NCBI GenBank assembly: GCA_023511455.1
Contig: JAIMBJ010000011.1
Coordinates: forward strand, 13,637-77,636
Source of the DNA: Bacillota bacterium
Lineage (GTDB): Bacteria; Armatimonadota; HRBIN16
DNA length: 64,000 bases
Direction of reading: 5' to 3'
Shown here: piece by piece, positions 1-64,000 of the stretch
How the letters are laid out: each line of letters begins with the position of its first letter
Numbering within the stretch: position 1 is the first letter of the stretch
Position numbers and translations under genes: made by a program
Notes under the pieces: generated by a model
The model's database searches: none
Seen by the model: only the letters and a program-made list of their open reading frames with translations
What the model was told of the DNA's origin: nothing

Positions 1-37
1 CGAGCAGTCACCTGCTCGCCCTTTGCAGCGGATTGCT

Positions 38-2488
38 TTATCCGTCTTTGCCCGGTGTAGGAACAGGAGCTGTTACCGCTGCTGCCTCTACCTGCTCCAC
101 GATAGAGCCTCGCTTGCTCCAGTAGACCGCGAACGCCAGCGCACCCACAGCCACTAGCACAATCGCCGCGCGTATCCAGGGAGCGATGGGCTGGATGACC
201 ACCGGTGCAATCAGGATGCCCACGAGGTTCATGACCTTAATGAGCGGGTTCAGCGCGGGACCGGCGGTATCCTTGAACGGGTCGCCAACGGTATCGCAGA
301 TGACCCCCGCCTTGTGATACTCGGTGCCTTTGCCGCCGAACAGGCCATCTTCGATCTTCTTCTTGGCGTTGTCCCACGCACCGCCAGAGTTCGCCAGCAT
401 CACCGCCATCAGCTGTCCCGTAAGGATTGCACCCGCGAGATAACCCCCCAGCGCCTGTGCGCCCTTAATCGGGTCGCTGAAGCCCATGCCAAAGCCCACC
501 AGCACCGGCAGAGCGATTGCCAGCACGCCAGGGCCGAGCAGCTCCTTCTGGGCGGCGGCGGTCACGATAGCCACGCTGCGTCCGTAGTCGGGTTTTTCGG
601 TACCCGCCATGATGCCCGGTCGCTCGCGGAACTGCCGGCGCACCTCTTCGATCAGCTCAAAGGCGGCACGTCCCACCGCTTTGATGGAGAACGCCGAGAA
701 CAGGAACGGCGCCGCGCCACCAATCAACAAGCCGATGAAGATTTCCGGCAGGTCGATGGGCAATCCCGGCAGTGTGTTTCGAGTCATCACAGGGTCATAC
801 AGGCGGGCATCTTCCACAAACGAGTGGAACAAAGCGACCGCTGCCACCACTGCGGTCGCGATGGCGAAGCCTTTGGTCAACGCTTTGGTGGTGTTGCCCA
901 CCGAGTCCAGACGGTGCACGATGCGGTCACCGCTCAACTTTCCGGGCACCACCTTCTGCTCCTTCAGCGCGCCGGACATCTCGAAGATGCCGTTGGCGTT
1001 GTCGGCGATGGGACCGAAGGTGTCCATTGCCAGAATGAAGCCCGTGGTCGCCAGCAGTCCCAAACCGGTCAGCGCGATACCGTAGAAGGACAGTATCGTG
1101 CCGCCAAACAGCGCCGGCGGGAAGATGAACAGCGGCAACAACAGCGCGATCACGATCGCGCCCACTGCCCACACGCTACTCTCCAGACCGGTGGCAAAGC
1201 CTTCGATAATCATGGTGGCGGGACCGGTCTTGGACGAGTAGGCGATTTCGGTGACGGGTTTCTTCTGGGTGGAGGTGAAGTACTCGGTGAGGCGTTCGAT
1301 GAGTAGCGCCATCACCAGACCGGCGGCGTTGGCGAGGAAGAATCGCCACCATTCCACCTGTCTGCCGCCCAGCTCTGGCTTGAGGGCGATATCGTTCATC
1401 AGGAAGTAGCTGACCACCGCGAAGCCTGCCAGCGCGACCCACCACGAGATATTGAAGCCCACGTTGATCGGGCGCATCGGGTCGAGGTCCTCGCGGTCTT
1501 CGCCACGCACGCCCAGCACGCCAATGATGGAGGCGATAACGCCTACCGCACGCACCAGCAGGGCGTAGACAATGAGCTTCAGCACAGACGGACCGGTCAG
1601 TACGCTGGCGGTCGCCGCGCCCAGGATAATCGCCGCCACGAGGGTGACCTCGTAGGACTCAAACACGTCCGCTGCCATACCTGCGCAGTCACCCACGTTG
1701 TCGCCCACGTTGTCGGCGATGGTGGCGGGGTTGCGCGGGTCGTCTTCGGGGATGCCGGCTTCTACCTTACCCACCAGGTCTGCACCCACGTCGGCGGCTT
1801 TGGTGTAGATACCACCGCCCACGCGCATGAACAGTGCGGCAAGGCTCCCCCCAAACCCGAAGCCCACCAGCACTTTCATCGCATCTTCCTTAAACAGCAG
1901 GAAGATGATAATCGCGCCCAGCAATCCCAGACCGACGGTCGCCATGCCGGAAACCGCGCCTGCACGGAAGGCGGTCTCCAGCGCGCCTTTGAAGGTGGTC
2001 AACGCCTGATTGGCGGTGCGCATGTTGCCCTTCACCGCCATGTCCATCCCCACCACGCCCGCGAAGTATGACGCGGCAACGCCCATAAAGAAGGCTATCG
2101 CCACACCGACGGCAAGGATGGGCTTGTCGGAGTAGACAGGCGTGTACAGCAGCCACAAGCCCACCGTGATGAGCAGCACGAACCAGATCATGGTCTTCGC
2201 CTGCCGCTTCAGGTAAGCATACGCACCGTCCTGAATGGCGCGTCCGACCTCCTGCATTCTCTCGTTGCCAGGGCTTTGCTTCAGCGTCCACGCGCGCAGC
2301 CACAAGCCGAAGCCAATCGCCAGCAAGGCGAACAGCAGCACTACCCACAGCACCAAACGCTCGGTTGGCCCGAAGGGGGGAAGGTCGATGGCTTCAGCGG
2401 CATGTGCTCGTGAGACGGTCAGCAACGCGAACAGCGCAGACGCAAACAGAGCAGCATTCTTGCGTCCCGCTCGTATTGTCAAATGCAT
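38..2488 (-). CDS. hppA: Membrane-bound proton-translocating pyrophosphatase (V-type H+-PPase), K+-independent subtype
   Basis: 816-aa polytopic protein carrying the PPase motifs GGIYTKAADVGADLVGKVE, DNVGDNVGD and DSVGNTTKA (a Lys in GNTTKA marks the K+-independent type). The ATG start at 2486-2488 was checked in the sequence. Confidence 0.9.
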   Translation of the reverse strand: MHLTIRAGRKNAALFASALFALLTVSRAHAAEAIDLPPFGPTERLVLWVVLLFALLAIGFGLWLRAWTLKQSPGNERMQEVGRAIQDGAYAYLKRQAKTMIWFVLLITVGLWLLYTPVYSDKPILAVGVAIAFFMGVAASYFAGVVGMDMAVKGNMRTANQALTTFKGALETAFRAGAVSGMATVGLGLLGAIIIFLLFKEDAMKVLVGFGFGGSLAALFMRVGGGIYTKAADVGADLVGKVEAGIPEDDPRNPATIADNVGDNVGDCAGMAADVFESYEVTLVAAIILGAATASVLTGPSVLKLIVYALLVRAVGVIASIIGVLGVRGEDREDLDPMRPINVGFNISWWVALAGFAVVSYFLMNDIALKPELGGRQVEWWRFFLANAAGLVMALLIERLTEYFTSTQKKPVTEIAYSSKTGPATMIIEGFATGLESSVWAVGAIVIALLLPLFIFPPALFGGTILSFYGIALTGLGLLATTGFILAMDTFGPIADNANGIFEMSGALKEQKVVPGKLSGDRIVHRLDSVGNTTKALTKGFAIATAVVAAVALFHSFVEDARLYDPVMTRNTLPGLPIDLPEIFIGLLIGGAAPFLFSAFSIKAVGRAAFELIEEVRRQFRERPGIMAGTEKPDYGRSVAIVTAAAQKELLGPGVLAIALPVLVGFGMGFSDPIKGAQALGGYLAGAILTGQLMAVMLANSGGAWDNAKKKIEDGLFGGKGTEYHKAGVICDTVGDPFKDTAGPALNPLIKVMNLVGILIAPVVIQPIAPWIRAAIVLVAVGALAFAVYWSKRGSIVEQVEAAAVTAPVPTPGKDG

Positions 2489-2654
2489 CGCTGCCTCCTA
2501 TCCTCCTGTATTCTTAACGAAGTGATACCGTGTTGGGAAGAGAGTGAGTTTGTGACTGCGGTGCCAGAGCAAACTCACCATGTTATTATATGCCCAGATT
2601 TGCCCGATGTCAAGCAGAGCATGGGGGTGGTCAATCAGCCATTCACCTTCTGGA

Positions 2655-2725
2655 GAGCGAAGCTCCCACCGAGCCGTAAACTCATCCCCGCCCGCGGGGG
2701 GTTCGGCTCACCGGAAGCTTCGCCC
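2655..2725. repeat. GC-rich REP-like palindromic element (family 2, copy X) between the pgk stop and the hppA start
   Basis: Shares the core GAGCCGTAAACTC...CCCCGCCCGC(A/G)GGG...CTCACC(A/G)GAAG(C/G)TTCGCCC with a second copy at 19870-19954. Its arms are inverted repeats (gcgaagct...agcttcgc). Confidence 0.5.
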
Positions 2726-2748
2726 TCGGGGTTTTGTGCACACGGACG

Positions 2749-3945
2749 CTACTTATCCTGCAGCGCCGCTACGCCGGGCAGAACCCTGCCCTCCAGGAAC
2801 TCCAGCGACGCACCACCGCCGGTGGAGATATGCGTCATTTTATCGGCAAAGCCCAGCTGCTCCACTGCCGCGGCGGAATCGCCGCCGCCCACAATGGTTA
2901 CCGCGCCGGAATCCGCCAGGGCCTGCGCCATCGCTCGCGTTCCGACGGCAAACTTCTCGAACTCGAAGATGCCCATCGGTCCGTTCCACACGACCGTTCC
3001 TGCCCCTTTCACCGCCTCGGCGAAGCGCTTCTGGGTCTCGGGACCGATGTCCACGCCCTGCCAGTCGGCTGGGATGGCGTCTACCGACACCACCTTCGTT
3101 TGCACGGCATCGGGTCCCTTCTCAAAGGGGTTGCCGTCGGCGACCACCACGTCCACGGGCAGCAGGATTTTATCGCCCGCCTTCGCCAGCATCTCGCGGC
3201 AGAAGTCCAGCGAGTCGGCGTCCAGCAGCGACTGCCCGATTTCTTTGCCCTGCGCCTTCAGGAAGGTGTATGCCATCCCGCCACCGATGATGAGTTTGTC
3301 CACTTTGTTCACCAGGTTCTCGATGACGGGGATTTTATCTTTCACCTTCGCGCCGCCCAGCACCGCGATGAAGGGGCGTTTGGGATTCGCCAGTGCGCCG
3401 CCCAGATATTCGATCTCTTTTTGCATCAGGTAGCCTGCGACGCCGGGCAGATATTGGGTGACCCCTTCCGTGGAGGCGTGGGCGCGGTGTGCGGTACCGA
3501 AAGCGTCGTTGACGTACACCTCTGCCAGCGAAGCCAGCTGTTTGGCAAACTCGGGGTCGTTCTTCTCTTCCTCGGGATGGAAGCGCACGTTCTCCAGCAG
3601 CAGAACATCGCCATCCTCCATCGCCTGCACCATCTTCTCTACTTCCGGTCCCACGCAATCAGGGGCGAGGGTCACGTGCTTGCCCAGCAGCTCGCTCAAT
3701 CGCTCGGCGACGGGCTTCAGGGTGAACTTCTCCCTGTCTTCAGGTTTACCTTTGGGGCGCCCCAGATGCGAGACAAGGATGACCTTCGCGCCCTGGTTCA
3801 TCAGGTACTGGATAGTGGGCAGTGCCGCGCGGATACGCCGGTCATCGGTGATTTTTCCCGTTTCATCCTGTGGCACGTTGAAATCCACGCGCACCAGCAC
3901 GCGCTTGCCTTTGACGTCGATATCTTCAATGGTCTTCTTGTTCAT
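2749..3945 (-). CDS. pgk: Phosphoglycerate kinase
   Basis: Classic PGK N-terminus ([25 protein letters not shown]) with conservation along the full length. The start was moved to the internal Met at MNKKT, upstream of which the ORF is junk. Confidence 0.93.
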
Positions 3946-4008
3946 GGTTGCACCTCCCGTGCTTGACATCAAAAAGGGCGGGTTTACCCCGCCCTGTCTG
4001 TGGGGTGG

Positions 4009-5106
<1,098 letters not shown>

Positions 5107-5137
5107 TCAGAGAAACCCCTCTTCGTCAAGGGTTCTC

Positions 5138-5167
5138 TTGACAAGAACGCCAGATTGTGGCTATAAT
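5138..5167 (+). promoter_or_regulatory. Near-consensus sigma70 promoter (TTGACA-N18-TATAAT)
   Basis: ttgacaagaacgccagattgtggctataat: the -35 box TTGACA sits at 5138-5143 and the -10 box TATAAT at 5162-5167. The predicted transcription start is near 5175. It lies in the AT-richer gap/HNH intergenic region. Confidence 0.5.
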
Positions 5168-5175
5168 ACAATTGC

Positions 5176-5372
5176 ATTACTTGGGTGAGGTAAAGTGATA
5201 CCATTTGGACGATATAATGTTAACCTTAGATTAGCCACCGGGCGATGGCATTACTGGGGGATTGCGGTGCAACAGGATAAGCACTGGCGTCATCATCGCT
5301 TCGGACACGTGATGCGTATCCGATACAGCTAATCGCGCAAGCCCGCTGCCGTGTCCGCAGCGGGTTTTTTCG
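5176..5372 (+). ncRNA. Candidate small RNA or 5' leader/attenuator of about 200 nt, bounded by a consensus promoter and an intrinsic terminator
   Basis: No ORF of 60 aa or more occurs between the promoter at 5138-5167 and the rho-independent terminator at 5338-5371. The terminator ends about 27 nt before the RBS and ATG of the HNH gene. Confidence 0.25.
5338..5371 (+). terminator. Rho-independent terminator (8-bp GC-rich stem plus a T6 tract)
   Basis: aagCCCGCTGCcgtgtccGCAGCGGGtttttt. The T-tract follows the hairpin only on the plus strand. Confidence 0.6.
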
Positions 5373-5397
5373 TTACCGTAGTAACAGGGAAACAATC

Positions 5398-5940
5398 ATG
5401 TGGGAGACGGACAGACAGGTTCTGGTACTGAACAATGACTACGAGCCGCTGAATGTGTGCAACGTGCGGCGCGCGCTGGTGCTCGTGCTGCTGGGCAAAG
5501 CAGAGGTGCTGCACGTGGATGGCGTTCGTCTGCGCACCGTGGACAGAGTGATTCAGGTGCCGTCGGTGGTGAAGCTGCGCTATCACGTCAAGCGCCCCCT
5601 GCCTGAACTCAAGCTCACGCGGCGCACCATCTTCGCCCGCGACGACTACACCTGCCAGTACTGCGGCTACCGCGGCAAAGATTTGACGGTAGACCACGTG
5701 GTGCCCAAGCGCCTGGGCGGTAGCGACGACTGGGAAAACCTGGTGACCTGTTGCCGTAAGTGCAACCTGAAAAAGGGAGATAAACCCCTGCATCAGACGG
5801 GCATGACGCTGTTGCGCCAGCCCCGCCGCCCACGCTACGTGCCCTACATCAGCCTGAGTAAGTATATCGAGGGCGCAAAGAACGAGGTGTGGCGCAACTA
5901 CCTGCCTTTCTTCAGCGACGTGACCCCTTCACAGGACTGA
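5398..5940 (+). CDS. HNH endonuclease family protein (about 180 aa)
   Basis: HNH motif DHVVPKRLGGSDDWENLVTCCRKCNLKKGDK. An RBS (agggaa) lies 6 nt upstream of the ATG. Confidence 0.8.
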   Translation: MWETDRQVLVLNNDYEPLNVCNVRRALVLVLLGKAEVLHVDGVRLRTVDRVIQVPSVVKLRYHVKRPLPELKLTRRTIFARDDYTCQYCGYRGKDLTVDHVVPKRLGGSDDWENLVTCCRKCNLKKGDKPLHQTGMTLLRQPRRPRYVPYISLSKYIEGAKNEVWRNYLPFFSDVTPSQD

Positions 5941-6118
5941 CCTCGGCAAGGGGGTCGGTCCCTCGGCACCTCTTCTGCTAAATCGTCCAGCACCAGTACG
6001 CAAACGGCATCTACTTGTTTCAACCGTACTTCGTTGGTGAGGAACGCATCGCACCGATGTGTAGCATGGTTAACGTCACCATCTGGCATCACCCGCATCC
6101 TTATACCGCATTTCCGCA

Positions 6119-6291
6119 GAGGGTGTTCGAAATGGGTGGTTAGAATGAACAGATCACCTAACCACCTTGCCCTCTTCCCTGCGAGGAAAGGGGGGAACGC
6201 CCCTCTCCTCGTAGGAGAGGGGGTGAGGTAAAGCAAGACCGCCTCTCTCCTTGCGCTGCAACCAACTTCTCAACAATTCCCGAACACTCTC
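6119..6291. mobile_element. MITE-like non-autonomous element, copy A (173 bp), with terminal inverted repeats and 9-bp target-site duplications
   Basis: Terminal inverted repeats GAGGGTGTTCG...CGAACACTCTC. It is flanked by a perfect 9-bp direct repeat ATTTCCGCA (6110-6118 and 6292-6300). Three internal palindromes are present: ggtggtta..taaccacc, cccttccctgcgagggaaggg and ccctctcctcgtaggagaggg. It is about 85% identical to the copy at 56887-57071. Confidence 0.6.
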
Positions 6292-6300
6292 ATTTCCGCA

Positions 6301-6328
6301 TGACATCCTCCTCTAAAAGCGGTACAAT
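6301..6328 (+). promoter_or_regulatory. Putative hisF promoter (TGACAT-N16-TACAAT)
   Basis: tgacatcctcctctaaaagcggtacaat lies immediately downstream of the right target-site duplication of MITE copy A. The RBS gagggg is followed by the ATG at 6357. Confidence 0.45.
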
Positions 6329-6356
6329 AGAGGTGGTATCACCTGAGGGGTCAACA

Positions 6357-7139
6357 ATGCTGGTCAAACGCATTATTCCCTGCCTGGATGTGAAAGACGG
6401 CAGGGTGGTAAAGGGTGTCAACTTTGTGAACCTGCGCGATGCGGGCGACCCGGTGGAGCTGGGTGCACTGTATGACGCGCAGGGTGCAGATGAGCTGGTT
6501 TTTCTGGACATCACCGCCAGCCACGAACAGCGCGACATCGTGGCGGAGATGGCGGCACGGGTGGCGGAACAGGTTTTCATCCCCTTTACCGTAGGAGGGG
6601 GCATTCGCACTGTAGAAGATTTTCGGCGTATCCTGAAGGCGGGCGCGGACAAAATCAGCATCAACACCGCTGCGGTGCAGAACCCTGACCTTATCCGCGA
6701 GGCATCGGAGCGGTTCGGCAGCCAGTGCGTGGTGGTCGCTATAGACCCGCGACGGGTGGGAACCAAATCAGATGGCACACCGTACTGGGAAGTATACACA
6801 CACGGCGGCCGCAAACCAACGGGACTGGACGCCATCGAGTGGGCTCAGCGGGTGGAGCAGCTGGGGGCAGGTGAAATCCTGCTGACCAGCATGGACCGCG
6901 ACGGCACGCAGATCGGCTATGACATCGAGCTGACGCGGGCGGTAGCTCAGGCGGTGAGCATTCCCGTAATCGCTTCCGGCGGGGCGGGCAAGCCCGAGCA
7001 CCTGTACGATGCGCTGACAGAGGGACTGGCGGATGCCGCGCTGGTCGCCAGCATTGTGCATGATGGGCACTATACGGTTGCGGAACTCAAAACCTACCTA
7101 CATGAGCGAGGTGTGCCGGTGAGGCTCGCGCAAATATGA
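6357..7139 (+). CDS. hisF: Imidazole glycerol phosphate synthase cyclase subunit HisF
   Basis: [36 protein letters not shown] and a full-length HisF TIM barrel. The start was set at the Met preceded by the RBS gagggg. Confidence 0.93.
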
Positions 7140-7173
7140 ACCAACCGACAGAACGAAGAAAGGAACCAGAGGC

Positions 7174-7785
7174 ATGTTCCGTGCTTTACCATCGCTGCGA
7201 TTTGTCATACCGGTTATCCTGCTGATTGCGCTGTGGTATGTCGGCAGTCACTTTTTCACGCAGTGGCAGCTGCAGCGCATTGAAGAATCCCCGCTACAGC
7301 GGTCTCGCGTGATGTTCATCGCCCTGCCCGATAATTTAACCGCCATCGTGGCGAATAAAACCGTTTACGTGTATCGCAAGGAGGATGTGCAGGCGAAGTC
7401 CTTCGCGGCAGGCGAGGAACCCGCCATCCGCCCAGGCGCTAGAGCGATTATGGTGGAGCAACTGCTCGATCGCGCCCCTATCGTGCTTACCGAAGCGCAG
7501 TTTGCACCGGGCGCGGAGCTGCGTACCTTGCCTGCTCCGCCACCTCTTACGGGCGACTACGGTATTGTCAAAGTACGTCTGACCGAAGAGGGGCGGCGCA
7601 GGCTGTGGAAGTTTTCCGCAAAGAACGTGGGGCGCACGCTGGTCATTGCCGTTGACGACCGATATGTGGCACGGGTGCAGATCGAAAGCCCGCTGAATGT
7701 GACCGAGTTCGAGATACAGCCGATATGGCATGTGGAAAGCGCGCGCCTGCTGCAGGAATCGCTCAATGCGCCGAGGGGGCAGTGA
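7174..7785 (+). CDS. Membrane-anchored hypothetical protein with a SecD/SecF-like periplasmic head domain
   Basis: N-terminal TM helix (VIPVILLIALWYV). The segment GIVKVRLTEEGRRRLWKFSAKNVGRTLVIAVDDRYVARVQIESPLN resembles the SecD P1-head motif (NxGxxLAIVLDxxVISAPxI). Confidence 0.55.
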   Translation: MFRALPSLRFVIPVILLIALWYVGSHFFTQWQLQRIEESPLQRSRVMFIALPDNLTAIVANKTVYVYRKEDVQAKSFAAGEEPAIRPGARAIMVEQLLDRAPIVLTEAQFAPGAELRTLPAPPPLTGDYGIVKVRLTEEGRRRLWKFSAKNVGRTLVIAVDDRYVARVQIESPLNVTEFEIQPIWHVESARLLQESLNAPRGQ

Positions 7786-7978
7786 TGGTGTGGCTGGCTC
7801 TGCTGGCAGCGGTCTTATGGGGCACCTCGCCCATTCTGGAGAAGCGCGTTTCCCGTATGATGCGGCTAAGCAGCCATGAGTAAGCAGACCGATAGTGTGC
7901 CGAAAAGCAGACACCGTATCGGGTGCGTATGACAGGACGCCCATGTGGAAAGCGTTGCAGTCCCCACACCTCGTCCGT

Positions 7979-8500
7979 ATGTGTGTGCAGACCATCGGTA
8001 TATCTGCTGCCACGCTCTGGTTACTCTCGGCGTGCAGCAGCGGTCATCACCGGGCGAGTCTCCCGTCAGGGGAACATCTGCTGTTCTCTTTCGAGCGCAG
8101 GACGATGTTGCCAATGGTCGGTGGCACTGCGCCACGCTCGATTGTTGCGGAATACGCCACTGAGGGAAAACATTCGCTGCGCCTGAAGCTTTCCCCACGC
8201 CACGAGACAGTCATTCTGGACACTGGCGGTTTCCCGATGGACTGGCGTGGGTGGCGGACGCTGAAGCTGGATGTGTTCCGAAAAGGCTCACCCATCGCCG
8301 TCAACCTGCGCCTTACCGATGTGCATCAAAAACGCTACTGGATATGGAACACGCGGATACCACCCGGCGCCAACACCCTGAAGTACGACCTTTCCTCCAT
8401 TAAGGGACAGATAGACCTGTCGGCGGTCACCGAGCTCATGTGGTATGCCGAACAGCCTTCGGGTGAAATCTACATGGATGCCATCCGCTTGAGCAGGTAG
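7979..8500 (+). CDS. Lipoprotein, function unknown
   Basis: Signal peptide with lipobox (MCVQTIGISAATLWLLSAC-SS). The start was set at the internal Met, because the upstream extension has no signal peptide. Confidence 0.6.
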   Translation: MCVQTIGISAATLWLLSACSSGHHRASLPSGEHLLFSFERRTMLPMVGGTAPRSIVAEYATEGKHSLRLKLSPRHETVILDTGGFPMDWRGWRTLKLDVFRKGSPIAVNLRLTDVHQKRYWIWNTRIPPGANTLKYDLSSIKGQIDLSAVTELMWYAEQPSGEIYMDAIRLSR

Positions 8501-8571
8501 CCGTCTCAGTCCCGACAAAGGAGTGGCGATTCATCTTCGCCCTGTTACAGCGGGCGGATTCGGGTGCCTGC

Positions 8572-10257
8572 CTATCCTGTTCCAGAGATTCGGTTCCAGA
8601 GGTCTTCGACTCCCGCCTCTGCAGCGCGGACTACTTCGGTGTGAACGAGCAAAGGATACCGTTTGCGCACCTCTTCCACCAGCTCCGGGCGCACCACCCA
8701 TACCATGACGCCGAACACGTCCGCAAGTAGACGATCGAGGACGGGCGCCCATCCATCGCCCTGCAACTCCAGCGGTCCCACCTCGTCCACAATCAGCAGC
8801 TGTACGTTCGCCTCCTTCGCCGATTCCAGAGCCTGTCGCCCGAAGGCGATGCCGTCGGGTTCAAAAGCGAAAGCTCCCGCTCGAATGGTGCCCACCTGTT
8901 CTGACCGCCGCGCCAGCACATGTTCCTCTCCCGACTGCAGGTCTTTGACCAGGAAGAGATCGCGTTCTCCGCTGTTGCCGTAACAGGGCGAGACGATGCC
9001 ACCCACCTTCCACCCTGCACGACGTGCGCGTTCTGCCAGAGCAAGGCAGAGGGTCGTTTTGCCCTCGCCTCTGCCTCCAGTCAGTATCAACCGTCGGCGT
9101 GCCGAGAGGCGTTCCTGCCACCTGTCGACAAGCCGAAAAAGGCGCGCCATCGTCTGTACCGGCCCCCTCAGAACATCCTTCAGATTGGGGATACTCGCGA
9201 GGAAGTCGGGCAGGGCACAGACAGCGGATTGGATGGCTGTGTGCAACACTGCCAGACGCCCCCTCGAGAGCTGGCGCAGGATGCGTGGATGCGCGACCTC
9301 CACGCCGATGGCTGTAAACAGAAGCACCATCAGCGCCGCCCGCAAAGCCATCCGTACGCCTGCCAGCAGTCCCCCTGCCGTGTCTCCACTTACCGAACCC
9401 AACACCAGCCCGGAGAGCAATGCCAGCAGTAGTATCTCCGCCCATAGACGGGGATTGTGGAGCCGTTTTGCCAGCTGGCGGTAGCGTACGAGTATGGCAA
9501 TAGCCACCACAGCGACCGCCGGCGCGCTCAGGGAAAGCGGAGCCGAGCCCACCAGCCACAAACCGGCAGGTAAAAGCATTAACCAAACAGCCAGTAACGG
9601 AAGGGAGCGGTTGAACTCCACACCGCCTTGCTGAACCATGCGCTGCCTGTTAACTGCCCGGTCAACATCCTCCGCACTGGTGGCATACGTGTCCCGAACA
9701 CGCCTGCCCACATACCAGCCGGTAAGCCCTGCCGTTATCCCCAATACGCTTTGTAGAGATACCAGCACAAGGAGTACGCCACCCGGTTGCAAACCCTGCC
9801 AGCCTGTTCGCTGAGAGGCGAACTGCACCAGCTCCGTGAACACACGCATCAGGTCGATGCCGTAGATGATGGTCAACGAAACCAGCTTCTGCAGGAGTGT
9901 GTAGCTCACCGCCAGCGCGCCTCCTGCGGCGCAACCCAGCCAACCTCGCCCCAGAAGGCGCAGAGACACCTGCAGGATAACCCCTTCGACAAAGATGCCA
10001 ATCATCGGGCTGAGCAGAACCGCGCTGGGGGATACCGACTTCATCAGTGCGCACACCAGCGCCGTGCGCCAGATAAGACCTTTGTCTGTCCACACCTGTG
10101 CAGCGGCGGTAATCAGGAAGACGCTTGCCGTCGCCATCACGGTACCCGCGAAGGGCACACGCAGATTGTGCAGGAAACTTCCCACCACAATCTCGAACGC
10201 CGCCCACAGGCTGCCCAGCGCAGCGGCGCGGTTCCACGTCTGGACTGATTGTGGCAA
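8572..10257 (-). CDS. Fusion protein: ECF-transporter-like polytopic membrane region (S-component-like plus EcfT/CbiQ-like) fused to a C-terminal THEP1/COG1618-type P-loop NTPase
   Basis: About 11 TM helices. An EcfT-like segment is present (RMALRAALMVLLFTAIGVEVAHPRILRQLSRGRLAVL). The C-terminus carries the Walker A motif ILTGGRGEGKTTLCLALAERARRAGWKVGGIVS, a Walker B motif (LLIVDEVGPLE), and is not an ABC ATPase. The ORF-track start (10506) lies upstream of the terminator of the neighbouring gene and encodes Arg-rich junk. The start was therefore reset to TTG at 10257 with an AGGAG RBS, but this is uncertain. Confidence 0.65.
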   Translation of the reverse strand: MPQSVQTWNRAAALGSLWAAFEIVVGSFLHNLRVPFAGTVMATASVFLITAAAQVWTDKGLIWRTALVCALMKSVSPSAVLLSPMIGIFVEGVILQVSLRLLGRGWLGCAAGGALAVSYTLLQKLVSLTIIYGIDLMRVFTELVQFASQRTGWQGLQPGGVLLVLVSLQSVLGITAGLTGWYVGRRVRDTYATSAEDVDRAVNRQRMVQQGGVEFNRSLPLLAVWLMLLPAGLWLVGSAPLSLSAPAVAVVAIAILVRYRQLAKRLHNPRLWAEILLLALLSGLVLGSVSGDTAGGLLAGVRMALRAALMVLLFTAIGVEVAHPRILRQLSRGRLAVLHTAIQSAVCALPDFLASIPNLKDVLRGPVQTMARLFRLVDRWQERLSARRRLILTGGRGEGKTTLCLALAERARRAGWKVGGIVSPCYGNSGERDLFLVKDLQSGEEHVLARRSEQVGTIRAGAFAFEPDGIAFGRQALESAKEANVQLLIVDEVGPLELQGDGWAPVLDRLLADVFGVMVWVVRPELVEEVRKRYPLLVHTEVVRAAEAGVEDLWNRISGTG

Positions 10258-10397
10258 GGAATGGATGCTCCTGAAGGCTTCACAGGCGGTAGTCACGGTT
10301 TGTTTTCCCCTGGCATCGGCTCTTATCGGGAGAATATTCCTTGCGAGGCTAGAGAAAACCTGCCCTGAAGGTGGACGGAAGCGATAAAAAGGCTCAT

Positions 10398-10425
10398 AGC
10401 AGAAAAGCCGCCCGATAGGGCGGCT
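10398..10425 (-). terminator. Intrinsic terminator of the 129-aa secreted-protein gene
   Basis: On the minus strand the sequence AGCCGCCCtatcGGGCGGCT is followed by ttttct, beginning 26 nt after the stop codon at 10451. Confidence 0.5.
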
Positions 10426-10450
10426 TCCTCGACGTTGTGTTAGCGACCTG

Positions 10451-10840
10451 CTACCTTCTTGCCGGATGTGCCCCGCCAATCTGTACGGTTTGTGCGTAAA
10501 GCACACTGTCTTCTACGATGCCGGATACGGTGACCGCAGCGCCAACCCACAGTTCATCTGGAGAAGCAGCACGCTTACCGCGCGTCCACTGCGTATGCTC
10601 GTCCCAGACGACGGTGACGGTCAGCCCTTTGAGGTCGCAATTACGCACGCGGCGCACCTGCATCACGAAGCTGTCCTCCCCGATGCTTACCACCTTGCCT
10701 TCCACAATCGCCACGTTCTGCGCTGCGGCGCTCCATGACCTCGCGTGTTGCGGGGCAATGGGTGCCATCAGGGAAGGCAGAATGGATAGCCCCAACAACA
10801 GTACCGTACTGAGAATCAACATCCTGACGGTTTTCATCAC
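10451..10840 (-). CDS. Small secreted hypothetical protein
   Basis: N-terminal signal peptide MMKTVRMLILSTVLLLGLSILPSLMA, and its own downstream terminator. Confidence 0.55.
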   Translation of the reverse strand: MMKTVRMLILSTVLLLGLSILPSLMAPIAPQHARSWSAAAQNVAIVEGKVVSIGEDSFVMQVRRVRNCDLKGLTVTVVWDEHTQWTRGKRAASPDELWVGAAVTVSGIVEDSVLYAQTVQIGGAHPARR

Positions 10841-10948
10841 CGAACCTCCTCCATAAAGTGTATCTATAAGATAAGAAGATGCAAAGGAAGGGAAGATTCC
10901 CGGTATTTCAGGTGGTATTGTGGAAAATGGATGAGAACTGGCGTGAGA

Positions 10949-11938
10949 CTATCTCAGGCTATCGATGACCTTCTGCAGCTCGTTCTCGGGCAGGTCACCG
11001 ACGACGATGAAGCGGATACCACCGACCTCTTTGACCAGCACGTTGCCTTCGTTGCTGGTGAAAAACTCGCAGTTACCGCGTCTGCCCATGCGCCGCCCCC
11101 ACTGGAAGCCTCGTCCGCGACCGGGCGGGCAGCGGTGTTCAAAGATGGAGATACTGTTTAAGCCATCGACATAACGGATGTGCGCCGATGGCTGTGCGTT
11201 CGGACGTACTACCAGATGAAAGCCGTCCAGCACGAAGCCCGGCGGAACGTAGCCCGGCTCGCGGATGGTGAAGCCAAGTCTACGGGAGAGGTCTTCTTTC
11301 TGCCAGTGTCGCTCCGTCTGCACCGGGGCGGCTACCTGCCGCCAGCCCTCTGGTACAGTGAACAGGCTGTCCGGTGGGGAGGCTTTCCAGTCCACCGATG
11401 AGTAGAACGAACGCGACACCAGCTTGCCGCCGGAGTTGTACTGCTCGGTGCGAAGCACCACGCCTGTCGCGCGGTCGATCCACAGCTTGCGCGTGGGACC
11501 GCTTCCCTGCCGGGGCGTGAGGGTGATCACGTCTGTTTGCCGTCCGAGCAACTGCTCCTGCCCAGCAAGCTCCGCCCGATAGTTTTTCAGCACAAGGTCT
11601 ACCGTAGCAGGCGAGCGGTGCACGGTCTCTACCGTTGCCGTACGGGTGGTGGGGTCGAGGCGTATCAGCGTATCGCCCTTATCGATAAGCACCAGTCCAC
11701 GCATTTCGGGCGAGCGATACTCGTAGCGCGTCATGCCCGCTTTTCGGTAGACGACCACCTCCGAGCTGATTTCGGTTGCCTGAACGGTACTGGTGGTACG
11801 CATGACCCCACTCAGCGTGACCCTGCTTTCTGCCTGATATGCCGCCCTCACGCGCTGTGCCGGGTCGGGCTTCTGGGCGAACGCCACGCCCATCGTTGCC
11901 GCAAAGAGAACGGCTATTTTCAGCCAGCGGTTCAGCAT
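10949..11938 (-). CDS. Periplasmic RseB/MucB- or LolA-fold protein associated with an anti-sigma factor (DUF4367-like C-terminus)
   Basis: Signal peptide MLNRWLKIAVLFAATMGVAFAQ. The start codon overlaps the stop of the anti-sigma gene at 11938. It is the third gene of the ECF sigma operon. Confidence 0.55.
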   Translation of the reverse strand: MLNRWLKIAVLFAATMGVAFAQKPDPAQRVRAAYQAESRVTLSGVMRTTSTVQATEISSEVVVYRKAGMTRYEYRSPEMRGLVLIDKGDTLIRLDPTTRTATVETVHRSPATVDLVLKNYRAELAGQEQLLGRQTDVITLTPRQGSGPTRKLWIDRATGVVLRTEQYNSGGKLVSRSFYSSVDWKASPPDSLFTVPEGWRQVAAPVQTERHWQKEDLSRRLGFTIREPGYVPPGFVLDGFHLVVRPNAQPSAHIRYVDGLNSISIFEHRCPPGRGRGFQWGRRMGRRGNCEFFTSNEGNVLVKEVGGIRFIVVGDLPENELQKVIDSLR

Positions 11939-12426
11939 CAGGGCACCTCCTGAGGCTGTGAGCGGCTGGCAAGCATCACGCCTAGAGCGGCTTTGTCACT
12001 CAGCGGGTCGCCCCAGGACATCATCTGGTGGGTGTGCATCAACTGCTCGGCGTTGTCGTGCTGGGGAGCATCTCCTTCTGGCGAGCGAGGCAGGCTGAAA
12101 TAGGCTATCGCTACCAGCACCGCTGCTGCCGCTGCGCCACCTAAAGCCAAGCGAGGCACGGAAAACCATCGTTGCCAGAAGGGTATCTGTACCCTCTGGG
12201 GTTCCGCCTCTATACGCGCCCGGATGCTGTTCCAGAGATGCGCGGGCGGTTCCTCGGGTTCCACTGTTCTCAACACCCTGTCCACCCGTTCCAGCGCGCG
12301 CAGCTCCGCAGCACAGGAGGGGCATTGCGCCAGGTGTGCCTCAACCATTTGTTTCTCTCGCTCAGCCAGCAGCCCCACCGAGTAATCGGCTAATTTCGCT
12401 TTGATTTTTGTGCACTCCATGTTCAT
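11938..12426 (-). CDS. Anti-sigma factor with a zf-HC2 (ZAS) zinc finger and a single TM helix
   Basis: H-x3-C-x2-C motif (EAHLAQCPSCAAEL). A TM segment (LALGGAAAAAVLVAIAYF) is present. It lies immediately downstream of the ECF sigma gene. Confidence 0.75.
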   Translation of the reverse strand: MNMECTKIKAKLADYSVGLLAEREKQMVEAHLAQCPSCAAELRALERVDRVLRTVEPEEPPAHLWNSIRARIEAEPQRVQIPFWQRWFSVPRLALGGAAAAAVLVAIAYFSLPRSPEGDAPQHDNAEQLMHTHQMMSWGDPLSDKAALGVMLASRSQPQEVP

Positions 12427-12430
12427 CGCC

Positions 12431-13012
12431 TCATTTCGCGTCCACCAGATAGCTCAGCTTGCGCCGTAGCGTCTCGCGCGCCCGCGCCAGTCGCGACAGC
12501 ACCGTGTTTTTCGGCACCCCCAGTACCTGTGCCACTTCAGAGATGCCCATATCTTCCAGATAGTACATGGTCACCACCTCGCGGTGATTCTCGGGCAGAG
12601 AGCGCACTGCCTGCCATACCGCCTCCTGCATCGCCTCGGAGAGGGCAATCTGCTCCGGGTTCTCCGACCAGTCAGCCGCCTCCACTGGCTCTGTCTCTCC
12701 ATCTTCATCATCGGTGAAGGTGCTCTCCAGAGAAACGGTAGTGAGCTGTTTGCGCTTTCTCCAGTCCAGCACCGCGTTGCGTGCGATGCGATGTAACCAC
12801 ACCCAGAAGGCTTCGTTCGCCTGCAGTTGCTTCAGCCCACTCCACGCGCGCAGGTAGACCTCCTGCATCAGGTCTTCGGCGTCCTCTGAGGTGGGTACCA
12901 TCTGGCGGATATACTGATAGATGCGCCGGTGGGTGTGCTGATACAGATCGCCAAAGGCGTCTACGTCACCCGCTCTGGCGCGTTCCACCAGTTGATTGTC
13001 CCGTTCGAACAT
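12431..13012 (-). CDS. ECF-type RNA polymerase sigma-70 family factor
   Basis: Region 2 (DLMQEVYLRAWSGLKQL) and region 4 HTH (MGISEVAQVLGVPKNTVLSRLARARETLRRKL). The start was set at MFERDNQLVERARAGD. The ORF-track N-terminal extension is junk. Confidence 0.85.
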   Translation of the reverse strand: MFERDNQLVERARAGDVDAFGDLYQHTHRRIYQYIRQMVPTSEDAEDLMQEVYLRAWSGLKQLQANEAFWVWLHRIARNAVLDWRKRKQLTTVSLESTFTDDEDGETEPVEAADWSENPEQIALSEAMQEAVWQAVRSLPENHREVVTMYYLEDMGISEVAQVLGVPKNTVLSRLARARETLRRKLSYLVDAK

Positions 13013-13146
13013 GGTACCCACCCATATCCCTTCTAAACGGATAAGACGAACCAGAAGGGGAGGAGATTCCCTCTCTTTCCCCCACCATGACGCCGAACGG
13101 CTCGGCGGAAACCTCACCACCAGTGAATATCGCCGAGAGAGTGCAG

Positions 13147-15612
13147 CTACTCGCCCACGCGCCACTCCAGAATGCCAGCAGAGTATCCTGCCCTGAGCTT
13201 GACCTCTAACCGCAACGCCGCAGCCACTACCGGCTCGAACTCGACGCGGTTGAAAGCGTCCTTACGTGTTTCTTCGCTGTGAGTGACCTTCACCGGATAC
13301 CACTGCTGACCGTCGGACCACAGCACGCGCCACGACTCCGGAAGACGGCACTGTCCGCCAGCCGGCTCGTCGTCAAACCAGTAGACCTCACACCACGAGA
13401 TGCGGCGCGGGCGGGCAAACACGTATTGCACCCACTCGGTGGTGCCCGTGTGGTCCCACCAGGTGAAGCGCGGGATGCTCCAATCTGCAGACGAAGAGGG
13501 CAAAAGCCCATCGTTCAGCGCGAGCACCGTGTCGGCGTGCCAGCAGTGCGAAGCCTCTGCAATGACCGTATTCGTCTCCTGCCAGACGTTGGCGTTCGGG
13601 CCCTCGCCTATCTGTGGGAAAGCCGACACACGCAATCGGGCACATCCCATGGGAATCAGGATGATGTCCTCCACAGGCTCGTCCGAGCGCACCGGTGATT
13701 CCTGTACCTCTCCAATCAGCCCGTTCGCCTCCAGACGCCACTGCGGGATGCGTTTGCCTTTCGCCCTGAGCAGGACGGGCGCGTTCTCTGGAGTGAAGGG
13801 TTGTGCGGCAACCTTGTCTGGCTTCCTGACGACCTCAAACGACATCTGCGGGTTGCTCAAGTCCACTATCAGCCCGTAGTTCCACGCGGTGGTGGGGAAA
13901 ACTTCGTACGCGGGGAAGCGGTCGGTGCCCCCGTAGCGTTCCCATCGTTCGCCTATCCGCAGGGAGAAAGCCAGCGGGCCGAGGTAAACGGAGACAGTGT
14001 TACGGTTTTTGTCCCATACTTTAACAAATAGTGGCATAGTCAGGGTTAGCCTGACACGGTCACCGTCGCGCCATTCGCGCTGCAGGAGTATCCAGCCTTT
14101 CGCCGGTGAGGGTAGTCGCTGTGACTGTCCGTTCACCTCCACGCGTGGCGTTTCGCACCAGCCGGGCACGCGCAGGGTGAGTGGGAACCGCACCGATTTT
14201 GGCGTGCGGATGGTCAACTGCACCTCCTCTCCGAAGGGGTAATCGGTCTCTTCCACGATTTCCACCGTCGTGCCATCGGCAACTTTCGCCTCCACCCGGC
14301 AGGGCGCGTAAAAGACAGCTGCCAGCCCGTTGCCCGGCGTTGCCATCCACAGGTGCTCCGCGAAGTAGGGCCATCCGAACGCCACGTTATGCTGGCAACA
14401 GCGGTAGTCGTAGGGGTTATAGGAAAGCATGTCGCCGCCGTTTTGCAGCAGTGGCGCTTTGCTCTGACGGTCGAGTTGCACCATGTTGGGCGCGGTGAGG
14501 TAGTGCAGCCCCTTCAGGTCGGGCGTCATGGCAGCGGGCAGTGAGTTGAAGGCGACTTCCTCGCACCGGTCTGCCCACTTGCCGTCACCGGTGATGCGCG
14601 TGAGCAGCTGGTGGCTGTACATCATCTCCACCATCGAACAGGTCTCCGCCGCCTGCCGGGGACCGGTGAAGCCAGGGCGAGCGTTCTCATCCGCACCGAA
14701 CATCCCGCCTGGCACCTGCCCATAGATGCCCATGACCGTATCGTACACGCGCTCGGTAGCCCGCAGGTAGCGAATATCACCGGTTTGCTGGTAGTACTGG
14801 GCGGGTTCGCGGAAGCCCTGGCAGATATTCACCCCGTGCCAGGTGGGGATGTCACCCACCCAATCCGCGGTGCGTTCATGGGTAACCCGCGCGGCGTCCA
14901 GCATCCACTTCTCCCCCGTGAGGTTGTACAGCCAGTGGATGGTGTCCAGGTTGTCGCCGCCGCGCACTTTCTGCCAGCTGCCGGGCAGGAACTTCTCCAG
15001 CGGCACGGTCATCTGCCAGCGGAAGTATTTGAGCATGAAGGGGATGACGCGCGGGTCGCCGGTGGCTTCGTAATGGGTGCGCAGCGCGTACAGCGCAATC
15101 ATGTTCGGCCAGAGGTCCATCGCGGCGCGGTTGCTTTCTGGACCGAAGTAGCCGTCTTCGCGCTGGCTGGCGAGAATGGCGTCGATCCACCGTCTTGCTT
15201 CAGTGATTATGCGCTGGTCTCCCAGCACGTAGCCCAGTGAGGTAAACCCCTTGAGCCAGTAGGGGAGCTCCTCCCAGCCATTTTCACCTTGCCCCTGCGG
15301 GTTTGCCCACGCACTGCCCTCAAACCGGCACCATGAGCTGATTTCGGTCAAATGCCCGGTGAAGCCGTCCGCCATCAGTTCCAGTTGATGACGGAGCCAG
15401 CCCTCGGGTCGGATAGAGCCGGCAGGCAGTTTGATGAGCGGGCTGGGCAGCAGCGGCGCCCGGTTGCCCGCGTAATGACGGTTCGCCGGCGAGGTTGGAA
15501 GAGTGATGGTTATCTTCATCGTTGCATTCCTCTCCGCAGAGTATTGTTGTGCATCAACTACCGTTATCACCCATAGCGTAGCGACCAGAAGGGACGCTTG
15601 TTTCATTCCCAC
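13147..15612 (-). CDS. Secreted six-hairpin glycoside hydrolase, DUF1680/GH127-like (candidate beta-L-arabinofuranosidase) with a C-terminal discoidin-like domain
   Basis: Signal peptide. An (alpha/alpha)6-type region is present. An E-T-C motif (AETCSMVEMMY) and a Cys-Cys pair (YDYRCCQHNVAFGWPYF) are reminiscent of the GH127 Zn/catalytic site. The 150-aa C-terminal beta-sandwich is F5/8-like. Confidence 0.5.
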   Translation of the reverse strand: MGMKQASLLVATLWVITVVDAQQYSAERNATMKITITLPTSPANRHYAGNRAPLLPSPLIKLPAGSIRPEGWLRHQLELMADGFTGHLTEISSWCRFEGSAWANPQGQGENGWEELPYWLKGFTSLGYVLGDQRIITEARRWIDAILASQREDGYFGPESNRAAMDLWPNMIALYALRTHYEATGDPRVIPFMLKYFRWQMTVPLEKFLPGSWQKVRGGDNLDTIHWLYNLTGEKWMLDAARVTHERTADWVGDIPTWHGVNICQGFREPAQYYQQTGDIRYLRATERVYDTVMGIYGQVPGGMFGADENARPGFTGPRQAAETCSMVEMMYSHQLLTRITGDGKWADRCEEVAFNSLPAAMTPDLKGLHYLTAPNMVQLDRQSKAPLLQNGGDMLSYNPYDYRCCQHNVAFGWPYFAEHLWMATPGNGLAAVFYAPCRVEAKVADGTTVEIVEETDYPFGEEVQLTIRTPKSVRFPLTLRVPGWCETPRVEVNGQSQRLPSPAKGWILLQREWRDGDRVRLTLTMPLFVKVWDKNRNTVSVYLGPLAFSLRIGERWERYGGTDRFPAYEVFPTTAWNYGLIVDLSNPQMSFEVVRKPDKVAAQPFTPENAPVLLRAKGKRIPQWRLEANGLIGEVQESPVRSDEPVEDIILIPMGCARLRVSAFPQIGEGPNANVWQETNTVIAEASHCWHADTVLALNDGLLPSSSADWSIPRFTWWDHTGTTEWVQYVFARPRRISWCEVYWFDDEPAGGQCRLPESWRVLWSDGQQWYPVKVTHSEETRKDAFNRVEFEPVVAAALRLEVKLRAGYSAGILEWRVGE

Positions 15613-15697
15613 CCCCTGTTTTTTGTTGGAGTGATAGGATGACAGTTTATGTTTTGTGACACTTTAAATCCCCCCAACGTCTTTTCATCTGCCTCAA

Positions 15698-16489
15698 TCA
15701 CACCAGGAATCTGCTGCGCAGCTCGTAATGCTCCACACAGTTGAAGTAAAACTCTGCCACCAGCTCCACTGAGCGAAAGTAGAACTTGCTTGATATCGTG
15801 GCAAACGGCTCATGGCTGATGCGTTGTTCGAAAAGATGGCGTCGGTTCTCATGTGCCACCAGCACCAAACGAGTTTCGAATTCCTTGAGGGCGAACATCT
15901 TGAGCATCGAGCGTTCGAAATCTGTGGTGGTTTCTACCTCAAAAACATACTTTGGAAAGGGATGCGCAGTGCGCGAAAACCAGATGACATCACACCGCCC
16001 CACGCGCTCCTTCACATCTTGATAGGTGAAATCCGGCACCTGCCGCAGCACACACAGGTCACCAAGACGTTTACCATCGAACAGCCTGTTGACGTCAGGA
16101 GTGTAGGTGTTGTAATCCAGGTAGTTACCGATTTCAATCAACATACCCTCGATGGTAGCGTGCAGGTCAGGTCTGTTCCCGATATAGTCCCGATAAGAAC
16201 GCTTATCGAGAGCGTACTGATAGGCAGAAGACGGCTCTGCTTTTTGGGCTTCTGGCAGCGCATATACTCCCAAACCCACTTTGACGAATCTGCCAGCCTT
16301 TGCTTCCCGATATAGAACACCTCGTAATGTTTTACGCCAGTCGCCGGAGGGCATCCGCTCTCGATGTAGCGGTGCGCGTTCATACAGATGCGTTAGGGAA
16401 GCTATCCCGTTATTCTCCCGCATGATTTGCTCGATGAGGTCACCCCATCTCATATCACGTATCCCAAAACCGAGTGAGTCCCTATCCAA
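15698..16489 (-). CDS. Hypothetical protein with an N-terminal wHTH-like region and a C-terminal PD-(D/E)xK-like nuclease motif; lone gene of a low-GC insertion
   Basis: About 50% GC against a 63-66% background. AT-rich flanks. Putative motifs IEGMLIEIG ... CDVIWF ... YVFEVETTTD. It abuts a truncated gene remnant. No homolog is recognised with confidence. Confidence 0.6.
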   Translation of the reverse strand: MDRDSLGFGIRDMRWGDLIEQIMRENNGIASLTHLYERAPLHRERMPSGDWRKTLRGVLYREAKAGRFVKVGLGVYALPEAQKAEPSSAYQYALDKRSYRDYIGNRPDLHATIEGMLIEIGNYLDYNTYTPDVNRLFDGKRLGDLCVLRQVPDFTYQDVKERVGRCDVIWFSRTAHPFPKYVFEVETTTDFERSMLKMFALKEFETRLVLVAHENRRHLFEQRISHEPFATISSKFYFRSVELVAEFYFNCVEHYELRSRFLV

Positions 16490-16537
16490 TGAGATTCTGT
16501 TTTCGGTGCAACAAACGTCCTTGCCTTCACGTTCATG

Positions 16538-16791
16538 TTAACCCTCCTGCCGCTTACAGAAGGGGCGGACGCCCTGCAAAGGAGCCTGTTGATAAAGGCA
16601 TTCCGTCATCAGGTTCTGCCGTTGTCCGGTGAAGTCCCCACACACCTCCAGTCGCGTGCCTCTTCCTGCGCGCGAAGGATATGACGTCCGGCAATAACCA
16701 GATGCGCGTTCGTGTGTTCCAGCAGCAGCGCCGCAATCCACCTGCCGGTGCTGCCATAGCCTCCCAAAACGCCTATCTTCGGCGCAGCCAT
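16538..16791 (-). pseudogene. 5' remnant of a saccharopine-dehydrogenase-like NAD(P)-binding oxidoreductase gene, truncated at the low-GC insertion
   Basis: MAAPKIGVLGGYGSTGRWIAALLLEHTNAHLVIAGR is a Rossmann N-terminus with its own RBS (ggag). All three frames terminate within about 250 nt, just before the low-GC gene. Confidence 0.4.
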
Positions 16792-19700
16792 TGTACGCCG
16801 CTCAGGACTCCCGAAAGAGATTGCACCTGCACGGTCAGGTTCGCCCAGTCCCCCTTGCCGAAGTCGCCCCTGCCGATGAGCAGCGCAACCCAGCCGCCGT
16901 CCAGCGCGATGGTTTCGCCCGGTTTGACTTCCTGCTTGACATCCTGCCAAAGGTCGGGATGCTGTCCGCCGCCGGGGTCTTTCCAGAAGGTGCACTTCCA
17001 CTTTTCCGACTCGAAGGGCATTGAACCGTAGAACAGCCCTGCCTGCGTATGGCTCCATGCACCCGCGTTCAGGTAATAATTGGGCACTCCGGCAGGCTGG
17101 TCATCCCTGCCGTCGCCGTGCAGCTGGCTCTGGGCATAGTGGTACACTGCCTCCACGCGCAGTGGAATTGCGCTCAGGTTCTGCAGGCGACGCATCCGCA
17201 CCAGCAGCATCGGCTGCAGCAGGTCTTCACGCACCTCCATTTCCCATTCCACGCGGTAGCTTTGCGGACGTGCCTGCTGTGCCGCAAAAACCCCCGTCTG
17301 CTGGTTCACTTCGGTAATCGCGGAGCCATCGCGGTGGGTCAGCCAGCCGCGCAGGTAGTGTCCAAACGGTGTCCCCACCAGTTGCACCCCTTCGTGGCGA
17401 TTGGGGGGTACCCATTGCATCTGCGACAGGCTCTGCTGCACCAGCACGGTGTAGCTGCCTATCCGCTGCCCCTGCCAGTAGATGGTGCGTATCGGTGCCC
17501 GCTCGTTTCCAAATAGCAGGTCAAAGTTTGGGGATTTCAGCTGGAAATCGGCAGCGATGGTGTAGTCCTGCGGACGGCGTTCCTGGCGTGCCGGCACAAA
17601 CAGCACCAGCCCACTCCACGTCCTGCCCGGTGGCACGTTCTGCACATACAGCCATAGCCGTTGCCGGAAGAGCGGCTCGATGTGGAACCGCACCGCCTTG
17701 CCGTCCATGCTCACACACCGCCACTCGCCAGATTGTTGTTGCGCCATTGGATGTTCGGGCAGGTCGATCCCTATCCAGCCAGAGAACGGCTGTCGATTCG
17801 TATTCTGCAAATCCACCTGCCACGCCAGCGTAGCTTGTGAGGGAATGTTCCACCGCCGACGCGGGAATGCTGGCTTGCTAACTGGCGGTGGTTGCGGGCT
17901 TCGCGTGCGGTATCGCACGGATTCGGTGTGCATCGCGTATACCTTTGCCTGCAATTCTGTTGCAGTTTGTACGAGAATCTTATACGGTTCGCCCTGCTCG
18001 TTCACCAGCCCGTAGTTGCTGTCTTCGGGGAAGGTGCTGCTGATGCCCAGTGCAGGCTCATCCACCCACATGAAGAAGTTAGACCCCACCATAAACGGCA
18101 GGTGAAACACGGCAGACTGGAAAATGCGGAAGCACTCCGCCCGCTGTTGCTGCGTATCCACCCGCATACCCGCGCCGTGTTTGCAGGGAAGGCCACTGTC
18201 CAGCGCGGGGAAGCTCCATTCCGTAATCATCAGGGGGCGTCTGGACTGCCGATAGTATTCGCGCAGCCGTTCTTCCCAGTCCAGCACACACCCTGCACGC
18301 AGGTCGATGCGGGGATAGGTGTTGATGCTCACCACGTCGCAGTACTTCCCTGCGATGTCCAGAATGGGTGGCGCCTCCCCTGCGAAGCGGCAGCCCAGAA
18401 CCAGATGGTTGGGGTCGTGCTTGCGGATGGCTTCCGCGCAGGTTCGGAAATAGAGCTCCGCCGCCAGACGGGTGAAGGCGATGCCGTCCTCCTCTGCCGC
18501 CTTTGTGCGGATGGTGGGTGGTTGCTCGCCGTGCGCGATGTCGTCGAAATCGCGGATGCGGGCATCCCATGCGCGGTTGAATGCCTGCACATCGCCCCGA
18601 TAGCGGTCGCGCAGCAGCTGCGCCAGAGCCACGCGAGAGTCGTGCCCCCTTGCACGTTTCAACGCCTCGATGGCGATCCCCCACGGTTTGTAATCCTTGC
18701 CGAACCACTCCAGCTCGTTGTCCAGAAAATAGCCGATAAGCCAGGGGTCGTCTCGCAGGGGAGCGCAACGCTGGTAGGCTATCCAGTCACACCATTGCTG
18801 CCATCGCGGAGAGAATACGTTGGGAAACCCCGTCCAGTGAACCTGTTTCACCAAATCGTCAATAGCGGCAAAGCCCTGTCCCATGCCCAGAATGTTATCG
18901 ATGTATGCCAGCCCCTGATGGCGGAGGTAGGACGAATGGTTCGCGGCAAGGATATTGAAGTTCCAGCTTTTCAGACGCTGCAGGGTTTCCTGTGCCCACG
19001 CCTGCTCGGAACCGTGTCGCCTCTTCATATTCTCATGGTAAGGGGCGTAACCCAGCTTCTCGCACCAGTGCACAAAGTAGCTGGTGTGGTCGGTACCGAG
19101 TGCGAAGAAGAGCCGCCCCTCGGGGTCAATGAACCACCAGACGCCGTCTATCTCCTCCACGCGGAAAAAGCCGGTAGCCTGGCGTACCTTCCTGCCCACG
19201 TGCGCCACCTTGTAGGCTGGTCGGGGCTTCTGTTCGGGACGTGGTGGCTCGGCAGGTACGGTGTTGCGCGTCTCTATTTGCGAGAAGGTGGCGTCGAAAG
19301 CGTTGCAGGTCAACCCCAGATAGCCCGCACGCACCGCCTTCGGATTATCCAGTGCCCATTCGTATGCCCAGCAGAGCGTATTTTGCGCGTCGTAGATTTC
19401 TCCGCGGATAGTTTGCGCGTTCCAAATCAGGCGCAGGCAGTACGGCTTTCCGTACTCCCAGCTCCAGTCGGGAAGGCTGAAGCTCTGCTTAACGGTGAGA
19501 CGGGTAGCGGGTTCATTGCCCGCCAGCCAGGTGCCACCGTACAGCTCGTGCAATTCGGCGGTGTGGCGATACTGCAGGTTTTCGGGAGCTTCCACCAGAT
19601 TCAGCCGCCAGTGGTGGCGGTCATCCTGCCACAGGGTGATGCCCACCGTTTTCCAGTAGGTCGGGTTAGTGACAGCGCGATGCACCACCACCGTCGCGTT

Positions 19701-19826
19701 CAGTTCGCCCGCCTGCGAGAAGCTGTCCTTCAGCAACAGCGCACCCTGGGGCATCTCCGCGCGCACCGTGCCGTCATCCTGCACCGTCCATCCAAACGGT
19801 ATTATCTGCCACCGTGTTTGAGGCAT
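16773..19826 (-). CDS. Large (1017-aa) glycoside hydrolase with a clan GH-A TIM-barrel core and extra N- and C-terminal domains
   Basis: Candidate acid/base NE motif (FLDNELEWFG) and nucleophile motif (LMITEWSF). No signal peptide. The GH family is not assignable by eye. Confidence 0.7.
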   Translation of the reverse strand: MPQTRWQIIPFGWTVQDDGTVRAEMPQGALLLKDSFSQAGELNATVVVHRAVTNPTYWKTVGITLWQDDRHHWRLNLVEAPENLQYRHTAELHELYGGTWLAGNEPATRLTVKQSFSLPDWSWEYGKPYCLRLIWNAQTIRGEIYDAQNTLCWAYEWALDNPKAVRAGYLGLTCNAFDATFSQIETRNTVPAEPPRPEQKPRPAYKVAHVGRKVRQATGFFRVEEIDGVWWFIDPEGRLFFALGTDHTSYFVHWCEKLGYAPYHENMKRRHGSEQAWAQETLQRLKSWNFNILAANHSSYLRHQGLAYIDNILGMGQGFAAIDDLVKQVHWTGFPNVFSPRWQQWCDWIAYQRCAPLRDDPWLIGYFLDNELEWFGKDYKPWGIAIEALKRARGHDSRVALAQLLRDRYRGDVQAFNRAWDARIRDFDDIAHGEQPPTIRTKAAEEDGIAFTRLAAELYFRTCAEAIRKHDPNHLVLGCRFAGEAPPILDIAGKYCDVVSINTYPRIDLRAGCVLDWEERLREYYRQSRRPLMITEWSFPALDSGLPCKHGAGMRVDTQQQRAECFRIFQSAVFHLPFMVGSNFFMWVDEPALGISSTFPEDSNYGLVNEQGEPYKILVQTATELQAKVYAMHTESVRYRTRSPQPPPVSKPAFPRRRWNIPSQATLAWQVDLQNTNRQPFSGWIGIDLPEHPMAQQQSGEWRCVSMDGKAVRFHIEPLFRQRLWLYVQNVPPGRTWSGLVLFVPARQERRPQDYTIAADFQLKSPNFDLLFGNERAPIRTIYWQGQRIGSYTVLVQQSLSQMQWVPPNRHEGVQLVGTPFGHYLRGWLTHRDGSAITEVNQQTGVFAAQQARPQSYRVEWEMEVREDLLQPMLLVRMRRLQNLSAIPLRVEAVYHYAQSQLHGDGRDDQPAGVPNYYLNAGAWSHTQAGLFYGSMPFESEKWKCTFWKDPGGGQHPDLWQDVKQEVKPGETIALDGGWVALLIGRGDFGKGDWANLTVQVQSLSGVLSGVQWLRRR

Positions 19827-19869
19827 CGCTGTGTCTCCTGTCCATGACGATGTGGTGTGACCTGATGCA

Positions 19870-19954
19870 GGGCGAGGCTCCCCTTGAGCCGTAAACTCGC
19901 CTCCCCGCCCGCAGGGAGGTAGGGTAGGGGCGCCTCACCAGAAGGTTCGCCCCC
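19870..19954. repeat. GC-rich REP-like palindromic element (family 2, copy Y) in the divergent GH/ZAS intergenic region
   Basis: Shares GAGCCGTAAACTC, CCCCGCCCGCAGGG and CTCACCAGAAGGTTCGCCC blocks with the copy at 2655-2725. Confidence 0.5.
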
Positions 19955-20156
19955 CAGCCAACGCACCAAGCACCTTTTCTGTGAGGGTGGCACATGCTCC
20001 TGCTAAGAACCTCTGCACAGAGGTTGCGATTCGCACTCCGACAATTTTTATTCTGCGCGTTGTCAGAGATGAAACATTGCAAGCGGATCAGTATCTAAAT
20101 AGGTGGGACGAGAAAAAGTGGGCACTCCATTTCACAGCAAGCCGGGGGATGGGACG

Positions 20157-21038
20157 ATGAAGGTCTGCGTAGAGTGGTGGACAGCGCTGTCGGCGTATGT
20201 GGATAATGCCCTGCCGCCAGATGAACGCGAGCAGGTGGAAGCGCATCTGGAGCAGTGCGCGGGATGTCAGGAGGCGGTGGTGCATCTGCAGTCACTGCGA
20301 CGGGTAGTAAGCCTTTTGCCTCCACAAGAGCCTCCGCCGATGCTGAAGGCACGCATTCTGTCGGCGACGGTGGACCAACCTACATGGACAGAACGACTGG
20401 CAATGGGCTGGCGACGGATGGCATGGCGTGCCGCGCTGACGACCGCCGTGGTATTGATAGCGATGTTTGTGTGGCAGTTTATCCCCCGACAGGTGCCTCA
20501 GATGGTGAGCACCCTCGCATTGCGTAACCCGCAGAGCCAGCCATCCGCCATGCCTCAGCGGTTCAGTGGTTCTCTATCTGCCCAAAAGCAAGGCGGTGTG
20601 GCTTCGTTGAATATGGGGACTCGTGCGGTGCGGCGTTCGGTAGCACAGCAACCTGCAGCTCCTGCGAAGACACCGTCGGTGAAAAACGAGGCAAAATGGT
20701 CTGCAGTGACTCGTGCGCGAATCACCCCTGCTCCTGCTCCGACCGATGCGTTGCAGGGCGAGCCGGTCATGGAAGAGGACGTGCCCCACATCGACGTCAA
20801 TAGTCCGCCTGCGGGTACGGACAATGTGATTGCCGAACAACCGGAAGAGATGGAGGACAGCAAAACCGTCGCGACGCGCTTCACTCTTCCGGCAGAAGTC
20901 GTGCCCTCTCCAACGCAGGGACTGGAGTCTTTACGGGAGCAAATCCGCATTCGGGGTGCGGAACAACTGAAAGGGCAGCTGGAGCGTAAGATCGAGCGCA
21001 AACAGGTCGAATTGGACGTTATCAAAGTTCGGTTCTGA
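20157..21038 (+). CDS. Orphan anti-sigma-factor-like membrane protein (zf-HC2 N-terminus, one TM helix, long low-complexity periplasmic tail)
   Basis: HLEQCAGCQEA zinc motif. A TM segment (AALTTAVVLIAMFVWQFI) is present. The Ala/Pro/Gln-rich tail ends in an amphipathic helix. The start is at the Met preceded by the RBS gggggatggg. No sigma gene is adjacent. The stop overlaps the next start (TGATG). Confidence 0.7.
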   Translation: MKVCVEWWTALSAYVDNALPPDEREQVEAHLEQCAGCQEAVVHLQSLRRVVSLLPPQEPPPMLKARILSATVDQPTWTERLAMGWRRMAWRAALTTAVVLIAMFVWQFIPRQVPQMVSTLALRNPQSQPSAMPQRFSGSLSAQKQGGVASLNMGTRAVRRSVAQQPAAPAKTPSVKNEAKWSAVTRARITPAPAPTDALQGEPVMEEDVPHIDVNSPPAGTDNVIAEQPEEMEDSKTVATRFTLPAEVVPSPTQGLESLREQIRIRGAEQLKGQLERKIERKQVELDVIKVRF

Positions 21039-24000
21039 TGAGGTTATCGGTTCGTTACATATTGCTGGCGGCTGCCGCCTTCGCAGTCATGGCGACCGCG
21101 TGGGGACAGGATAACACACCTCCCACCATACCCCTCGCGGAAGGGCGTATTACTGCCTCCAAATCGCCGTCGGCTGGTTCTCAGGTGGGACAGGCAAACG
21201 CCGACCTGCTGCGCGGCAATGGCACGCGAGCCGGCTACCTGCTGCGCTACGGCAATATCGTGCCCGAAAGCGAGCGTGTGATGGTAGACGCTCGTACCCT
21301 GCAGCGCAATCAGGACTATACCATTGACTATACGACAGGCACTATCTTCTTCACCGAGCCGGTGCGCACCTCGCAGACGATACGGGTGTATTACCGCTAC
21401 GTGCCCGGCTCCAGTGAACAGCGTGGATTGCTGCAGGCTCCCTCGATGAGGCTGCAGTTCGGACAGAGCCAGCTGAACATGATGTACAGCTCCAGCGCGT
21501 TCCTGCGCCGCGAGGACGGTACCACCCTGCAGACCGATACCTACGGTATGCAGACCCGCCTGAATCTGAATAGCAACAGTGCTGTGGAAGGCTTGCTGTT
21601 CTTCTCCTCGCAGCGGGCAATACAGGCGGTGGCAGACCCCACCCTGCAACCGGGTGCGCCTTCACGTCCGAATACGCAAGCCGCCGCCGGCTCCGACCGG
21701 CTCATTCTGCAGAACCTGAACTGGAGCGTGGGCGGGCTGCAGCTGCGAGGCATGTATCAGGACGTAGGGCAGCGCTTCGCGGGTTTCGCCGCTCTGCGCG
21801 AGCAAAAAGCTGCCCCCGACCAGCTGCTCGGCTGGCTGGAGAAAGAGCGGGGGATGCGCCGCATGAGCTACGGGCTGGGCTACGTGGCTGGCGGGATGAA
21901 CCTGCAGACCGATGTCAGCCGCATCACCGATGGCAAGGGGGATATCCGACAGACGCATTACAGCGTGCAGACCAAACAGATGGAGCTGCGCTTCAGCGAG
22001 ACCAAGATCGATCCCCAATTCCAGCGCTTCAATGACCTGCGTGAAGACCAGCGAGCACAGTGGGCGAAGGAGCGCGGACTAACGCGCGACACCCTCTCCG
22101 CCCTGTTTCGCCTGAGCGGCAACTCACAGCTGGGTTTTGAGCGTCAGCGCATCCTCGATTCGGGTAGTAGCATCGAGCTGACAAACTACGCGCTGCAAAC
22201 CGCCGGACTGAAGCTCACTTACAGCACACAGGACATCGATAAAGAGTTCACCCGCTTCAACGACCTTGCCGAGGGACAGCGGGCACAGTGGGCGAAGGAG
22301 CGAGGCTGGGTGCGCTCTTTCTTGAGGGCAGAGCTGCCTCCGTTCAAAGGCACGAACCTGCCCAACCTGTTTATGCAGCAAACCATCCGTACCGAGACGG
22401 GTAACCTGAACTTGCGTCAGATATCGCTGAACACCCAGACGGTGCAGGTGGACTATACCCGACTCGGCACCGACCCCAGTTTCGCGGTGGCAAACCTCAC
22501 GCCGGAAGAGATAAACCAGATGGCACTGCTGGCGCGTCAGCAGGTGGAACCCGGCGCGAACGCCGTCACCGACAAAGACAGGCAGCAGGTTCTGCGCGAG
22601 GCGGGGTTGCAGCGAGAGACCCTGCGCATGAACATGACTGCAGCCGCCAACACACAGGTCAGCGTCATGAAAACAACGGTAGAAGACGCCAGTGGTGACG
22701 TGAAGCGCATGCAGGTCGCTTACACCAGCCCCAAGTTCGAGGTAGCTTATCAGCAGCAGAGCATCAGCGAAGGTTTCAACCGACTGGGAGACCTGACCGA
22801 CCCCGAGCGCAAGCTGTACGCTGCGGAGACGGGTATCGCGCGGAGGCTCATCAGCACGCGCCTCGCACTGGACAAGAACACCGCCATCAGCGCACTGTTC
22901 GGCAATATCCGCGATTCGCAGGGTTCGATTATCAAACAGTCTTACGCCCTGCGCACGCCGCGCCTGTCGTTGTTTGCCAATATCAAGCAGGTAGACCCCA
23001 CCTTCTCGCGCATTGGCGACCTGACCGAGACCGACCGCAACGACCTGAGCGGTTTGCTGGGCTTCAAGTACTTCGACATGGCGGCGCAATGGCAGGTCAG
23101 TAAAACGCTGTGGTTTGAGGGCTTCTGGATCGACTCGCACAACGCCCAGGTGCAACAGATGCACCGACGCCAGCGCCTGTACTTCCAGTATCAACCCGCG
23201 GCGACCACACGCATTACACACCTGAACGACCGTACCAACCGCGATGGCGCAACGGAAGTACTGCATCGCCAGTGGCGTGAGACCACCGCCATCGACCACG
23301 CGCTCGGAAAAGGGCTGAAGTTCTCCGCGTATCGCGATCGGGTGGAGGAAGAGGGCGTACTGCTCGAACCCACCACCTCGTTGACCAACTTCTGGCGCGT
23401 GGAATCCGACAAGAGCCGACCGGTATGGTTTGTGGTGGAGCAGAAACACCTGCGCCGCACCGACGGCTACTACGATACCGCCGATACCGTGCAGGTGCAA
23501 ACGCCCGTCTCCAGGAGCGCTGTCATGCAGTTCACCGAGCAGAGGTTCGGGCGCAGCGATCGCCCTTCCGAGTTGATACGCACGGTATCCTCCCAGTGGC
23601 TGCTGCGCAAAGACCTGACCTTTGCCATGAGCCTGTCGCGCCGCACCACCAGCGCCGATACCGGCAGCCTGCTGAAGAGCTTTGCGCTGTCGGGTCCGGT
23701 GCTGAACTTTGCCAACGTCACAGGCAAGTACGACGAACTGCGCGTGGACCGCGTGAACACCAAAGCGCAGAGCGAGATATCCGTCTCGTCGCTGAAGCCG
23801 TTCAACGCACTGGGCTTGACCAACATCCAGTTCACCGGTGCATACGCTGCGCTGGCAGACAGGGCAACCTGGCAAAAAGAGACGCGCAGTGGGCGCATCA
23901 CCGCGAATCTGGGCAAGCACAGCCTGCTGGCGGAATACACCTCCGCCTTTATCCCGCAGGCAGCCGACCGTTTGGTGATGCGCACGTATCAGTTCACCGT

Positions 24001-24529
24001 CGCCCCCATGAGCAACTTCAAAGGGGAAATATACTACCGCATGATTGAACAGCCGAATATGGGGACATGGCACGTGCGCCGCTACGCGTTAGACTGGCAG
24101 CTGAATCCGAACACCTCGATCAGCCATCAGTTCCTGACCCTGCCTGAGCAGGGCAATAACCGCGTGCAGCCGATAGGGCTGGACGTGTGGAAAATGAGCA
24201 CGCGCCTGAACAGTCGCCAGGTGCTGAACGGGGAGTACCGAATCGAAACCGACTACGCCAAACGCCAGATTATCCGCCGTGCGCTGTTGAGCGTGGCTGG
24301 CAGGCTCTCTGCCCTCTCCAGTGGTGAGGTGGGTTACAGCCTGGACTCGGTGAACTACCAGGGCAACAAGGGAACAGCGCATTCCTTCCACCTGCGCTAC
24401 GGCTGGCAACTGGACGATGACCATTTCCTCAACTTGAGCCTGCGCCTGACCAACTACCAGCACCGCGTGCCGCACGGTCTTTCGCGCAATGAGCTGGCGG
24501 GCGCGCTCGAGTACAAGACGCCGTTCTGA
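21038..24529 (+). CDS. Large outer-membrane beta-barrel-type protein (1163 aa) with five internal repeats of about 70 aa
   Basis: Signal peptide MRLSVRYILLAAAAFAVMATAWG. The repeat motif is [beta-strand]-x-(I/V/T)-D-P-x-F-x-R-(F/I/L)-(N/G)-D-L-(R/A/T)-E-x-x-R, found at KIDPQFQRFNDLREDQR, DIDKEFTRFNDLAEGQR, GTDPSFAVANLTPEE, SISEGFNRLGDLTDPER and QVDPTFSRIGDLTETDR. The C-terminal Phe (YKTPF) is typical of OM barrels. The gene is translationally coupled to the upstream ZAS-like gene. Confidence 0.8.
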   Translation: MRLSVRYILLAAAAFAVMATAWGQDNTPPTIPLAEGRITASKSPSAGSQVGQANADLLRGNGTRAGYLLRYGNIVPESERVMVDARTLQRNQDYTIDYTTGTIFFTEPVRTSQTIRVYYRYVPGSSEQRGLLQAPSMRLQFGQSQLNMMYSSSAFLRREDGTTLQTDTYGMQTRLNLNSNSAVEGLLFFSSQRAIQAVADPTLQPGAPSRPNTQAAAGSDRLILQNLNWSVGGLQLRGMYQDVGQRFAGFAALREQKAAPDQLLGWLEKERGMRRMSYGLGYVAGGMNLQTDVSRITDGKGDIRQTHYSVQTKQMELRFSETKIDPQFQRFNDLREDQRAQWAKERGLTRDTLSALFRLSGNSQLGFERQRILDSGSSIELTNYALQTAGLKLTYSTQDIDKEFTRFNDLAEGQRAQWAKERGWVRSFLRAELPPFKGTNLPNLFMQQTIRTETGNLNLRQISLNTQTVQVDYTRLGTDPSFAVANLTPEEINQMALLARQQVEPGANAVTDKDRQQVLREAGLQRETLRMNMTAAANTQVSVMKTTVEDASGDVKRMQVAYTSPKFEVAYQQQSISEGFNRLGDLTDPERKLYAAETGIARRLISTRLALDKNTAISALFGNIRDSQGSIIKQSYALRTPRLSLFANIKQVDPTFSRIGDLTETDRNDLSGLLGFKYFDMAAQWQVSKTLWFEGFWIDSHNAQVQQMHRRQRLYFQYQPAATTRITHLNDRTNRDGATEVLHRQWRETTAIDHALGKGLKFSAYRDRVEEEGVLLEPTTSLTNFWRVESDKSRPVWFVVEQKHLRRTDGYYDTADTVQVQTPVSRSAVMQFTEQRFGRSDRPSELIRTVSSQWLLRKDLTFAMSLSRRTTSADTGSLLKSFALSGPVLNFANVTGKYDELRVDRVNTKAQSEISVSSLKPFNALGLTNIQFTGAYAALADRATWQKETRSGRITANLGKHSLLAEYTSAFIPQAADRLVMRTYQFTVAPMSNFKGEIYYRMIEQPNMGTWHVRRYALDWQLNPNTSISHQFLTLPEQGNNRVQPIGLDVWKMSTRLNSRQVLNGEYRIETDYAKRQIIRRALLSVAGRLSALSSGEVGYSLDSVNYQGNKGTAHSFHLRYGWQLDDDHFLNLSLRLTNYQHRVPHGLSRNELAGALEYKTPF

Positions 24530-24549
24530 AATCTCCCGTCCGCCCCAAT

Positions 24550-24590
24550 AACCCGTTTCCCTGTGCCGGGCACAAACGTGATATAATACA
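24550..24590 (+). promoter_or_regulatory. Putative fba promoter with an extended -10 box (TGaTATAAT)
   Basis: cgtgatataat lies about 120 nt upstream of the fba ATG. The RBS aaggaga is present. Confidence 0.4.
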
Positions 24591-24707
24591 CGTGGTAAGC
24601 AAAAGCCACAAGGCGCTGGTTGTCCTGTCCACAGGAAAAACCGCAAGCGCCGGCGAACATACCACCGGGTAGTGTAACCTGCCAGGGAGGAATAAGGAGA
24701 CCGAACG

Positions 24708-25670
24708 ATGATTGTTCCAACCCGTATTCTGTTCGAGCACGCATACGGCAAGTATGCGCTCGGCGCGTACAACATCAACAACCTCGAGCAGGCAATGGGG
24801 CTGTTCAGGGGTAACATGGAGTCGCAGGCGCCTTTCATCATTCAGATTAGCAAAGGCGCACGCTCCTACACCGATAAACGGATGCTGGAAGCGATTATCC
24901 GCACGGCGGAGCAGATATGGCCGGACGCGCTGTTCGCAGTGCATCTGGACCATGGTGATGAGCAGACATGCTACGACTGCATCGAGAGCGGGTTCTACTC
25001 GTCGGTGATGATCGACGGCTCGCACCTGCCCTTCGAGGAGAACATCGCGGTGACGAAGCGTGTCGTGGAAGCCGCACACGCCAAAGGCATCAGCGTGGAG
25101 GCGGAGCTGGGTATGCTGGGCGGTGTGGAAGAGCACATCTCCGTAGACGAGAAGGACGCCCGCCTGACCGACCCCGCTGAGGCGGAGGAGTTCGTCAAGC
25201 GCACTGGGTGCGATAGTCTGGCAGTGGCTATCGGCACCAGCCACGGCGCGTACAAGTTCAGCGGCTCCCAGCGGATCCATCTGGACCGCGTGGAGGCGAT
25301 TCAGAAGCGTCTGCCCGGCTTCCCGCTGGTGATGCACGGTTCGTCCTCGGTGCCGCAGGAGGAGGTCGAGCGTATCAACGCCGCGGGCGGCTGCCTGAAA
25401 GGCACCAAAGGCGTGGACCCCTCGCAGTATCTGCCCGCTGCCAAACTGGGTGTGTGCAAGATTAACATCGACACCGACGGACGCCTCGTCTGGTGCCGTG
25501 TGCATCGCGAGTTCTTCCGCGACCACTGCGATAAATTCGACCTGCGCGAGCCGGGTAAAATCTTCATGGCGGAATACGCCAAGTTCATCGCCAGCCGCAA
25601 CGAACTGCTCGGCTCAGCGGGACAGCTCGAGTCGGCTCGCGAATACGCGAAGAAAGCGCTGGCGAAGTAG
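24708..25670 (+). CDS. fba: Fructose-bisphosphate aldolase, class II
   Basis: YALGAYNINNLEQ ... VHLDHGDE ... GISVEAELG, and a full-length match to class II FBA/tagatose-bisphosphate aldolase. Confidence 0.9.
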   Translation: MIVPTRILFEHAYGKYALGAYNINNLEQAMGLFRGNMESQAPFIIQISKGARSYTDKRMLEAIIRTAEQIWPDALFAVHLDHGDEQTCYDCIESGFYSSVMIDGSHLPFEENIAVTKRVVEAAHAKGISVEAELGMLGGVEEHISVDEKDARLTDPAEAEEFVKRTGCDSLAVAIGTSHGAYKFSGSQRIHLDRVEAIQKRLPGFPLVMHGSSSVPQEEVERINAAGGCLKGTKGVDPSQYLPAAKLGVCKINIDTDGRLVWCRVHREFFRDHCDKFDLREPGKIFMAEYAKFIASRNELLGSAGQLESAREYAKKALAK

Positions 25671-25740
25671 CCCGCGCAGCCGCAATCTATCATCGCAGGC
25701 TTCCGTCTGCGGTGTAGAAGAGATTGCAACCTGTGCCAAA

Positions 25741-25773
25741 GGCGGCAACAAATTTGTTGTCGCCTTTTTGTTT
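25741..25773 (+). terminator. Rho-independent terminator after fba
   Basis: GGCGGCAACAAAtttGTTGTCGCC followed by tttttgttt. Confidence 0.6.
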
Positions 25774-25792
25774 ATCTCAGGAGGTGGATTAC

Positions 25793-26932
25793 ATGAGTGA
25801 GAAAACGGAAGAACAGGTAGTGCACATGGGACTGCAGGACGTTATCGCCACCGAGTCCAGCATCTGCTTCATCGATGGGCAAAAAGGCAGACTGCTCTAC
25901 CGGGGCTATGATGTGGTCGAGCTTGCCGAGAAGTCCACTTTCGAAGAGGTTGCTTACCTGCTGTGGTACGGCCGACTGCCCGGCAAAGTGGAGTTCGAGG
26001 CGTTCCTCGATAGCTTCACCGGTAGCATGGAACTGCCGATCGAAACAGTGATGATACTGCGCATGTTTCCCAAAACGGCAACCCCGATGGAGATGTTGCG
26101 CACGTCGGTATCGTCGTTGGGGCACTGGGACCCGGATAGCGGTAACACCCGCCTGGATGCTTGCCTGCGCAAGGCAATCCGCCTGACCGAACGCATCCCC
26201 CAGCTGGTGACCGCACACCAGCGACTGCGGCAGGGTATGGAACCCATTCATCCCATCCCCGGCAGGAGCATCGCTTATAACTTCCTCTATACTCTGCACG
26301 GAGAGGAACCACCTGAAGAGTGGGTACACGCCTTTGACGTGTCGCTCATCCTTCATGCGGACCATGAGCTGAATGCTTCCACATTCGCAGCACGTGTGGT
26401 TGCCGCGACGATGTCGGACATGTACTCGGCGGTAACCGGTGCTATCGGCGCATTGAAAGGACCCCTGCACGGCGGCGCCAACGAGCAGGTCATCCGGATG
26501 CTGCACGAAATCGGCGATCCGGGCAAGGCAGAAGCTTGGGTGAAGAACGCACTGGCAAACAAAGTAAAGGTACCCGGATTCGGACACCGTGTGTATCGCA
26601 CCGATGACCCTCGCGCAGGCATCTTGCGTCGCTACGCCGAGCAGCTCACGCGAGGTACCCAGCACGAGTGGCTCTACCAGACCTGCGTCGAGGTAGAGCG
26701 TACCATGCGCGAGAACAGCAAGGTCTACCCGAACGTAGACCTCTATTCGGGTATCTGCTATCAAGCGATGAACATTCCGTCCGAGCTGTTCACGCCCATC
26801 TTCGCTGTCAGTCGGGTCGTTGGGTGGACCGCGCACATTCTGGAACAGTGGGCGAGCAACCGGTTGATACGCCCCCGCGCCAGGTATGTCGGACCCGATG
26901 GGCTGCACTACGTGCCCATCGATGAGCGTTAA
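25793..26932 (+). CDS. gltA: Citrate synthase (short dimeric type)
   Basis: Full-length citrate synthase with the catalytic His/Asp context (GFGHRVYRTDDPRA). The RBS aggagg precedes the start at MSEKTEEQ. Confidence 0.9.
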   Translation: MSEKTEEQVVHMGLQDVIATESSICFIDGQKGRLLYRGYDVVELAEKSTFEEVAYLLWYGRLPGKVEFEAFLDSFTGSMELPIETVMILRMFPKTATPMEMLRTSVSSLGHWDPDSGNTRLDACLRKAIRLTERIPQLVTAHQRLRQGMEPIHPIPGRSIAYNFLYTLHGEEPPEEWVHAFDVSLILHADHELNASTFAARVVAATMSDMYSAVTGAIGALKGPLHGGANEQVIRMLHEIGDPGKAEAWVKNALANKVKVPGFGHRVYRTDDPRAGILRRYAEQLTRGTQHEWLYQTCVEVERTMRENSKVYPNVDLYSGICYQAMNIPSELFTPIFAVSRVVGWTAHILEQWASNRLIRPRARYVGPDGLHYVPIDER

Positions 26933-27127
26933 CCATTATCCGTTGCTTCGGGGTTAGCTGATAACACGCCTGATGTTGCCCGATACGCTGGCACGGACAT
27001 CATCTGGAGGGCGATGCTCCTGCCGGGCCGGTTGGTATGTTGTGTCGGCTCACGCGCAGGTTTGCCCTCCCAATAACACCCCGGTTTCTGGTACAATATC
27101 CATGAAGCAACGACGGAGGAACGCACG

Positions 27128-27418
27128 ATGACGATGCCTATATCAGGCAGGCTGTTGTGTCCAAAGTGTCAGGAGATACTGGTTCCTGTGGATAGAGACG
27201 GGGTGGAATTGGATTACTGCCCGCACTGCCGCGGCGTGTGGCTGGACCGGGGGGAGCTGGACAAGATTCTGGCGCGAGCAGGCGGACGCGAAATCCGAGT
27301 ACCTCCCTCTCCCCAGCACCCGCCATACGAGTATGACGATGACTCCTATGAGGGCAAACCACGCCGGAAGCGCAAGCGGCTGAAATCCTTTCTGGAAGAC
27401 CTTTTCGATTTCGATTGA
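27128..27418 (+). CDS. zf-TFIIB-type zinc-ribbon protein with an acidic/basic C-terminal tail
   Basis: CPKC-x17-CPHCRGVWLDRGELDKIL motif. The promoter-like TGGTACAAT and the RBS ggagga lie upstream. Confidence 0.7.
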   Translation: MTMPISGRLLCPKCQEILVPVDRDGVELDYCPHCRGVWLDRGELDKILARAGGREIRVPPSPQHPPYEYDDDSYEGKPRRKRKRLKSFLEDLFDFD

Positions 27419-27588
27419 CCGGCGCATCCCATGCAAACACCCGCGCCAAAGGTGCTGTCCTTCCTGGTGGCGAATCTGTCGCTCAGCGGAGCAATGCAGG
27501 ATAACGCGGGGTCTTCAAGGTTCCTGGTCCGCTCAAAATGACCAGCTACCTTACGTGCTTATCTCAAAAGGCTATTTTTCCGGTTTAC

Positions 27589-29412
27589 ATGCGGCGCATA
27601 AGGCTTGTCCTGTTCTGCCTGGGTTTGACAGGCTGGTTGTTTTGTGTGCTGCCAGCGGGAGCACAGCGGGTCGCGGTGGTTTGCCTGCGGTCGACTGAAG
27701 TGCCCTTGCTGATTCGTCACACTGCGACAATGCCAGGCGCGCAGGCGTTGTTGCTCAGTCGCGTGGCTTCCTCGCCGTGGCGACCATCTTCCCTCCTGTC
27801 TCGTGAGCAATGGGAGCGCAGCGCATACCTCACCCTCAATGCGGGCACGCGCGCTCGGGTAACCGAAAGCCTCTCACCAAACGGAATGGAACGGCTGCGG
27901 CAGCTGGAGCAGATAAACTGTTGCTGGGGATATCCCGTGGTCGTGGGACTGCTTCCGGAGGAACTGAAGGCAAGGGGAGTACGGTTGCACTACCTGACTA
28001 CCCGTCGCGACTCACCGATGCTGCTGGCAGGTGCGCCCTTTCCCGAGGTGGATGCCCGCGTCGTTATGGATTCAGCAACCCTGTTTGCCGTGGCGCAATT
28101 CGTCTTGCGCGGGCACTCGCGGTTGATGCTATGGATAGATGCGGACACGGTGGAGCCTGCTCAGCTGGAGCCGCTGGTGCGGCGTTTGCAAACCGTCCTC
28201 ACCCAACCCACCGACGTGCTCTATCTGCTGATGCCGATTCCATCCCCTTCCGAGGCGGCGAGAGGCTCCCAGCTGGGGTGGGTGCTGCGACTGGGCAGAG
28301 ACGGTGAGGGCTTGCTGGTCTCAGGTTCGTCTCGTCTGCCGGGCTACATCACCCTGCCTGACCTTACCGCAACGTGGCTGTCGCACTTTGGCTGTACAAA
28401 GATGCCTGCCGGGGCGGTGGGGTTGCCCGCTCGCGTGTCGCCCGACGACAGCCCTGCTCAGACGATGCAACGCCTGTATGACTCGCTGGTGCGGCAGGCG
28501 TGGTGGAACCATACGATAGGCGCGTTGCCGACGGTGCAGCTGGTCGCGCTGGTAGTGGCATGGTTGTGGTGGTGGCGGCGGCGAGTGGTGCGTTCGTTGT
28601 GGTTGTTTCCCTGCGTAGTGCCTGTGCTGGGGATATCGCTGGTACCGGTGCTCATCTGCCTGCCTCTGGGGGGCATCTCGTGGCAGGCGCGAGTGGCAAT
28701 CTGGCTTATCAGCGCGGGAGGGTTGCTCATTGCGCTGTCGCGCTTGCCGTTGAGTCAGAGCCTGCGTGGTCTGGGCACGGTTCTCCTGGTGTTTGCAGGG
28801 GTAGACCTGCTGCACGGCGGGAATCTGCTGCGCTGGAGCGGCTACGGCTATGTGCTGCAGGAAGGGGCGCGTTTCTACGGTGTGGGCAATGAGATGGCGG
28901 GTAGCCTGTTCGGGGCGCAGAGCGGGTTTCTGCTCGCGGAGAGCGGGACCTGGAGCCTGTTGCGCTGGACGCTGACCGCCGTGGCAATGGGCGCGCCGTT
29001 CTGGGGTGCGAATACGGGAGCAATGTTGTCGGCATTTGGTGTGGCGATGCTCCACGCCCTGCGCCGATGGCGCTGGTGGGGAGCAGGGATGCTATTGTGC
29101 GCACTGGCGGTTGTGGTGCTCTGGGAGTTCCTCTCGCCCAATCCGTCGCATCTGGGCAGGTTCCTGCAAGACCCGTCGCTGTGGTTACCCACGATAGCAC
29201 GCAAAGCGCAGATGAATCTGAGCCTCCTGCTGAGCAGTGCATGGACGCCGCTCCTGTTGTTTGGATTGTGTGGTTTGAGGGGCGCGCCCGCGCCGGTTTG
29301 GGCAGGGGCGATTTTGCTGCTGGTGTTGAACGACTCCGGCGTGGTGGCTGCGGCGTCGATGCTGACGTGGTGGTGGGCATGGCGTGTGGCGCAGCGGGAA
29401 GCGGAGTCATAG
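27589..29412 (+). CDS. Membrane protein: periplasmic alkaline-phosphatase-superfamily-like domain fused to a C-terminal polytopic domain (paralog 1)
   Basis: Signal peptide MRRIRLVLFCLGLTGWLFCVLPAGAQ. The C-terminal multi-TM region carries an FYGVGNEMAG motif shared with the paralog at 30152-31954. Confidence 0.7.
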   Translation: MRRIRLVLFCLGLTGWLFCVLPAGAQRVAVVCLRSTEVPLLIRHTATMPGAQALLLSRVASSPWRPSSLLSREQWERSAYLTLNAGTRARVTESLSPNGMERLRQLEQINCCWGYPVVVGLLPEELKARGVRLHYLTTRRDSPMLLAGAPFPEVDARVVMDSATLFAVAQFVLRGHSRLMLWIDADTVEPAQLEPLVRRLQTVLTQPTDVLYLLMPIPSPSEAARGSQLGWVLRLGRDGEGLLVSGSSRLPGYITLPDLTATWLSHFGCTKMPAGAVGLPARVSPDDSPAQTMQRLYDSLVRQAWWNHTIGALPTVQLVALVVAWLWWWRRRVVRSLWLFPCVVPVLGISLVPVLICLPLGGISWQARVAIWLISAGGLLIALSRLPLSQSLRGLGTVLLVFAGVDLLHGGNLLRWSGYGYVLQEGARFYGVGNEMAGSLFGAQSGFLLAESGTWSLLRWTLTAVAMGAPFWGANTGAMLSAFGVAMLHALRRWRWWGAGMLLCALAVVVLWEFLSPNPSHLGRFLQDPSLWLPTIARKAQMNLSLLLSSAWTPLLLFGLCGLRGAPAPVWAGAILLLVLNDSGVVAAASMLTWWWAWRVAQREAES

Positions 29413-30168
29413 ACCGGTCGGGTGGTCAAAGAAGCGATGTTCCAGACCGAACATCCGCTGCAGATGTTCGCCCAGCGCGCGCACGCCCAGTGTCTCGGTG
29501 GCGTAGTGCCCGGCGTATAGCAGGTTGATGCCCAGCTCTTCAGCATCCAGATAGGTATGGTGCGCGCCTTCGCCCGTGATGAGCGTGTCGATACCCGTCC
29601 GATGCGCCTCGATCAGGGTGCGCGTCTGCCCTGCGCTGCCGGTGATGACGCCCACCCGCCGTGCCACTGCATTGCCGAAACAGAGGGCTTTCACCTGTGT
29701 GTGCAGGCTTGCTTCCAGACGGGACACCAGTTCCTGAAGCGGAAGCTCGGTTTCGCAAAGCACCCCAATCGGCGTGCCCTGATAATCCCCGAACCGTTCC
29801 ACAGGGGATAGCCCCAGCGTGCGCGCCAGCTGCACGTTGTTGCCCACTTCGGGATGCACGTCCAGCGGCAGATGTGCCGAGTATAAACTGATGCCCTCGC
29901 ACAATAGCGGCTGCAATCGCCGCCGATAGCGTCCCACCACCGGCTGTAAACCGCCCCAGAACAGTCCGTGATGCACGACAAGCAAATCGGCACCCCACGC
30001 TGCCGCCTCCTCCACGGACGCTACCGAAACGTCCACTGCCGTCATCACGCGGTGAATCGCCTCCTTGCCCTCTACCTGCAAACCGTTGAAGGCGTTGGGA
30101 TAGTCGGGGATGTCCCGGATGGCGAGATAATCATCCAGATAGCCCACCAGGTCAGGCAGACGAACCAT
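29407..30168 (-). CDS. Nif3-family dinuclear metal-centre protein (YqfO/YbgI-like)
   Basis: NAFNGLQVEG ... LLVVHHGLFW ... GHYATE, characteristic of Nif3. The start is at MVRLPDLVGYL with an AGGAGG RBS. Confidence 0.85.
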   Translation of the reverse strand: MVRLPDLVGYLDDYLAIRDIPDYPNAFNGLQVEGKEAIHRVMTAVDVSVASVEEAAAWGADLLVVHHGLFWGGLQPVVGRYRRRLQPLLCEGISLYSAHLPLDVHPEVGNNVQLARTLGLSPVERFGDYQGTPIGVLCETELPLQELVSRLEASLHTQVKALCFGNAVARRVGVITGSAGQTRTLIEAHRTGIDTLITGEGAHHTYLDAEELGINLLYAGHYATETLGVRALGEHLQRMFGLEHRFFDHPTGL

Positions 30169-31954
30169 GTTGCACCTCCTGCAGTCTCCGCGTGAGCAAT
30201 GCGCCCACACCCACGCCCAGAATGGCTGCCGCGGGCACAAAGCCGGAGTCGTTGAACACGAACGCGGCTCCCATGCACACCAGCCACGGTAGATACTCTC
30301 CGCGCCAGCCGTTGCGCCAGGCGGTCAGTGTACCCGAACGCCCCATCGCCCATAACGCCACGCCGATAACCAGCAACACTCCCCATGCAAACGGACTGAG
30401 TAACACACGGCTCATCAGTGCCAGCTTGGAGAGCAGGGTGTCCACGATGGCGGTGAAGCCTTCCGCCTGCCAGCGTAGCCATGTTTCCCCGATGTGTGAG
30501 GGGGATGCACTGAGGCTATCTACCCACATCATCCCGAAAGCCGCCAGCATACCCATCAGCAGCCACTGCGCACATCGCTGCGGGCGGGGCATCCTGCGCT
30601 TCCGACTCCATTCCCATGTGCAGCCCAACCCTGTCGCCGCGGTGAGCAGACCGCCCAGATTCGCTCCCCACACAGGCGTTGCCAGCACCAGTGCCGAGAT
30701 GAACCAGACCACTGCCCGCCATGTCGCCTTCAGACCGAATAGCCCCCAGGCCAGCGCGCAACCCACCAGCACTCCCATCATCTCGTTGCCGATGCCGTAG
30801 AAGCGGATACCAGACAGGGCATAGGCACTATATACGGATGACTGAACCCCGTGCTGCCCGCTCACGGCATCTACCACAACCACCAGCACGCTCAGCGCGC
30901 AGGCGCGCACATAGGCGCGAAACGGCTCGTGCCATGCTCCCCAATGCGCCAGCAGGGAAAGCCCCCATGCCGACAGCAGCACATGCGCCGCATATTGTGC
31001 GAAGCGACCGGCGGGCAGGTAAGGGGCAATCACTGTGCCCGCAGGCAGCGACAGCAGGGTTCCTATCGCCACGGACAGCACTAAACTGGCGCGTTGGGGG
31101 ACACGTCTTTGCCGAATCAACTGCAGTGCCGCCAGCACCGCCAGCAGCCCGCCCCCAACCTGCAGAGCGCCGAGCGGAATCAGCCCCTGCGCGTTCCAGC
31201 GGCTCAGGCGGGCGAGATGCTTGACCGTGACCAACGGCTCTTGAGCCACCACACGCATCGGGTGTTCGCCCACGTGCGGGCCAAGCCCGTGCCAGCGCAG
31301 AAGGGTCGGGGCGATGTCCACATCCGAGACCAGCCCTTCGGTTCGCGTGGTTTGGGAAGTCAGCACGCCGGTTCGCAATTCGCCACCTGCCGCGATGACA
31401 GGCGCCAATCGCTCGCCAGCAGGAGGTAGTCCGATGATGAGCAGGCGGTCGCGTTCGGGGTTGAGTGGGCTGATAGCGCGCTCCAGAGCGCGGCTGATGG
31501 TAGCCGGTTCCCCCGCTATCCACCATATCTGCAGCTGCGCAGAAGGAGATGGAGGCGAAAAGGACGGAGCCAGCAGCGCACGCACCTGCTGTTGCGATGT
31601 CTCCAGATGCAGTGTTACCGTCACACCCGCGCGCGCCAGTTCATCCGTCAGCCAGCGTACCTTCGGATAGCGCCGACGCACTGCCTCGACAGTGCCTTCG
31701 CGCGGCAGGACAAGCCGTCTTCCCGTCTGCAGGGTGAGGGCAAATCGGCTGGCGGCGTCGTTACCGGACGCACCAATGCTCATCAGCCCTGTCGCACCGT
31801 ATTGCGATAGCACATACAGCCCGCCAATCTCTCCACGCTCCACCTGCTGCCACGTCAGTCCCTCTACGATGACCAGAGCTGTGGTCGGCGGTTGGGCGAG
31901 AGCCGCGGCGGTCAGGCTGAGCAGGATGGCTATGGCAAGCGGAAACCGTCTCAC
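30152..31954 (-). CDS. Membrane protein: AP-superfamily-like periplasmic domain plus a polytopic C-terminal domain (paralog 2)
   Basis: Signal peptide MRRFPLAIAILLSLTAAALAQ. LVSDVDIAPTLL is AP-superfamily-like. FYGIGNEMMG is shared with paralog 1. The GTG start overlaps the argB stop (GTGA). Confidence 0.7.
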   Translation of the reverse strand: MRRFPLAIAILLSLTAAALAQPPTTALVIVEGLTWQQVERGEIGGLYVLSQYGATGLMSIGASGNDAASRFALTLQTGRRLVLPREGTVEAVRRRYPKVRWLTDELARAGVTVTLHLETSQQQVRALLAPSFSPPSPSAQLQIWWIAGEPATISRALERAISPLNPERDRLLIIGLPPAGERLAPVIAAGGELRTGVLTSQTTRTEGLVSDVDIAPTLLRWHGLGPHVGEHPMRVVAQEPLVTVKHLARLSRWNAQGLIPLGALQVGGGLLAVLAALQLIRQRRVPQRASLVLSVAIGTLLSLPAGTVIAPYLPAGRFAQYAAHVLLSAWGLSLLAHWGAWHEPFRAYVRACALSVLVVVVDAVSGQHGVQSSVYSAYALSGIRFYGIGNEMMGVLVGCALAWGLFGLKATWRAVVWFISALVLATPVWGANLGGLLTAATGLGCTWEWSRKRRMPRPQRCAQWLLMGMLAAFGMMWVDSLSASPSHIGETWLRWQAEGFTAIVDTLLSKLALMSRVLLSPFAWGVLLVIGVALWAMGRSGTLTAWRNGWRGEYLPWLVCMGAAFVFNDSGFVPAAAILGVGVGALLTRRLQEVQHGSSA

Positions 31955-32811
31955 GGCTTAATCATCGTGCCCACGCCGTGGTCGGTGAACACTTCCATGA
32001 GAATAGCATGGGGCTGCCGTCCGTCGATGATGTGTGCCCGTTGCACACCGCTGCGCAGCGCGGTGATACAAGCTTCCAGCTTGGGCGCCATACCGCTCTC
32101 CGCCTTGCCGTTGCGCAGCAGTTCCTCCGCCTGCCCGACACTCATCTCCGAAATCAGCGAGGTCGGGTCGTTCAGGTTTGCCAGCACGCCGGGCACGTCT
32201 GTCAGCACAATCAGCTTCTCCGCACATAGCGCGGCCGCGATGGCTCCGGCAGCGTGGTCGGCGTTGACGTTGTAGCTCTTGCCATCCTCGCCGATGGCAA
32301 CGGAGGAGATGACGGGAATGTATCCGGCGGCGGCAAGCACCTCGATGACCTCCGCGTTCACCTGCGTTACCTCGCCCACGTAACCGATGTCGTTGCCGCC
32401 CGGGGTCAGCTTGCGTGCTACTAACAGGTTGCCATCCTTGCCGCTCAGCCCCACCGCTTTACCGCCCGCACGGTGGATGAGCGACACGATGCCCTTGTTG
32501 GTGGTACCCGCCAGCACCATCTCCACAATCTCCATCGTCTGGGCGTCGGTCACACGCAGCCCGCCTGCAAAGCGCGGCTGCAAGCCCATGCGCTGCATCA
32601 CCTCGCTGACCTCTTTGCCACCACCGTGCACCAGCACCGGTTTGATACCCACCGTGCGCAGCAGCACGATGTCCTGCATCACCTGCGCCTTGAGACGTTC
32701 ATCCACCATCGCCGCGCCGCCGTACTTCACCACAAAGGTCCTGCCACTGTAGCGTTGCATGTACGGCAGCGCCTGAACAAGCACGTTCGCCTGATTCACT
32801 GCGTCCTGCAC
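31951..32811 (-). CDS. argB: Acetylglutamate kinase
   Basis: FVVKYGGAAM ... VLVHGGGKEVSEVM ... full ArgB fold. The start was set at GTG (VQDAVNQANVLVQALPYMQRY) with a GGAGG RBS, so the N-terminus is uncertain. Confidence 0.88.
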   Translation of the reverse strand: MQDAVNQANVLVQALPYMQRYSGRTFVVKYGGAAMVDERLKAQVMQDIVLLRTVGIKPVLVHGGGKEVSEVMQRMGLQPRFAGGLRVTDAQTMEIVEMVLAGTTNKGIVSLIHRAGGKAVGLSGKDGNLLVARKLTPGGNDIGYVGEVTQVNAEVIEVLAAAGYIPVISSVAIGEDGKSYNVNADHAAGAIAAALCAEKLIVLTDVPGVLANLNDPTSLISEMSVGQAEELLRNGKAESGMAPKLEACITALRSGVQRAHIIDGRQPHAILMEVFTDHGVGTMIKP

Positions 32812-32946
32812 TGTACCACCTCCATGACGCCTTTTATTGTACAGACAGGAACCGTGCTGGTGCAACCCAGAAGCGCACTGCGCTGGAAGAGGGTATCTTG
32901 CTATAACCGCTGAAGTGCAGCAGCGGTTCATGAAAGCATTCGAAGA

Positions 32947-34610
32947 CTACCTCTCCACCCCCGCTCCCCAGCCGACCGCTTCTTTGAACCCTGCTCCCTG
33001 CGGCGCAGCGATGCGGTTGTCCTGCAGGCGCACGTTTCGGCTGCTCATCACGTAGATGGCGTATCTGCCAGTGTCCTCGGTGGGACGGTCGCAGGCACGC
33101 TCGATGCGGTTGTTGCGCAGGGTGATGCCGTCCACGCCAGCCACGAAGATAGCGGAGTTATCGGTCTGCCGGATGGTATTCTCTTCAAAGGTCACGTTAC
33201 GGTGGATGCCGGGTTTGGGCGGGTAGGTAAAGTCTTTCATCCACGCCATCGCGCACAGCGCGCCGGGCACTATCGCCGCGCCGTAGTTCACCCCCTCAAA
33301 CAGGCAATTGCGCACCGTCACATCGCGCGTGCCGATGGACTCGAAAAAGTGCGCCACTTCCGTTAGAACGATGATGCCAGCGCTCGAGCAGCCGCGGAAA
33401 CGACAGTTTTCGATCACCACGTCGCGCGTCTGAATCAGCATTCCCCGCGCACGGTTATTGCGCACTTCGCAGTCACTGATTCGCACTTTGGGAACGCGAG
33501 TGGCATTGCCGAACACATCGCCCGTGCGCAGCCCGGCGGGCAGGGCAGACTCGAAGACCACGCGCACCACACTGTCCTCCAGCACCTGCACCCGCTTGAC
33601 GGTGGCTTTGGCGTAGGGTAACAGGTCGTCTACATGCGAAATCTCCATCACGTCGCCCGGGTCGGGGGTATCCATCATGCGCAGATTGTGCCTTGCCTCA
33701 ATGGTATTCGCATTGAGCCGGCGCAATAGCGTCAGATACAGTCCGGACTTGATGTTTACCCCGTCGTCGCCCATCGCCTCGAACAGGCAGTCGCTCAGGC
33801 GAATCGTTCCCTTGCAGCCGCCGAAGTGCGTGGCATCGGCAGTGGTGGACATGATGCGCCCGGAACCCGGCTTTGGGACGACGCGCATCCGCTCGACCGT
33901 GAGTTGGTGCAGACAGTCGCCACCAGCCCCATGCCCGGTATCGTGTGGATGGTGACATCCTGCACCCGCACGTCGGTGCAACGGTCGCACACGAAGGCGT
34001 TGTAGCTGTACACCTGATGGCGCAGCACCACCAGCACGCCCGGCTTGACGCGAGCAGGTTGCCTCAGGTGAACGCGCAGCACCTGTGGACGAATCAACTC
34101 CGTGCGCTCTACGGTGCCGTACTCGTCCAGCCCGTGGCGCAGCGGCAGGCGCGTCTGGGGGTCATAGTCCATATATGCGCCGACCGGCTCACCGCCCTTG
34201 ACGGGATACTCCGCCGGTATCTCCACGTCGAATCGGTTGCCGTCCACCGCGATGACCTTTCCCTGCGAGAAGGCGGGGCGGGCGCAATCCACCGTCAGGT
34301 TCCTCAGCGTCAGGTCATCGCACTTTTCGAACCAGAACAGTCCCGTGATGCCGTGAACCATTAATGTGGAGCCTTTGCCGTCCACCGTCAGCCCGTTGAT
34401 GCCGCTCACGGGGAACAGCACCCACTGGTTGCGCCGATTACTGCCTGCGTGTACGTCATACCGTCCTTTGGGGAAAACGAGTACACAGGGGGCGCGCCGC
34501 TTGCACTCTTCCAGTGCGGCGAGGATTGCCTGCGTATCGTCCTTACCGTCGTCAGGAACGGCACCGAAGTCGGTAACCCGAACCTCCCTCAGTCGCTCTT
34601 GCATGTTCAT
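32947..34610 (-). pseudogene. Pectate-lyase-superfamily / right-handed parallel beta-helix glycosidase gene split by a frameshift near 33880-33905
   Basis: The 5' ORF (34610-33795) encodes DFGAVPDDGKDDTQAILAALEEC, a Pectate_lyase_3-like N-terminus. The 3' ORF (33990-32947) encodes beta-helix repeats (NCRFRGCSSAGIIV, NNRIE). The two reading frames overlap by about 200 nt with junk tails. There is no homopolymer at the junction. Confidence 0.5.
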
Positions 34611-34792
34611 CTCCTTCCGGGGTCTTGTTCAGGGAGCATTTCCCACTTTCGCATGATATCCAGTAAGCCTGGTTCTGGCTGTTGCCACAGCCACTCTACT
34701 TTCAGCCACAACCCTTCCAGCACACTGCTGTGGTAAATCCCTTCAGAACCTGACAGCACCGTTCTGCCTGCATTATAGCACGTACAGTCGCG

Positions 34793-35767
34793 CTAGGGAA
34801 GCAGGTGCGATGGTATCTCGATGCTGTCCAGCCGTGCGCCGAGCTTGGTGACCACCTGCGCCGCCGTGTATGCCGCCAGCCTGCCTGCGACGTCCAGCGC
34901 CCAGCCCTGGCACAACCCATACAGCAGTCCCGCTGCGTACATGTCGCCCGCGCCGGTAGCGTCTACCGCCTGCACGCGGAACGCCGGGATCTCATCCGCC
35001 GTGCTTCCCTGTCGAATCAGTGCGCCGCGGCTATCCATCGTGACCACGGCGACGTCGCAATATTGTGCCAGTCGACGCGCGGCGTCGTGTGGGTTGTCGG
35101 TGTCGCTCAGCTCCTGCGCCTCTGCGGCGTTGCCAATCAGCACGTCCACGTGTTGCTCCAGCAGGTGCTGAAAGTCGGCTTTGTGCCGGCGCACGCAGAA
35201 GATGTCCGACAGGCTGAATACCACGCGCACCCCCGCGCGGTTGGCTTCGTGCATGGCGTGCAGCACCGATTGCTTCTGGGTTTCCGTGTCCCACATGTAA
35301 CCCGTGATGTACAGATAACGGCTCTGGCGCAGGTCGTCGATGTTCACCTCTTCGGGACGCAGCAGCTGACTGGCTCCCAGATAGGTACACATGGTGCGCT
35401 GAGCATCGGGTGTCAGCAGGATGAAGGATACGCCTGTGCTACCCGCACCGACGGCAAGATTGGGCTTGACCCCCTTGTTGCTGAGACTGCGTCGGTAAAT
35501 CGCGCCATACTCATCATCGGCGACCTTACTGGTGTAGCATGCCGTGCCGCCCAGCAGCGCGACCCCTATCATCGTGTTCGCGCCGGAACCGCCCGCTTCC
35601 GAATGGATGACCCGACCCGATAGGCGTTGCAGCAGTTCCTGACGTTGCATCTCGTCAATCAGGAACATGCCTCCTTTCTCCAGTGCCAGCTGCGCCAGCA
35701 ACGCCTCATCCGCCTGCGCCTGCAGGTCTACCAGTGCATTGCACATACCGAAAACGTCGAAACCCAT
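34793..35767 (-). CDS. PfkB-family carbohydrate/nucleoside kinase (adenosine-kinase-like)
   Basis: GGSGANTMIGVALLGG ... DATGAGDMYAAGLLYG (the PfkB anion hole). RBS gaggtg. Confidence 0.85.
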   Translation of the reverse strand: MGFDVFGMCNALVDLQAQADEALLAQLALEKGGMFLIDEMQRQELLQRLSGRVIHSEAGGSGANTMIGVALLGGTACYTSKVADDEYGAIYRRSLSNKGVKPNLAVGAGSTGVSFILLTPDAQRTMCTYLGASQLLRPEEVNIDDLRQSRYLYITGYMWDTETQKQSVLHAMHEANRAGVRVVFSLSDIFCVRRHKADFQHLLEQHVDVLIGNAAEAQELSDTDNPHDAARRLAQYCDVAVVTMDSRGALIRQGSTADEIPAFRVQAVDATGAGDMYAAGLLYGLCQGWALDVAGRLAAYTAAQVVTKLGARLDSIEIPSHLLP

Positions 35768-35861
35768 CAGTCACCTCGCAACTTTTTTTAATAGGAGTTA
35801 CGCAGTTGCGGTGGACACGTAGCAGGTCATGCTTTTTCACCAACTGCAAAGACAACTTCCT

Positions 35862-35928
35862 GTCATGCTGAGCGTCAACGAAGCATCTCAGAGCCTCAAA
35901 AGAGATTCTTCGCTTTGCTCAGAATGAC
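35862..35928. repeat. Long imperfect palindrome (about 67 bp) in an AT-rich intergenic region
   Basis: gtcatgctgagcg...cgaagcatctc..gagattcttcg..ctttgctcagaatgac forms nested inverted repeats, each arm with one mismatch. Confidence 0.25.
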
Positions 35929-36078
35929 ACATTACGATGCTTTATACCGCAAGCTTCTGAACAGTCTTTCAACGGCGCAACTCCTACCTTATTCAAGCCT
36001 CCCATTGCCCGGTGAAATATCGGCTTCACTGCGACGTTATGTTATACCCCCTGTGAGGCATAAAAGGTCGGCACCGCC

Positions 36079-36816
36079 TCACCCCTGCAACCGCGCGAAG
36101 ACCGCCTTCGCTAACCGTTTGAGGGCTGAGGGAACAGGAACATAGCTCAAACGGTCATACACGGTGTGCAACAGCAGCAGGTAGCGGTTGCGCCAGCGGT
36201 CGGCGGGGGCGTTCCGCGTCACCTTCTGCCCGAAAGTGATGGAATGGACAAAGCCCACGTGTCGGAAGCTCTCCGACCGGTAGATCGACTCCCGTGCCAC
36301 CCGGCGGGGGCCTGCCCACCGGATGGTATCGTGCATCAACAGGTAGCCGCGCTCCATCAGTTTGGGGAACCACAGGTCGAAATCCTGACGCACCATCTCG
36401 TAGCGGTGGTCGCCATCGATGAAGAGCAGTTCCACCGGCTGGTCGAAGTATGCCGCCGCTTCGGCCGAGGTAGCCACGATGGGTTCTACCACCGCTTCCA
36501 CCCCCGCCCGACGCAGATTAGCCAGAAATTCGTCATACGTCCACACCGGCGCGCCGCCGTGCCGGTGTTCCGTCGAGCCGGTGTGCGGGTCGATAGCCAC
36601 CACTCGGGTTCGTGCCCCTGCCAGCGACCCCTTTGCCAGCCAGATGGTGGACTTGCCCTTGAAGGAGCCTATTTCCACAATCACTCCTTCGCCGGTGCAA
36701 GCCCGCGCCAGTCGGTACAGCAGTTCGCCCTCTTCAGCGGTCAACCACCCCTCTACGCCGGAGGTGATGTCCAGCAGCTCCTGCCGAACGTCTGACGATA
36801 TCGGCGGAAGGTTCAC
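36079..36816 (-). CDS. Class I SAM-dependent O-methyltransferase, TylF/MycF (Methyltransf_24)-like
   Basis: VIVEIGSFKGKSTIWLA ... LLFIDGDHRYEMVRQDFDLW. A candidate GTG start overlaps the esterase stop (GTGA), so the start is uncertain. Confidence 0.7.
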   Translation of the reverse strand: MNLPPISSDVRQELLDITSGVEGWLTAEEGELLYRLARACTGEGVIVEIGSFKGKSTIWLAKGSLAGARTRVVAIDPHTGSTEHRHGGAPVWTYDEFLANLRRAGVEAVVEPIVATSAEAAAYFDQPVELLFIDGDHRYEMVRQDFDLWFPKLMERGYLLMHDTIRWAGPRRVARESIYRSESFRHVGFVHSITFGQKVTRNAPADRWRNRYLLLLHTVYDRLSYVPVPSALKRLAKAVFARLQG

Positions 36817-37550
36817 TGTCCCATCGCTTCCATCACGAACTGTAACACCTGCTGAATATGTTCGTCCCAGTAGTCCCACGTGTGCGCGCCCGGAAACTCG
36901 TGGTAGACATGCGGGATGCCCAGTGACTCCAGATGTGCATGGAAGGCGCGATTGTCCTCAATCAGAAAGTCTTCTACCCCGCAGTCCAGCCACAGTTTGG
37001 GCAGCTGTGACCTGTCCACCTTCTCTATTAGCGCAAAAAGGTCTTTGTCGGAGCCCTGCGGGTTCTCTCCGAAGATGCGCTTGAAGTCTGGCGGCATCTC
37101 ATCGGTGATGGGCTTGTGTCCAACGGCGACTGCTCCCGAGAGACTGGCAGCCGCGACGAAACTCTCGGGGTGATGCAGGGCAAGGCTCATCGCGCCATAG
37201 CCACCCATCGATAGCCCCGCGATGGCGCGGTGCTGGCGGTCTCGGGCGGCAGGGAAAAGCCGCTCCGTTTGTCCCACCACGTCCTTCATGATATGGTCCT
37301 CGCAGGAATCACCGTTCACCGCGTTGGTGTACCAGCCTCTCCCCCCGTCGGGCATCACCACAATCAATGGCAAGTCGCGCACATACCACTCAATCCGACT
37401 GCGACGAAGCCAGATAGAAGCATCGTCGGATAACCCGTGCAACAGGTAAAGCACTGGAAAAGGTCCTTCGCCGCTGTCCGGCAGTACGACCACCATCTCC
37501 GATGCTTTCCCCAGCGACTGGCTGAAAAAGCGCAGTTGACACAGTGCCAT
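36813..37550 (-). CDS. Esterase-family protein (esterase D / S-formylglutathione hydrolase-like)
   Basis: LYLLHGLSDD ... GLSMGGYGA (GxSxG nucleophile elbow). Confidence 0.8.
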   Translation of the reverse strand: MALCQLRFFSQSLGKASEMVVVLPDSGEGPFPVLYLLHGLSDDASIWLRRSRIEWYVRDLPLIVVMPDGGRGWYTNAVNGDSCEDHIMKDVVGQTERLFPAARDRQHRAIAGLSMGGYGAMSLALHHPESFVAAASLSGAVAVGHKPITDEMPPDFKRIFGENPQGSDKDLFALIEKVDRSQLPKLWLDCGVEDFLIEDNRAFHAHLESLGIPHVYHEFPGAHTWDYWDEHIQQVLQFVMEAMGQ

Positions 37551-37675
37551 GTTCTGTAACCTCCTCGACATTACTTTCTCTCATAGAGCCGGCAATGTCC
37601 TGCCCGTCGCCATTTGACGCCTCGTGCTTCAGCGGTTATAATGTGCCCGTAGCGATTTGCAGGGAGGCGATAGAG

Positions 37676-38713
37676 ATGCCAGAGGAACCGGTGACTTACC
37701 GCCAGGCAGGTGTGGATATCGACGCCGCACATGCTGCACTGCTGCGCATGAAGGAACTGATTCGCGCCACCCAAACGCCGCAGGTGCTGGCAGATGTAGG
37801 CGCATTTGGTGGGATGTTTCAGCTGGACATCAGCCGCTACCGCCAACCGGTACTGGTTTCCAGCGTGGATGGCGTGGGCACCAAGCTGAAGGTGGCGTTC
37901 ATGATGGGACGTCATGACACCGTCGGGCATGACCTGGTGAACCATTGTGTGAACGATATCCTCGTGCAGGGGGCGCAACCGCTTTTCTTTCTGGACTACT
38001 TCGCTACCGGCAAACTGCAGCCGGAGGTGCTGGTGGAGGTCGCGAAGGGGTTGTCCGAGGCGTGTCAGGAAGCAGGCTGTGCCCTGCTGGGCGGTGAGAC
38101 CGCCGAGATGCCCGGCATGTATGCGGACGGGGAGTACGACCTCGCCGGAACGATTGTGGGTATTGTCGAACGGGATGCCATTATCGACGGTAGCCGCGTG
38201 CAGCCCGGCGATGCCGTGATTGGACTGGCTTCGAACGGCTTGCACACCAACGGCTACTCGCTGGCACGGTATGTGCTGTTCGAACTGGCGGGTATGCGCG
38301 TGGATAGTTATGTGCCCGAGCTGGGAACCTCGCTGGGTGAGGAGCTGTTACGCCCGCACCGATGCTACCTGCGCCCCATCACGGCGGCGTTGCAACAGTT
38401 TGACATCCACGCGATGGCACACATCACCGGCGGCGGTTTCTATGATAATATCCCGCGCGTGCTTCCCAGCGACTGCCGGGTGATTATCGACCGCCGTTCG
38501 TGGGAGGTGCCGTTCATCTTCCGACTGATTCAGGAGAAGGGCAACGTGCCCGACCCCGAGATGTTCCGCACGTTCAACATGGGCATCGGCATGGTGGTGA
38601 TTGTGCCGCGCGAGCAGAGCCTCGCGCTGGTGGAGTTCCTGCAGGTGCAGGGCGAGGAGGCGGCGTTAATCGGTGAAGTGCAGCGCGGCAGTCACGACGT
38701 GCAAATCATGTAG
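37676..38713 (+). CDS. purM: Phosphoribosylformylglycinamidine cyclo-ligase (AIR synthetase)
   Basis: YRQAGVDIDAAHA ... VDGVGTKLKVA ... HDLVNHCVNDILVQGAQPLFFLDYFATGKL. Confidence 0.92.
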   Translation: MPEEPVTYRQAGVDIDAAHAALLRMKELIRATQTPQVLADVGAFGGMFQLDISRYRQPVLVSSVDGVGTKLKVAFMMGRHDTVGHDLVNHCVNDILVQGAQPLFFLDYFATGKLQPEVLVEVAKGLSEACQEAGCALLGGETAEMPGMYADGEYDLAGTIVGIVERDAIIDGSRVQPGDAVIGLASNGLHTNGYSLARYVLFELAGMRVDSYVPELGTSLGEELLRPHRCYLRPITAALQQFDIHAMAHITGGGFYDNIPRVLPSDCRVIIDRRSWEVPFIFRLIQEKGNVPDPEMFRTFNMGIGMVVIVPREQSLALVEFLQVQGEEAALIGEVQRGSHDVQIM

Positions 38714-38732
38714 TTTCGGCAACGGAAGACGG

Positions 38733-39656
38733 TTACTCTCCTTCTTCCTGCTTGCCCAAATCCTCCGGCGGGGTGGAACGACCAACCAGTCCCGCTAAAG
38801 CGATGATGGTGAGCAGGTAGGGCAGGGAGAGCAGCACTTCCGAAGGGACGCGCACCCCGAACAGCGTTTCGCCCTGCAATCGCTGTTGCAGTGCATCCAG
38901 AAAGCCGAAGCCCAGCGCGGCAGCGGTAGCACCCAGCGGAGTCCATCTACCGAAGATGACCGCTGCCAGTGCAATGAAGCCTTTACCTGCGCTCATGCCT
39001 TCGGTGAAGACGTTCAGCTGGCTCAAAGAGAGGTAAGTGCCCGCCAGCGCCGCCAGCGCACCGCTCCACATCACGCAACGGTATCGGATGGCGGCGACAT
39101 CGATGCCTGCCAGTCGGCTCTTGCGTGCGCTTTCGCCCGCCGCTCGCACGCGCAGTCCCCACATGGTGTGGTAGAGCAAACCGTGTAACACGAACGGCAG
39201 GACGAGCATCAGCACCACAAACGGGCTTTGACGGGATAGCAAGCCGCCCAGCAGTGGTATCGGCTGGAGCCATTGCAGACTCCATTCGGGCACACCACTT
39301 GCGCCCGGAGGCATGGCGAAGAAGCGGCGCAACAGAAACACGGTCAACCCCGCTGCAAGGAGATTCACCGCCATACCGCCCACCACGTGGTTGGCGCGGA
39401 ACCTCTGGGTGAGCAGGGCGTGCAAAAAGCCCAGTAGCGCACCAGCCAGCATACCGCACAGCACGCCCAGCCAGCCGTTACCCAGTGCAACCGCTGCTGC
39501 CCAGCCCACGAACGCGCCCATCAACATCTGCCCCTCGAGGCCGATGTTGACCACGCCGCTGCGTTCGGACAGGATGCCACCCATCGCTGCCAGCGCAAGC
39601 GGGGTTGCCAGCCGAAGCGCACTGCGAAACAGTTCGATATCGAACACCTCGCCCAT
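38733..39656 (-). CDS. ABC transporter permease (BMP/CUT2 family)
   Basis: Polytopic permease, third gene of the ATPase-permease-permease operon. Confidence 0.85.
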   Translation of the reverse strand: MGEVFDIELFRSALRLATPLALAAMGGILSERSGVVNIGLEGQMLMGAFVGWAAAVALGNGWLGVLCGMLAGALLGFLHALLTQRFRANHVVGGMAVNLLAAGLTVFLLRRFFAMPPGASGVPEWSLQWLQPIPLLGGLLSRQSPFVVLMLVLPFVLHGLLYHTMWGLRVRAAGESARKSRLAGIDVAAIRYRCVMWSGALAALAGTYLSLSQLNVFTEGMSAGKGFIALAAVIFGRWTPLGATAAALGFGFLDALQQRLQGETLFGVRVPSEVLLSLPYLLTIIALAGLVGRSTPPEDLGKQEEGE

Positions 39657-40675
39657 CAGCTACTCCTCTGCCGGAAGCGCATCGCCGCCAGAAAGAAGAT
39701 AATTACCGCCTGCACCACGGTGGTAATCTCTCGGGGCACGGCGGGAACGGTTACCGACTGCATATACACCGCGCCGTTCTTCATCGCGCCAAAGACAAAA
39801 GCAGCAAGCACCGCACCCAGCGGATGGTTATTGCCCAGCAGGGCGACCGCAATCCCGTCGAAGCCGTAGCCGGGCGAGAACTGGTCGTAATAGCGATGGT
39901 GCACGCCCAGCACCTCGACCGCTCCCGCTAGACCGCCTATCGCCCCGCTGATTGCCATGCTTGTCCATATCACGCGCGAGACCTGGATGCCAGCCGCTCG
40001 CGCCGCCTCGGGGTTTGCCCCCACCGCCCGCAGTTCATAGCCCCACACCGTACGCTTCAGCAAATACCACAGTATCAGCGCGGTCGCCAGCGCTATCAGC
40101 AGTCCAACACTGAGCCGGGTGCCTTCTACCAGGGTGGGCAGCCACGCCGAGGGCAACACTTCAGGTGTCTGCGGCGACATGGAATTGGGGTCTTTCCAGA
40201 CCCTGGTGACCAGATACTGCGTGAGATAAATCGCAATGTAGTTCATCATGATGGTGGTGATGACTTCGTGCGCGCCTCGCCACGCCTTCAGGATGCCCGG
40301 TATCCAGCCCCAGATTGCGCCCGCCAGCGCGCCAGCCAGCAACGCCAGCACCACATGCAAAGGCGCAGGCAGACCCGATATCGCAAACCCCACCCATGCC
40401 GACGCCAGCGCGCCTACCAGCAGTTGCCCCTCGACGCCGATGTTGAACTGTCCCGCCAGCAGTCCGACCGCCACCGCCAGACCGGTAAACAGTAGTGGAG
40501 TGGTGTTCAGCAGGCTTTCGGGCAGAGCGCCCGGGGCAGACACCGCGCCTTCCCACCATGCGGCCAGCGCGGGTAGGGGAGGACTGCCTGACAGCGCGAT
40601 GACCACCGCCGCGACGATGACCGCTACCACAAACACAACGGCGGGGAGCACAACGGCGCGCCACGCGGTTCTCAT
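39656..40675 (-). CDS. ABC transporter permease (BMP/CUT2 family)
   Basis: Polytopic permease. Its start overlaps the ATPase stop. Confidence 0.85.
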   Translation of the reverse strand: MRTAWRAVVLPAVVFVVAVIVAAVVIALSGSPPLPALAAWWEGAVSAPGALPESLLNTTPLLFTGLAVAVGLLAGQFNIGVEGQLLVGALASAWVGFAISGLPAPLHVVLALLAGALAGAIWGWIPGILKAWRGAHEVITTIMMNYIAIYLTQYLVTRVWKDPNSMSPQTPEVLPSAWLPTLVEGTRLSVGLLIALATALILWYLLKRTVWGYELRAVGANPEAARAAGIQVSRVIWTSMAISGAIGGLAGAVEVLGVHHRYYDQFSPGYGFDGIAVALLGNNHPLGAVLAAFVFGAMKNGAVYMQSVTVPAVPREITTVVQAVIIFFLAAMRFRQRSS

Positions 40676-42234
40676 GCGCCCCCTCCTTTGACCGCGCCGA
40701 CCATCAACGCGCCAATCTCCTCGCGCCGTTTGCGCTCGCCTTCCACCACGTCCACCATGCGCCCATCAAAAAGCACGCCCACGCGGTCACACAGGGTAAG
40801 CAGTTCGTCCAGGTCAAACGACACCACCAGTGCGCAGGCTCCCTGTCCACAGGCGTCGCGGATGGCATGGTGAACGGCTCGCGTGCTGGCGGCATCCAGT
40901 CCCCGCGTCGGTTGTCCCGCGATGAGCAGGGCAGGGGGTTCCATCAGCGCACGTCCGACCACCACCTTCTGCTGGTTGCCTCCGGACAGGGCGGAGAACG
41001 GCGCATCGGCGGCAGGCGCGCGCACCGCGAACCTGTGGATAATCTTCTGAGCGAACTCTTTCATGCGCGCAAACGACAGGGAAAACCTCGAACCGAACCT
41101 GCCCTCTCGCTGAAGACCCAGCGCCGCGTTCTCTGCGACCGACCATTCCAGAATCGCCCCGCGCAGATGGCGGTCCTCGGCGATGTAGCGTACGCCTTTG
41201 TGCAGGCGCACGGCAGGAGGCGCGTGTGTGATGTCTTCACCGTCCAGCCAGATGCGCCCCTGTGTTGGGGATACCAGCCCCATCAGGGCATCGATGAGTT
41301 CAGCCTGACCGCTACCATCTACGCCAGCGATACCGAACACCTCGCCCGGGTAGACCTGCAAAGAGACACCTTTCAGCCCTGCCCGACTGCGCACGGGAGG
41401 CACGGTTAGCCCCTCTACCCGCAAGCGAGGCTGGTCGCTCAGCCTTTTGCCCTGCAGCATCTCTTCCTCGGGCAACACCCCCTCCTCGCCGACGATGAGC
41501 CTTGCCAGCGTGCGGGCGTCGACCTGCGGCGGCGCACCCGGCTTTTCACGCACCGTCATGGTGGCAACTACCTCGCCAGCCCGCAATACGGTCACCTCGT
41601 CCGCATGTTCCAGAACCTCCTGCAGCTTGTGCGTGACCAGCAGCACCGTGCGTCCCTCCTCGGCGAAACGGTGCAACAGCGCGAAGAACGCCTCAGCGTC
41701 GGCAGGAGGCAAAACAGCGGTTGGCTCATCGAAGACAAGCACGCGCGCGTCGCGCAACAGCAGCTTCAGTATCTCCACCTTCTGCTGCTGCGATACCGAT
41801 AGTGAGCCTGCGGGAGCATCCCAGTCCGCCTGCAGCCCAATGACCTCAGCCAGCTCCTTCGCCCGCGCCCGCACCTGTGAGCGAGGCAGGCGAGAAAACA
41901 AGGCTCCTTCGCCGCTGAGCATCAGGTTCTCCAGCACACTCAGTCGGGGGATGAGCGCATAGTGCTGGCTGACCATGCCCACGCCTGCCTGCAATGCCTC
42001 CGCAGGCGAACGGAAGCGCACAGGTTGTGCATACAGGTACACCGTGCCGCTATCCGGTGGGAAGACGCCGTACAGGATGTTCATCAGGGTGGTTTTGCCC
42101 GCGCCGTTTTCGCCCACAATCGCATGGATAGTGCCCTGTCGGACGGAGACGGTGATGTGGTTGTTCGCCTGCACCGCTCCAAACCGCTTGCAGATATTTT
42201 CCATGTGCACGACAACAGGCGTATCGTTGCTCAT
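40672..42234 (-). CDS. ABC transporter ATP-binding protein with duplicated nucleotide-binding domains (nucleoside/sugar type)
   Basis: Two Walker A motifs (GENGAGKTTL and GVDGSGQAEL) and two signature motifs (LSGGNQQKV in the second half). No substrate-binding-protein gene is adjacent. Confidence 0.9.
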   Translation of the reverse strand: MSNDTPVVVHMENICKRFGAVQANNHITVSVRQGTIHAIVGENGAGKTTLMNILYGVFPPDSGTVYLYAQPVRFRSPAEALQAGVGMVSQHYALIPRLSVLENLMLSGEGALFSRLPRSQVRARAKELAEVIGLQADWDAPAGSLSVSQQQKVEILKLLLRDARVLVFDEPTAVLPPADAEAFFALLHRFAEEGRTVLLVTHKLQEVLEHADEVTVLRAGEVVATMTVREKPGAPPQVDARTLARLIVGEEGVLPEEEMLQGKRLSDQPRLRVEGLTVPPVRSRAGLKGVSLQVYPGEVFGIAGVDGSGQAELIDALMGLVSPTQGRIWLDGEDITHAPPAVRLHKGVRYIAEDRHLRGAILEWSVAENAALGLQREGRFGSRFSLSFARMKEFAQKIIHRFAVRAPAADAPFSALSGGNQQKVVVGRALMEPPALLIAGQPTRGLDAASTRAVHHAIRDACGQGACALVVSFDLDELLTLCDRVGVLFDGRMVDVVEGERKRREEIGALMVGAVKGGGA

Positions 42235-43406
42235 TCCTGCACGCTTTGCTCCAGGCAGACGGCTCTGGCGATATTGGGGTCGGTGCGGCGTATCTCTTGC
42301 GCCACCGGCTTCGCCTGCGAGGCGGAGCGCAGCTCGGCAAGGAGTGAGTCGTATTCCTCGCCATCTAGAGGCAGGGACACCGGCTTCTCTCTCTTTGCGG
42401 AGAGAATGATAGCGTTTGCCAGCTCAAGGCTCCGCAAAGCCTCCTCTCCCGGGGCGATCAGACGATGTTCTGTTCCCGTCAGCACCCGCGCGAAGTTGCG
42501 GATGACCGCTTCGTGCCCGGTAACCGCTTCCGGCAACTCGGTAGCGACAGGTTGCGCTGCGGGGAGCTCCCACATATCCTGTGCCTCATGCATATATTGC
42601 GGGATGGGAGGAACAATGCGCGTGACCGTCACCTGCTCGCCGTCGATCACCACCTTGCCTGCCTCACCGACGATTTCAAAGTAGCGGGTAGGGGGTACCT
42701 CGTTCACATTCACGTAGAGGTAGCCATGCGCTCCGTTCGGGTACTCCAGCAGGGCGAATGCCTCATCTTCCACCTCTATCTGGTGGTAACGGGTGCGTAT
42801 CTGTGCGTTCACCCGGCACGGCATTCCCGCCAGCCAGCAGAAGATATCCAGATGGTGCGGTGCTTGATTCATCAGCACCCCTCCGCCTTCCCCTGCCCAC
42901 GTGCCCCGCCATGCAGCTGAGCGGTAATATGCCTCATTGCGGCACCAGGTGGCGATGGTGTGCGCTCGCAACAGGTTGCCCACGATACCCTCTTCCACCG
43001 CTTGCCTCGCGATGCGATAGTGCCTTTCGGTGCGCATCTGCAGCATGGCACCGAGCAGGCATCCGCGCTGACGCGCCGACTCCACCATACGGCGACCTTC
43101 GGAAGTACTGACCGCCAGTGGTTTTTCGCAGAGCACATGCACGCCGTGTTCGAAGGCGCACTCGGCGATTTCCGCGTGCAACGGGTGCGGTGTGGCGATA
43201 AGCACCGCGTCTACCAGCCCACTGCCCAGCAGTTGCCGATAGTCGGTAAAGCCGGGTACGCCAAACTGTTGTGCCACCTGCCGGGTGCGTTCTGCCGAAG
43301 CGGAGCAGACCGCGGTGAGCTCGGTCTCTTCGATACGCTGGACAAGGGTGGCATGCGCCACACCCATACCACCCACCCCAATGACGCCAAAGCGCACCCG
43401 TTGCAT
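42231..43406 (-). CDS. Gfo/Idh/MocA-family oxidoreductase
   Basis: VRFGVIGVGGMG ... EKP Rossmann N-terminus. A tandem paralog lies upstream. Confidence 0.85.
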   Translation of the reverse strand: MQRVRFGVIGVGGMGVAHATLVQRIEETELTAVCSASAERTRQVAQQFGVPGFTDYRQLLGSGLVDAVLIATPHPLHAEIAECAFEHGVHVLCEKPLAVSTSEGRRMVESARQRGCLLGAMLQMRTERHYRIARQAVEEGIVGNLLRAHTIATWCRNEAYYRSAAWRGTWAGEGGGVLMNQAPHHLDIFCWLAGMPCRVNAQIRTRYHQIEVEDEAFALLEYPNGAHGYLYVNVNEVPPTRYFEIVGEAGKVVIDGEQVTVTRIVPPIPQYMHEAQDMWELPAAQPVATELPEAVTGHEAVIRNFARVLTGTEHRLIAPGEEALRSLELANAIILSAKREKPVSLPLDGEEYDSLLAELRSASQAKPVAQEIRRTDPNIARAVCLEQSVQE

Positions 43407-43414
43407 GAAGACCA

Positions 43415-44557
43415 CTACCTGACGATGTTCGGGTCGGATACCCGTTGACCAAGCACTCTGCTCTTGGGTTTGGAGCTGGCTTTCAGCTCCCGGAGCAGGG
43501 CATCGTACTCGGCACGGTCTACCGGCAGAGTGACCGTCTTACCCCGCTTGCTGGAAAGGATGATGGCGCTGGCAAGCTCCACACACCAGATACCTTCCTC
43601 TCCGGGCGCGATCAGCGGTTCACCATAGAGGATAGCCCGTGCGAAGTTGCGAGTAATCTGCGCATGACCGGCGGGCATCTCTTCTACCTGCACCTCTACC
43701 GGCTCTACCTGCGGTCCCGACCACATATCGGTCGCGGTGAAGGTAAACTCGCGGATGGGCGGCACGACTCGCCGGATGGTAACCTGTCCGTCCTGATACA
43801 CCACCTTGCCCTTGTCGCCAGCGATTTCAAAGCGCGTGGTGCCCGGAGCCTCGTTGGTGGTGGTATACAGGTAACCGTGCGCGCCGTTGGCGTACTCCAG
43901 CACGGCGAATGCCTCATCTTCTACCTCGATCTCATGCAGGCGCGTGCGCGTGGACGCCGTGACCTTCGCTGGTAGCCCTGCCAGCCAGCAGAACATGTCC
44001 AGTGCATGAGGCGCCTGGTTCACCAGCACACCACCACCCTCGCCGACCCATGTCGCTCGCCACTCCGCCGAGTCGTAGTACGCCTGATTGCGGTAGTAAG
44101 CGGCGACCATTTCGGTGCGCATGAGGTCTCCAATCACACCGTCCTGTATCGCCTTGCGGGCGACGCGATAGGCTTGTTCGGTGCGCATCTGGAACATGAT
44201 GGCGAACACTTTGCCCGCACGTCTGGCAGCTTCTAGCATACGGTCGGCTTCTACCGGATTAATCGCCATCGGCTTCTCGGTCAACACGTGCAACCCCTTG
44301 CTGAAAGCGTATTCCGCCACTTCAGGATGCACCGGATGCGGCGTAGCCACAAGCACCGCCTCTACCAGCCCGCTGTCAATGCACTGCCGGTAATCGGTAA
44401 AGAAAGGCACGTTGTACTGCTCGCCGACATTCTTCGCGACGTCCGGGTCCACATCGGCAACCGCCGTCAACTGCACCTCTTCCACTTCCTGTACCATCTT
44501 CGCGTGGGCGGAACCCATGCCTCCCACCCCAATAATGCCCAAACGTACCTTATCCAT
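43415..44557 (-). CDS. Gfo/Idh/MocA-family oxidoreductase (paralog)
   Basis: VRLGIIGVGGMG ... EKP. About 55% identical to the downstream paralog. Confidence 0.85.
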   Translation of the reverse strand: MDKVRLGIIGVGGMGSAHAKMVQEVEEVQLTAVADVDPDVAKNVGEQYNVPFFTDYRQCIDSGLVEAVLVATPHPVHPEVAEYAFSKGLHVLTEKPMAINPVEADRMLEAARRAGKVFAIMFQMRTEQAYRVARKAIQDGVIGDLMRTEMVAAYYRNQAYYDSAEWRATWVGEGGGVLVNQAPHALDMFCWLAGLPAKVTASTRTRLHEIEVEDEAFAVLEYANGAHGYLYTTTNEAPGTTRFEIAGDKGKVVYQDGQVTIRRVVPPIREFTFTATDMWSGPQVEPVEVQVEEMPAGHAQITRNFARAILYGEPLIAPGEEGIWCVELASAIILSSKRGKTVTLPVDRAEYDALLRELKASSKPKSRVLGQRVSDPNIVR

Positions 44558-44700
44558 GCTCCAAACCTCCCTGATTGCACGCCTTCGTGTGCCATATTCG
44601 CTCCGGAGCGTTTTTCTCCCTGCCCATGATTCGGGCGAATGTGGTAGAACAGGGATGCAGGAGGTGAGTTACAGGGTGAACTTCAGGACGCTTCACTCGT

Positions 44701-45933
44701 TTATGTTTGTTTTCGCAGAGGACGAGGTTCTGGCTCCTTCGTGACCCGCAGTCCGGCACGCTGCAGTCCTCGCTGTATTTCCGCGCGACGCAGAAACATC
44801 TTCCACACACTACCGGTACGGTAGTTCTCTATCGCCAGCAACGCCATTCCCAGGTCGATACCGATGACATCCTTGTCCCACCAGTCCCTGTCCACGTTGA
44901 AGGCGTTGCTAAATCCGTAGCGTCCCCAGATTCTGGAGCGATATCTGTCGTACATCGCCTGCATTGCGTGCAAAGATTCTTTATGGGTGAAGATGATAGA
45001 ACCGATGGGAGCGGTAGGAGCCACCGTGCCGTCTGTGGGGTCTCCCATACCGAAAGGCGCGTAGCCGCGATAGCCGTCCGGTCCATCCGAAGCGGTGATG
45101 CCCCAGATATCCTCACTGAAGGTGCGGAACCGGTGCTGTTGGTCGATACAATACTGCCGGTTCGCCAGCGTGGCATGAACCGAGCTCACCCAGTAATCCC
45201 AGCCCAGTGCGTCGCGCCGGTCGCGCAGGTCGATGTAGTGATGTGACATTTGATGCACGAACAGCGGTCCGCCAAGCAGGTGGGGAAACCGTTGCCGGTA
45301 CTTCATCACGGGTCGTTCCCACGCTTTCCAGATTGCCTCGGGTAGTTTCTGGTGCGGCGCTCCCAGCGCCAGAACATACAGGATGATGTGCTCGCAGTAG
45401 TAGTCCCAGCGGTTTTTCAAGAAGCCCTCTTCGGGGCGCCAGCCGTGTGTAAAGCGCATCTCATCGGGTTTGCTGCCGCCGTCGGTGCGCATCGCTTCGA
45501 AATCGAGCCTCCGGTAGAATCTGTCCACCAGTCTGGCAACTTCTCCCTTGAAGAACTCTGCTGCCACCAACGCCCCTGCCAGAAACAGCGCAGTGTCGAT
45601 AGTGGAAACCTCACAGTTCCACACGCGCTTGCCGTCGCGCCAGTCCACGAAGTGATACAGCCAGCCGTGGAAGTGGAACATGTCGTTCAGCACAAAGCGC
45701 AGTGTGGTCAGGGTGCGTTGTTCCGCCCGCTTGCGTTCCAGCCAGCCGCGCTGCACCGCCACCACATATGCTGCCAGCGCGTAGCCGGTGCTGGCGATGC
45801 TGGAGACGGTGTAATCGTCTTGGGAGAAGTTGTTCGCGCGGTCTTTGGTCAAACCGGTGTCCGGATGGGACTCATTCCAGAAGAATCGCCATGCGCGCTG
45901 CTGTACCTCGTTCAGTAACTGCTGTGTGTTCAC
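44701..45933 (-). CDS. Glucoamylase-like (alpha/alpha)6 protein, possibly a GH144-family endo-beta-1,2-glucanase
   Basis: 410 aa, Trp/aromatic-rich toroid-type sequence with no signal peptide. The family call is tentative. Confidence 0.5.
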   Translation of the reverse strand: MNTQQLLNEVQQRAWRFFWNESHPDTGLTKDRANNFSQDDYTVSSIASTGYALAAYVVAVQRGWLERKRAEQRTLTTLRFVLNDMFHFHGWLYHFVDWRDGKRVWNCEVSTIDTALFLAGALVAAEFFKGEVARLVDRFYRRLDFEAMRTDGGSKPDEMRFTHGWRPEEGFLKNRWDYYCEHIILYVLALGAPHQKLPEAIWKAWERPVMKYRQRFPHLLGGPLFVHQMSHHYIDLRDRRDALGWDYWVSSVHATLANRQYCIDQQHRFRTFSEDIWGITASDGPDGYRGYAPFGMGDPTDGTVAPTAPIGSIIFTHKESLHAMQAMYDRYRSRIWGRYGFSNAFNVDRDWWDKDVIGIDLGMALLAIENYRTGSVWKMFLRRAEIQRGLQRAGLRVTKEPEPRPLRKQT

Positions 45934-45996
45934 CGCTCAGCTCCTTCAGAGAGAGGAAAAGGGGCGGAGGTCGATGCCTCCGCCCGAGGAGGGTGC

Positions 45997-46836
45997 TTAG
46001 CGCACCTGTCCGTTAGCAACCGCCTGACGGAAAGTGCTGCACATGGTATCCAGCCACGTCAGGTCCATATTGCCGATAATCACACGCCCGTTGGCATCCT
46101 TGGCGTAGCCCCACTTATTGGTGCCGTCGGGGTTGTCGTGCGTGCAGACGGCATCCCAGGTGGTCCACTTGGCGTGACCGTCCAGGTAGGTCAGGTTGAT
46201 GGCCCGGTCGCTGCCTCGGTGCCTTGCGCCGAAGTTCGAGCCGGCGGCGCCCCAGTTGGGGTCAAACGCCATCCAGGGACCGTAGTCGGGCCACACGTCC
46301 TTATGCTCGCCTACGATGAGCGTGTTGGCTGGATAGGGGAAGTTGACCTCTGCGTAGTTAAAGCCCGCCCACCAGTCACCGGAGCCTACGGGAGAACCCG
46401 ACTTGAAGAAGGCGTGGTACAGGAAGTAGCTGCGGAAGGTCTTCTGAACGGTAGGAGGATAGACCTCGCAGTCCACGGTGCCGTTGCCGTCCAGGTCACC
46501 GCTGGTGTCGTCCAGTGTGTTCTTCAATGGGTTGGTGGGGCACTTGAACAGGTCCCAGTTCTTCACGTAGGGGTGGAGCATGTGCTTCCAGTTGGCGTCA
46601 CAGCCCTGAGCACACCAGTTGCCCGGGCAGGTGCGGCGCATGGGAAGCACTTCATCGTAGTCCTGCGTGTACATACGGATGGCGAGACCAATCTGCTTCA
46701 TATTGGACAGACAGGACGAGACCCTTGCTCCTTCTCGCGCCTGCGAGAACACGGGGAACAGGATGGCTGCCAGTATCGCGATAATCGCGATAACCACCAG
46801 CAGCTCGATGAGCGTAAAAGCCCGGTTGTGTTTCAT
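45997..46836 (-). CDS. Prepilin-type N-terminal cleavage/methylation-domain protein (DUF1559)
   Basis: [30 protein letters not shown] is a type IV pilin-like leader plus DUF1559 body. RBS aaggagg. Confidence 0.8.
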
Positions 46837-46874
46837 GTGTGTTCGACCTCCTTTGTGATGATATGATGCCCTTT

Positions 46875-47096
46875 TTACCGTCCCTGCCCGCCCGGTGTGA
46901 TGGGGGCAACGGGAGCGTTATTCTGACCGGGAATCACTCCCGGGTACATGGGCGGGCCTGCGCCCGCTTCCTGCGCCGTTTTGATGCCGCGGCTGAAACC
47001 GCCGGTCATCGCCACGTAGCCCACGATGAGCGCGATGACCACGACGACGATGACCGCAATCGCCACGGGCGGACTGATTTCCTTTTTCATGTTCAT
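46875..47096 (-). CDS. Small membrane protein (73 aa)
   Basis: A TM helix ([20 protein letters not shown]) and an RBS-like gggggag. It lies upstream of the DUF1559 gene. Confidence 0.35.
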
Positions 47097-47166
47097 GGCT
47101 CTCCCCCTTGTGATGCATTAACCGTTTCAGCGTATTTTTAAAAGCTACCGTTCCCGTTGCAGCATT

Positions 47167-48204
47167 TTACAGGGAAACAGCACCACAGGAACGGCGGATA
47201 TCCAGCACAGGTTCAAAGATGCGCGCGAAACGGTGCGGGCGCTCGCCCTCTATCAGGCGCACCAGCGTTTTCACCCCTTCGCGTGCCATCTCATAGATGG
47301 GCTGGCGCACGCTGGTCAGCGGTGGGTCGGTGTGATTACAGACCTCGGTGGAGTCGTAGCCGACGACCGCCACGTCTTCAGGGATGCGCAGCTCCAGTTC
47401 GCGTAGCACCTGCATGGCGCGTATCGCCACGTCGTCACTCCATGCGAAGATAGCGGTGGGTCTGCCGCGAGAGCGCATCAGTTCTAACAGCGGTCTGGCA
47501 TCCGACATCGGACCGGGCATTTCGATGACCCATTGCTCTTCAGGTTCGATGCCTGCCTCACGCATTGCCCGCACGTAGCCGTGCCAGCGGTCCAGCGCAG
47601 GAGCCGAACGTGAGCTGCCGCGCAGGTGCACGATAGCCCGGTGCCCCAGCTCCAGCAGATGCTTGGTGGCAATATACCCGCCCTGGACGTTATCACAGTC
47701 CACGTAGTACACATCGGGACGGCGGGCACGGGTGAAGATGAGCACATGCGGGAAGCCACTGTCTGCCAGAATATCGGATAGCGGGTCATCGATATCACGC
47801 AGGAGCAGTGCGCCGTCGATGCGACCATCCATCACCGCGTTTGCTTCGTGCTCGGCGTCGTCGCCATGTGCGCCGGTATACATCATCAGGTCATACTGTT
47901 TTTCGATGGCTTCGTGCGACGCGCCATGCAGAAGCTCCAGAATGAAACCGGACCATCCGCCGAAGATGGCGGCGTACTGCATCACCACGCCGATAGTGTG
48001 GGTACGCCTCTGCGTCAACGCCCGAGCAACCGCATTGGGGCGATAGCCCAGGTCGCGTATGGCTTCCCAAATGCGCCGGCGTGTCTCGTCACTGATGCGC
48101 ACTTTGCCCTCGCGTCCGTTAATCACGTACGAGACCGTGACTTTGGACACGCCCGCCCTTCTCGCCACGTCGGCTATGGTGACTCGCTCGCGCTTCATCT
48201 TCAT
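47167..48204 (-). CDS. LacI-family transcriptional regulator
   Basis: N-terminal HTH (VTIADVARRAGVSKVTVSYVING) plus a periplasmic-binding-fold sugar domain. Confidence 0.88.
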   Translation of the reverse strand: MKMKRERVTIADVARRAGVSKVTVSYVINGREGKVRISDETRRRIWEAIRDLGYRPNAVARALTQRRTHTIGVVMQYAAIFGGWSGFILELLHGASHEAIEKQYDLMMYTGAHGDDAEHEANAVMDGRIDGALLLRDIDDPLSDILADSGFPHVLIFTRARRPDVYYVDCDNVQGGYIATKHLLELGHRAIVHLRGSSRSAPALDRWHGYVRAMREAGIEPEEQWVIEMPGPMSDARPLLELMRSRGRPTAIFAWSDDVAIRAMQVLRELELRIPEDVAVVGYDSTEVCNHTDPPLTSVRQPIYEMAREGVKTLVRLIEGERPHRFARIFEPVLDIRRSCGAVSL

Positions 48205-48290
48205 ATACCGTTAATCGGTTAATGCATCTCCATTATAACCTGTTCTGCATGGTTTGTCAATAGATGAAACCAGCAAATTGCCTGTTTTTT

Positions 48291-49421
48291 TCACCGAATT
48301 CGATACAGATGCACTTCGTAGGGCTTGAACGAGTCCTCGAACCGACCGCGACGCACCGCGATACGCCTGCTCTCGCCCAGCACTTCGGCAGTGGCGCGCT
48401 CGGCAAGCGACTGCACCGTGAACTCGGCGGTGGTGGAGGCGTTGCGCATGCCTGCGGCAAACAGGTAGGTGGCTCCCTGGTAGCGTTTCACCATGCAGTG
48501 CACCGGAACATTCGGTGAGGAAGAGCGCACTGCGGCGCCTCCGTGGATGGTGGGGCTGTTGAGCACCGGCGCGAGCTCGCGAATCTGCCGGTTGATGGCG
48601 GTAACCGCCTCCAGCATCTCGCGATCCTCGAGCAGGGCAGCCTCCACGAAGTTCGGCTCAAACTGGTGCACAAAGTAGATGATACCCTGTGAGCCGTGAA
48701 TCAGCGACATCCACACCTCCGCCCGCACGTGGTGGGGCGTGGGCTTGCGCTCGAGGTTGCTGATGCGGGTGCACTCCAGCGCGTTCCAGACAATCTTCTT
48801 GCCATCGGTCGATTCATTCCAGCGTATCCACAGGTGCAGGCGTTCCAGCCCCTTCGCCACATACCAGAGCAGGTCCTCCGAGTTCAGCCCAGCGACGGGG
48901 TATACATCGTATGAGATGATGTCCGCTGCTTTCACGTAGGTGAAGTAATCGTCAGGATGCGCGCCGGTGCCGCGTCCTACCCAGCTATCGTTGGCAACGC
49001 CCTGCCCGAGGTTCAGCAACACCGGACGGTCGGGGTCGCGGCTCTTCAACTGGCGATACCACTCCACCACCTTTTCGGGTGGCACTGGACCACCCCATCC
49101 CTTACGTCCGGTAGCGGGGTCGGTCACGGGCTGAGCGTTATCGGGTTCATCCTGGTGCATCCAGCCGACGATGATGGGGTCTTCGCGATGCTTCAAGCCC
49201 ACGGCATTCTGCTCACAGATGACGGGCATTTTTGCATCGCGCAGGGTGGAGAGCTGCTCTTCAGTAGGTCCCTGCCACAGCCCCACATAGAGATTGAAAC
49301 CTGCCTGCTTGAAGCGGGGCGCGTTGCGTGGTTGCTGCAGCCAAACGGCGATAGGGAAGAATGAAGCATCCTTTGGCAGACCGAATTTCCAGCGCGAATA
49401 GACGTTGACAGAGAGCATCAT
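48291..49421 (-). CDS. Hypothetical protein, possibly a TIM-barrel glycosidase-like enzyme
   Basis: 376 aa with no signal peptide. The WMHQDEPDN motif is of unknown family. Confidence 0.45.
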   Translation of the reverse strand: MMLSVNVYSRWKFGLPKDASFFPIAVWLQQPRNAPRFKQAGFNLYVGLWQGPTEEQLSTLRDAKMPVICEQNAVGLKHREDPIIVGWMHQDEPDNAQPVTDPATGRKGWGGPVPPEKVVEWYRQLKSRDPDRPVLLNLGQGVANDSWVGRGTGAHPDDYFTYVKAADIISYDVYPVAGLNSEDLLWYVAKGLERLHLWIRWNESTDGKKIVWNALECTRISNLERKPTPHHVRAEVWMSLIHGSQGIIYFVHQFEPNFVEAALLEDREMLEAVTAINRQIRELAPVLNSPTIHGGAAVRSSSPNVPVHCMVKRYQGATYLFAAGMRNASTTAEFTVQSLAERATAEVLGESRRIAVRRGRFEDSFKPYEVHLYRIR

Positions 49422-49451
49422 GTTCAGTCTCCTCCTTTGCCAAATCCGGCT

Positions 49452-50855
49452 CTAGCCGTTCTCACCCGGTCGGGGAAATATCTTGTCGGGGTTGCACAGA
49501 CCCTGTGGGTCAAAGGCGTCGTGCACCAGCTGCATCGCTTTCAGGTCGGTGTCGCTGTAGAGCAGGCGCATATAGTGTGCCTTTTCCACGCCCACGCCAT
49601 GCTCGCCCGTGATGCTGCCGCCCATCTGCACGCACAACCGAACGATGGCGTCGTTCGCGGCACGCACACGGCTCACTTCTTCGGCGTCCCGTTCGTCAAA
49701 AAGCACGATGGGATGCAGGCTGCCGTCCCCCGCGTGGAACACGTTGGCGATGCGCACGCCATATTCCTGTCCGATTTCCAGAATGCGACGTAAGACCTGC
49801 GGCAGCTTGCTGCGCGGAACCACCGCGTCCTGCGTGACGTTGCTGGGAGCCAGCCTTCCCAGCGACCCTACGGCTTTCTTGCGTGCTGCCCACAGGCGGG
49901 TGCGCTCGTCCTCGTCACGCGCCAAACGTATCTCCTCGGCATGATTCGCGTTACAGATGTCCACCACGCGCTGCAGCTGCCTGTCCAGCCCCGCCTCCAG
50001 TCCATCTAACTCGATGACCAGCACTGCATCGGCGTCCTGGGGAAAGCCGAAGCGGAACGCCGCTTCTACCGCCTGCAACGTAGTGCGATCGATCATCTCC
50101 ATCGCGGCAGGCACCATCCCCGCCGCAATGATGTCGGAAACGGTCTGGCAGGCGTCCTCCAATCGGGGATACACTGCCAGCAGGGTGCGCCAGCCCTGAG
50201 GCAATGGGGTTAGCTTCGCAATCACGGTCGTCAGGATGCCCAGAGTGCCTTCGCTACCGGTGAATACCCCCACCAGGTCATAGCCGAGCGGTTCCTCGTA
50301 CTTACCCCCCAGCCAGACCACCTCGCCGTCGGGCAGCACCACCTCTAAGCCGGTGATATGGTTGACCGTCACCCCGTACTTCAGCGTGTGCGGACCGCCG
50401 GCGTTCTCCGCCACGTTACCGCCGATGGTGCTGACGCCCTGACTGGACGGGTCGGGCGCATAGTGGTAGCCGTACGACTTCACCGCCTTCGTCAGGTCCA
50501 GGTTGATAACGCCTGCCTGTGCGGTGATGCGCCGGTTGGGGATGTCTACTTCCAGAATGCGAGTCATGCGGCTGGTGCAGATAACGACCCCACCCTTTAC
50601 CGCCAGCGCGCCGCCGGAGAGTCCCGTGCCAGCCCCGCGCGGCACAAAGGGAATACCCAGCCGGTTACAGAGTTGCACCACCTGCTGCACCTGCGCGGTC
50701 TCGGTAGGGAAGACCACCGCCTGCGGCAGGGCTTTCTCCATCGTGTAGGCGTCGCACTCGTAGACTAGCAGGTCAAACGGGTCGTGCAGTACCGCCTCCG
50801 CGCCCACGATGCGCTGCAGGTCTCGAATCAGACTGGAAGCCGTTTGTGTGAACAT
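49452..50855 (-). CDS. FAD-binding oxidoreductase (glycolate oxidase GlcD / D-lactate dehydrogenase family)
   Basis: FAD PCMH-type domain (PRGAGTGLSGGA) and a C-terminal FAD-oxidase domain. Confidence 0.85.
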   Translation of the reverse strand: MFTQTASSLIRDLQRIVGAEAVLHDPFDLLVYECDAYTMEKALPQAVVFPTETAQVQQVVQLCNRLGIPFVPRGAGTGLSGGALAVKGGVVICTSRMTRILEVDIPNRRITAQAGVINLDLTKAVKSYGYHYAPDPSSQGVSTIGGNVAENAGGPHTLKYGVTVNHITGLEVVLPDGEVVWLGGKYEEPLGYDLVGVFTGSEGTLGILTTVIAKLTPLPQGWRTLLAVYPRLEDACQTVSDIIAAGMVPAAMEMIDRTTLQAVEAAFRFGFPQDADAVLVIELDGLEAGLDRQLQRVVDICNANHAEEIRLARDEDERTRLWAARKKAVGSLGRLAPSNVTQDAVVPRSKLPQVLRRILEIGQEYGVRIANVFHAGDGSLHPIVLFDERDAEEVSRVRAANDAIVRLCVQMGGSITGEHGVGVEKAHYMRLLYSDTDLKAMQLVHDAFDPQGLCNPDKIFPRPGENG

Positions 50856-50868
50856 AGCAACACCTCAC

Positions 50869-51387
50869 TCATGGTTCCAGCTGTTTCAGTGCTTCGATCG
50901 CGCGATCCAACACCCTCTCCGAGACCCATAGTGAGGATTCTCTGGAGAGTCTAACAACCACTTCATGAGCTTCCTCTGGCTGAATAAAACCGAGTGAAGC
51001 ACATGCAATGACCACTCCAAGCGAGCCATGCACTTCTATGCCAAGTGTTTCAGCAAACAGCCGCGCTTTGGTGTCATCGGTAAGGAACCATGTACACTGC
51101 AGCTGTCTTGCCAAAGCAATCGCCATCGCTTCGCCGAGATGCAAATAACGTGCTGCTACCCATTTTTCGGCTTGTTTCGCATAATGACCCTCGGCTCGAA
51201 GCGTATCCACAGATATACCGATAGATGTTTCATCTGTTAATAAGCTGAACTCGTCAGCCACTTCTACAGGAATGCATATCCTGCCAAGGTAGTTGAGGAG
51301 GTGCTGCCTGCGTATCTGCCAGAGATGCAGTAACGGTCCGGTATTACAGACGATTAGCCTCGTTGCGTTTTGAGGTTCACTGCCCAT
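50869..51387 (-). CDS. DUF3368 / PIN-like domain protein (putative toxin)
   Basis: About 170 aa. Pairs with the upstream UPF0175-like gene. The locus GC content is about 50%. Confidence 0.65.
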   Translation of the reverse strand: MGSEPQNATRLIVCNTGPLLHLWQIRRQHLLNYLGRICIPVEVADEFSLLTDETSIGISVDTLRAEGHYAKQAEKWVAARYLHLGEAMAIALARQLQCTWFLTDDTKARLFAETLGIEVHGSLGVVIACASLGFIQPEEAHEVVVRLSRESSLWVSERVLDRAIEALKQLEP

Positions 51388-51563
51388 TCAATATCCTCGA
51401 GAAGGAACTGTTCCGCCAGCTGCCACAGTCTGCTGGACACGAACTCGCGAAGCGCTTCGCGAATAGCTTCCTCTTCACTAACGAACCAGCCCTCGTGAAC
51501 CATCTGCTCCAACGCATGGGCCAAGCTCTCGGGGAGCTGTACCTGTACCGTTTTCCCAGCCAT
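51354..51563 (-). CDS. UPF0175-family putative antitoxin
   Basis: MAGKTVQVQLPESLAHALEQMVHEGWFVSEEEAIREALREF. The start was set at the internal Met. The gene overlaps the downstream DUF3368 gene. Confidence 0.55.
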   Translation of the reverse strand: MAGKTVQVQLPESLAHALEQMVHEGWFVSEEEAIREALREFVSSRLWQLAEQFLLEDIEWAVNLKTQRG

Positions 51564-51713
51564 CGCTCTTAACCTCTCTTGCCGTCTTTCAGCATGATTG
51601 TACTCCGCTACAGCTTTGATATTCGGTGTGTGTCGAGCGCGTTCGGTAAACCGCCTCGTCGCGTGCCGCAAGGACTGAAACCCCAGCATAGCAAGACAGC
51701 TTCATTGTACCCT

Positions 51714-53183
51714 CTACTCCACCCGCACTTCCGTGTTGCCAAAGCGCAAGACGTCGCCCACCCGTATCAACTGCTGTTGCACAGGCTGCCCGTTAACGAA
51801 ACTGCCGTTGCGCGAGCCTTCGTCGATGAGAACCCACTGCGTGCCCTGCCTCTCCAGCCGCGCGTGCCGGCGGCTGACGGTGGGGTCGAAGTCGATCTGC
51901 AGGTCGCGCCCCGGCTCTCTGCCGATGGTCACCACGTTACCCTGCAGGGGCAACGCCATGCCCGCCTTTACACCATTCACTACCACCAGTCGGGTGGGAA
52001 CCGTTCCCATGGTGGGCTGCGCTGCGGTAGCCGTTAATGGTGGCGACGCCGTGGATGGCGACCCCGAAGGAGCCGCCGCCGGTGCCGATGCGCCCGGCAA
52101 CACGCTACACGCACATTGCCCTGTGACCGGGTCCTTGCGCTCACCGCAGTATGGGCACAGGTAGTCAGGCAGGGGCGGGCGCGAGGAGGGTTTCTCCACC
52201 CTCTCCATCGCCTCTCGCACCAGCGAGCGTGTGGCTTTTTCGAAAAACTGCAGGCGCATGGAGGCTATCTGGATGGTATCCCCATCCTTCAGCCATGCCT
52301 GCTGTACCGGCTGTCCGTTCAGCAGCGTACCCGCCGGCGAGCCGAGGTCTTCTATCAGGTGGCGGTTCTGTTGCTTGATGATGCGGGCGTGCTGCGGCGC
52401 GATTTGAGGGTCGCCAAAAAGGGGAATATCGGCGTACTCATCCCGTCCGATAATGCACACGGGTTTGTCCACCGGATACTCTCTGCCCTCGTTACGACCC
52501 ACCACCACGCGCACCCACGCCGCTTTCAACGCCTCCTGAACCAGCGCAATGAAGAACCCAATGCTCGCCCCCAGCACGGGGAAACCCACCGCCCGACCCG
52601 GCGCACCGACCTCTACCCGTTCACCACCCGACATCGCCAGATAGAGCGGGGCGAATATCAGCGTGAATATCTCGAACGCGATACCGCCCAACGCGCCTCC
52701 GATAGCGCCGCCTATCGTGCTGTGCCACCATCGCTTTGCGGAGCCGGTAGTCACCCCGACGGCTGCGCCGATTCCTGCGCCAAACAACATCCAGCCGACA
52801 GTACGGGGCACAATGTCGGTGATGAAGCCGAGGGGGGTGGGAGATGCGCCCATACCAGCGGGGTTCCCCAGAAGGTTACTCAAAGAGCCGTAAACGAGGT
52901 TGCCGATGAACAGGGCAATCGTCGTGCCGGGCAGACCGACGAACGCGGTAAGCAGCCCTTTGCGCACTGCCTGACCCGGCAGCCCGCGCGTGAGGCTGTC
53001 CACCATCCCCAGCGCGAAGCCGTAGCACCCGCCCAAGATGACCGCCAGCCAGATGGTCTCTCGCGCGGCTGCAACCGGGTTGAGCATCACCGCCTGATGG
53101 TCGATGAGCGGTTCCTGTATCGAGAACCCCACGACCCCGCCTGCGCCTCCCAGCAATAACCCCAGCAGCAGCCTGCCAATCAT
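51714..53183 (-). CDS. Polytopic membrane protein with two cytoplasmic FHA domains and a zinc ribbon
   Basis: Glycine-zipper TM helices, then FHA 1 (VCIIGRDEYADIPL...HARII), then CPYCGERKDPVTGQCACS, then FHA 2 (VVTIGREPGRDLQIDFDPTVSRRHARLE). Confidence 0.8.
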   Translation of the reverse strand: MIGRLLLGLLLGGAGGVVGFSIQEPLIDHQAVMLNPVAAARETIWLAVILGGCYGFALGMVDSLTRGLPGQAVRKGLLTAFVGLPGTTIALFIGNLVYGSLSNLLGNPAGMGASPTPLGFITDIVPRTVGWMLFGAGIGAAVGVTTGSAKRWWHSTIGGAIGGALGGIAFEIFTLIFAPLYLAMSGGERVEVGAPGRAVGFPVLGASIGFFIALVQEALKAAWVRVVVGRNEGREYPVDKPVCIIGRDEYADIPLFGDPQIAPQHARIIKQQNRHLIEDLGSPAGTLLNGQPVQQAWLKDGDTIQIASMRLQFFEKATRSLVREAMERVEKPSSRPPLPDYLCPYCGERKDPVTGQCACSVLPGASAPAAAPSGSPSTASPPLTATAAQPTMGTVPTRLVVVNGVKAGMALPLQGNVVTIGREPGRDLQIDFDPTVSRRHARLERQGTQWVLIDEGSRNGSFVNGQPVQQQLIRVGDVLRFGNTEVRVE

Positions 53184-53186
53184 CGC

Positions 53187-54479
53187 TTACACTTCCCATC
53201 GGAAGAAGGTTGCGCCAATCTGTATCTCGTCGCCCGGGCGCAGGGGTTGCTCGGTCACACGCACGCCGTTGACCCACGTGCCGTTGGAGGAGCCTTCGTC
53301 GCGAATCACCCAGCCATCGCCCTGCTTGAGAATACGTGCGTGTCGTCGGCTGACGGTGTTGTCCGTGCCCAGGTGGATGGTGTTGCCCACCTCGCGCCCA
53401 ATAGTGGCTTCCGCGCCGCTAATCTCGAAGATGTGCCCCCCGTACGCGCCTCGCGCACCCACCAGGCGCGGCACTCCGGTCGCCACCGTGGTCGCAGTGG
53501 GAGCGACAACACCCGCTGCCGCAGGCGCTACCGAACATGCACACGCTCCCGTCACCGGGTCCACCGGCTGACCGCAGAAGGGGCAATGACCTTCGGGAAC
53601 CTGCACCGCCGGTTTCTGGACAGGTTGGGCAGGCTGAGGAGCGGCGGCTTCCTGCGCCACGTCGATGCCGAGCTTCTTCAAGGCATCGGGGAGGGTGAGT
53701 TGCTTCCGCTTCCAGATGCGGTAACCGCTGTAAACCAACCCCGCCAGCACCAGCAAGCCAAGCAGTGTGTTCCACACCGGAAAAGCGCGGGGTGCCCTTG
53801 TCGGAGAGGGTGCCGCAGGTTGCGCCTGCGAGGTCGGCTGAGGCGTGGTGGGTGCGGTATCCAGCACCGGTGCGCCGCTGGAGATGACCATCGTCAGGGT
53901 TACCACCGGGTCGGCACGTTCGGCTTGGATCTCCGCCTCCTGCGAAGCGGTGAGGTTGTTGCCGTAGTTCACCAGCACGCTTACCTTGCCCAGTTTCACC
54001 CGCTCCAGCGAGACGATTCCGTTTTGAGACGGTTCCAGCAGGGCAGTGTGGATGGTGTTGCTGGCATCGGTAAGCATCACGAAGGCGGCGGCGATGGGCT
54101 TATCCTCCGGCGTTTGCAAACGCACCTGCACGCGCATCGCGTACTGGAACTGGTCAGGGGTGACGGTGACGGTGGTGTCGTTGGGCTTCAGGGTAACCAG
54201 AGCGAGGTTGCCGTACTTCATGTCGTACACGCCGACGCGCGCACCTTCCAGTGTCTTGTCCGCGGTATCGGCGAACCGCTTTTTCAGCGAGGCAATGTCC
54301 AGCTCCACCTTACCGCCAGTGCTCTCATTCGGTGGCAGGAACACCGTCTGACCGTTCGCCGATTCCAACCACACCAGATACTTGCCCTCGCTGGGCACGT
54401 TCACCGTCACCTTATCGGGCAGCGCGTAGACCGCCGTTGCCATGAATGCCAAACATGTCAGCCATGCAATACGCAGCAT
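53187..54479 (-). CDS. Bitopic FHA-domain protein: secreted beta-sandwich domain, Pro/Thr-rich linker, TM helix, zinc ribbon and FHA
   Basis: Signal peptide MLRIAWLTCLAFMATAVYA. CPFCGQPVDPVTGACACS zinc ribbon. The FHA domain is ATIGREVGNTIHLGTDNTVSRRHARIL. There is a 3-nt gap to the downstream FHA gene. Confidence 0.8.
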   Translation of the reverse strand: MLRIAWLTCLAFMATAVYALPDKVTVNVPSEGKYLVWLESANGQTVFLPPNESTGGKVELDIASLKKRFADTADKTLEGARVGVYDMKYGNLALVTLKPNDTTVTVTPDQFQYAMRVQVRLQTPEDKPIAAAFVMLTDASNTIHTALLEPSQNGIVSLERVKLGKVSVLVNYGNNLTASQEAEIQAERADPVVTLTMVISSGAPVLDTAPTTPQPTSQAQPAAPSPTRAPRAFPVWNTLLGLLVLAGLVYSGYRIWKRKQLTLPDALKKLGIDVAQEAAAPQPAQPVQKPAVQVPEGHCPFCGQPVDPVTGACACSVAPAAAGVVAPTATTVATGVPRLVGARGAYGGHIFEISGAEATIGREVGNTIHLGTDNTVSRRHARILKQGDGWVIRDEGSSNGTWVNGVRVTEQPLRPGDEIQIGATFFRWEV

Positions 54480-54483
54480 CTTC

Positions 54484-56043
54484 TCACCCTCCAGACTGCT
54501 CGATATGCATTATCGCCTCCGGCAGGCAGCGGATAATATCTCCTGCTATCAAGCCTGCCGCTCCCTCCTTCTGCGCGGCAAGGTCGCCTGCCAGTCCGTG
54601 TATATATACGCCTGCGGTTGCACCGTGCTCCGCATCCAGCCCCTGCGCCAGCAACCCTGCTATCGCTCCGGTCAACACGTCGCCACTGCCGCCCGTTGCC
54701 ATGCCTGCATTGCCGGTGGGGTTCACCCAGATTCTGCCTTCGGGCGTGGCAATGACAGTGCGCGCTCCCTTCAGCACGACAACCGCCCCAAAACGGTGTG
54801 CCGCCTCCTGTGCTATCGCCAGACGGTTCGCCAGCACGGTCGCCGTATCGGTGTTCATCAGCCTCGCCATCTCGCCCGGGTGCGGCGTGAACACCAGTGG
54901 CGGGGGCGACTCGGGCAGGATGTCTGGCTCTTGCGCGATACAGTTCAGGGCATCGGCGTCGATGACGCAGGGAGCCTCGGCGATGCTCAGCAGCTTGCGC
55001 AACGCCTGGCGAGCAGGGAGATATGTGCCCCAGCCCGGCCCGATGGCAAGCACGTTTGCCCGCTCCAGCAGAGGCGATATCGCGTCGATGGATTCTGCGC
55101 TCAAACAGCCTTCCGGAGCATTCGGCAGGGGACGAACCATCGCCTCGCGCAGAGTACCCGCCGCGGCTGCGTACATGCTCTGGGGAACCGCCACCGAACA
55201 TAACCCCGCGCCCACGCGCAGTGCGGCTTCCGCCGCCATCATCGGCGCACCTGCCAGCCCTACCGAACCTCCTACCACCAGCACATGCCCGAACCGTCCT
55301 TTGTGCGCGTCGGCGGGACGAACCGGCAGCCACCGGTGCACCTGCTCCCGCGTTATCAGACGGCGGGTAATGTCCGCCTGTTCCACCACTGCCGCTGGGA
55401 TGCCGATGTCAGCTACCACCACTTCGCCAGCGAACTCTGCGCCCGGGTATACTGCCACCCCCACCTTCATCGCGCCGAAAGTGACCGTGAGCGTGGCGCG
55501 CATGGCGCAACCGCGTACCGCTCCCGTGTCGGCGTCGATGCCCGAAGGCACGTCCACTGCCACCACCGGCACAGAGCACTCGCCGAAAAAGCGTATCGTC
55601 TCACCGACGAGACCCCGTACCTCGCCGGTGACGCCGATACCGAGCAGGGCATCCACCACGATGTCCCATCGGTTTGCCCAGATGGAGTGCAGGTGCTCCA
55701 CAGAGCGCAGAACATGCAGGGGCAAACCCAGCTTTTGCACGATTTGCAGGTTGGTAAGGGCATCACCCGTCACTTTCGCAGGGTCAGCGACCAGCACCAC
55801 CTGAACCTCTGCGCCTCGCTGTGCGACCTGGCGGGCGACCACCATACCGTCGCCGCCGTTGTTGCCGCCGCCGCACAGCACCAGCACGCGCTTGCCCCGC
55901 CAGCTGCCCAACCGCCTCTCCGTATGTGTGACCACCTGCAGTCCCGCGTTCTCCATCAACAGCAAGCCAGGGATGCCGAACTCCTCGATGGTGCGTCGGT
56001 CCATCTGGCGCATCTCTTCCGCGGTCACCAGCACAGGCAACAT
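54484..56043 (-). CDS. nnr: Bifunctional NAD(P)H-hydrate repair enzyme Nnr (YjeF N- and C-terminal domains)
   Basis: GGGNNGGDG in the YjeF-N domain and GGSGDVLTG in the carbohydrate-kinase-like YjeF-C domain. Confidence 0.88.
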   Translation of the reverse strand: MLPVLVTAEEMRQMDRRTIEEFGIPGLLLMENAGLQVVTHTERRLGSWRGKRVLVLCGGGNNGGDGMVVARQVAQRGAEVQVVLVADPAKVTGDALTNLQIVQKLGLPLHVLRSVEHLHSIWANRWDIVVDALLGIGVTGEVRGLVGETIRFFGECSVPVVAVDVPSGIDADTGAVRGCAMRATLTVTFGAMKVGVAVYPGAEFAGEVVVADIGIPAAVVEQADITRRLITREQVHRWLPVRPADAHKGRFGHVLVVGGSVGLAGAPMMAAEAALRVGAGLCSVAVPQSMYAAAAGTLREAMVRPLPNAPEGCLSAESIDAISPLLERANVLAIGPGWGTYLPARQALRKLLSIAEAPCVIDADALNCIAQEPDILPESPPPLVFTPHPGEMARLMNTDTATVLANRLAIAQEAAHRFGAVVVLKGARTVIATPEGRIWVNPTGNAGMATGGSGDVLTGAIAGLLAQGLDAEHGATAGVYIHGLAGDLAAQKEGAAGLIAGDIIRCLPEAIMHIEQSGG

Positions 56044-56046
56044 CGG

Positions 56047-56781
56047 CTATCCCCCCTGACGTTGCGCGATGATGGTGCGCACCCTGTTCAGGTCTTCCTC
56101 GGTGTCGACGCCAATGGAGGTCTGCTCGACGCGCACCATGCGGATACGGTAGCCGTTTTCCAGCACGCGCAGCTGCTCCAGCATCTCCGTCTGCTCCAGC
56201 GGGGTCGGCTCCATCGCGGCGTACTGAAGCAGGAAATCACGTCGGTAAGCGTAGATGCCCAGATGCTTGTAGACGATAGCGGGGGCGGCAGGGTCGCGCG
56301 GATAGGGAATGCGTGAGCGCGAAAAGTACAGCGCGTTGCCCCTGCAGTCGACCACCACTTTCACCACCGTCGGTTTGTCCTTCTCTTCCTCGGTGGCGGG
56401 GCACATCAGACTGCTCATCGGCAGGGTAGGGTCTTCCACTAGAGGGCGCGCTACCGCGTCGATGTTCTCCGGCGGCATCAGCGGTTCGTCCCCTTGGATG
56501 TTAACGATGATATCTGCAGAGAGGTTTTGAGCCGCCTCCGCCAATCGCTCGGTACCGGAGCGATGTTTGGGCGAGGTCATTACCGCGATGCCGCCGAAGC
56601 CCCGCACGACCTCGGCGATTTGTTCATCAGGCGTGGCAACCATCACCTCACTCAGCGTTTTCGCCTGTTTGGCGTTGTGCCACACCCACCATATCATGGG
56701 CTTGCCCGCGATGTCCAGCAAGGGCTTGTTCGGCAGGCGCACCGCTGCCAGCCTCGCAGGAATGATGCCTACCACTTCCAT
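56047..56781 (-). CDS. kdsB: 3-deoxy-manno-octulosonate cytidylyltransferase (CMP-Kdo synthetase)
   Basis: IIPARLAAVRLPNKPL ... IVNIQGDEP. Implies LPS biosynthesis and therefore a diderm envelope. Confidence 0.9.
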   Translation of the reverse strand: MEVVGIIPARLAAVRLPNKPLLDIAGKPMIWWVWHNAKQAKTLSEVMVATPDEQIAEVVRGFGGIAVMTSPKHRSGTERLAEAAQNLSADIIVNIQGDEPLMPPENIDAVARPLVEDPTLPMSSLMCPATEEEKDKPTVVKVVVDCRGNALYFSRSRIPYPRDPAAPAIVYKHLGIYAYRRDFLLQYAAMEPTPLEQTEMLEQLRVLENGYRIRMVRVEQTSIGVDTEEDLNRVRTIIAQRQGG

Positions 56782-56886
56782 CGTGTTTGTCTTCCTCCTC
56801 TCTCTTTACAATTTATCACCATTCGCCAGTCCCACAGGCGATTCCCCTGTGCGAATCCCCCGCCGAGTGCCAGCCCCGCCTCTCCT

Positions 56887-57071
56887 GAGGGTGTTCCACA
56901 TTGGTGGTTGAATGGAGGATCACCTAATCCCCTTGCCCCCTTCCCTGCGAGGGAAGGGGGAACGCCCCTCTCCTCGTAGGAGAGGGGACGGGGTGAGGTA
57001 AGACAAGGGGTAGCAAGACCGCCTCTCTCCTTGCGCTACAACCAACTTCTCCACAATTCCCGAACACCCTC
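56887..57071. mobile_element. MITE-like element, copy B (185 bp), with a perfect 10-bp terminal inverted repeat and a 9-bp target-site duplication
   Basis: Terminal inverted repeat GAGGGTGTTC...GAACACCCTC. Flanking 9-mers are GCCTCTCCT and GCTTCTCCT (8 of 9 match). It carries the same internal palindromes as copy A and ends 9 bp before the tRNA-Leu -35 box. Confidence 0.6.
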
Positions 57072-57079
57072 GCTTCTCC

Positions 57080-57108
57080 TTGACATTTTGGGGGAGGCTG
57101 GTTATACT
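57080..57108 (+). promoter_or_regulatory. tRNA-Leu promoter (TTGACA-N17-TATACT)
   Basis: ttgacattttgggggaggctggttatact places the transcription start about 9 nt upstream of the mature tRNA 5' end. Confidence 0.55.
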
Positions 57109-57124
57109 CTATCTGGTGCTACAC

Positions 57125-57209
57125 GCCGGAGTGGCGGAATGGTAGACGCGCCCGCCTCAAAAGCGGGTGCCGAACAGGCGTGGGGGTTCGAGTCCCCCCT
57201 CCGGCACCA
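57125..57209 (+). tRNA. tRNA-Leu (anticodon CAA), type II with a long variable arm and encoded CCA
   Basis: Acceptor stem gccggag/ctccggc. Anticodon stem cccgc/gcggg with loop ctCAAaa. Variable arm tgccgaacaggcgt. T-arm gggggTTCGAgtccccc. The 3' end is ACCA. Confidence 0.9.
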
Positions 57210-57253
57210 TAGGTTGACCGTCCGATTCCGGAATATTTTGGGATACTGAAGAT

Positions 57254-57280
57254 GCCCCGCGCTAACGGGGCAATTTTCTT
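57254..57280 (+). terminator. Weak intrinsic terminator after tRNA-Leu
   Basis: GCCCCgcgctaacGGGGC followed by aattttctt. Confidence 0.4.
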
Positions 57281-57291
57281 GAGGTGAAACC

Positions 57292-58212
57292 TTGATTGAC
57301 GCCGCGCTGCTGTTTTTTATCAACGTGCTGTGGGCGGCGGCGTACCCGATGGCGAAGTTTGCTATCAGCGGAGGCGTTCCATCGGTGACCCTGGCATGGG
57401 CGCGGTGGGCTATCGCCATGTTGCTGTTGCCCCTGTTTGCTCGCGCTGTGCTGCGAGTATCACTGAGATTGCCTCGTTCCGACCTGTTTCGTGCGCTTGG
57501 GTTGGGCGCACTGGCTCTGGGGCTGGTGCATATTCTGGTATTCGTCGGGCTGAAGTATACCACCGCAGTGGACGCCACATTGCTGCTGGCTGCAGAACCG
57601 CTGGTGATGGCGGTGATGTCGGTGCTGTTGCTGCGCGAAGGCATGTCCAGGCGGGCGGTGTGGGGGATGGTGCTGGGCTTTGCGGGTGCCTATCTGCTTA
57701 TCAATCGTGGGTTGATACCTCCCCTGAACGACAGAGGTACCCTGATAGGCAACTTGCTGGTGGCATTGTCGGTACTGGTGGAAGGCACGGGAACGGTGCT
57801 ATCGCGAGGCTTAACGCGCCGGTACAGCGGTATCGTGGTGTTGTTCTGGGAAAGCGTGGGTGCAACGCTAGCTCTGGCGATACCGGCTTACCTGTTCTGG
57901 GCGGCTTCGCCTGCCGTTCCATCTTCTGCCGCGCTGGGAGCGGTGTTCTATCTGGGCATGGTGAACAGCGCGTTTTGCTATGCGGTGTGGTTTGTGCTGA
58001 TGGAGCGCCATCATGTGGGCAATATGGGCGTGTTCATCTTCGTGCAACCGGTGTTTGGCGCGTTGATGGGTGTGTTGTGGCTGAAGGAGCCGTTCGGTGT
58101 GTATACCGCTATTGGCTCCGCGATGGTGCTGAGCGGGGTGTGGCTGACAACGCGCCCCACCGTGGAAGAAAGAGCGCAAAGATGCGCAACCGATACCCTT
58201 GCGCGTCGTTAA
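57292..58212 (+). CDS. DMT-superfamily (EamA-type) transporter
   Basis: Ten TM helices forming two EamA halves. Probable TTG start with the RBS gaggtg. Confidence 0.85.
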   Translation: MIDAALLFFINVLWAAAYPMAKFAISGGVPSVTLAWARWAIAMLLLPLFARAVLRVSLRLPRSDLFRALGLGALALGLVHILVFVGLKYTTAVDATLLLAAEPLVMAVMSVLLLREGMSRRAVWGMVLGFAGAYLLINRGLIPPLNDRGTLIGNLLVALSVLVEGTGTVLSRGLTRRYSGIVVLFWESVGATLALAIPAYLFWAASPAVPSSAALGAVFYLGMVNSAFCYAVWFVLMERHHVGNMGVFIFVQPVFGALMGVLWLKEPFGVYTAIGSAMVLSGVWLTTRPTVEERAQRCATDTLARR

Positions 58213-58399
58213 GTGCTCGGCGACCACAAACAAAACGAACGACTCAGAGCGTGCGGGGTGACGCGGGCTTGGAGTGCGGGGGTTTCCTCCACATCTCCAG
58301 CAGCCATTTGCATTCGTCGTCAAGCGGTGCTATACTGAGGCACATGGAACTTTTGGACTGCCTGTTGCGTCTGGATACTCAGAAGGATGGTGAGGAACG

Positions 58400-59143
58400 A
58401 TGAATCGCAAGGCAGCTCTCATCGGTGCGGGAGTGCTGGTGATACTGGTCGTCGGTATCCTGCTGGGACGTCACCTTTTCCCGATTACCCACCGCCAGGC
58501 GAGTGCGCCGCCCGGTGGCAACGTGCTGTTGGCGCCCGCTCCCCAGCTGCCCGATACGAACCTGCTTCGGGCGGAAGGCGAGGCACAGCCGCCTCCGCAG
58601 GAACCCCAAAAGCGTCCACCGGATGATATTATCGACTACTTGAAACATTTGCAGAGGATAGAGGCGCAGCGTCAGGCGATGCAGCGTGACCTGACCCCGG
58701 CGTTCAACGCCTTCGTGAACGCGATGGCGATGCGGGCAACCATTGACGAGCAGGAAATGCAGCAACGCATGAGCGCGGTACAGCAGGCTCCTCAGGACTA
58801 CTCGCAGAGGTGGGCGCAGCTCAGCCAGATGTTCGAGTCGAAACAGCCACCGCCCGCCTGTCAGCCCCTGCATGAGGCGTACCGGAAGATGCTGGCATCC
58901 ACCGTCGCCTACATGACCAAAGTATATTTGGCTCTGCAACAGGCGCAGACCGACCCCAACGCCGCGCTGCAGGTGCTGTCGCAGATGCAGGGCACTGCTT
59001 CTACCGATGTGGACACCCAGATCCTGCAGGCGAACTATGAGCTTCAGCAGATTCTGGACAAATACGACCTGCGCCGCTACTTCCCCGGCTTCGTGATTAG
59101 CGGAGACGGCGGGCTGAATCTGCGCAGTATCTTTGGGGGATAG
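58400..59143 (+). CDS. Membrane-anchored hypothetical protein (Gln-rich, coiled-coil-like)
   Basis: N-terminal TM helix (AALIGAGVLVILVVGILLG). No recognisable domain. Confidence 0.5.
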   Translation: MNRKAALIGAGVLVILVVGILLGRHLFPITHRQASAPPGGNVLLAPAPQLPDTNLLRAEGEAQPPPQEPQKRPPDDIIDYLKHLQRIEAQRQAMQRDLTPAFNAFVNAMAMRATIDEQEMQQRMSAVQQAPQDYSQRWAQLSQMFESKQPPPACQPLHEAYRKMLASTVAYMTKVYLALQQAQTDPNAALQVLSQMQGTASTDVDTQILQANYELQQILDKYDLRRYFPGFVISGDGGLNLRSIFGG

Positions 59144-59152
59144 CCAGCCATT

Positions 59153-60229
59153 ATGTGGACACCAGAGCAGCTTCGAGCCATCCCGCAGCTTCTGCTGGAA
59201 TGGTATAAGGTGAACGCGCGCCCCATGCCCTGGCAGGAAAATCCCGAACCCTATCACCTGCTGGTAGCCGCCACCATGTTGCAGCAGACACAGGTAGAAA
59301 CCGTCTTGCCGTATCTGGAAAGGTTCCTGCAGAGGTTTCCCACCGTTGCCGACCTGGCGCGAGCCGGTGAGGAAGAGGTGCTGCGCTACTGGTCGGGGCT
59401 GGGCTACTACAACCGCGCTCGCAGCCTGCGCCGTGCGGCACAACAGCTGTGCCGGCGGCATAACGGTACCGTTCCCTGTAGAGTGGATGCCCTGTTGCAG
59501 CTACCCGGCATCGGCGAGTACACCGCGGGAGCGGTGGTCAGCATCGCCTGCGGCAAACCGGAACCCGCGCTGGACGCCAACGGCTACCGTATCCTCGCCC
59601 GCCTGCTTGCTTTCGACCAGGACATCACGCGCATCCCCAGCCGCCGGCATCTGACAGAAGCCTGTCGGCAAATCCTTCCTGAGCACGCACCCGGCGAGTT
59701 CAATCAGGCTTTGATGGACCTGGGCGCGCTGGTATGTACCGCTCGTGAGCCGCGCTGTTTGATATGTCCACTCGCCGGGGTATGCCGCGCCTTTCAGGAA
59801 GGGCGTCAGGCAAGCATTCCGATAAAGCCGACCCGTCGCCATCCCGTCAAGGTGCAGGATGTGTGTGTGGTGATAGAGCAGGGCGTGCGATGGCTGATGG
59901 TCAAGCACACGGACGGGCGTTTATGGCATGGGCTGTGGGGATTTCCCAGAGTGCGTGTGCAGGACGGAGAAACTCTGGAGCAAGCCGCTCGGCGGGCGGC
60001 GGAAACCATCGGGTTGCAGTTGGGGCACTGCGAGCCTGTCCTGGTGATCCGGCATGGGGTGATGCATTACTCGGTCACTCTGCATGTGATGCGCTGTACT
60101 CTGCGTGAAGAAGCGGTGACAGATGATGAGGCGACACGCTGGGTTCTACCGAAGGAAGCGAGGCTTCTACCTGTTCCCTCGCCGGTGCGCCGTATCATAG
60201 AAAGGCTGTTGCGGGCGCAGAATGGATAA
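59153..60229 (+). CDS. mutY: A/G-specific adenine DNA glycosylase
   Basis: HhH-GPD core (YHLLVAATMLQQTQVETVLPYLERF), a 4Fe-4S cluster loop (C-x6-C-x2-C-x5-C: CLICPLAGVC) and a C-terminal NUDIX-like domain. Confidence 0.88.
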   Translation: MWTPEQLRAIPQLLLEWYKVNARPMPWQENPEPYHLLVAATMLQQTQVETVLPYLERFLQRFPTVADLARAGEEEVLRYWSGLGYYNRARSLRRAAQQLCRRHNGTVPCRVDALLQLPGIGEYTAGAVVSIACGKPEPALDANGYRILARLLAFDQDITRIPSRRHLTEACRQILPEHAPGEFNQALMDLGALVCTAREPRCLICPLAGVCRAFQEGRQASIPIKPTRRHPVKVQDVCVVIEQGVRWLMVKHTDGRLWHGLWGFPRVRVQDGETLEQAARRAAETIGLQLGHCEPVLVIRHGVMHYSVTLHVMRCTLREEAVTDDEATRWVLPKEARLLPVPSPVRRIIERLLRAQNG

Positions 60230-60268
60230 CAGAAACCGCCGCGGGATGCTTCCCGCGGCGGTAGTGCG

Positions 60269-60913
60269 TCACTCCTCTTCGCGTGCGAGCAGGATGCTAA
60301 CCTTCCTCTTCACGCGCTGTAGAGCGTTGTCGATGGATTTGGGGCGGCAGCCCAGCACCTTCGACATCTCGCGATAGGACATCCCCTCCAGATAGCATTC
60401 GAGCACCCGCGCTTCCAGGTTACTCAGGTGCCCATCCAGCATCTCCAGAAGGTTGCGAGGCTGGCGCTGGTCCACCACGACGGCAGCCGGGTCGGCCACA
60501 CTCTCATCCGGAATGATTTCCAGCAGAGTGGAGTCGTTATCGTCATCGTTCAGGGGGCGGTTCAGGGAGATGTACGCATTAAGCGGGGCATGCTTCTGAC
60601 GGGTCGCCATCTTGACGGCGGTGATAATCTGACGGGTGACGCACAGTTCAGCGAACGGTCGGAACTTGGTCAACTTATCCTCACGGAAGTCGCGGATGGC
60701 TTTGAACAGCCCAATCATGCCCTCCTGCACCACATCTTCGTGGTCGGCTCCCATGAGGAAATAGGAGCGTGCTTTGCTTTCCACCATACCGCGGTACTTC
60801 GCAAGCAGATGCTCTGTCGCTTGCTGGCTACCGCATTTCGCGTAGACGACGACCTCCTCGTCCTGCATGTTCTGGAAGCGCAGACTTCCGTCGTCATAGC
60901 GGGATGAAATCAT
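60269..60913 (-). CDS. SigH (Spo0H)-like RNA polymerase sigma-70 family factor
   Basis: Matches Bacillus SigH in many motif blocks: KARSYFLMGADHEDVVQEGMIGLFKAIRDFREDKLTKFRPFAELCVTRQIITAVKMATRQKH and KSIDNALQRVKRKV. Confidence 0.8.
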   Translation of the reverse strand: MISSRYDDGSLRFQNMQDEEVVVYAKCGSQQATEHLLAKYRGMVESKARSYFLMGADHEDVVQEGMIGLFKAIRDFREDKLTKFRPFAELCVTRQIITAVKMATRQKHAPLNAYISLNRPLNDDDNDSTLLEIIPDESVADPAAVVVDQRQPRNLLEMLDGHLSNLEARVLECYLEGMSYREMSKVLGCRPKSIDNALQRVKRKVSILLAREEE

Positions 60914-61265
60914 CCTGCTTGCCTCCCGACAGTTCTGGTTTGCTTTGACCGATTTGTATCTGGTTCAAGGTGAAGGGCATCATCTGCAAGGTATTGTACT
61001 GTGCCACCTGCGATGCCCCCCGTAACCTTGCTTATATTCACTATAAACTAACTGTTCGCGCGTGTCAACAGGTTTTCGAACTTTTTTCGATTTTTTTCTC
61101 TCAGGATGAAGCGAATCGTTGCTTCGAACGCGATATTGTGCCCGAAAAAGGTGCATCTTCCCGGATTGAACCCGCAACCACTGCCGTGCGTCATGAAAGA
61201 TGGTTGGCTTGCAGGCACGGGCTATCCCACAGCCTATTGTAGAGGAAAATAGTGGAGAGCGGGTT

Positions 61266-63080
61266 ATGGCAGATTCGGGGGCACAGGGTATACAGGATTG
61301 CGTATCTACCGGCACCTCTTCCCAACGAGCGCCTTTCCAGTACGCGGACGGTGCAGAGGCGATTCTGTACGACATCTTCCAGCGTGAGCACTTCGACGAG
61401 CAACACGCCTGGGTGGAGTACAACTGGTGGCCGTTGTCTTATCATCTTTCTCCTGCCCGCGCCAACATTATCAACTGGCTACCGACGGTCAGGAGTGGGA
61501 TAAACGTGCTGGAGGTGGGAGCTGGCTGTGGTGCTATCACCTCTTACCTCTGTCGTGTGCCAGCGGTGCGTCGCATTGTGGCGGTGGAGGGTGCGCCTCA
61601 ACGCGCCGAGTTAATCCGCCTGCGGTGCCGACATGCTTCACACCTCGAGGTGGTCACTGCAAATATCGAGGACTATGAGCCTGCCGAGCCGTTCGACGTC
61701 ATCCTGCTGATAGGCGTGCTGGAGTACGCGGGCAGGTATATCGCTCGCCCGGATGCGGCATCTCACCTGATCCGACTGCTGTGTCACTGGCTGAAGCCCG
61801 ATGGCAGGCTGGTGATTGCCATCGAAAACCCCATCGGGCACAAGTATCTGGCGGGCTACCGCGAAGACCACTACGGCGTGCCTTACGAAAGCGTTTCGGG
61901 CTACCCGGATTACAACGGTATCCGCACCTTCGACAAAGGTTTGCTGCAGAGCAAGCTGCAGGATGCGGGCTTGCACTATCAGCTCTGGTTCTACCCCTTC
62001 CCGGATTACAAAATGCCTGAGGTGATTCTGTCCGAGAGAAGCTTCAGTGAACCCGGCTTCGACTGGCTGACGCTGCTGAATCTGCCCACCGTGGACTACT
62101 CTTTGCGCCAACGACCTCTATTCAACGAGCGCGAGTTCCTGCGTATGGTCGCCAGAAACGCTCCTCCATCCGCCTTCATGAACTCCTTTCTGGTGATTGC
62201 TTCGCGCCAGCCCATGCCCGACATATGGGAGTCCATCCTGGCGGTAAAAGTGCGCAGTCAGTGTGCGCCTTCCTTCCGCCAGACCAAGTTCTTCCTCAAG
62301 GAGAACGACGGTATCCATGTGGAGACAGTACGAGGCGACTGGTTAAACCGCCCTGCACCGGTGCATTCACACAGCGATACCAGCGAGCCATACTATCAGC
62401 GTCTGAAGAATATCGAGCATCTGTTTATCGACAGCCTGTGGCACAAACGCTATGCGGAGGCGGCTTCTGCCCTGCTGAGGTGGTACGCCACCCTTCTCTC
62501 GCATGTCGCATCGGAAGGTTACTACCACTACAGTGAACAGTTCACCGCTTTTTGCACGCGGAGGATGGGGCACGTGGTGTACACACCCGGCAACCAGTGG
62601 TTGCCTCCAGACAGTCTGGACCTCACCCCGCGAAACTGCTTGCTTAACGAAGCCACTGGTGAGGTGACGCTGATTGACCTCGAATGGAACATTGGCGTTC
62701 CCCTGCCGCTGGACATGGTGGTGGATCGGGGAATGCTGTACCTGATGCAAAAGGTAAGCGACTTTTTCGGTACCGACCTGCTCAACCGCCGGGGCGAGTG
62801 GAATTTGCCCCGTGTGCTTCTGAATCGCCTGCCCGCGCAGTTGCGGAAGGGTAAGGTCGCGGACATTCATCTTTTCGAGTACTGGTTCCAGCTGGCGATA
62901 CTGCACGGTGACTTCGACTATTGCCTATCGGAACAGGACCGTCGTGCTGCTGCCATCAGCGCAGGCTTGAGCCGTCGCAGCTGGTTCGCCCGTTTACTGC
63001 GTCGCCTCGGAGATGCGTCACGTTCGCCGGGTCTGTTTGGAGCCACTCTGCGTCGCCTGCGCAGGATAACAGGCGTGTAA
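61266..63080 (+). CDS. Fusion of an N-terminal class I SAM-dependent methyltransferase with a C-terminal kinase-like (APH/CotS-like) domain
   Basis: SAM motif I VLEVGAGCGAITSY and the post-I motif DVILLIGVLEY. The C-terminus has the IDLEWNIG (IDxE[WY]) motif typical of small-molecule kinases, but HGDxxxxN is degenerate (NCLLN). The start is at MADSG with the RBS ggagag. Confidence 0.65.
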   Translation: MADSGAQGIQDCVSTGTSSQRAPFQYADGAEAILYDIFQREHFDEQHAWVEYNWWPLSYHLSPARANIINWLPTVRSGINVLEVGAGCGAITSYLCRVPAVRRIVAVEGAPQRAELIRLRCRHASHLEVVTANIEDYEPAEPFDVILLIGVLEYAGRYIARPDAASHLIRLLCHWLKPDGRLVIAIENPIGHKYLAGYREDHYGVPYESVSGYPDYNGIRTFDKGLLQSKLQDAGLHYQLWFYPFPDYKMPEVILSERSFSEPGFDWLTLLNLPTVDYSLRQRPLFNEREFLRMVARNAPPSAFMNSFLVIASRQPMPDIWESILAVKVRSQCAPSFRQTKFFLKENDGIHVETVRGDWLNRPAPVHSHSDTSEPYYQRLKNIEHLFIDSLWHKRYAEAASALLRWYATLLSHVASEGYYHYSEQFTAFCTRRMGHVVYTPGNQWLPPDSLDLTPRNCLLNEATGEVTLIDLEWNIGVPLPLDMVVDRGMLYLMQKVSDFFGTDLLNRRGEWNLPRVLLNRLPAQLRKGKVADIHLFEYWFQLAILHGDFDYCLSEQDRRAAAISAGLSRRSWFARLLRRLGDASRSPGLFGATLRRLRRITGV

Positions 63081-63137
63081 AGGAACCCTCCTGCGCGAGG
63101 CGAATATATCTCCATTACAGACACAGGAGACCTTCCT

Positions 63138-63917
63138 ATGGAGGACATCATCATCGCCTGCAACGTATACAGCTACGGCAAATACCGTCAGCGGGCGTTT
63201 GAACACATGAAAGCCACTGGTATCCGTTACGCCGAGGTGAGTATCGGCAAGCCGGGGGACGCCGACGAGTGGCTCAGACAGATAGAGCCGTACGACCTGC
63301 GCATTTCCAGTGTGATATGCCCCTGTGATGTCTCTTCGGATGAGGGCGCAGAGGGCTTTGCCGGCATCGCAGAAGCGGTGCGAAGAATGGGAGCGCATAT
63401 CGCCTTTGTGAGTGTGCACGCAGGGGAAATACCGCTGACCGATGTATACCGCCGCGTTCGCCGGATGGGCGACATCGCCGCGCAACTGGGCGTGAAAGTG
63501 GCAATGGAGACGCACCCCGACCTTATCACCAACGGCGATGTGGCATCGCAGACTATGCGGGCGATTGCCCATCCGAACGTGGGTATCAACTTCGACACTG
63601 CCAATATCTACTACTACAACGAAGGCACGGACTCGGTGACCGAGCTCCGCAAGGTGCTTGACCATGTATTCAGCGTGCATCTGAAAGACACCAACGGTAA
63701 GCCACGCACGTGGTACTTTCCCACGCTGGGGCAGGGTGCGGTGGACTTTCCCGAAATCTTCCGCCTGCTGCTGGACAGAGGCTTTTGTGGCCCGTTCACG
63801 ATGGAGCTGGAAGGAATCGAGGGCGAAAACCTGACCGAAGAGCAACAGCTGCAGCGCGTGGCGCAATCCTTTGACTACGCGCGCGGTATTGTGGAACGGT
63901 GGAAGGCAAACCGTTGA
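63138..63917 (+). CDS. Sugar phosphate isomerase/epimerase (xylose-isomerase-like TIM barrel)
   Basis: VSIGKPGDADEW ... KVAMETHP ... GINFDTANIYY. Confidence 0.85.
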   Translation: MEDIIIACNVYSYGKYRQRAFEHMKATGIRYAEVSIGKPGDADEWLRQIEPYDLRISSVICPCDVSSDEGAEGFAGIAEAVRRMGAHIAFVSVHAGEIPLTDVYRRVRRMGDIAAQLGVKVAMETHPDLITNGDVASQTMRAIAHPNVGINFDTANIYYYNEGTDSVTELRKVLDHVFSVHLKDTNGKPRTWYFPTLGQGAVDFPEIFRLLLDRGFCGPFTMELEGIEGENLTEEQQLQRVAQSFDYARGIVERWKANR

Positions 63918-64000
63918 TACAGTATCTGAGCTTCGATCGGGTTGCTGACGACTACGACGCCACCCGCTTCTTGCCGGAGACCGTACTCGAGGCGGTGGTG
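63914..64000 (+). CDS. Partial CDS (5' end only): probable SAM-dependent methyltransferase
   Basis: A TTG start overlaps the upstream stop (TTGA). The N-terminus LIQYLSFDRVADDYDATRFLPE resembles the FD(R/A)VAxxYD motif of UbiE-type methyltransferases. It is truncated by the window edge. Confidence 0.3.
   Translation, partial: MIQYLSFDRVADDYDATRFLPETVLEAVV

Follow-up and report, generated by a model that had tools for sequence, protein, structure and literature searches.

A 293-amino-acid anti-sigma-like membrane protein (ORF1) and a 1163-amino-acid beta-barrel-like outer-membrane protein (ORF2), encoded by two overlapping genes in the 64,000-nucleotide stretch of Armatimonadota DNA analysed here (the window), make up an envelope module that is conserved and has not been described; their most likely role, with a mechanism that we infer below, is sensing and feedback across the envelope. 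ORF1 (20157..21038, + strand) is a single-pass protein of the ZAS type according to Pfam and PDB profiles, and ORF2 (21038..24529, +) is a secreted, giant barrel-like protein of an Armatimonadota-specific family. The two genes meet in a TGATG stop/start overlap (21036..21040, +), in which the final A of the ORF1 stop codon is also the first base of the ORF2 ATG (position 21038), an arrangement that points to translational coupling. Searches of the literature on giant barrels of 48 to 58 strands, on zf-HC2 domains together with the outer membrane, and on Armatimonadetes outer-membrane proteins returned no description of such a module, in line with the view of an earlier note on this DNA that the two genes fit no described system.

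Of the 41 loci that could be tested, 35 have a ZAS gene directly upstream of the barrel gene, even where barrel identity is as low as 24–28%; the related loci were retrieved using a narrow ORF2 alignment that biases retrieval toward barrels carrying the N-terminal motif GNGTRAGY. The pairing spans Chthonomonadia-type and HR16-like lineages and is thus kept in related genomes, where its absence had been named in the earlier note as grounds for abandoning the idea. All 12 members of the window's clade (11 HR16-like relatives and the window) share the 1-nt overlap. Armatimonadota genomes are operon-poor, with functionally related genes scattered (PMC4959169). The pair is also carried by a cultivated species, Chthonomonas calidirosea (locus L039 is a C. 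calidirosea MAG). Loci L002, L004, L006, L042, and L033 contain the barrel gene without a ZAS gene, so the core function of the barrel needs no ORF1. The correlation between GNGTRAGY and the presence of a partner is imperfect: L041 has a partner and a degenerate motif, while L033 has the motif and no partner.

ORF1 begins at the ATG at 20157, 7 nt downstream of a Shine-Dalgarno-like GGGGGA read from the sequence (20144..20149, +), and stops at the TGA at 21036–21038; an in-frame alternative start (GTG at 20103) is without support from homologues. The cytoplasmic anti-sigma domain (residues 1–75; 20157..20381, +) comprises a zf-HC2 region and a fourth helix, EPPPMLKARILSATV. Residues 4–38 match Pfam zf-HC2 (PF13490; E = 1.4e-12, 47.9 bits versus a cut-off of 22.2), and the H-x3-C-x2-C zinc motif with an upstream Cys is present as C4...H30-x3-C34-x2-C37. 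Profiles of PDB structures identified RslA (2e-5), RsiW (4e-5), and also RskA, with E-values ranging from 2e-5 to 1e-3, while NCBIfam anti-sigma matches, RsrA included, were below the family cut-offs. These matches place ORF1 among the class-I/ZAS anti-sigma domain proteins, and binding to a sigma factor is predicted for it.

The domain is followed by a single predicted transmembrane helix, WRAALTTAVVLIAMFVWQFI (residues ~90–109; 20424..20483, +), in agreement with a hydropathy peak at residues 87–120 across ORF1 homologues, and the Arg-rich N-terminal flank of this helix suggests an N-in topology. The periplasmic linker (residues 110–236; 20484..20864, +) is of low complexity and rich in Ala, Pro, Ser, and Gln (13% A, 12% P, 10% S, and 9% Q in residues 111–236), shows little conservation, and varies in length across the family. 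Up to this point the domain layout agrees with that proposed earlier, namely a zf-HC2 domain at the N-terminus, a single membrane-spanning helix, and an extended Ala/Pro/Gln-rich tail. The tail does not end in an amphipathic helix, as had been thought: beyond the helix (~residues 256–280) comes a beta-like strand that is conserved and has a terminal Phe. Both belong to a strand-helix-strand module conserved across clades (residues 237–293; 20865..21035, +), in which a short strand (TRFTLPAE) precedes the amphipathic helix (LESLREQIR...) and the terminal strand (QVELDVIKVRF-COOH). In all ZAS partners examined the terminal strand (…QIRVDVIRGSF) ends in Phe, with the degenerate L001 as the sole exception. 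Bacillus subtilis RsiW and Mycobacterium tuberculosis RslA and RskA share the homologous N-terminal domain and the single-pass topology; however, they adjoin their cognate sigma genes and have no outer-membrane partner, whereas ORF1 has a long disordered tail and the conserved Phe-ended strand.

The description of ORF2 as a secreted 1163-residue protein with a C-terminal Phe, starting over the ORF1 stop, was confirmed by the TGATG overlap, by a signal peptide identified in the sequence (MRLSVRYILLAAAAFAVMATAWG/Q, residues 1–23; 21038..21106, +), and by a C-terminus reading ...LEYKTPF. The protein contains no Cys. Its last strand, LAGALEYKTPF (24494..24526, +), is beta-signal-like with a near-invariant terminal Phe (F1163, conserved in at least 90% of sequences). 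A small N-terminal beta domain (residues 52–121; 21191..21400, +), delineated by AlphaFold2 strands (52–59, 80–83, 94–97, 102–105, and 114–121) and invariant columns, carries the motifs GNGTRAGY, which lies in the invariant columns, and VPxSExVxVDG..DYxxDxxxGxxxF..IRVxYRY. Further downstream are six repeats of ~76 aa (21737..23077, +), each of four strands plus a helical loop, with the motif D..F.RFNDL.E..R.Q.AKERG..R. at positions 247, 328, 404, 482, 580, and 656 and invariant F/R/L/E/G/R columns; the loop helices fall at residues 250–269, 339–344, 415–420, 489–518, 588–594, and 664–670 of the AlphaFold2 model.

The family comprises 1798 clusters at 50% identity, and its named members are all from Armatimonadota and all annotated as 'hypothetical protein'. 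Comparison of ORF2 with Pfam, NCBIfam, and PDB sequence profiles gave no family match (0 hits in the PDB profile search), and the assignment to a well-known family that the earlier note had considered fatal to its proposal did not materialise. Plug, TonB_dep_Rec, Omp85, LptD, and OstA were without a match in Pfam and NCBIfam, as was SLH in Pfam, consistent with the suggestion that ORF2 is not a TonB-dependent receptor. Scores for phage tail-type beta domains at residues 62–128 were below threshold in both collections and were treated as noise.

The AlphaFold2 model of ORF2 (pLDDT 84, pTM 0.47; residues 1–50 of low pLDDT) contains ~54–55 predicted antiparallel beta strands between residues 137 and 1160 according to DSSP (21446..24526, +), with very short turns in the C-terminal half. 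The strands are amphipathic, with a hydrophobic fraction of 0.63 on one face and 0.33 on the other, compared with 0.85 for the outward face of OmpA. Foldseek neighbours were generic outer-membrane barrels (TonB-dependent receptors, SprA, and LptD), as well as the beta-belt of apoB100, all with TM-scores of ≤0.3 (0.18–0.30 when normalised to LptD). Taken with the signal peptide and the C-terminal aromatic residue, the amphipathic antiparallel strands and the barrel-like predicted fold give ORF2 the general features of an outer-membrane barrel. ORF2 is an outer-membrane-barrel-like protein outside the described families and may close into a single barrel. A rather improbable alternative is that AlphaFold has been over-interpreted and that the protein forms a two-lobed or open amphipathic beta-sheet, serving as a surface or periplasmic lipid-binding protein; the low pTM, the apoB100 match among uniformly low TM-scores, and the less hydrophobic outward faces relative to OmpA would fit such a sheet.

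The best structural neighbours, SprA (36 strands), SlpA/OmpM (30 strands), and LptD (26 strands), are likewise large secreted proteins with a beta-signal-like C-terminus, but they show no sequence similarity to ORF2, which has a far larger predicted number of strands, six internal four-strand-plus-helix repeats, and no SLH/coiled-coil, OstA/LptD domain, or T9SS context. OmpM/SlpA proteins connect the outer membrane to peptidoglycan through an N-terminal SLH domain and a coiled coil preceding the barrel (PMC9388160). A connector of this kind was rejected for ORF2, whose N-terminus is a small beta domain with no SLH match and no long helix predicted. We also rejected LptD, as the OstA/LptD domains (N-terminal beta-jellyroll plus 26-strand barrel) are absent, leaving a possible functional analogy, and Omp85 proteins (BamA/TamA), as ORF2 does not have the combination of POTRA domains and a 16-strand Omp85 barrel.

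Physical contact between the two proteins was modelled in AlphaFold2 by fusing the C-terminal 57 residues of ORF1 to mature ORF2. In the resulting model, based on a shallow unpaired block-diagonal alignment and with the ORF1 C-terminus not free, the tail was an undocked, low-confidence free helix (pLDDT 25–45). Within these limits, the outcome counts against the contact assumed in the sensing model favoured below, and also against an alternative, in our view unlikely, that ORF1 mainly supports the structure or assembly of the barrel, as a TonB/TolA-like tether or dedicated escort with a secondary or vestigial anti-sigma domain. ORF1 does have a TonB/TolA-like layout, with a membrane anchor joined by a Pro/Ala-rich spacer to a small element at the C-terminus, its last strand resembles that of the barrel itself (...VITVRF versus ...LEYKTRF), translational coupling implies stoichiometric synthesis, and the Cys ligands are missing from the partners in L019, L021, and L001. 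However, no part of ORF1 is better conserved than the anti-sigma domain, HxxxCxxC being kept in 31 of the 34 tabulated partners as well as in the window and L041, and several lineages assemble the barrel in the absence of ORF1. The tether proposal envisages the ORF1 strand pairing by beta-augmentation, or acting as a beta-signal-like strand at the barrel seam or at BAM.

A bolder version of the sensing model, which we consider about equally unlikely, takes ORF2 to be a ~54-strand single-chain barrel, far larger than the largest solved ones (SprA with 36 strands and SlpA with 30), and a phylum-wide core envelope machine, with ORF1 as a novel type of anti-sigma whose beta-signal-like, Phe-ended strand inserts into or docks on ORF2, or on BAM while ORF2 is being assembled. 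If this were true, the cell would read outer-membrane protein assembly through a tethered reporter strand, and not through free C-termini as in DegS/RseA.

Upstream of the pair, an ECF-type promoter-like motif, TGAAAC-N16-TATCTAA (20070..20098, +), is located 58 nt from the ORF1 ATG. Using patterns that were defined post hoc, after inspection of the data, we found three matches to GAAWY-N18-TCTWA in the window versus 0.13 expected; of the 33 loci that carry a ZAS gene, 28 contained the unified motif TGnAAC-N16-yrTC, which has a background frequency of 0.0056 per 200 nt. With variable spacers, the ORF1-promoter motif is present in front of the ZAS gene in the window and in each of the 11 close relatives. 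The consensus of ECF promoters is of the AAC / −10 CGT type (PMC5758882). A second bipartite motif, CGACAA-N16-TGTC (20039..20064, +), has this single match in the window, is conserved upstream in the alignment of the HR16-like clade, and is possibly a second or ancestral ECF-type promoter. A scan for sigma-70 promoters and terminators gave nothing above chance.

The sigma factor that ORF1 would control is not encoded next to it. In the window no sigma gene lies within 7 kb of ORF1, in keeping with the earlier observation that none adjoins it and at variance with the adjacent cognate sigma of ZAS anti-sigmas; the nearest are at 12431–13012 (−) and 60269–60913 (−). The latter, SigH-like, was rejected as a partner, being placed between mutY and a methyltransferase gene without a related promoter motif. 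The former, a sigmaE-like ECF sigma identified by Pfam (12431..13012, −) 7 kb from ORF1, heads an operon with a ZAS anti-sigma (11938–12426, −) and an RseB-like gene (10949–11938, −), both also Pfam assignments. The anti-sigma domain of ORF1 is 35% identical to that of the sigmaE-linked anti-sigma. The operon has an autoregulatory-type promoter, GGGAATC-N16-CGTCTTA (13042..13069, −), of the same geometry as the ORF1 motif and conserved, with variable spacers, in eight of nine orthologous loci (L043–L051; the −10 of L049 is TCTTC). Among 30 related loci whose flanks were examined over 3 kb, sigma genes were found only in L031 and L033, where sigmaE-like operons lie immediately next to the ZAS-barrel pair or the barrel gene in divergent orientation. 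This sigma appears to be the best candidate in the window. Nevertheless, it has an anti-sigma and an RseB-like gene of its own and its promoter differs (GGAATC/CGTC versus TGAAAC/yATC for ORF1), so the cognate sigma may be elsewhere. The label 'orphan' that ORF1 had been given fits the lack of an adjacent sigma gene, but it needs qualification, since the ECF-type promoter of the pair is conserved and the sigmaE-like operon 7 kb away has a promoter resembling it.

The same promoters bear on whether the two proteins interact at all. Among the five lineages without ORF1, three have GAAACC-N15/16-CGTC in front of the barrel gene, and a shorter-spaced variant was seen by eye in a fourth. We count this in favour of the feedback model described below; an ECF-type promoter on the barrel gene even without ORF1 is also what would be expected from co-regulation without interaction, where ORF2 belongs to an ECF envelope-stress regulon and ORF1 provides negative feedback in response to another signal. 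Thiol or redox stress acting through the zinc site, or general envelope damage, could be such signals. The undocked tail in the AlphaFold2 fusion and a ZAS motif of the kind usual in redox-sensitive anti-sigmas, among them RsrA (the sub-cut-off NCBIfam match), are compatible with this explanation, but it leaves unaccounted for the phylum-wide conservation of the terminal strand and its Phe while the linker drifts, as well as the strict adjacency and 1-nt overlap in operon-poor genomes; we judge it to have a fairly low probability.

We favour the sensing and feedback reading, which starts from what is directly established (the domain identities, a pairing kept across genomes, a terminal strand whose sequence and Phe are conserved, and an ECF-type promoter that is conserved too) and adds three elements that we infer, namely contact between the proteins, release by proteolysis, and which sigma is involved. 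An ECF-sigma-type promoter would transcribe both genes, and TGATG would couple their translation. ORF1 would be the inner-membrane anti-sigma, its flexible linker spanning the periplasm and its strand-helix-strand end, terminating in Phe, being held by, or reporting on, the assembled barrel or the barrel's N-terminal periplasmic domain. Loss, misassembly, or perturbation of the barrel may free the Phe-ended tail and expose it to periplasmic proteolysis, and regulated cleavage of ORF1 would then release the ECF sigma, which would act on the ECF-type promoter of the pair itself. Against this reading, we identified no protease gene near the pair, and some partners have lost the Cys ligands. As a whole, this account of an Armatimonadota-specific two-gene module, transcribed from an ECF-type promoter, in which the ORF1 tail reports the state of the barrel to a sigma factor, is regarded as tentative, with nearly as much credence as doubt.

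In this form the module resembles two known systems. As in FecR/FecA, an inner-membrane anti-sigma with a periplasmic part is genetically paired with an outer-membrane barrel, and an ECF sigma output is expected. However, the pair has neither the FecR-type anti-sigma nor the TonB-dependent transducer of FecIRA-type systems: the ORF1 domain is ZAS (zf-HC2) without an adjacent sigma, and ORF2 lacks plug, TonB box, and STN domain and has ~54 predicted strands versus 22. RpoE-RseA-RseB/DegS also places an ECF sigma under a single-pass anti-sigma, aromatic (YxF) C-termini of outer-membrane proteins act as the signal there as a Phe-ended strand might here, the promoter here is of sigmaE/ECF-type geometry, and an RseB-like operon is near the pair (adjacent in some loci). 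In contrast to that system, the Phe-ended strand belongs to the anti-sigma itself, the ORF1 sequence is not RseA-like, the pair lies outside the operon with the RseB-like gene, and no gene for DegS or RseP was identified.

With ~1800 clusters and an extreme predicted architecture, the ORF2 family belongs to a poorly studied diderm phylum of Terrabacteria, in which central tasks of the outer membrane, LPS insertion and tethering among them, have been only partially assigned (PMC5007114, PMC9388160). The conserved promoter motif offers a handle for finding the cognate sigma, and the cultivated C. calidirosea makes the module testable. Coupling of an anti-sigma to an outer-membrane protein through a Phe-ended tail suggests a route from outer-membrane state to transcription, built from components non-homologous to FecR/FecA or RseA/DegS. 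The stress-type promoter together with the pairing suggests a previously undescribed way in which these bacteria report the state of their outer membrane to the gene-expression machinery.

ORF1 (20157–21038, plus strand), which encodes an anti-sigma-like single-pass membrane protein of 293 aa, starts 7 nt after a GGGGGA ribosome-binding site and ends in TGATG, where the A of its TGA stop doubles as the first base of the ATG of ORF2 (21038–24529, plus strand), the gene for a 1163-aa, cysteine-free protein with a signal peptide and the C-terminus ...YKTPF. A longer ORF1 start (GTG 20103) was disfavoured, as homologues start at MKVC. The assignment of ORF1 as an anti-sigma-domain protein is well supported: residues 4–38 match Pfam zf-HC2 (E = 1.4e−12), the zinc-motif residues are C4 and H30-x3-C34-x2-C37, and the profile of the ORF1 family matched the anti-sigma domains of known structure in RslA, RsiW, and RskA; anti-sigma matches in NCBIfam all fell under the cut-offs. 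With a hydrophobic helix at approximately residues 90–109 and a variable, Ala/Pro/Ser/Gln-rich tail, ORF1 has the structural features of the ZAS family and no sigma gene adjacent. This bears out the earlier note, which described a zf-HC2 anti-sigma N-domain, one transmembrane helix, and an Ala/Pro/Gln-rich tail, with no adjoining sigma gene and a stop overlapping the start of a secreted 1163-aa protein with a C-terminal Phe.

Across the ORF1 family, conservation covers the anti-sigma domain and transmembrane helix as well as a C-terminal module made up, in this order, of a short strand (TRFTLPAE or ARIVLTAS), an amphipathic helix (LADLRRSL), and a terminal strand, [KR]Q[IV]R[VL]D[VL]I[KR]G[SR]F, whose final Phe is invariant. 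The linker in between (130–200 residues) is unalignable across homologues. Judging by sequence, conserved ends joined by an unalignable linker point to a function residing in the two ends, with a spacer between them.

ORF2 gave only noise-level matches in Pfam and NCBIfam, and, with E values up to 10 allowed, its family profile matched nothing in the PDB, leaving it outside any well-known family in these searches. It also lacks what defines TonB-dependent receptors, LptD, Omp85, and OmpM/SlpA, in agreement with the earlier claim that the outer-membrane partner is not a TonB-dependent receptor. In an AlphaFold2 model built from an alignment of 17 sequences (pLDDT 83.7, pTM 0.47), residues 24–50 are disordered, residues 52–121 form a five-strand beta domain, and approximately 55 antiparallel strands are predicted from there to residue 1160. 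The strands are amphipathic (hydrophobic fraction 0.63 on one face vs 0.33 on the other). Residues 234–680 contain six ~76-aa repeats, each consisting of four strands and a helical loop with the motif D..F.RFNDL.E..R.Q.AKERG..R, whose F/R/L/E/G/R positions are invariant family-wide. A rival reading of this model is that ORF2 forms something other than one closed barrel.

An indexed search with ORF2 returned 31 clusters, and an exhaustive profile search returned 1798 at 50% identity (E ≤ 1e−3), including 283 at E ≤ 1e−30; the best 150 were mostly full length (about 1150–1200 aa). All 32 retrieved genome loci carrying the barrel gene (ORF2 or its homologue) are Armatimonadota, comprising HR16-like, Chthonomonadia, and Chthonomonadales lineages and one Chthonomonas calidirosea MAG, and the named cluster members are all Armatimonadota or Fimbriimonadales 'hypothetical protein'. 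There is good support for placing ORF2, as an outer-membrane-barrel-like protein, in a new family confined to one phylum; a literature search found no published description of the family or of the two-gene module. The window's own record bears a Firmicutes/Bacillota label, and the entry for the identical protein reads 'MAG: ... [Firmicutes bacterium]/Bacillota' (K6U75_08230). Because relatives and syntenic loci without exception belong to Armatimonadota, this label is doubtful, and probably reflects a binning or annotation error with a misclassified source bin. A KdsB-like CMP-KDO synthetase (CTP_transf_3; 56047–56781, minus strand) fits with an outer membrane that contains LPS in this organism.

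The pairing proved conserved across genomes, a point on which the earlier note had left its proposal to depend. An HMM of the ORF1 family, run over the six-frame ORFs from every locus, placed a homologue immediately upstream of the barrel gene and in the same orientation in 30 of 32 genome loci, the exceptions being L023, without upstream DNA, and L033, without a ZAS gene (an ORF1 homologue). Including further homologues in L003, L005, L007, and L041, the two genes occur together in 35 of 41 testable loci, the window among them, and the 1-nt overlap is retained throughout the window's clade (12/12 members). The L001 copy is degenerate, missing both the Cys and the terminal strand, and five loci (L002, L004, L006, L042, and L033) have no ZAS gene. 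A functional link between ORF1 and ORF2 is well supported. Since Armatimonadota genomes are known to be dispersed and operon-poor, with many ECF sigmas (PMC4959169), the absence of a sigma gene beside the pair is no surprise, and conservation of the pair stands out all the more.

Fimbriimonadales-type loci without a ZAS gene place members of this barrel family in another conserved neighbourhood: a convergent gene for a large protein (679–917 aa) of no Pfam family follows the barrel gene (L002 11543–14089, L004 9582–11621, L006 9507–12260; all minus strand), and a tiny reverse-strand gene (54–59 aa) precedes it in L004, L006, and L042. In the window, a 1017-aa protein without a Pfam domain (16773–19826, minus strand), which looks glycoside-hydrolase-like, is encoded directly upstream of the pair and divergently, with a syntenic counterpart of 1016 aa in L007. 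Its neighbour is a GH127 beta-L-arabinofuranosidase (13147–15612); between the two lies a 263-aa ORF of no family (15698–16489, minus strand), replaced in L007 by a saccharopine-dehydrogenase-like gene. This ORF and an HNH endonuclease ORF (5398–5940, plus strand) may be mobile insertions. Two paralogous polytopic membrane proteins of ~600 aa, without a Pfam family (27538–29412, plus strand, syntenic in L007; 30152–31954, minus strand), share 32% identity over 220 aa and a YG[VI]GNEM motif, and flank a NIF3 gene in a convergent/divergent arrangement.

Beyond the earlier note, conserved promoter motifs came to light: ECF-type control of both ORF1 and ORF2 is well supported. TGAAAC-N16-(C/T)ATCTAA precedes the pair in 12/12 loci of the window's clade, with freely varying spacers. 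In distant clades, TG[CT][AT]AC-N16-[CT]GT[CT] lies within 200 nt before the ZAS gene in 21/23 (loose form) or 18/23 (strict form, as written), against backgrounds of 0.0125 and 0.0009 per 200 nt, and a unified pattern occurs in 28/33 loci (background 0.0056 per 200 nt), figures that are indicative only, the patterns having been derived from these same sequences. Of the loci that lack ORF1, L002, L004, and L042 have GAAACC-N16-CGTC ahead of the barrel gene; L006 has a variant with spacing one shorter, read by eye and unmatched by the scan, and the scan upstream of the L033 barrel gene gave no match. As sequence patterns, these motifs agree with the signature described for ECF promoters, 'AAC' at −35 and 'CGT/CGTC' at −10 (PMC5758882).

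The window has three occurrences of GAAWY-N18-TCTWA (0.13 expected), each on the correct strand and 29–58 nt ahead of a start codon: upstream of ORF1 (20071–20098), of the ECF sigma gene of a sigmaE-like operon (13042–13069), and of a small secreted ORF that comes right after the RseB-like gene (10872–10899). The operon, on the minus strand throughout, encodes the sigma (12431–13012), a zf-HC2 (ZAS) anti-sigma (11938–12426), and a MucB/RseB-like protein (10949–11938). Upstream of the sigma gene the motif reads GGGAATC-N16-CGTCTTA, similar to that of ORF1 without being identical. It is kept, with variable spacers, in 8/9 orthologous metagenome loci (L043–L051), as would be expected of an autoregulated ECF promoter; in the ninth, L049, the −10 element has TCTTC. 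The operon adjoins the pair divergently in L031, and the barrel gene alone, also divergently, in L033; its anti-sigma and the ORF1 anti-sigma domain share 35% identity. Given these adjacencies and this identity, its sigma is the window's best candidate to transcribe the pair, and no more than a candidate; ORF1 perhaps binds it.

The small secreted ORF (129 aa, signal peptide; 10451–10899, minus strand) has its own copy of the ECF-type motif (GGGAATCTTCC...TCTTCTTA) 31 nt ahead of its start; L044 and L049 carry the motif too, at the corresponding place some 2.1 kb downstream from the sigma gene. A stand-alone SigH-like sigma (60269–60913, minus strand; Sigma70_r2 and r4_2, RPFAELCVTRQIITAVKMATRQKH motif) has no adjacent anti-sigma and is flanked by a MutY-like gene (59153–60229) and a gene for a 626-aa methyltransferase-domain protein.

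For a contact test, the last 57 ORF1 residues were fused to mature ORF2 under a block-diagonal alignment. The barrel was reproduced at pLDDT 81.7 and the ORF1 segment modelled at 25–45, as a free helix plus coil, which lends docking no support; the design, judged by pLDDT, is a weak one, as the fusion blocks the ORF1 C-terminus and the alignment is unpaired and shallow. One rival account has the two genes co-regulated without contact between their products; another gives ORF1 a role as a tether or in assembly. On the likeliest reading, ORF1 and ORF2 would act as a trans-envelope sensing and feedback pair, in which the Phe-ended ORF1 tail would report on the barrel and, once exposed, would cause an ECF sigma to be released by proteolysis. 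In RseA/DegS logic, the signal is the C-terminal aromatic residues of outer-membrane proteins; the mechanism proposed here would lie conceptually between this and FecR/FecA signalling. It is rather unlikely that the system is categorically new, with a tethered beta-signal-like strand monitoring a single-chain barrel of ~54 strands. The module would represent anti-sigma to outer-membrane-protein signalling made of parts non-homologous to the known ones.

What the first reader, a model, noticed from the sequence alone, without database searches (positions are those of the whole stretch)
21940..23060. Five-fold internal repeat with a conserved D-P-x-F-x-R-(F/I/L)-(N/G)-D-L-x-E-x-x-R motif inside the outer-membrane protein
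Five segments of about 70 aa each end a beta-strand-like stretch with the motif: KIDPQFQRFNDLREDQRAQWAKERG, DIDKEFTRFNDLAEGQRAQWAKERG, GTDPSFAVANLTPEEINQMALL, SISEGFNRLGDLTDPERKLYAAETG and QVDPTFSRIGDLTETDRNDLSGLLG. The first two are also about 70% identical at the DNA level. Five tandem periplasmic repeats followed by a C-terminal barrel resemble the POTRA x5 plus barrel layout of BamA only in outline. The sequences do not match POTRA domains, and no VRGF motif is present. This may be a new repeat or domain type.
Basis: seen in the sequence. Interest (0 to 1): 0.6.

Follow-up and report, generated by a model that had tools for sequence, protein, structure and literature searches.

The report
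Six-fold repeat building a giant outer-membrane sheet
The repeat is real but has six copies, and each copy is four wall strands plus a conserved helical loop of a very large, unannotated outer-membrane protein found only in Armatimonadota, not a string of POTRA-like domains; if the roughly 55-strand sheet closes into one barrel, it would be much larger than any solved single-chain barrel.

Summary
The 1163-aa ORF (window 21038-24529, +) has six tandem units of about 76 aa, not five. The extra copy lies at aa 214-275, and the third unit carries a 25-aa insert.

The units match no Pfam, NCBIfam or PDB family. They are not POTRA or TPR, and there is no VRGF motif.

AlphaFold2 (pLDDT 85-88) predicts each unit as four antiparallel strands of about 10 residues with tight turns, followed by the conserved motif as a 24-residue helical loop. 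Covariation across 449 repeat units independently supports this. It recovers all four strand pairings, and the strongest joins the last strand of one unit to the first strand of the next.

The repeats are therefore wall segments of one continuous beta-meander of about 55 strands. They are not periplasmic domains placed ahead of a barrel.

The family is widespread, with 1817 cluster representatives. Every named locus is from Armatimonadota. Family members usually end in Phe, as outer-membrane barrels do. In 16 of 18 loci the gene follows an anti-sigma-like membrane protein, and in the window's clade the two genes overlap by one base.

I could not test whether the sheet closes into a single giant barrel. 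Function is inferred only.

The parts
20157..21038 (+). Upstream partner gene. It encodes an anti-sigma-like membrane protein: an N-terminal zf-HC2 domain with HxxxCxxC, one hydrophobic span, a long low-complexity linker, and a C-terminus ...QVELDVIKVRF. The mechanical ORF starts at GTG 20103; ATG 20157 is the likely start. Its TGA stop overlaps the ATG of the next gene by one base (TGATG).
   Evidence: Pfam zf-HC2 1.5e-12 and NCBIfam anti-sigma 2.3e-14. Sequence read. A homologous upstream gene is present in 16 of 18 loci, with the 1-nt overlap in all 11 close relatives.
21038..24529 (+). ORF of 1163 aa: a large outer-membrane-type beta protein with no family annotation.
   Evidence: No Pfam, NCBIfam or PDB sequence hit. 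31 full-length homologues. 1817 cluster representatives at E<=1e-3.
21038..21106 (+). Signal peptide (MRLSVRYILLAAAAFAVMATAWG|QD). The cleavage site is inferred.
   Evidence: Read from the sequence. pLDDT is below 50 for aa 1-49.
21185..21400 (+). N-terminal small beta domain (aa ~50-121) with the motif SE-V-VD-x-L-x-x-x-DY-IDY-x-G. It shows weak local similarity to modules inside SprA and to phage tail proteins.
   Evidence: Five strands in the AF2 model. TIGR04189 SprA local hits in 5 of 16 relatives, best 4.5e-7, none for the window protein itself. Domain profile against PDB SprA 6h3i, E 0.005. Weak DUF2460 / tail-tube hits.
21443..21766 (+). First six predicted strands (aa 136-243). The last two belong to repeat unit 0. 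Confidence is lower here (pLDDT 50-88).
21677..21862 (+). Repeat unit 0 (aa 214-275): two strands plus a motif loop with an insert (QDVGQRFAGFAALREQKAAPDQLLGWLEKERGMRR).
   Evidence: HMM i-E 1.1e-5 although the unit was not in the training set. F247, E270, G272 and R275 are invariant in 16 homologues.
21866..22090 (+). Repeat unit 1 (aa 277-351): four strands (274-284, 287-297, 302-311, 315-324) plus the motif loop (325-348).
22091..22318 (+). Repeat unit 2 (aa 352-427).
22319..22618 (+). Repeat unit 3 (aa 428-527). It is divergent, and its motif loop is lengthened by about 25 aa into two helices (489-503, 512-518).
   Evidence: HMM i-E 1.5e-6 plus a tail match. Helices. Some homologues lack one unit here.
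22619..22846 (+). Repeat unit 4 (aa 528-603).
22847..23074 (+). Repeat unit 5 (aa 604-679). Its motif loop leads directly into the first strand of the C-terminal half.
   Evidence: The S26-S27 covariation ladder scores 6.5-6.7.
23063..24517 (+). C-terminal half (aa 676-1160): 29 predicted strands joined by 2-11-residue connections, with no helical loops.
   Evidence: Adjacent-strand covariation. Amphipathicity equal to that of the repeat strands.
24488..24526 (+). Last strand and C-terminal signal-like end (...NELAGALEYKTPF).
   Evidence: 133 of 180 family members end in Phe, mostly as x-R/K-F.

Best explanation
The six units of about 76 aa are building blocks of the wall of a very large outer-membrane beta-sheet protein. 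They arose by tandem amplification of a four-strand unit (two beta hairpins).

In each unit, strands 1-4 run up and down with tight turns. The conserved segment D-x-x-F-x-R-(F/L/I)-x-D-L-x-E-x-(E/D)-R-x-x-(W/L)-A-x-E-x-G-h-x-R is the long connection from strand 4 back to strand 1 of the next unit. It forms a small helical loop, and all six loops sit on the same rim of the sheet.

The loop appears to be fastened to the neighbouring conserved I-x-D-x-x-G turn between strands 2 and 3. Inferred contacts are R330-D298, W342-I296/I324, F328/L334-G347 and E345-R350.

I infer that these six loops act as rim clasps. They would stiffen a wall of unusually low curvature and line one mouth of the pore.

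With six N-terminal and 29 C-terminal strands, the units make one continuous meander of about 55 strands. This most likely closes into a single giant barrel in the outer membrane of Armatimonadota.

The barrel probably works together with the co-translated, inner-membrane-anchored anti-sigma-like partner. That would make it either a large conduit or an envelope-spanning sensor.

Shown: the repeat, its secondary structure, the strand pairings, the family distribution and the gene pairing. Inferred: membrane insertion, closure, which side the loops face, and function.
For: Repeat statistics:
- Shuffle z-scores of 10-28 for units 1, 2, 4 and 5.
- An HMM recovers the untrained units 0 and 3.

Structure prediction:
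- Full-length AF2: pLDDT 85, mostly above 90 across the repeats. Each unit is four strands of 9-12 residues with 2-4-residue turns, then a helical connector.
- The same result when aa 125-690 is modelled alone: pLDDT 88, pTM 0.75.

Covariation, independent of AF2:
- In 449 repeat units (Neff 380), the antiparallel ladder between strand 4 and strand 1 of the next unit scores 14.6, with 10 pairs on one antidiagonal.
- The other ladders score 7.2 (strands 2-3), 6.3 (strands 3-4) and 4.2 (strands 1-2). The 99th percentile of all segments is 4.0.
- The loop contacts listed in the statement also appear.
- In full-length DCA the junction pairs S14-15, S18-19, S22-23 and S26-27 score 6.1-9.3, against a background of 2.0 +/- 0.7. 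S26-27 scores 6.7 in a 21-state subset analysis.

Outer-membrane character:
- Signal peptide.
- C-terminal Phe in 133 of 180 members.
- One strand face is 53-55% hydrophobic and the other 25-29%, the same in the repeats and the C-terminal half.
- All 33 significant PDB fold matches of the repeat half are transmembrane beta-barrels (LptD, PapC, TonB-dependent receptors, SlpA, porins, VDAC).

Low curvature:
- rmsd to barrels of 16-26 strands is 20-35 A.
- A simple geometric simulation reproduces this only for an arc equivalent to a barrel of about 44-70 or more strands. A closed 26-30-strand barrel does not fit.
- The top hit of the full model is the ApoB100 beta-belt.

Modularity:
- 3-7 units are detected across the family, and protein length rises with unit number.
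- Some homologues lack exactly one unit.

Gene pairing.
Against: Closure of the sheet is not shown.
- Model coordinates and predicted aligned error (PAE) were not available to me.
- Full-length pTM is only 0.48.
- No covariation supports contact between first and last strands: S1-S55 scores 1.0 and S2-S55 scores 1.5, against a background of 1.84 +/- 0.59. About 10 of 13 true neighbours score above 3.
- DSSP counts 55 strands. An odd number is unusual for bacterial barrels.

The strand 1-2 ladder is weak (4.2), and strands 2 and 3 of each unit are only weakly amphipathic.

About 15-17% of residues on the 'hydrophobic' face are charged.

Fold matches have probability near 1 but TM-scores of only 0.1-0.28, so no solved structure resembles the global shape.

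There is no experimental or annotation evidence for any function. Neighbouring genes other than the partner are housekeeping or glycoside hydrolase genes.
Confidence: 0.6

Rival explanations
1. Two barrels in one chain. The six N-terminal strands plus the repeats close into an N-terminal barrel of about 26 strands with six helical loops. The last 28-30 strands form a second barrel.
For: - pTM rises from 0.48 for the full length to 0.75 when aa 125-690 is modelled alone, as expected for two rigid bodies with an uncertain mutual position.
- A 2026 strand-counting preprint reports predicted double-barrel proteins.
- S2-S26 reached the 96th percentile in one DCA run.
Against: - The S26-S27 pairing across the proposed border is among the strongest ladders (6.5-6.7).
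- The repeat half gives rmsd 29-35 A to 24-26-strand barrels and 20-25 A to 16-19-strand barrels. A closed 26-strand barrel should give less than about 14 A.
- There is no closure signal for S27/28-S55 (0.8-0.9). S1/2-S26/27 is only 2.3-2.5 in the 21-state run.
Confidence: 0.15
2. The chain is an open sheet or an incomplete barrel. It would be completed by another strand, for example the C-terminal strand of the anti-sigma-like partner (...VELDVIKVRF), or by oligomerisation, or it would lie as an amphipathic belt.
For: - The strand count is odd (55).
- No covariation between first and last strands, although neighbouring strands are well detected.
- In four separate lineages the partner ends in an alternating hydrophobic strand with terminal R/K-F (VRF, FRF, GRF, AKF). 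This is the same ending as the large protein family (LRF, TRF, IRF, VRF).
- The best fold match is the open ApoB100 beta-belt.
Against: - Three lineages (L001, L015, L016) have partners without that ending, and one locus (L002) has no partner.
- The N-terminal strands have low pLDDT and poorer alignment, so the test for closure has low power.
- No pairwise modelling of the two proteins was possible.
Confidence: 0.15
3. One reading: tandem periplasmic domains analogous to POTRA, preceding a C-terminal barrel.
For: - The unit length of about 75 aa is similar to POTRA.
- The units lie on the N-terminal side of a strand-rich C-terminal half that has an outer-membrane-type ending.
Against: - No POTRA or any consistent Pfam hit for 25 units at E<=1, or for five units at E<=10.
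- The order of secondary-structure elements differs.
- All four strand adjacencies are supported, including the one across units, so there is no domain boundary.
- Fold matches are to barrel walls only.
- No VRGF.
Confidence: 0.03
4. Not a membrane protein: a secreted or surface beta-rich protein whose amphipathic sheet packs against something other than lipid.
For: - The hydrophobic face is only 53-55% hydrophobic, with 15-17% charged residues.
- Strands 2 and 3 of each unit are barely amphipathic.
- Loops are very short on both sides.
Against: - C-terminal Phe in 74% of members.
- Fold matches are almost exclusively to outer-membrane barrels.
- A signal peptide without a lipobox.
- The dyad pattern is the same along the whole chain.
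Confidence: 0.07

Closest known systems
SprA/Sov, the type 9 secretion translocon (36-strand barrel, PDB 6H3I)
   Same: - A very large single-chain outer-membrane sheet; SprA is among the best fold hits (E about 1e-8).
- The N-terminal small domain shares a local motif (S-x-V-x-x-x-G-x-x-L-x-x-x-DY-x-x-DY-x-x-G) with modules inside SprA. TIGR04189 hits 5 of 16 relatives, and the domain profile hits PDB SprA at E 0.005.
   Different: - SprA is about 2400 aa with large inserted domains and 36 strands. This protein is 1163 aa with about 55 strands and almost no loops.
- No full-length homology (0 PDB hits for the whole-family profile).
- The window protein itself does not hit TIGR04189.
- TM-score is only 0.16.
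- No T9SS genes were seen nearby. T9SS is described as specific to Bacteroidetes (abstract of PMC7463736).
SlpA / OmpM of Deinococcus-Thermus and other Terrabacteria (30-strand barrel; 38-strand barrels predicted in D. radiodurans)
   Same: - Large barrels from deep-branching diderm bacteria.
- The best global superposition of any solved structure (TM 0.24-0.28, rmsd 15.5 A).
- The SlpA paper reports 38-strand predictions, showing that oversized barrels occur in this part of the tree (PMC9388160).
   Different: - No SLH domain and no coiled-coil stalk (no Pfam hit).
- Nearly twice as many strands.
- Armatimonadetes already have OmpM-type tethers, so this is not that system.
LptD (26-strand lipopolysaccharide insertase)
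   Same: It has the most numerous fold hits (E 1e-7 to 1e-4), and it works with a partner protein.
   Different: - No LptD/OstA Pfam match.
- No beta-jellyroll domain.
- rmsd 24-35 A and TM about 0.2.
- The strand number is about double.
BamA/Omp85 with five POTRA domains
   Same: In outline only: N-terminal repeats of about 75 aa and a C-terminal strand-rich region with an outer-membrane-type ending.
   Different: No POTRA match, a different order of secondary-structure elements, repeats that are wall strands, no VRGF, and about 55 strands rather than 16.
Outer-membrane barrels built by amplification of beta-hairpins (general principle)
   Same: - Barrel families are described as arising by amplification of ancestral beta-beta hairpins (abstract of 10.1101/2022.10.09.511469).
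- Here a double-hairpin unit is repeated six times and varies from 3 to 7 copies.
   Different: - The unit still has recognisable sequence identity and carries a conserved 24-residue helical loop.
- The total size exceeds the largest solved barrel (36 strands).
FecA-FecR-FecI type cell-surface signalling (outer-membrane protein plus inner-membrane anti-sigma factor)
   Same: An outer-membrane beta protein is genetically coupled to an inner-membrane protein with a cytoplasmic anti-sigma domain. The comparison rests on my own knowledge of that system.
   Different: - No TonB-dependent receptor, plug or signalling-domain match.
- The anti-sigma domain is the zf-HC2 (ZAS) type, not the FecR type.
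- No sigma factor gene is adjacent.

Membership tests
POTRA repeat (Pfam PF07244) / Omp85-BamA | Sequence match to the POTRA profile | tested here: not met
   No POTRA hit for the whole protein, for five single units at E<=10, or for 25 units from eight homologues at E<=1.
POTRA repeat (Pfam PF07244) / Omp85-BamA | beta-alpha-alpha-beta-beta fold forming separate periplasmic domains | tested here: not met
   AF2 gives beta-beta-beta-beta then a helix. Covariation joins all strands, including those across units, into one sheet.
POTRA repeat (Pfam PF07244) / Omp85-BamA | 16-strand Omp85 barrel with the VRGF/Y loop-6 motif | tested here: not met
   No VRGF or RG[FY] in the protein. No Omp85/Bac_surface_Ag Pfam hit. 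29 strands follow the repeats.
TPR or other helical repeats | 34-aa helix-turn-helix units and a Pfam TPR match | tested here: not met
   The units are about 76 aa and mostly beta. No TPR hits.
Outer-membrane beta-barrel proteins (general class) | N-terminal signal peptide and a C-terminal beta-signal ending in an aromatic residue | tested here: met
   Signal-like N-terminus. The C-terminus is ...LEYKTPF. 133 of 180 family members end in F.
Outer-membrane beta-barrel proteins (general class) | Antiparallel meander of amphipathic strands with alternating hydrophobic and polar faces | tested here: met
   55 strands in AF2. Neighbour ladders in covariation. 53-55% against 25-29% hydrophobic residues on the two faces.
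Outer-membrane beta-barrel proteins (general class) | Sheet closed on itself, with an even strand number in bacteria | tested here: inconclusive
pTM is 0.48. DSSP counts 55 strands. There is no covariation between first and last strands. The rmsd pattern argues only against small closed barrels.
Outer-membrane beta-barrel proteins (general class) | Location in the outer membrane and assembly by BAM | not testable with these tools
   Needs fractionation or genetics.
SprA/Sov T9SS translocon (NCBIfam TIGR04189) | Full-length match above the curated cut-off (200 bits) | tested here: not met
   The window protein has no hit. Five of 16 relatives have a local hit of 27-30 bits to profile positions ~597-654 only.
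SprA/Sov T9SS translocon (NCBIfam TIGR04189) | Presence of other T9SS components (PorV, SprE, GldKLMN) in the genome | not tested
   Only the immediate neighbours of the gene in the window were scanned and none matched. The rest of the window and the genome were not checked.
LptD (Pfam LptD/OstA) | Profile match and an N-terminal beta-jellyroll | tested here: not met
   No Pfam or NCBIfam hit. Fold matches have TM about 0.2.
SlpA/OmpM tether | N-terminal SLH domain and a coiled coil before the barrel | tested here: not met
   No SLH hit. The N-terminal domain is a small beta domain.
zf-HC2 (ZAS) anti-sigma factors (for the upstream partner) | Pfam PF13490 match with the HxxxCxxC motif | tested here: met
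   E 1.5e-12. EAHLEQCAGC read. The motif is lost in the Fimbriimonadales-type partners.
zf-HC2 (ZAS) anti-sigma factors (for the upstream partner) | Co-transcribed cognate ECF sigma factor | tested here: not met
   The gene upstream is on the other strand. The nearest ECF sigma (window 12431-13165, -) has its own zf-HC2 partner.

The most novel reading that the evidence does not exclude
The chain forms a single outer-membrane barrel of about 54-56 strands, roughly 10 nm across by simple geometry. That is half as large again as the largest solved single-chain barrel (SprA, 36 strands) and larger than the biggest predicted ones (38 strands). One mouth would be ringed by six conserved helical clasps. 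The seam or lumen would be occupied by the C-terminal strand of a conserved inner-membrane anti-sigma-like partner. Together these would make a previously unknown envelope-spanning conduit or sensor specific to Armatimonadota.
Probability: 0.3. Interest if true: 0.85.

Novelty: new variant of a known kind. Interest (0 to 1): 0.6.

Why it matters
Barrel size limits what can cross the outer membrane and what the BAM machinery is thought able to fold. The literature read here gives 36 strands as the largest solved single-chain barrel and 38 as the largest predicted.

A conserved, phylum-wide family with a continuous meander of about 55 strands would stretch both limits. It is built from a double-hairpin unit whose sequence is still recognisable, so it would also give a clear living example of barrel growth by unit amplification.

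The conserved, translationally coupled anti-sigma-like partner suggests a link between this wall protein and gene regulation, or a physical bridge across the envelope, in a poorly studied phylum.

Even on the modest reading, this is a new repeat and a large unannotated protein family that merits a family definition.

Tried and rejected
- **Self-BLAST** of the protein returned only the identity hit, so I replaced it with segment alignments against shuffles and an HMM.
- **Full-length covariation** used 165 sequences (Neff 146). MI-APC, reduced-alphabet DCA and a 21-state DCA on selected columns all detect neighbouring strands. None decides between closure hypotheses. I first mis-read the index of the neighbour list and thought the inter-unit junctions were weak. 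They are among the strongest.
- **Repeat profile searches.** Against the 5.8-billion-protein collection only 157 candidates shared words with the profile and none scored; the profile is too short for the word index. Against the PDB it gave only chance hits at E>0.1.
- **First genome scan** with the 16-sequence alignment failed for lack of a conserved stretch. It was repeated with six sequences.
- **HHalign** of the strand part of the unit against the C-terminal half gave four weak matches (probability 12-52%). This hints that the C-terminal half is built from the same unit but does not show it.
- **Six-bladed beta-propeller** (four strands times six) was considered and rejected. No propeller appears among the fold matches, and the strands are about 10 residues long with barrel-like matches.
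- **Outer membrane-peptidoglycan tether** was considered and rejected. There is no SLH or OmpA-like domain, and Armatimonadetes have OmpM homologues.
- **Literature searches** found no description of this family.
Full report
**The gene and the observation.**
The finding lies inside one ORF, window 21038-24529 on the + strand, encoding 1163 aa. All five quoted segments are present at aa 323-347, 399-423, 477-498, 575-599 and 651-675.

I aligned 80-aa segments around each motif and compared the scores with 200 shuffles. Units 1, 2, 4 and 5 are related at z = 10-28. Unit 3 is related only weakly, at z about 3.5.

A profile built only from units 1, 2, 4 and 5 of 16 homologues still recovers unit 3 (i-E 1.5e-6). 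That unit carries an insert of about 25 residues in its motif region. There are therefore six units of about 76 aa, spanning aa ~214-679 (nt 21677-23074).

The DNA similarity between units 1 and 2 is confirmed: 75% over 71 nt at a spacing of 228 nt. A shorter stretch links units 4 and 5. Tandem Repeats Finder reports no array of this period, so the duplication is old.

**No known family matches.**
- The whole protein, its three regions and each unit give no significant Pfam or NCBIfam hit.
- 25 units from eight homologues give no consistent Pfam hit at E<=1.
- Family and unit profiles find nothing meaningful among PDB sequences.
- There is no POTRA or TPR hit and no VRGF motif.

**Family and distribution.**
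The word-indexed search found 31 full-length relatives down to 24% identity. All are unnamed or hypothetical, and those with a phylum label are Armatimonadota. The exhaustive profile search found 1817 cluster representatives at E<=1e-3 and 283 at E<=1e-30. Most are 1050-1300 aa.

Fourteen loci from species-representative genomes are all MAGs. Those with a taxon name are Armatimonadota, Chthonomonadia or Fimbriimonadales.

The family's most conserved positions lie in the motif. Across 63 units the consensus F and G of the motif (F328 and G347 in unit 1) are invariant. R330, D333, L334, E336, R339, E345 and R350 are strongly conserved. So is an I-x-D-x-x-G turn earlier in the unit.

The number of detectable units ranges from 3 to 7, and protein length rises with it. 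Some homologues lack exactly one unit.

**What the units are.**
AlphaFold2 on a 30-sequence alignment gives mean pLDDT 85, mostly above 90 from aa 220 onward, but pTM of only 0.48. The model has three parts:
- a disordered signal region;
- a small five-strand domain (aa ~50-121);
- an uninterrupted series of about 55 beta strands from aa 136 to aa 1160.

Each repeat unit is four strands of 9-12 residues joined by 2-4-residue turns. The conserved motif follows as a 24-residue connector containing a short helix. Unit 3 has two longer helices.

Modelling aa 125-690 alone gives the same secondary structure, with pLDDT 88 and pTM 0.75.

**Independent support from covariation.**
I collected 449 unit sequences from 180 family members (Neff 380). 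Each was extended to include the first strand of the next unit, and I ran mean-field DCA on them. Four antiparallel ladders stand out:

| Strand pair | Ladder score |
|---|---|
| Strand 4 with strand 1 of the next unit (ten pairs on one antidiagonal, spanning the connector) | 14.6 |
| Strand 2 with strand 3 | 7.2 |
| Strand 3 with strand 4 | 6.3 |
| Strand 1 with strand 2 | 4.2 |

The 99th percentile of all segments is 4.0, so the strand 1-2 ladder is only just significant.

In the full-length analysis the inter-unit junctions are among the strongest neighbour signals. S14-15 scores 9.3, S18-19 scores 6.1, S22-23 scores 6.2 and S26-27 scores 6.5, against a background of 2.0 +/- 0.7.

The pairing of the last repeat strand with the first strand of the C-terminal half is confirmed in a separate run (6.7). 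The sheet is therefore continuous through the repeats and into the C-terminal half. There is no domain boundary of the kind a POTRA-like arrangement would need.

**The motif loop.**
The same analysis gives contacts inside the connector and between the connector and the conserved turn on the same rim:
- D298 with R330;
- I296 and I324 with W342;
- F328 and L334 with G347;
- E345 with R350.

I read the motif as a small helical clasp that closes the long hairpin between two neighbouring wall strands and is fastened to the adjacent I-x-D-x-x-G turn. All six clasps lie on one rim.

**Outer-membrane character.**
- The N-terminus looks like a signal peptide.
- The protein ends ...LEYKTPF, and 133 of 180 family members end in Phe, mostly as x-R/K-F.
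- Strands alternate a face that is 53-55% hydrophobic with one that is 25-29% hydrophobic. The values are the same in the repeats and in the C-terminal half.
- Foldseek matches for the full model and for the repeat half are transmembrane barrels: LptD, SprA, SlpA, PapC, TonB-dependent receptors, porins and VDAC. The ApoB100 beta-belt also appears. Probabilities are near 1.

Weak points remain. Strands 2 and 3 of each unit are only weakly amphipathic, and 15-17% of residues on the hydrophobic face are charged.

**One barrel, two, or open?**
I could not settle this, because coordinates are not exposed and two structure libraries were unavailable. Three indirect observations bear on it:
- **Curvature.** TM-scores to all solved barrels are 0.1-0.28. 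The rmsd is 20-25 A to 16-19-strand barrels and 29-35 A to 24-26-strand barrels. A simple geometric simulation gives such values only for an arc with the curvature of a barrel of about 44-70 or more strands. A closed 26-30-strand barrel would give less than about 14 A. This is crude, because Foldseek alignments are gapped.
- **Continuity.** The strong S26-S27 ladder argues against two separate barrels split at the end of the repeats.
- **No closure signal.** No covariation supports any closure pair. S1-S55 scores 1.0, S2-S55 scores 1.5, S27-S55 scores 0.9 and S1/2-S26/27 score 2.3-2.5, against a background of 1.84 +/- 0.59. About 10 of 13 true neighbours exceed 3.

The rise in pTM from 0.48 to 0.75 for the half construct fits either two rigid bodies or a wall whose long-range shape is uncertain.

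I rank the readings as follows: a single very large barrel is most likely; a sheet completed by another strand or subunit comes next; a double barrel is third.

**Which side do the loops face?**
Twenty-nine strands separate the last motif loop from the C-terminus, so the motif loops are on the rim opposite the C-terminus. The C-terminus of such proteins is normally periplasmic; that statement rests on my own knowledge.

In the C-terminal half, connections on the motif side average 5.1 residues and those on the other side 3.4. Both points suggest the loops face outward.

Six strands precede the first motif, which would place the N-terminal domain on the same side as the loops. Confidence is lower in that region, so the orientation stays open.

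**Neighbour gene.**
Immediately upstream lies a gene for a protein of about 293 aa. It has a zf-HC2 anti-sigma domain (E 1.5e-12, HxxxCxxC), one hydrophobic span, a long low-complexity region and a C-terminus ...QVELDVIKVRF. Its stop codon overlaps the start codon of the large gene (TGATG).

A homologous gene sits upstream in 16 of 18 loci examined, including relatives at 25% identity. The one-base overlap is present in all 11 close relatives.

In four separate lineages the partner ends in an alternating strand with terminal R/K-F, like the large protein family itself. Three Fimbriimonadales-type lineages lack both this ending and the cysteines. No sigma factor gene is adjacent.

The pairing suggests a physical or regulatory link across the envelope. 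That is inference only.

**N-terminal domain.**
The small domain at aa ~50-121 shows weak local similarity to modules inside SprA:
- TIGR04189 hits 5 of 16 relatives, best 4.5e-7, all far below the cut-off, and the window protein itself has no hit;
- the domain profile matches PDB SprA at E 0.005;
- there are also weak matches to phage tail proteins.

This is a lead, not evidence of membership.

**Comparison with what is known, and verdict.**
The literature read here gives 36 strands (SprA) as the largest solved single-chain barrel. It gives 38 strands as the largest predicted, in Deinococcus. I found no description of this family.

The protein belongs to the general class of outer-membrane beta proteins built by hairpin amplification, but to none of the named families tested. 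I rate it a new variant of a known kind.

The repeat is real and undescribed. The POTRA-like reading is wrong. The interest lies in the size and continuity of the sheet and in the conserved partner, with closure and function still to be shown.

Noticed in passing
window 10949-13165 (-): A complete envelope-stress-type operon: an ECF sigma factor (12431-13165), a zf-HC2 anti-sigma factor (11938-12426) and a MucB/RseB-like protein (10949-11938). It lies 8 kb from the orphan anti-sigma-like gene that precedes the large protein. Whether this sigma factor is the target of the orphan partner is unknown.
   Followed up: partly
window 21000-21035 (C-terminus of the partner); L003, L004-L014, L017: The anti-sigma-like partner ends in an alternating hydrophobic strand with terminal R/K-F (VIKVRF, LVGFRF, LVRGRF, LINAKF). 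The large protein family has the same kind of ending. With the odd count of 55 strands, this raises the idea that the partner donates a strand to the sheet. It was not testable here.
   Followed up: partly
P0023, P0024, P0025, P0029 (alignment A1 columns ~470-565 and ~925-958): Some homologues lack exactly one repeat unit (from the motif of unit 2 to the motif of unit 3). P0023 and P0024 also lack two strands in the C-terminal half. Wall size therefore varies in steps of 4 and 2 strands within the family.
   Followed up: partly
P0032 (1140 aa) and P0033 (1159 aa): Two proteins of similar length from other bacteria share only the small SE-V-VDG-L-DY-IDY-G module, placed at aa ~230-370 rather than at the N-terminus. 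They have no repeat units. P0033 hits the SprA model locally (9.3e-8). They may be a different large-barrel family using the same module.
   Followed up: partly
window 16773-19826 (-): A 1017-aa ORF divergent from the operon has only weak matches to the GH42 / GH2 TIM-barrel families (E 0.001-0.05). A GH127 beta-L-arabinofuranosidase lies at 13147-15612 (-). This may be a poorly annotated glycoside hydrolase.
   Followed up: no
window 27538-29412 (+): A 624-aa ORF with no Pfam hit, in a stretch where G+C rises to 0.64.
   Followed up: no
window 24708-25670 (+); L003 8268-9167 (-): A class II fructose-bisphosphate aldolase gene follows the large gene both in the window and in a relative at 25% identity, although on opposite strands. 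This is probably conserved gene order without a functional link.
   Followed up: no
P0001 (identical to the window protein): NCBI labels the identical protein as from a 'Firmicutes bacterium' MAG. All related loci with a taxon name are Armatimonadota, so the MAG is probably mislabelled.
   Followed up: partly
window 21867-21891: A 12-13-nt unit repeated twice (GCTACGTGGCTGG), encoding the G-Y-V-A-G-G turn of unit 1. It is probably a chance match.
   Followed up: no

Follow-up and report, generated by a model that had tools for sequence, protein, structure and literature searches.

Why two membrane proteins with FHA domains should be encoded directly behind kdsB and nnr, with no kinase or phosphatase gene nearby, is the question raised by the locus analyzed here. 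It lies in a window of 64 kb (the whole stretch of DNA that was analyzed) from a Bacillota bacterium (GCA_023511455.1 JAIMBJ010000011.1:13637-77636). ORF calling gave a run of four minus-strand genes, the first of this tightly spaced run being kdsB, for 3-deoxy-manno-octulosonate cytidylyltransferase (56047..56781, 244 aa), followed by nnr, for a bifunctional NAD(P)H-hydrate epimerase/dehydratase with YjeF_N and Carb_kinase domains (54484..56043, 519 aa), and by the genes of the two membrane FHA proteins (hereafter, P3 and P4; 53187..54479, 430 aa, and 51714..53183, 489 aa, respectively). The gaps from each stop codon to the next ATG are 3, 4, and 3 nt, and both the gene positions and this spacing agree exactly with a sequence-only reading of the same DNA. 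A Shine-Dalgarno-like purine run can be read 5' of every one of the four starts. Terminator-like matches on the minus strand were weak and at chance level (7 seen vs 4.8 +/- 2.1 expected), and none lies between the four genes. Given the shared strand, the very short gaps, and the lack of an internal terminator, kdsB-nnr-P3-P4 is a putative single operon, predicted purely from spacing. The two enzyme assignments are clear: KdsB matches PF02348 (E 2e-56) and scores 236 bits with TIGR00466, above the equivalog cutoff of 155.2, and Nnr is above the cutoffs of both TIGR00197 (160.5 vs 88.6) and TIGR00196 (252.6 vs 129.85), while scoring 331 with the E. coli-type equivalog PRK10565, under its cutoff of 703.

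P3 consists, in order, of a signal peptide, a periplasmic double beta-sandwich, a Pro/Thr linker, one TM helix, and a cytoplasmic half with a zinc ribbon, a linker, and a canonical FHA domain (all coordinates given here and below are on the minus strand). The N-terminus is hydrophobic over residues 1-20 and beta strands occupy residues 23-198; the beta-rich region (aa 21-198; 53886..54419) was modeled by AF2 with per-10-residue pLDDT values of 81-97 over aa 21-200. A Pfam check of this periplasmic domain returned a CarboxypepD_reg (PF13620) resemblance in its second half, aa 117-197 being CarboxypepD_reg/prealbumin-like (12/18 family members, best E 6e-7), and no sequence relative of the region was found in the PDB. 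A disordered Pro/Ala/Thr linker (residues 200-233) leads to the TM helix (aa 235-259; 53703..53777), which is a helix in the AF2 model, overlaps a hydropathy segment at 231-251 with flanking charges, and is followed on the cytoplasmic side by the K/R-rich WKRKQL. The Cys4 zinc ribbon CPFCGQPVDPVTGACAC (aa 299-315; 53535..53585; C299-x2-C302-x10-C313-x-C315) keeps all four cysteines in 16-17 of 18 homologues and is separated by a disordered stretch (318-333) from the FHA domain (aa 338-429; 53193..53468; PF00498, E 3e-19, 69.8 bits vs cutoff 20.7). In that domain G361, R362, S377, R378, H380, and N399 are invariant (18/18 homologues); with every phospho-threonine-binding residue intact, it looks able to bind phospho-threonine. 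Its best Foldseek matches are GarA/OdhI (E 7e-10) and FhaA.

P4 combines a six-helix glycine-zipper membrane domain, a degenerate FHA domain (FHA1), a zinc ribbon, a linker, and a canonical FHA domain (FHA2). The membrane domain (aa 2-218; 52530..53180) has AF2 helices at 2-26, 36-65, 69-104, 117-144, 149-184, and 193-218, with per-10-residue pLDDT of 85-96 in most blocks and dips to 64-80 near aa 31-40, 101-120, and 171-200, and its charges follow the positive-inside rule in a way that fits N-in/C-in topology. It belongs to no Pfam family, with only weak Gly-zipper_YMGG matches, and no relative was found in the PDB by phmmer. Six-helix domains of this type are present in 338 cluster representatives, and an FHA domain follows directly in 9/9 sampled full-domain matches (one further match, covering part of the domain, hit no Pfam family). 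The membrane-proximal FHA1 (aa 222-315; 52239..52520) has A262 for the canonical Ser and A284 for the canonical Asn; among 23 homologues the Ser is found in four and the Asn in none, and in the wider TM-FHA family the FHA Arg is lost as well (kept in 3/23 rows). FHA1 is part of a wider, uncharacterized module of a six-helix membrane domain plus a pseudo-FHA. Beyond it lie the Cys4 zinc ribbon CPYCGERKDPVTGQCAC (aa 343-359; 52107..52157; C343/C346/C357/C359), kept in 16/23 homologues, a disordered stretch (362-393), and FHA2 (aa 398-488; 51720..51992), in which G421, R422, S437, H440, and N459 are invariant in 23/23 homologues. PF00498 scores 130.7 bits in P4 over two stretches (cutoff 20.7). 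Both zinc ribbons were modeled with moderate confidence (per-10-residue pLDDT 70-79 in P3 and 75-78 in P4). The domain layouts that had been read from the sequence for P3 (by Pfam, AF2, and hydropathy) and P4 (by Pfam and AF2) were recovered, and the AF2 and hydropathy topology of P3 fits a protein that couples a domain in the periplasm to phospho-threonine reading in the cytoplasm. Judged by their residues, P3 FHA and P4 FHA2 could well read phospho-threonine as had been stated for FHA domains in general, whereas FHA1 does not look able to bind the mark.

The two proteins had also been taken for a matched pair, and they are one. Their zinc-ribbon-linker-FHA halves, which in P4 include FHA2, are paralogous (41% identity, E 2e-30), and in a comparison set of 21 Armatimonadota loci, the window included, their homologues are adjacent and on the same strand in 20. 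As a gene pair, P3-P4 is conserved throughout the phylum Armatimonadota. Within the clade that has no adjacent kinase module (below), both genes are under purifying selection, with dN/dS of about 0.1 (0.10-0.11 for P3 against L089 and L090, and 0.08-0.11 for P4).

The upstream genes bear on whether P3-P4 extend the kdsB-nnr operon in function, sensing or regulating Kdo/LPS synthesis or NAD(P)HX repair through FHA domains that act on the enzymes or their partners. We consider this decidedly unlikely. The spacing in the window would suit it, and nnr lies immediately upstream of the P3 homologue in 17/20 loci, sometimes with an overlap (4 nt in L005, 23 nt in L003) or a gap of 3 nt (L007); envelope genes also occur near the pair, namely LptC in L005, PBP2 in L007, and Glycos_transf_4 and FtsX in L091. 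However, kdsB precedes nnr only in the window and in its 86%-identical relative L089, and the pair is found without nnr and kdsB both in L001 and in the 76%-identical relative L090, where it stands alone behind a divergent gene and therefore needs its own promoter. Given how often nnr lies upstream, its link with the pair is ancestral. It is often preceded by acpS; acpS-nnr, which is housekeeping by function, is found ahead of P3-P4 in L003, L005, L008, and L094, so the link is explicable as inherited synteny. In neither enzyme was a conserved phospho-acceptor tail identified. Orthologous pairs are thus widely linked to nnr, and the coupling to an LPS (Kdo) gene that had been called unexpected is confined to the window and L089: the kdsB link is lineage-specific and incidental. 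The close packing of the pair behind kdsB-nnr is best read as transcriptional; its nnr part goes back to the ancestor of the phylum, and its kdsB part is a recent acquisition, and no evidence of a functional tie between P3-P4 and Kdo/LPS synthesis was found among the loci compared.

That no kinase or phosphatase partner accompanies the pair is correct for the 64-kb window, and only locally. A regex for the Hanks catalytic loop had no match in the window, a Pfam scan of its ORFs from 27.5 to 64 kb detected neither Pkinase nor PP2C, and a tblastn search of the whole window with STPK, PP2C, VWA, RDD, KptA, methyltransferase, and AcpS proteins matched nothing beyond the FHA regions of P3 and P4; no VWA gene was detected there by tblastn or Pfam, and none elsewhere in the genome of the window was identified among the 120 of 1275 VWA search matches listed. 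When the module was sought within 10 kb of the pair in the comparison set, an ArnB-like VWA gene was found downstream in 14/21 loci (L005, L006, L007, L008, L009, L010, L015, L016, L017, L018, L019, L020, L091, and L094). These are distant lineages (28-38% identity) with nnr-P3-P4 and then VWA within 10 kb. In all ten loci with at least 4 kb of contig past the VWA gene, it is followed by genes for a zinc-ribbon protein with two FHA domains (2xFHA), a PP2C, and a Hanks kinase; the contigs of L015, L016, and L017 end about 2-7 kb past it. The soluble 2xFHA protein combines a TQ tail, a C-x2-C-x10-C-x2-C ribbon, and two FHA domains, and the N-terminal tails of the VWA proteins carry 3-4 [RK]TQ repeats. 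Seven loci have no module within 10 kb (the window, L089, L090, L001, L003, L011, and L014). In the window, an RHH (CopG-type) antitoxin and DUF3368 (PIN-like) toxin pair (50869..51689; PF01402 and PF11848) stands where most relatives have VWA-2xFHA-PP2C-STPK, and L089 is arranged alike; this pair is the boundary of the cluster in the window. The gene arrangements indicate that the clade of the window lost or moved the kinase module, its absence being a local rearrangement and not a property of the system.

The identity of the VWA protein leads to a known switch. The best PDB match of the cluster VWA profile is S. acidocaldarius ArnB (8s05_A, E 1e-13), with an alignment that spans the VWA, beta-sandwich, and C-terminal helical regions, and the profile also matches vWA2/ArnE (5a8j). 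ArnA-ArnB is a motility/DNA-damage switch of Sulfolobales, with the kinases ArnC/ArnD and the phosphatase PP2A. ArnA has a zinc ribbon (C21, C24, C35, and C38), a linker of ~70 aa, and an FHA domain; the zinc finger binds unphosphorylated ArnB and the FHA domain binds phospho-ArnB (PMC12852372, PMC6509490, PMC10470591). The same layout of a Cys4 ribbon, a flexible linker, and a C-terminal canonical FHA domain (PMC10470591, PMC12852372) recurs on the cytoplasmic side of both P3 and P4, and the relatives' soluble 2xFHA protein is similar. The relatives also share with Arn the complete module of a Hanks-type kinase and a Ser/Thr phosphatase. The resemblance of P3 and P4 to ArnA is one of architecture and fold only: ArnA is absent from the PDB sequence matches of the P3 zinc-ribbon-FHA half at E <= 0.01, and its structure 5a8i is a fold-level Foldseek match to the P3 FHA (E 2e-6) that ranks below many other FHA domains. 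The systems also differ in other respects: ArnA is a soluble protein, but P3 and P4 are embedded in the membrane and carry periplasmic or polytopic domains; the second zinc knuckle of P3 and P4 reads CxC in place of CxxC; the candidate phospho-acceptor is the N-terminal TQ tail of the VWA protein and not a C-terminal helical bundle; and the phosphatase is PP2C rather than PP2A. The Armatimonadota system is moreover bacterial, and the window itself has no VWA or kinase genes.

The degenerate FHA1 might instead suggest that P3 and P4 serve as a structural scaffold, independent of phosphorylation, in an envelope machine for secretion, pilus, or motility, in the manner of the YscD/SctD, EssC, and GltG FHA domains. 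Such a scaffold would need no kinase. All three FHA domains are hit by the Pfam model Yop-YscD_cpl, several neighborhoods contain pilin-like N_methyl genes, and the seven loci without a nearby kinase module would be accounted for. This is nevertheless improbable, as the phospho-threonine residues are kept without exception in P3 FHA and P4 FHA2 across 18 and 23 diverse homologues, PP2C and STPK lie downstream of the pair in 10/21 loci, and no secretion or pilus ATPase was consistently linked to it in the loci compared. The specific candidates scored far under their NCBIfam cutoffs, including the T3SS protein SctD/YscD (TIGR02500; 16.6 vs 86), the T6SS protein TagH (TIGR03354; 37-62 vs 120), and the gliding protein GltG (NF033760; 36-64 vs 650). 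The topology of P3, with its periplasmic part N-terminal and its FHA domain C-terminal, is also opposite to that of SctD/YscD, in which the cytoplasmic FHA domain is N-terminal.

The presence of PP2C and Hanks kinase genes raises a further explanation, in which the pair is the Armatimonadota counterpart of M. tuberculosis FhaA (Rv0020c) and FhaB/FipA (Rv0019c), i.e., adaptors of a PknA/PknB-PstP type system that controls peptidoglycan synthesis and cell division. The mycobacterial gene order is fhaA-fhaB-pstP-...-pknA-pknB, and the FHA-FHA-...-PP2C-STPK order of the relatives is akin to it, in that a pair of neighboring FHA adaptor genes precedes a PP2C and one or more Hanks kinases. FhaB_Rv0019c is the top NCBIfam match of both proteins, the Foldseek matches include the FhaA FHA domain (3oun and 2lc1), and a PBP2-type transpeptidase gene follows the kinase in L007; by NCBIfam and structure taken together, FhaA/FhaB are the closest to these FHA domains. 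Still, the scores (69.1 bits for P3 and 117.6 bits for P4, two stretches summed) are under the NF049868 equivalog cutoff of 125, and the mycobacterial proteins have no zinc ribbons, periplasmic beta-sandwich, six-helix domain, or VWA partner. The VWA and zinc-ribbon-2xFHA genes have no equivalent in the mycobacterial operon, and rodA and pbpA, unlike in that operon, are absent from the Armatimonadota cluster, lying between phosphatase and kinase in no locus. We thus regard a direct counterpart as unlikely.

Two other systems resemble parts of the cluster. GarA/OdhI have the nearest solved FHA domains in both sequence (33-38% identity) and fold (Foldseek E about 1e-9), and their logic, in which a phospho-TQ-type N-terminal tail binds the FHA domain, resembles the soluble 2xFHA protein of the relatives; they are small soluble metabolic regulators, however, and P3 and P4 score under the OdhI/GarA cutoff of NF041660 (56.7 and 103 bits vs 200). 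In Deinococcus radiodurans, a vWA-STPK-FHA-PP2C operon has been studied (DRA0331-DRA0334; bioRxiv 10.64898/2026.01.23.701218). Likened by description, its vWA, STPK, FraH-like FHA, and PP2C proteins are the same four types as in the module of the relatives, in a bacterium and with a membrane-associated kinase, but the operon as described in that paper has no membrane FHA proteins like P3 or P4, its PP2C carries its own KI-FHA domain, and its gene order is another.

Taken together, P3 and P4 are, on balance, probably co-inherited, membrane-anchored phospho-threonine adaptors that are specific to Armatimonadota, ArnA-like, and work with a kinase/VWA module encoded elsewhere. The invariant phospho-threonine residues of P3 FHA (18/18) and P4 FHA2 (23/23) count for this reading, and the lack of kinase, phosphatase, and VWA genes in the 64-kb window counts against it. 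In such a system, the kinase would phosphorylate TQ threonines on the VWA and 2xFHA proteins, and P3 FHA and P4 FHA2 would bind them. By analogy with ArnA-ArnB, the zinc ribbons of P3 and P4 may touch the VWA protein in its unphosphorylated form. These contacts would recruit the complex to the inner membrane. There, the link to the envelope could be made by the beta-sandwich that P3 exposes to the periplasm, together with the six-helix domain and the presumably phospho-independent pseudo-FHA of P4. PP2C would reset the system. Given the seven of 21 loci without the module, the pair may also have a kinase-independent role. In the clade of the window, where the kinase module is not adjacent and the toxin-antitoxin pair is in its place, P3 and P4 would function in trans, with the module encoded elsewhere.

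ORF calls bore out the coordinates proposed in an earlier sequence-only reading for four genes arranged head to tail on the minus strand, i.e., kdsB (56047–56781; 244 aa; PF02348, E 2e-56; TIGR00466, 236 bits against a cutoff of 155), nnr (54484–56043; 519 aa, bifunctional, with YjeF_N and Carb_kinase and both TIGR domain models above cutoff), and the genes for two membrane FHA proteins, P3 (53187–54479; 430 aa) and P4 (51714–53183; 489 aa). The gaps from each stop to the next ATG are 3, 4, and 3 nt, and a purine-rich Shine-Dalgarno-like run can be read in the sequence 5' of every start. A consensus scan of the region gave 7 terminator-like sites, with 4.8 expected by chance, and none between the four genes was convincing. 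The kdsB and nnr products are ordinary enzymes.

A 343-nt intergenic stretch separates kdsB from a divergent tRNA-Leu(CAA) gene upstream (57125–57209). Between the kdsB start and this tRNA gene is the second of two copies (6191–6306 and 56956–57086) of a repeated intergenic element of ~115–130 nt, with two direct-repeat segments per copy that are 88–89% identical and a perfect GC-rich hairpin, CCCCTCTCCT-cgt-AGGAGAGGGG. Another perfect hairpin (56936–56960) is located just 5' of the second copy. The region's best match to a sigma-70-like promoter (TTGACA-17-TATACT, 57080–57108, plus strand) overlaps the 3' end of this copy and is directed at tRNA-Leu. Directly downstream of P4, an antitoxin gene of the RHH/CopG type and a gene for a DUF3368 (PIN-like) toxin overlap by ~30 nt (50869–51689, minus strand); a GlcD-like FAD oxidase gene comes next. 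Met43 of the listed ORF is the probable start of the antitoxin, as the corresponding gene of a close relative (L089, 86% identical to the window) encodes 69 aa.

Elsewhere in the window, two adjacent GFO/IDH/MocA oxidoreductase paralogues (42231–44557, minus strand) share an 83-nt stretch at 81% identity and adjoin a region encoding a sugar ABC transporter and a LacI-type regulator. Three ORFs had no Pfam match at E ≤ 0.001 (27538–29412, plus, 624 aa; 30152–31954, minus, 600 aa; 48291–49421, minus, 376 aa), and one had none at E ≤ 0.01 (58400–59143, plus, 247 aa). The last two of these (376 and 247 aa) have positional counterparts in L089.

The domain layouts of P3 and P4 sketched in the sequence-only reading agreed with AlphaFold2 models, hydropathy analysis, and Pfam. 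The P3 model (18-sequence alignment, mean pLDDT 79.9) begins with a hydrophobic helix that fits a signal peptide (residues 2–16), followed by a confidently modeled beta-rich domain (residues 23–198; per-10-residue pLDDT 81–97), a disordered Pro/Ala/Thr-rich linker (residues 200–233), and a transmembrane (TM) helix (residues 235–259). The WKRKQL immediately after this helix places the C-terminus in the cytoplasm, where the Cys4 motif CPFCGQPVDPVTGACAC (residues 299–315) precedes a second disordered linker and a C-terminal FHA domain (residues 338–429). Residues 308–327 were also considered as a second TM helix (hydropathy 1.52) and rejected, as they are Ala/Val-rich and straddle the end of the zinc ribbon and the linker modeled as disordered. 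The second half of the periplasmic domain (residues 117–197) resembles a CarboxypepD_reg/prealbumin-like fold; Pfam matched the window protein weakly (E 0.013) and detected the fold in 12 of 18 family members (best E 6e-7).

P4 was modeled with a mean pLDDT of 82.7 and a pTM of 0.62. Six helices, mostly well modeled along their length, occupy residues 2–218, and the K/R-rich loops at 63–75, 145–152, and after 217 fit an N-in/C-in topology. A first FHA domain (FHA1, residues 222–315) directly follows the sixth helix, and then come the motif CPYCGERKDPVTGQCAC (residues 343–359), a disordered linker, and a second FHA domain (FHA2, residues 398–488). P3 and P4 are paralogues in their zinc-ribbon-linker-FHA halves (41% identity, E 2e-30). 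Neither the isolated P3 periplasmic domain nor the isolated P4 six-helix domain had a meaningful match among PDB sequences, and the latter gave only weak Gly-zipper_YMGG matches in Pfam; judged by these searches, both appear to be without a described family.

Two of the three FHA domains have intact phospho-threonine pockets. G361, R362, S377, R378, H380, and N399 of the P3 FHA were kept in all 18 diverse homologues, as were G421, R422, S437, H440, and N459 of P4 FHA2 in all 23, and these are the residues that contact phospho-threonine in characterized FHA domains (PMC6509490). P4 FHA1 keeps the Gly-Arg and the His, and has Ala at both the Ser position (Ser in 4/23 homologues) and the Asn position (Asn in 0/23). 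The zinc-ribbon cysteines were kept in 16–17 of 18 P3 and 16 of 23 P4 homologues.

Used alone as a query, the six-helix domain retrieved 338 proteins among 1.84 billion cluster representatives. Pfam scans of ten of these with other layouts placed an FHA domain directly after the six-helix domain in each of the nine proteins that covered most of it (one also with an N-terminal JAB domain); the tenth, a partial match, had no Pfam match. Aligning 22 such TM-FHA proteins with P4 revealed R127, R197, W223, G229, G233, and G246 as invariant and H265 and N289 as nearly so. Ser or Ala mostly replaced the canonical FHA Arg (kept in 3 of 23 rows), and neither the canonical Ser nor the Asn was conserved. 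FHA1 thus belongs to a distinct module of six helices and a degenerate FHA domain, which is very probably phospho-independent. This two-domain membrane module (P4 residues 1–320, window 52224–53183; homologous proteins P0395–P0493) is apparently undescribed. It occurs beyond Armatimonadota, e.g., in Eremiobacterota; one of the nine proteins was annotated Candidatus Eremiobacteraeota, the sole taxon name from a cluster-member look-up of the variants.

FHA domains without a kinase or phosphatase nearby had seemed puzzling, and for the 64-kb window the statement is true. The Hanks catalytic-loop regex matched no window ORF of at least 100 aa, Pfam detected neither Pkinase nor PP2C among the ORFs between 27.5 and 64 kb, and tblastn of the STPK, PP2C, VWA, RDD, KptA, methyltransferase, and AcpS proteins of related loci against the whole window recovered only the FHA regions of P3 and P4. 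P3 had 302 matches and P4 196, and those with names were MAGs of Armatimonadota, Chthonomonadetes, or Fimbriimonadia, so that both families are essentially confined to Armatimonadota. Neighbors were profiled in 21 independent loci (the window and 20 relatives), which form a convenience sample and not a census, and counts were taken only over loci where the relevant side was visible (the contig of L012 ends before the P4 position).

A P4 homologue directly follows P3 on the same strand in 20 of the 21 loci, with gaps of 3 to 149 nt. The sole P3 locus without P4 is L011 (9836–13284) in the Fimbriimonadia MAG TGS_ARM5, with no nnr upstream and a prolyl oligopeptidase gene next. Of the two upstream genes, nnr lies immediately upstream of P3 in 17/20 loci (not in L001, L011, and L090), whereas kdsB precedes nnr in the window and L089 and in no other locus. 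The coupling to an LPS gene, previously regarded as unexpected, is thus an incidental and recent juxtaposition, and a functional tie of the pair to KdsB is unlikely given its presence in only two closely related loci. A tie to Nnr would accord with the conserved and often translationally tight nnr-P3 link, but this link is dispensable in L001, L011, and L090, and nnr recurs together with acpS as a pair encoding housekeeping enzymes (acpS lies before nnr in L003, L005, L008, and L094). In L090, where P3 is 76% identical to that of the window, the pair is isolated behind a divergent DUF5693 gene and must therefore have its own promoter.

Downstream of the pair, a VWA gene was detected within 10 kb in 14 of the 21 loci (L005–L010, L015–L020, L091, and L094) and not in the window, L089, L090, L001, L003, L011, and L014. 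The order in relatives is VWA, a soluble 2xFHA protein, sometimes RDD, PP2C, sometimes KptA, and a Hanks kinase occasionally preceded by a methyltransferase; the locus of protein P0221 is likewise canonical (nnr-P3-P4-VWA-...-STPK). Genes for 2xFHA, PP2C, and kinase were present in all 10 loci with at least 4 kb of contig past VWA (L015, L016, and L017 end ~2–7 kb past it); L018 has PP2C and kinase genes and no called 2xFHA gene. Thus, the P3-P4 pairing is conserved, and ancestrally the pair lay next to genes for an ArnB-like VWA protein, PP2C, and a Hanks kinase. The presence of FHA readers without a kinase in the window is explained by a lineage-specific break in this ancestral cluster; in both the window and L089 the toxin-antitoxin pair fills the position of the kinase module.

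A purely structural, kinase-independent role of the pair fits in part, as it would suit FHA1 and the seven loci without the kinase module, but it clashes with how strictly the phospho-threonine pockets of the P3 FHA and P4 FHA2 are conserved. In the kinase-less clade the dN/dS values of P3 and P4 were 0.08–0.11 (nnr, 0.16; kdsB, 0.05), and this purifying selection indicates that the genes are not decaying remnants. In this clade, the partners of the pair are predicted to be encoded elsewhere in the genome. A VWA profile search for the module of the window's lineage found no KatS3mg genome among the 120 of 1275 matches listed, and the window's own species was not among the 80 loci listed by a contig scan with a generic FHA peptide pattern, of which ~12 were true P3 relatives.

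The profile built from ten cluster VWA proteins and searched against all PDB sequences had its best match in 8s05_A (E 1.2e-13), the Sulfolobus acidocaldarius ArnB of the ArnA-ArnB co-crystal (PMC12852372), and also matched the ArnB paralogue vWA2/ArnE (5a8j, E 1.4e-11). The alignment with 8s05_A covers the MIDAS motif and the beta-sandwich and extends into the C-terminal helical region. The resemblance of the VWA protein to ArnB spans its full length. Its N-terminal tail carries three or four [RK]TQ[MV] repeats with T4 and T28 invariant and Q29 near-invariant. The soluble 2xFHA protein has a TQ-containing tail, a C-x2-C-x10-C-x2-C ribbon with the spacing of ArnA C21/C24/C35/C38, and then two FHA domains with an acidic linker between them; an example adjacent to its VWA protein is found in L005 (12302–13363 and 10889–12259), and likewise in L006, L007, and L008.

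In ArnA, a flexible linker of ~70 residues joins a zinc ribbon to an FHA domain (PMC10470591). The zinc finger contacts unphosphorylated ArnB at the beta-sandwich and C-terminal domains, whereas phosphorylated ArnB is bound by the FHA domain (PMC12852372, PMC6509490); according to published work on ArnA, the state of this switch is set by two kinases, ArnC and ArnD, together with the phosphatase PP2A. The cytoplasmic halves of P3 and P4 match the ArnA layout, although ArnA is not a membrane protein and P3 and P4 are, and the PDB sequence search revealed no significant similarity between the P3 zinc-ribbon-FHA half and ArnA. In Deinococcus radiodurans, a vWA-STPK-FHA-PP2C operon has been studied, whose FHA protein is described as an orthologue of cyanobacterial FraH (bioRxiv 10.64898/2026.01.23.701218).

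We propose that the Hanks kinase would phosphorylate the TQ tails of the VWA and 2xFHA proteins, and that the P3 FHA and P4 FHA2 would bind the phosphorylated tails and draw the complex to the inner membrane. Mycobacterial PknA and PknB prefer TQ sites. As in ArnA-ArnB, the zinc ribbons of P3 and P4 may add a contact that does not depend on phosphorylation. The P3 periplasmic beta-sandwich and the P4 six-helix/pseudo-FHA unit could take input from the envelope or deliver output to it, and PP2C would reset the system. Genes with envelope functions recur near the cluster (LptC in L005, PBP2 in L007, Glycos_transf_4 and FtsX in L091, and kdsB in the window), which gives weak, circumstantial support to an envelope-related role. 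A cell-wall or division role like that of FhaA/FhaB may be the output of the system, but P3 and P4 fall outside that family, as they scored 69 and 118 bits against the NF049868 cutoff of 125 and the architectures differ. Membership of P3 and P4 in FhaB/FipA, OdhI, SctD, TagH, and GltG was rejected because every score was below the curated cutoff.

Bacterial signaling through FHA adaptors, Hanks kinases, and PP2C phosphatases is of a known kind, and by function the P3-P4 pair belongs with such adaptors; what is new is the combination of a periplasmic beta-sandwich or a polytopic membrane domain with an ArnA-style zinc-ribbon-FHA unit. We tentatively suggest, as a reading that may well prove wrong, that the seven genes (nnr, P3, P4, VWA, 2xFHA, PP2C, and kinase) form an Armatimonadota-wide, membrane-tethered bacterial counterpart of ArnA/ArnB. 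If so, three different zinc-ribbon-FHA proteins would compete for the phospho-TQ tails, and the six-helix glycine-zipper and pseudo-FHA module would couple the switch to the state of the membrane or envelope. A literature search found no paper naming both Armatimonadetes and FHA domains. The P3/P4 family, conserved across a phylum that has received little study, is unnamed and lacks a characterized member, and the six-helix and degenerate-FHA module is a candidate new domain family. To our knowledge, the ArnA/ArnB logic has so far been studied only in Sulfolobales, and the P3-P4 cluster suggests that it has a bacterial, membrane-anchored relative.
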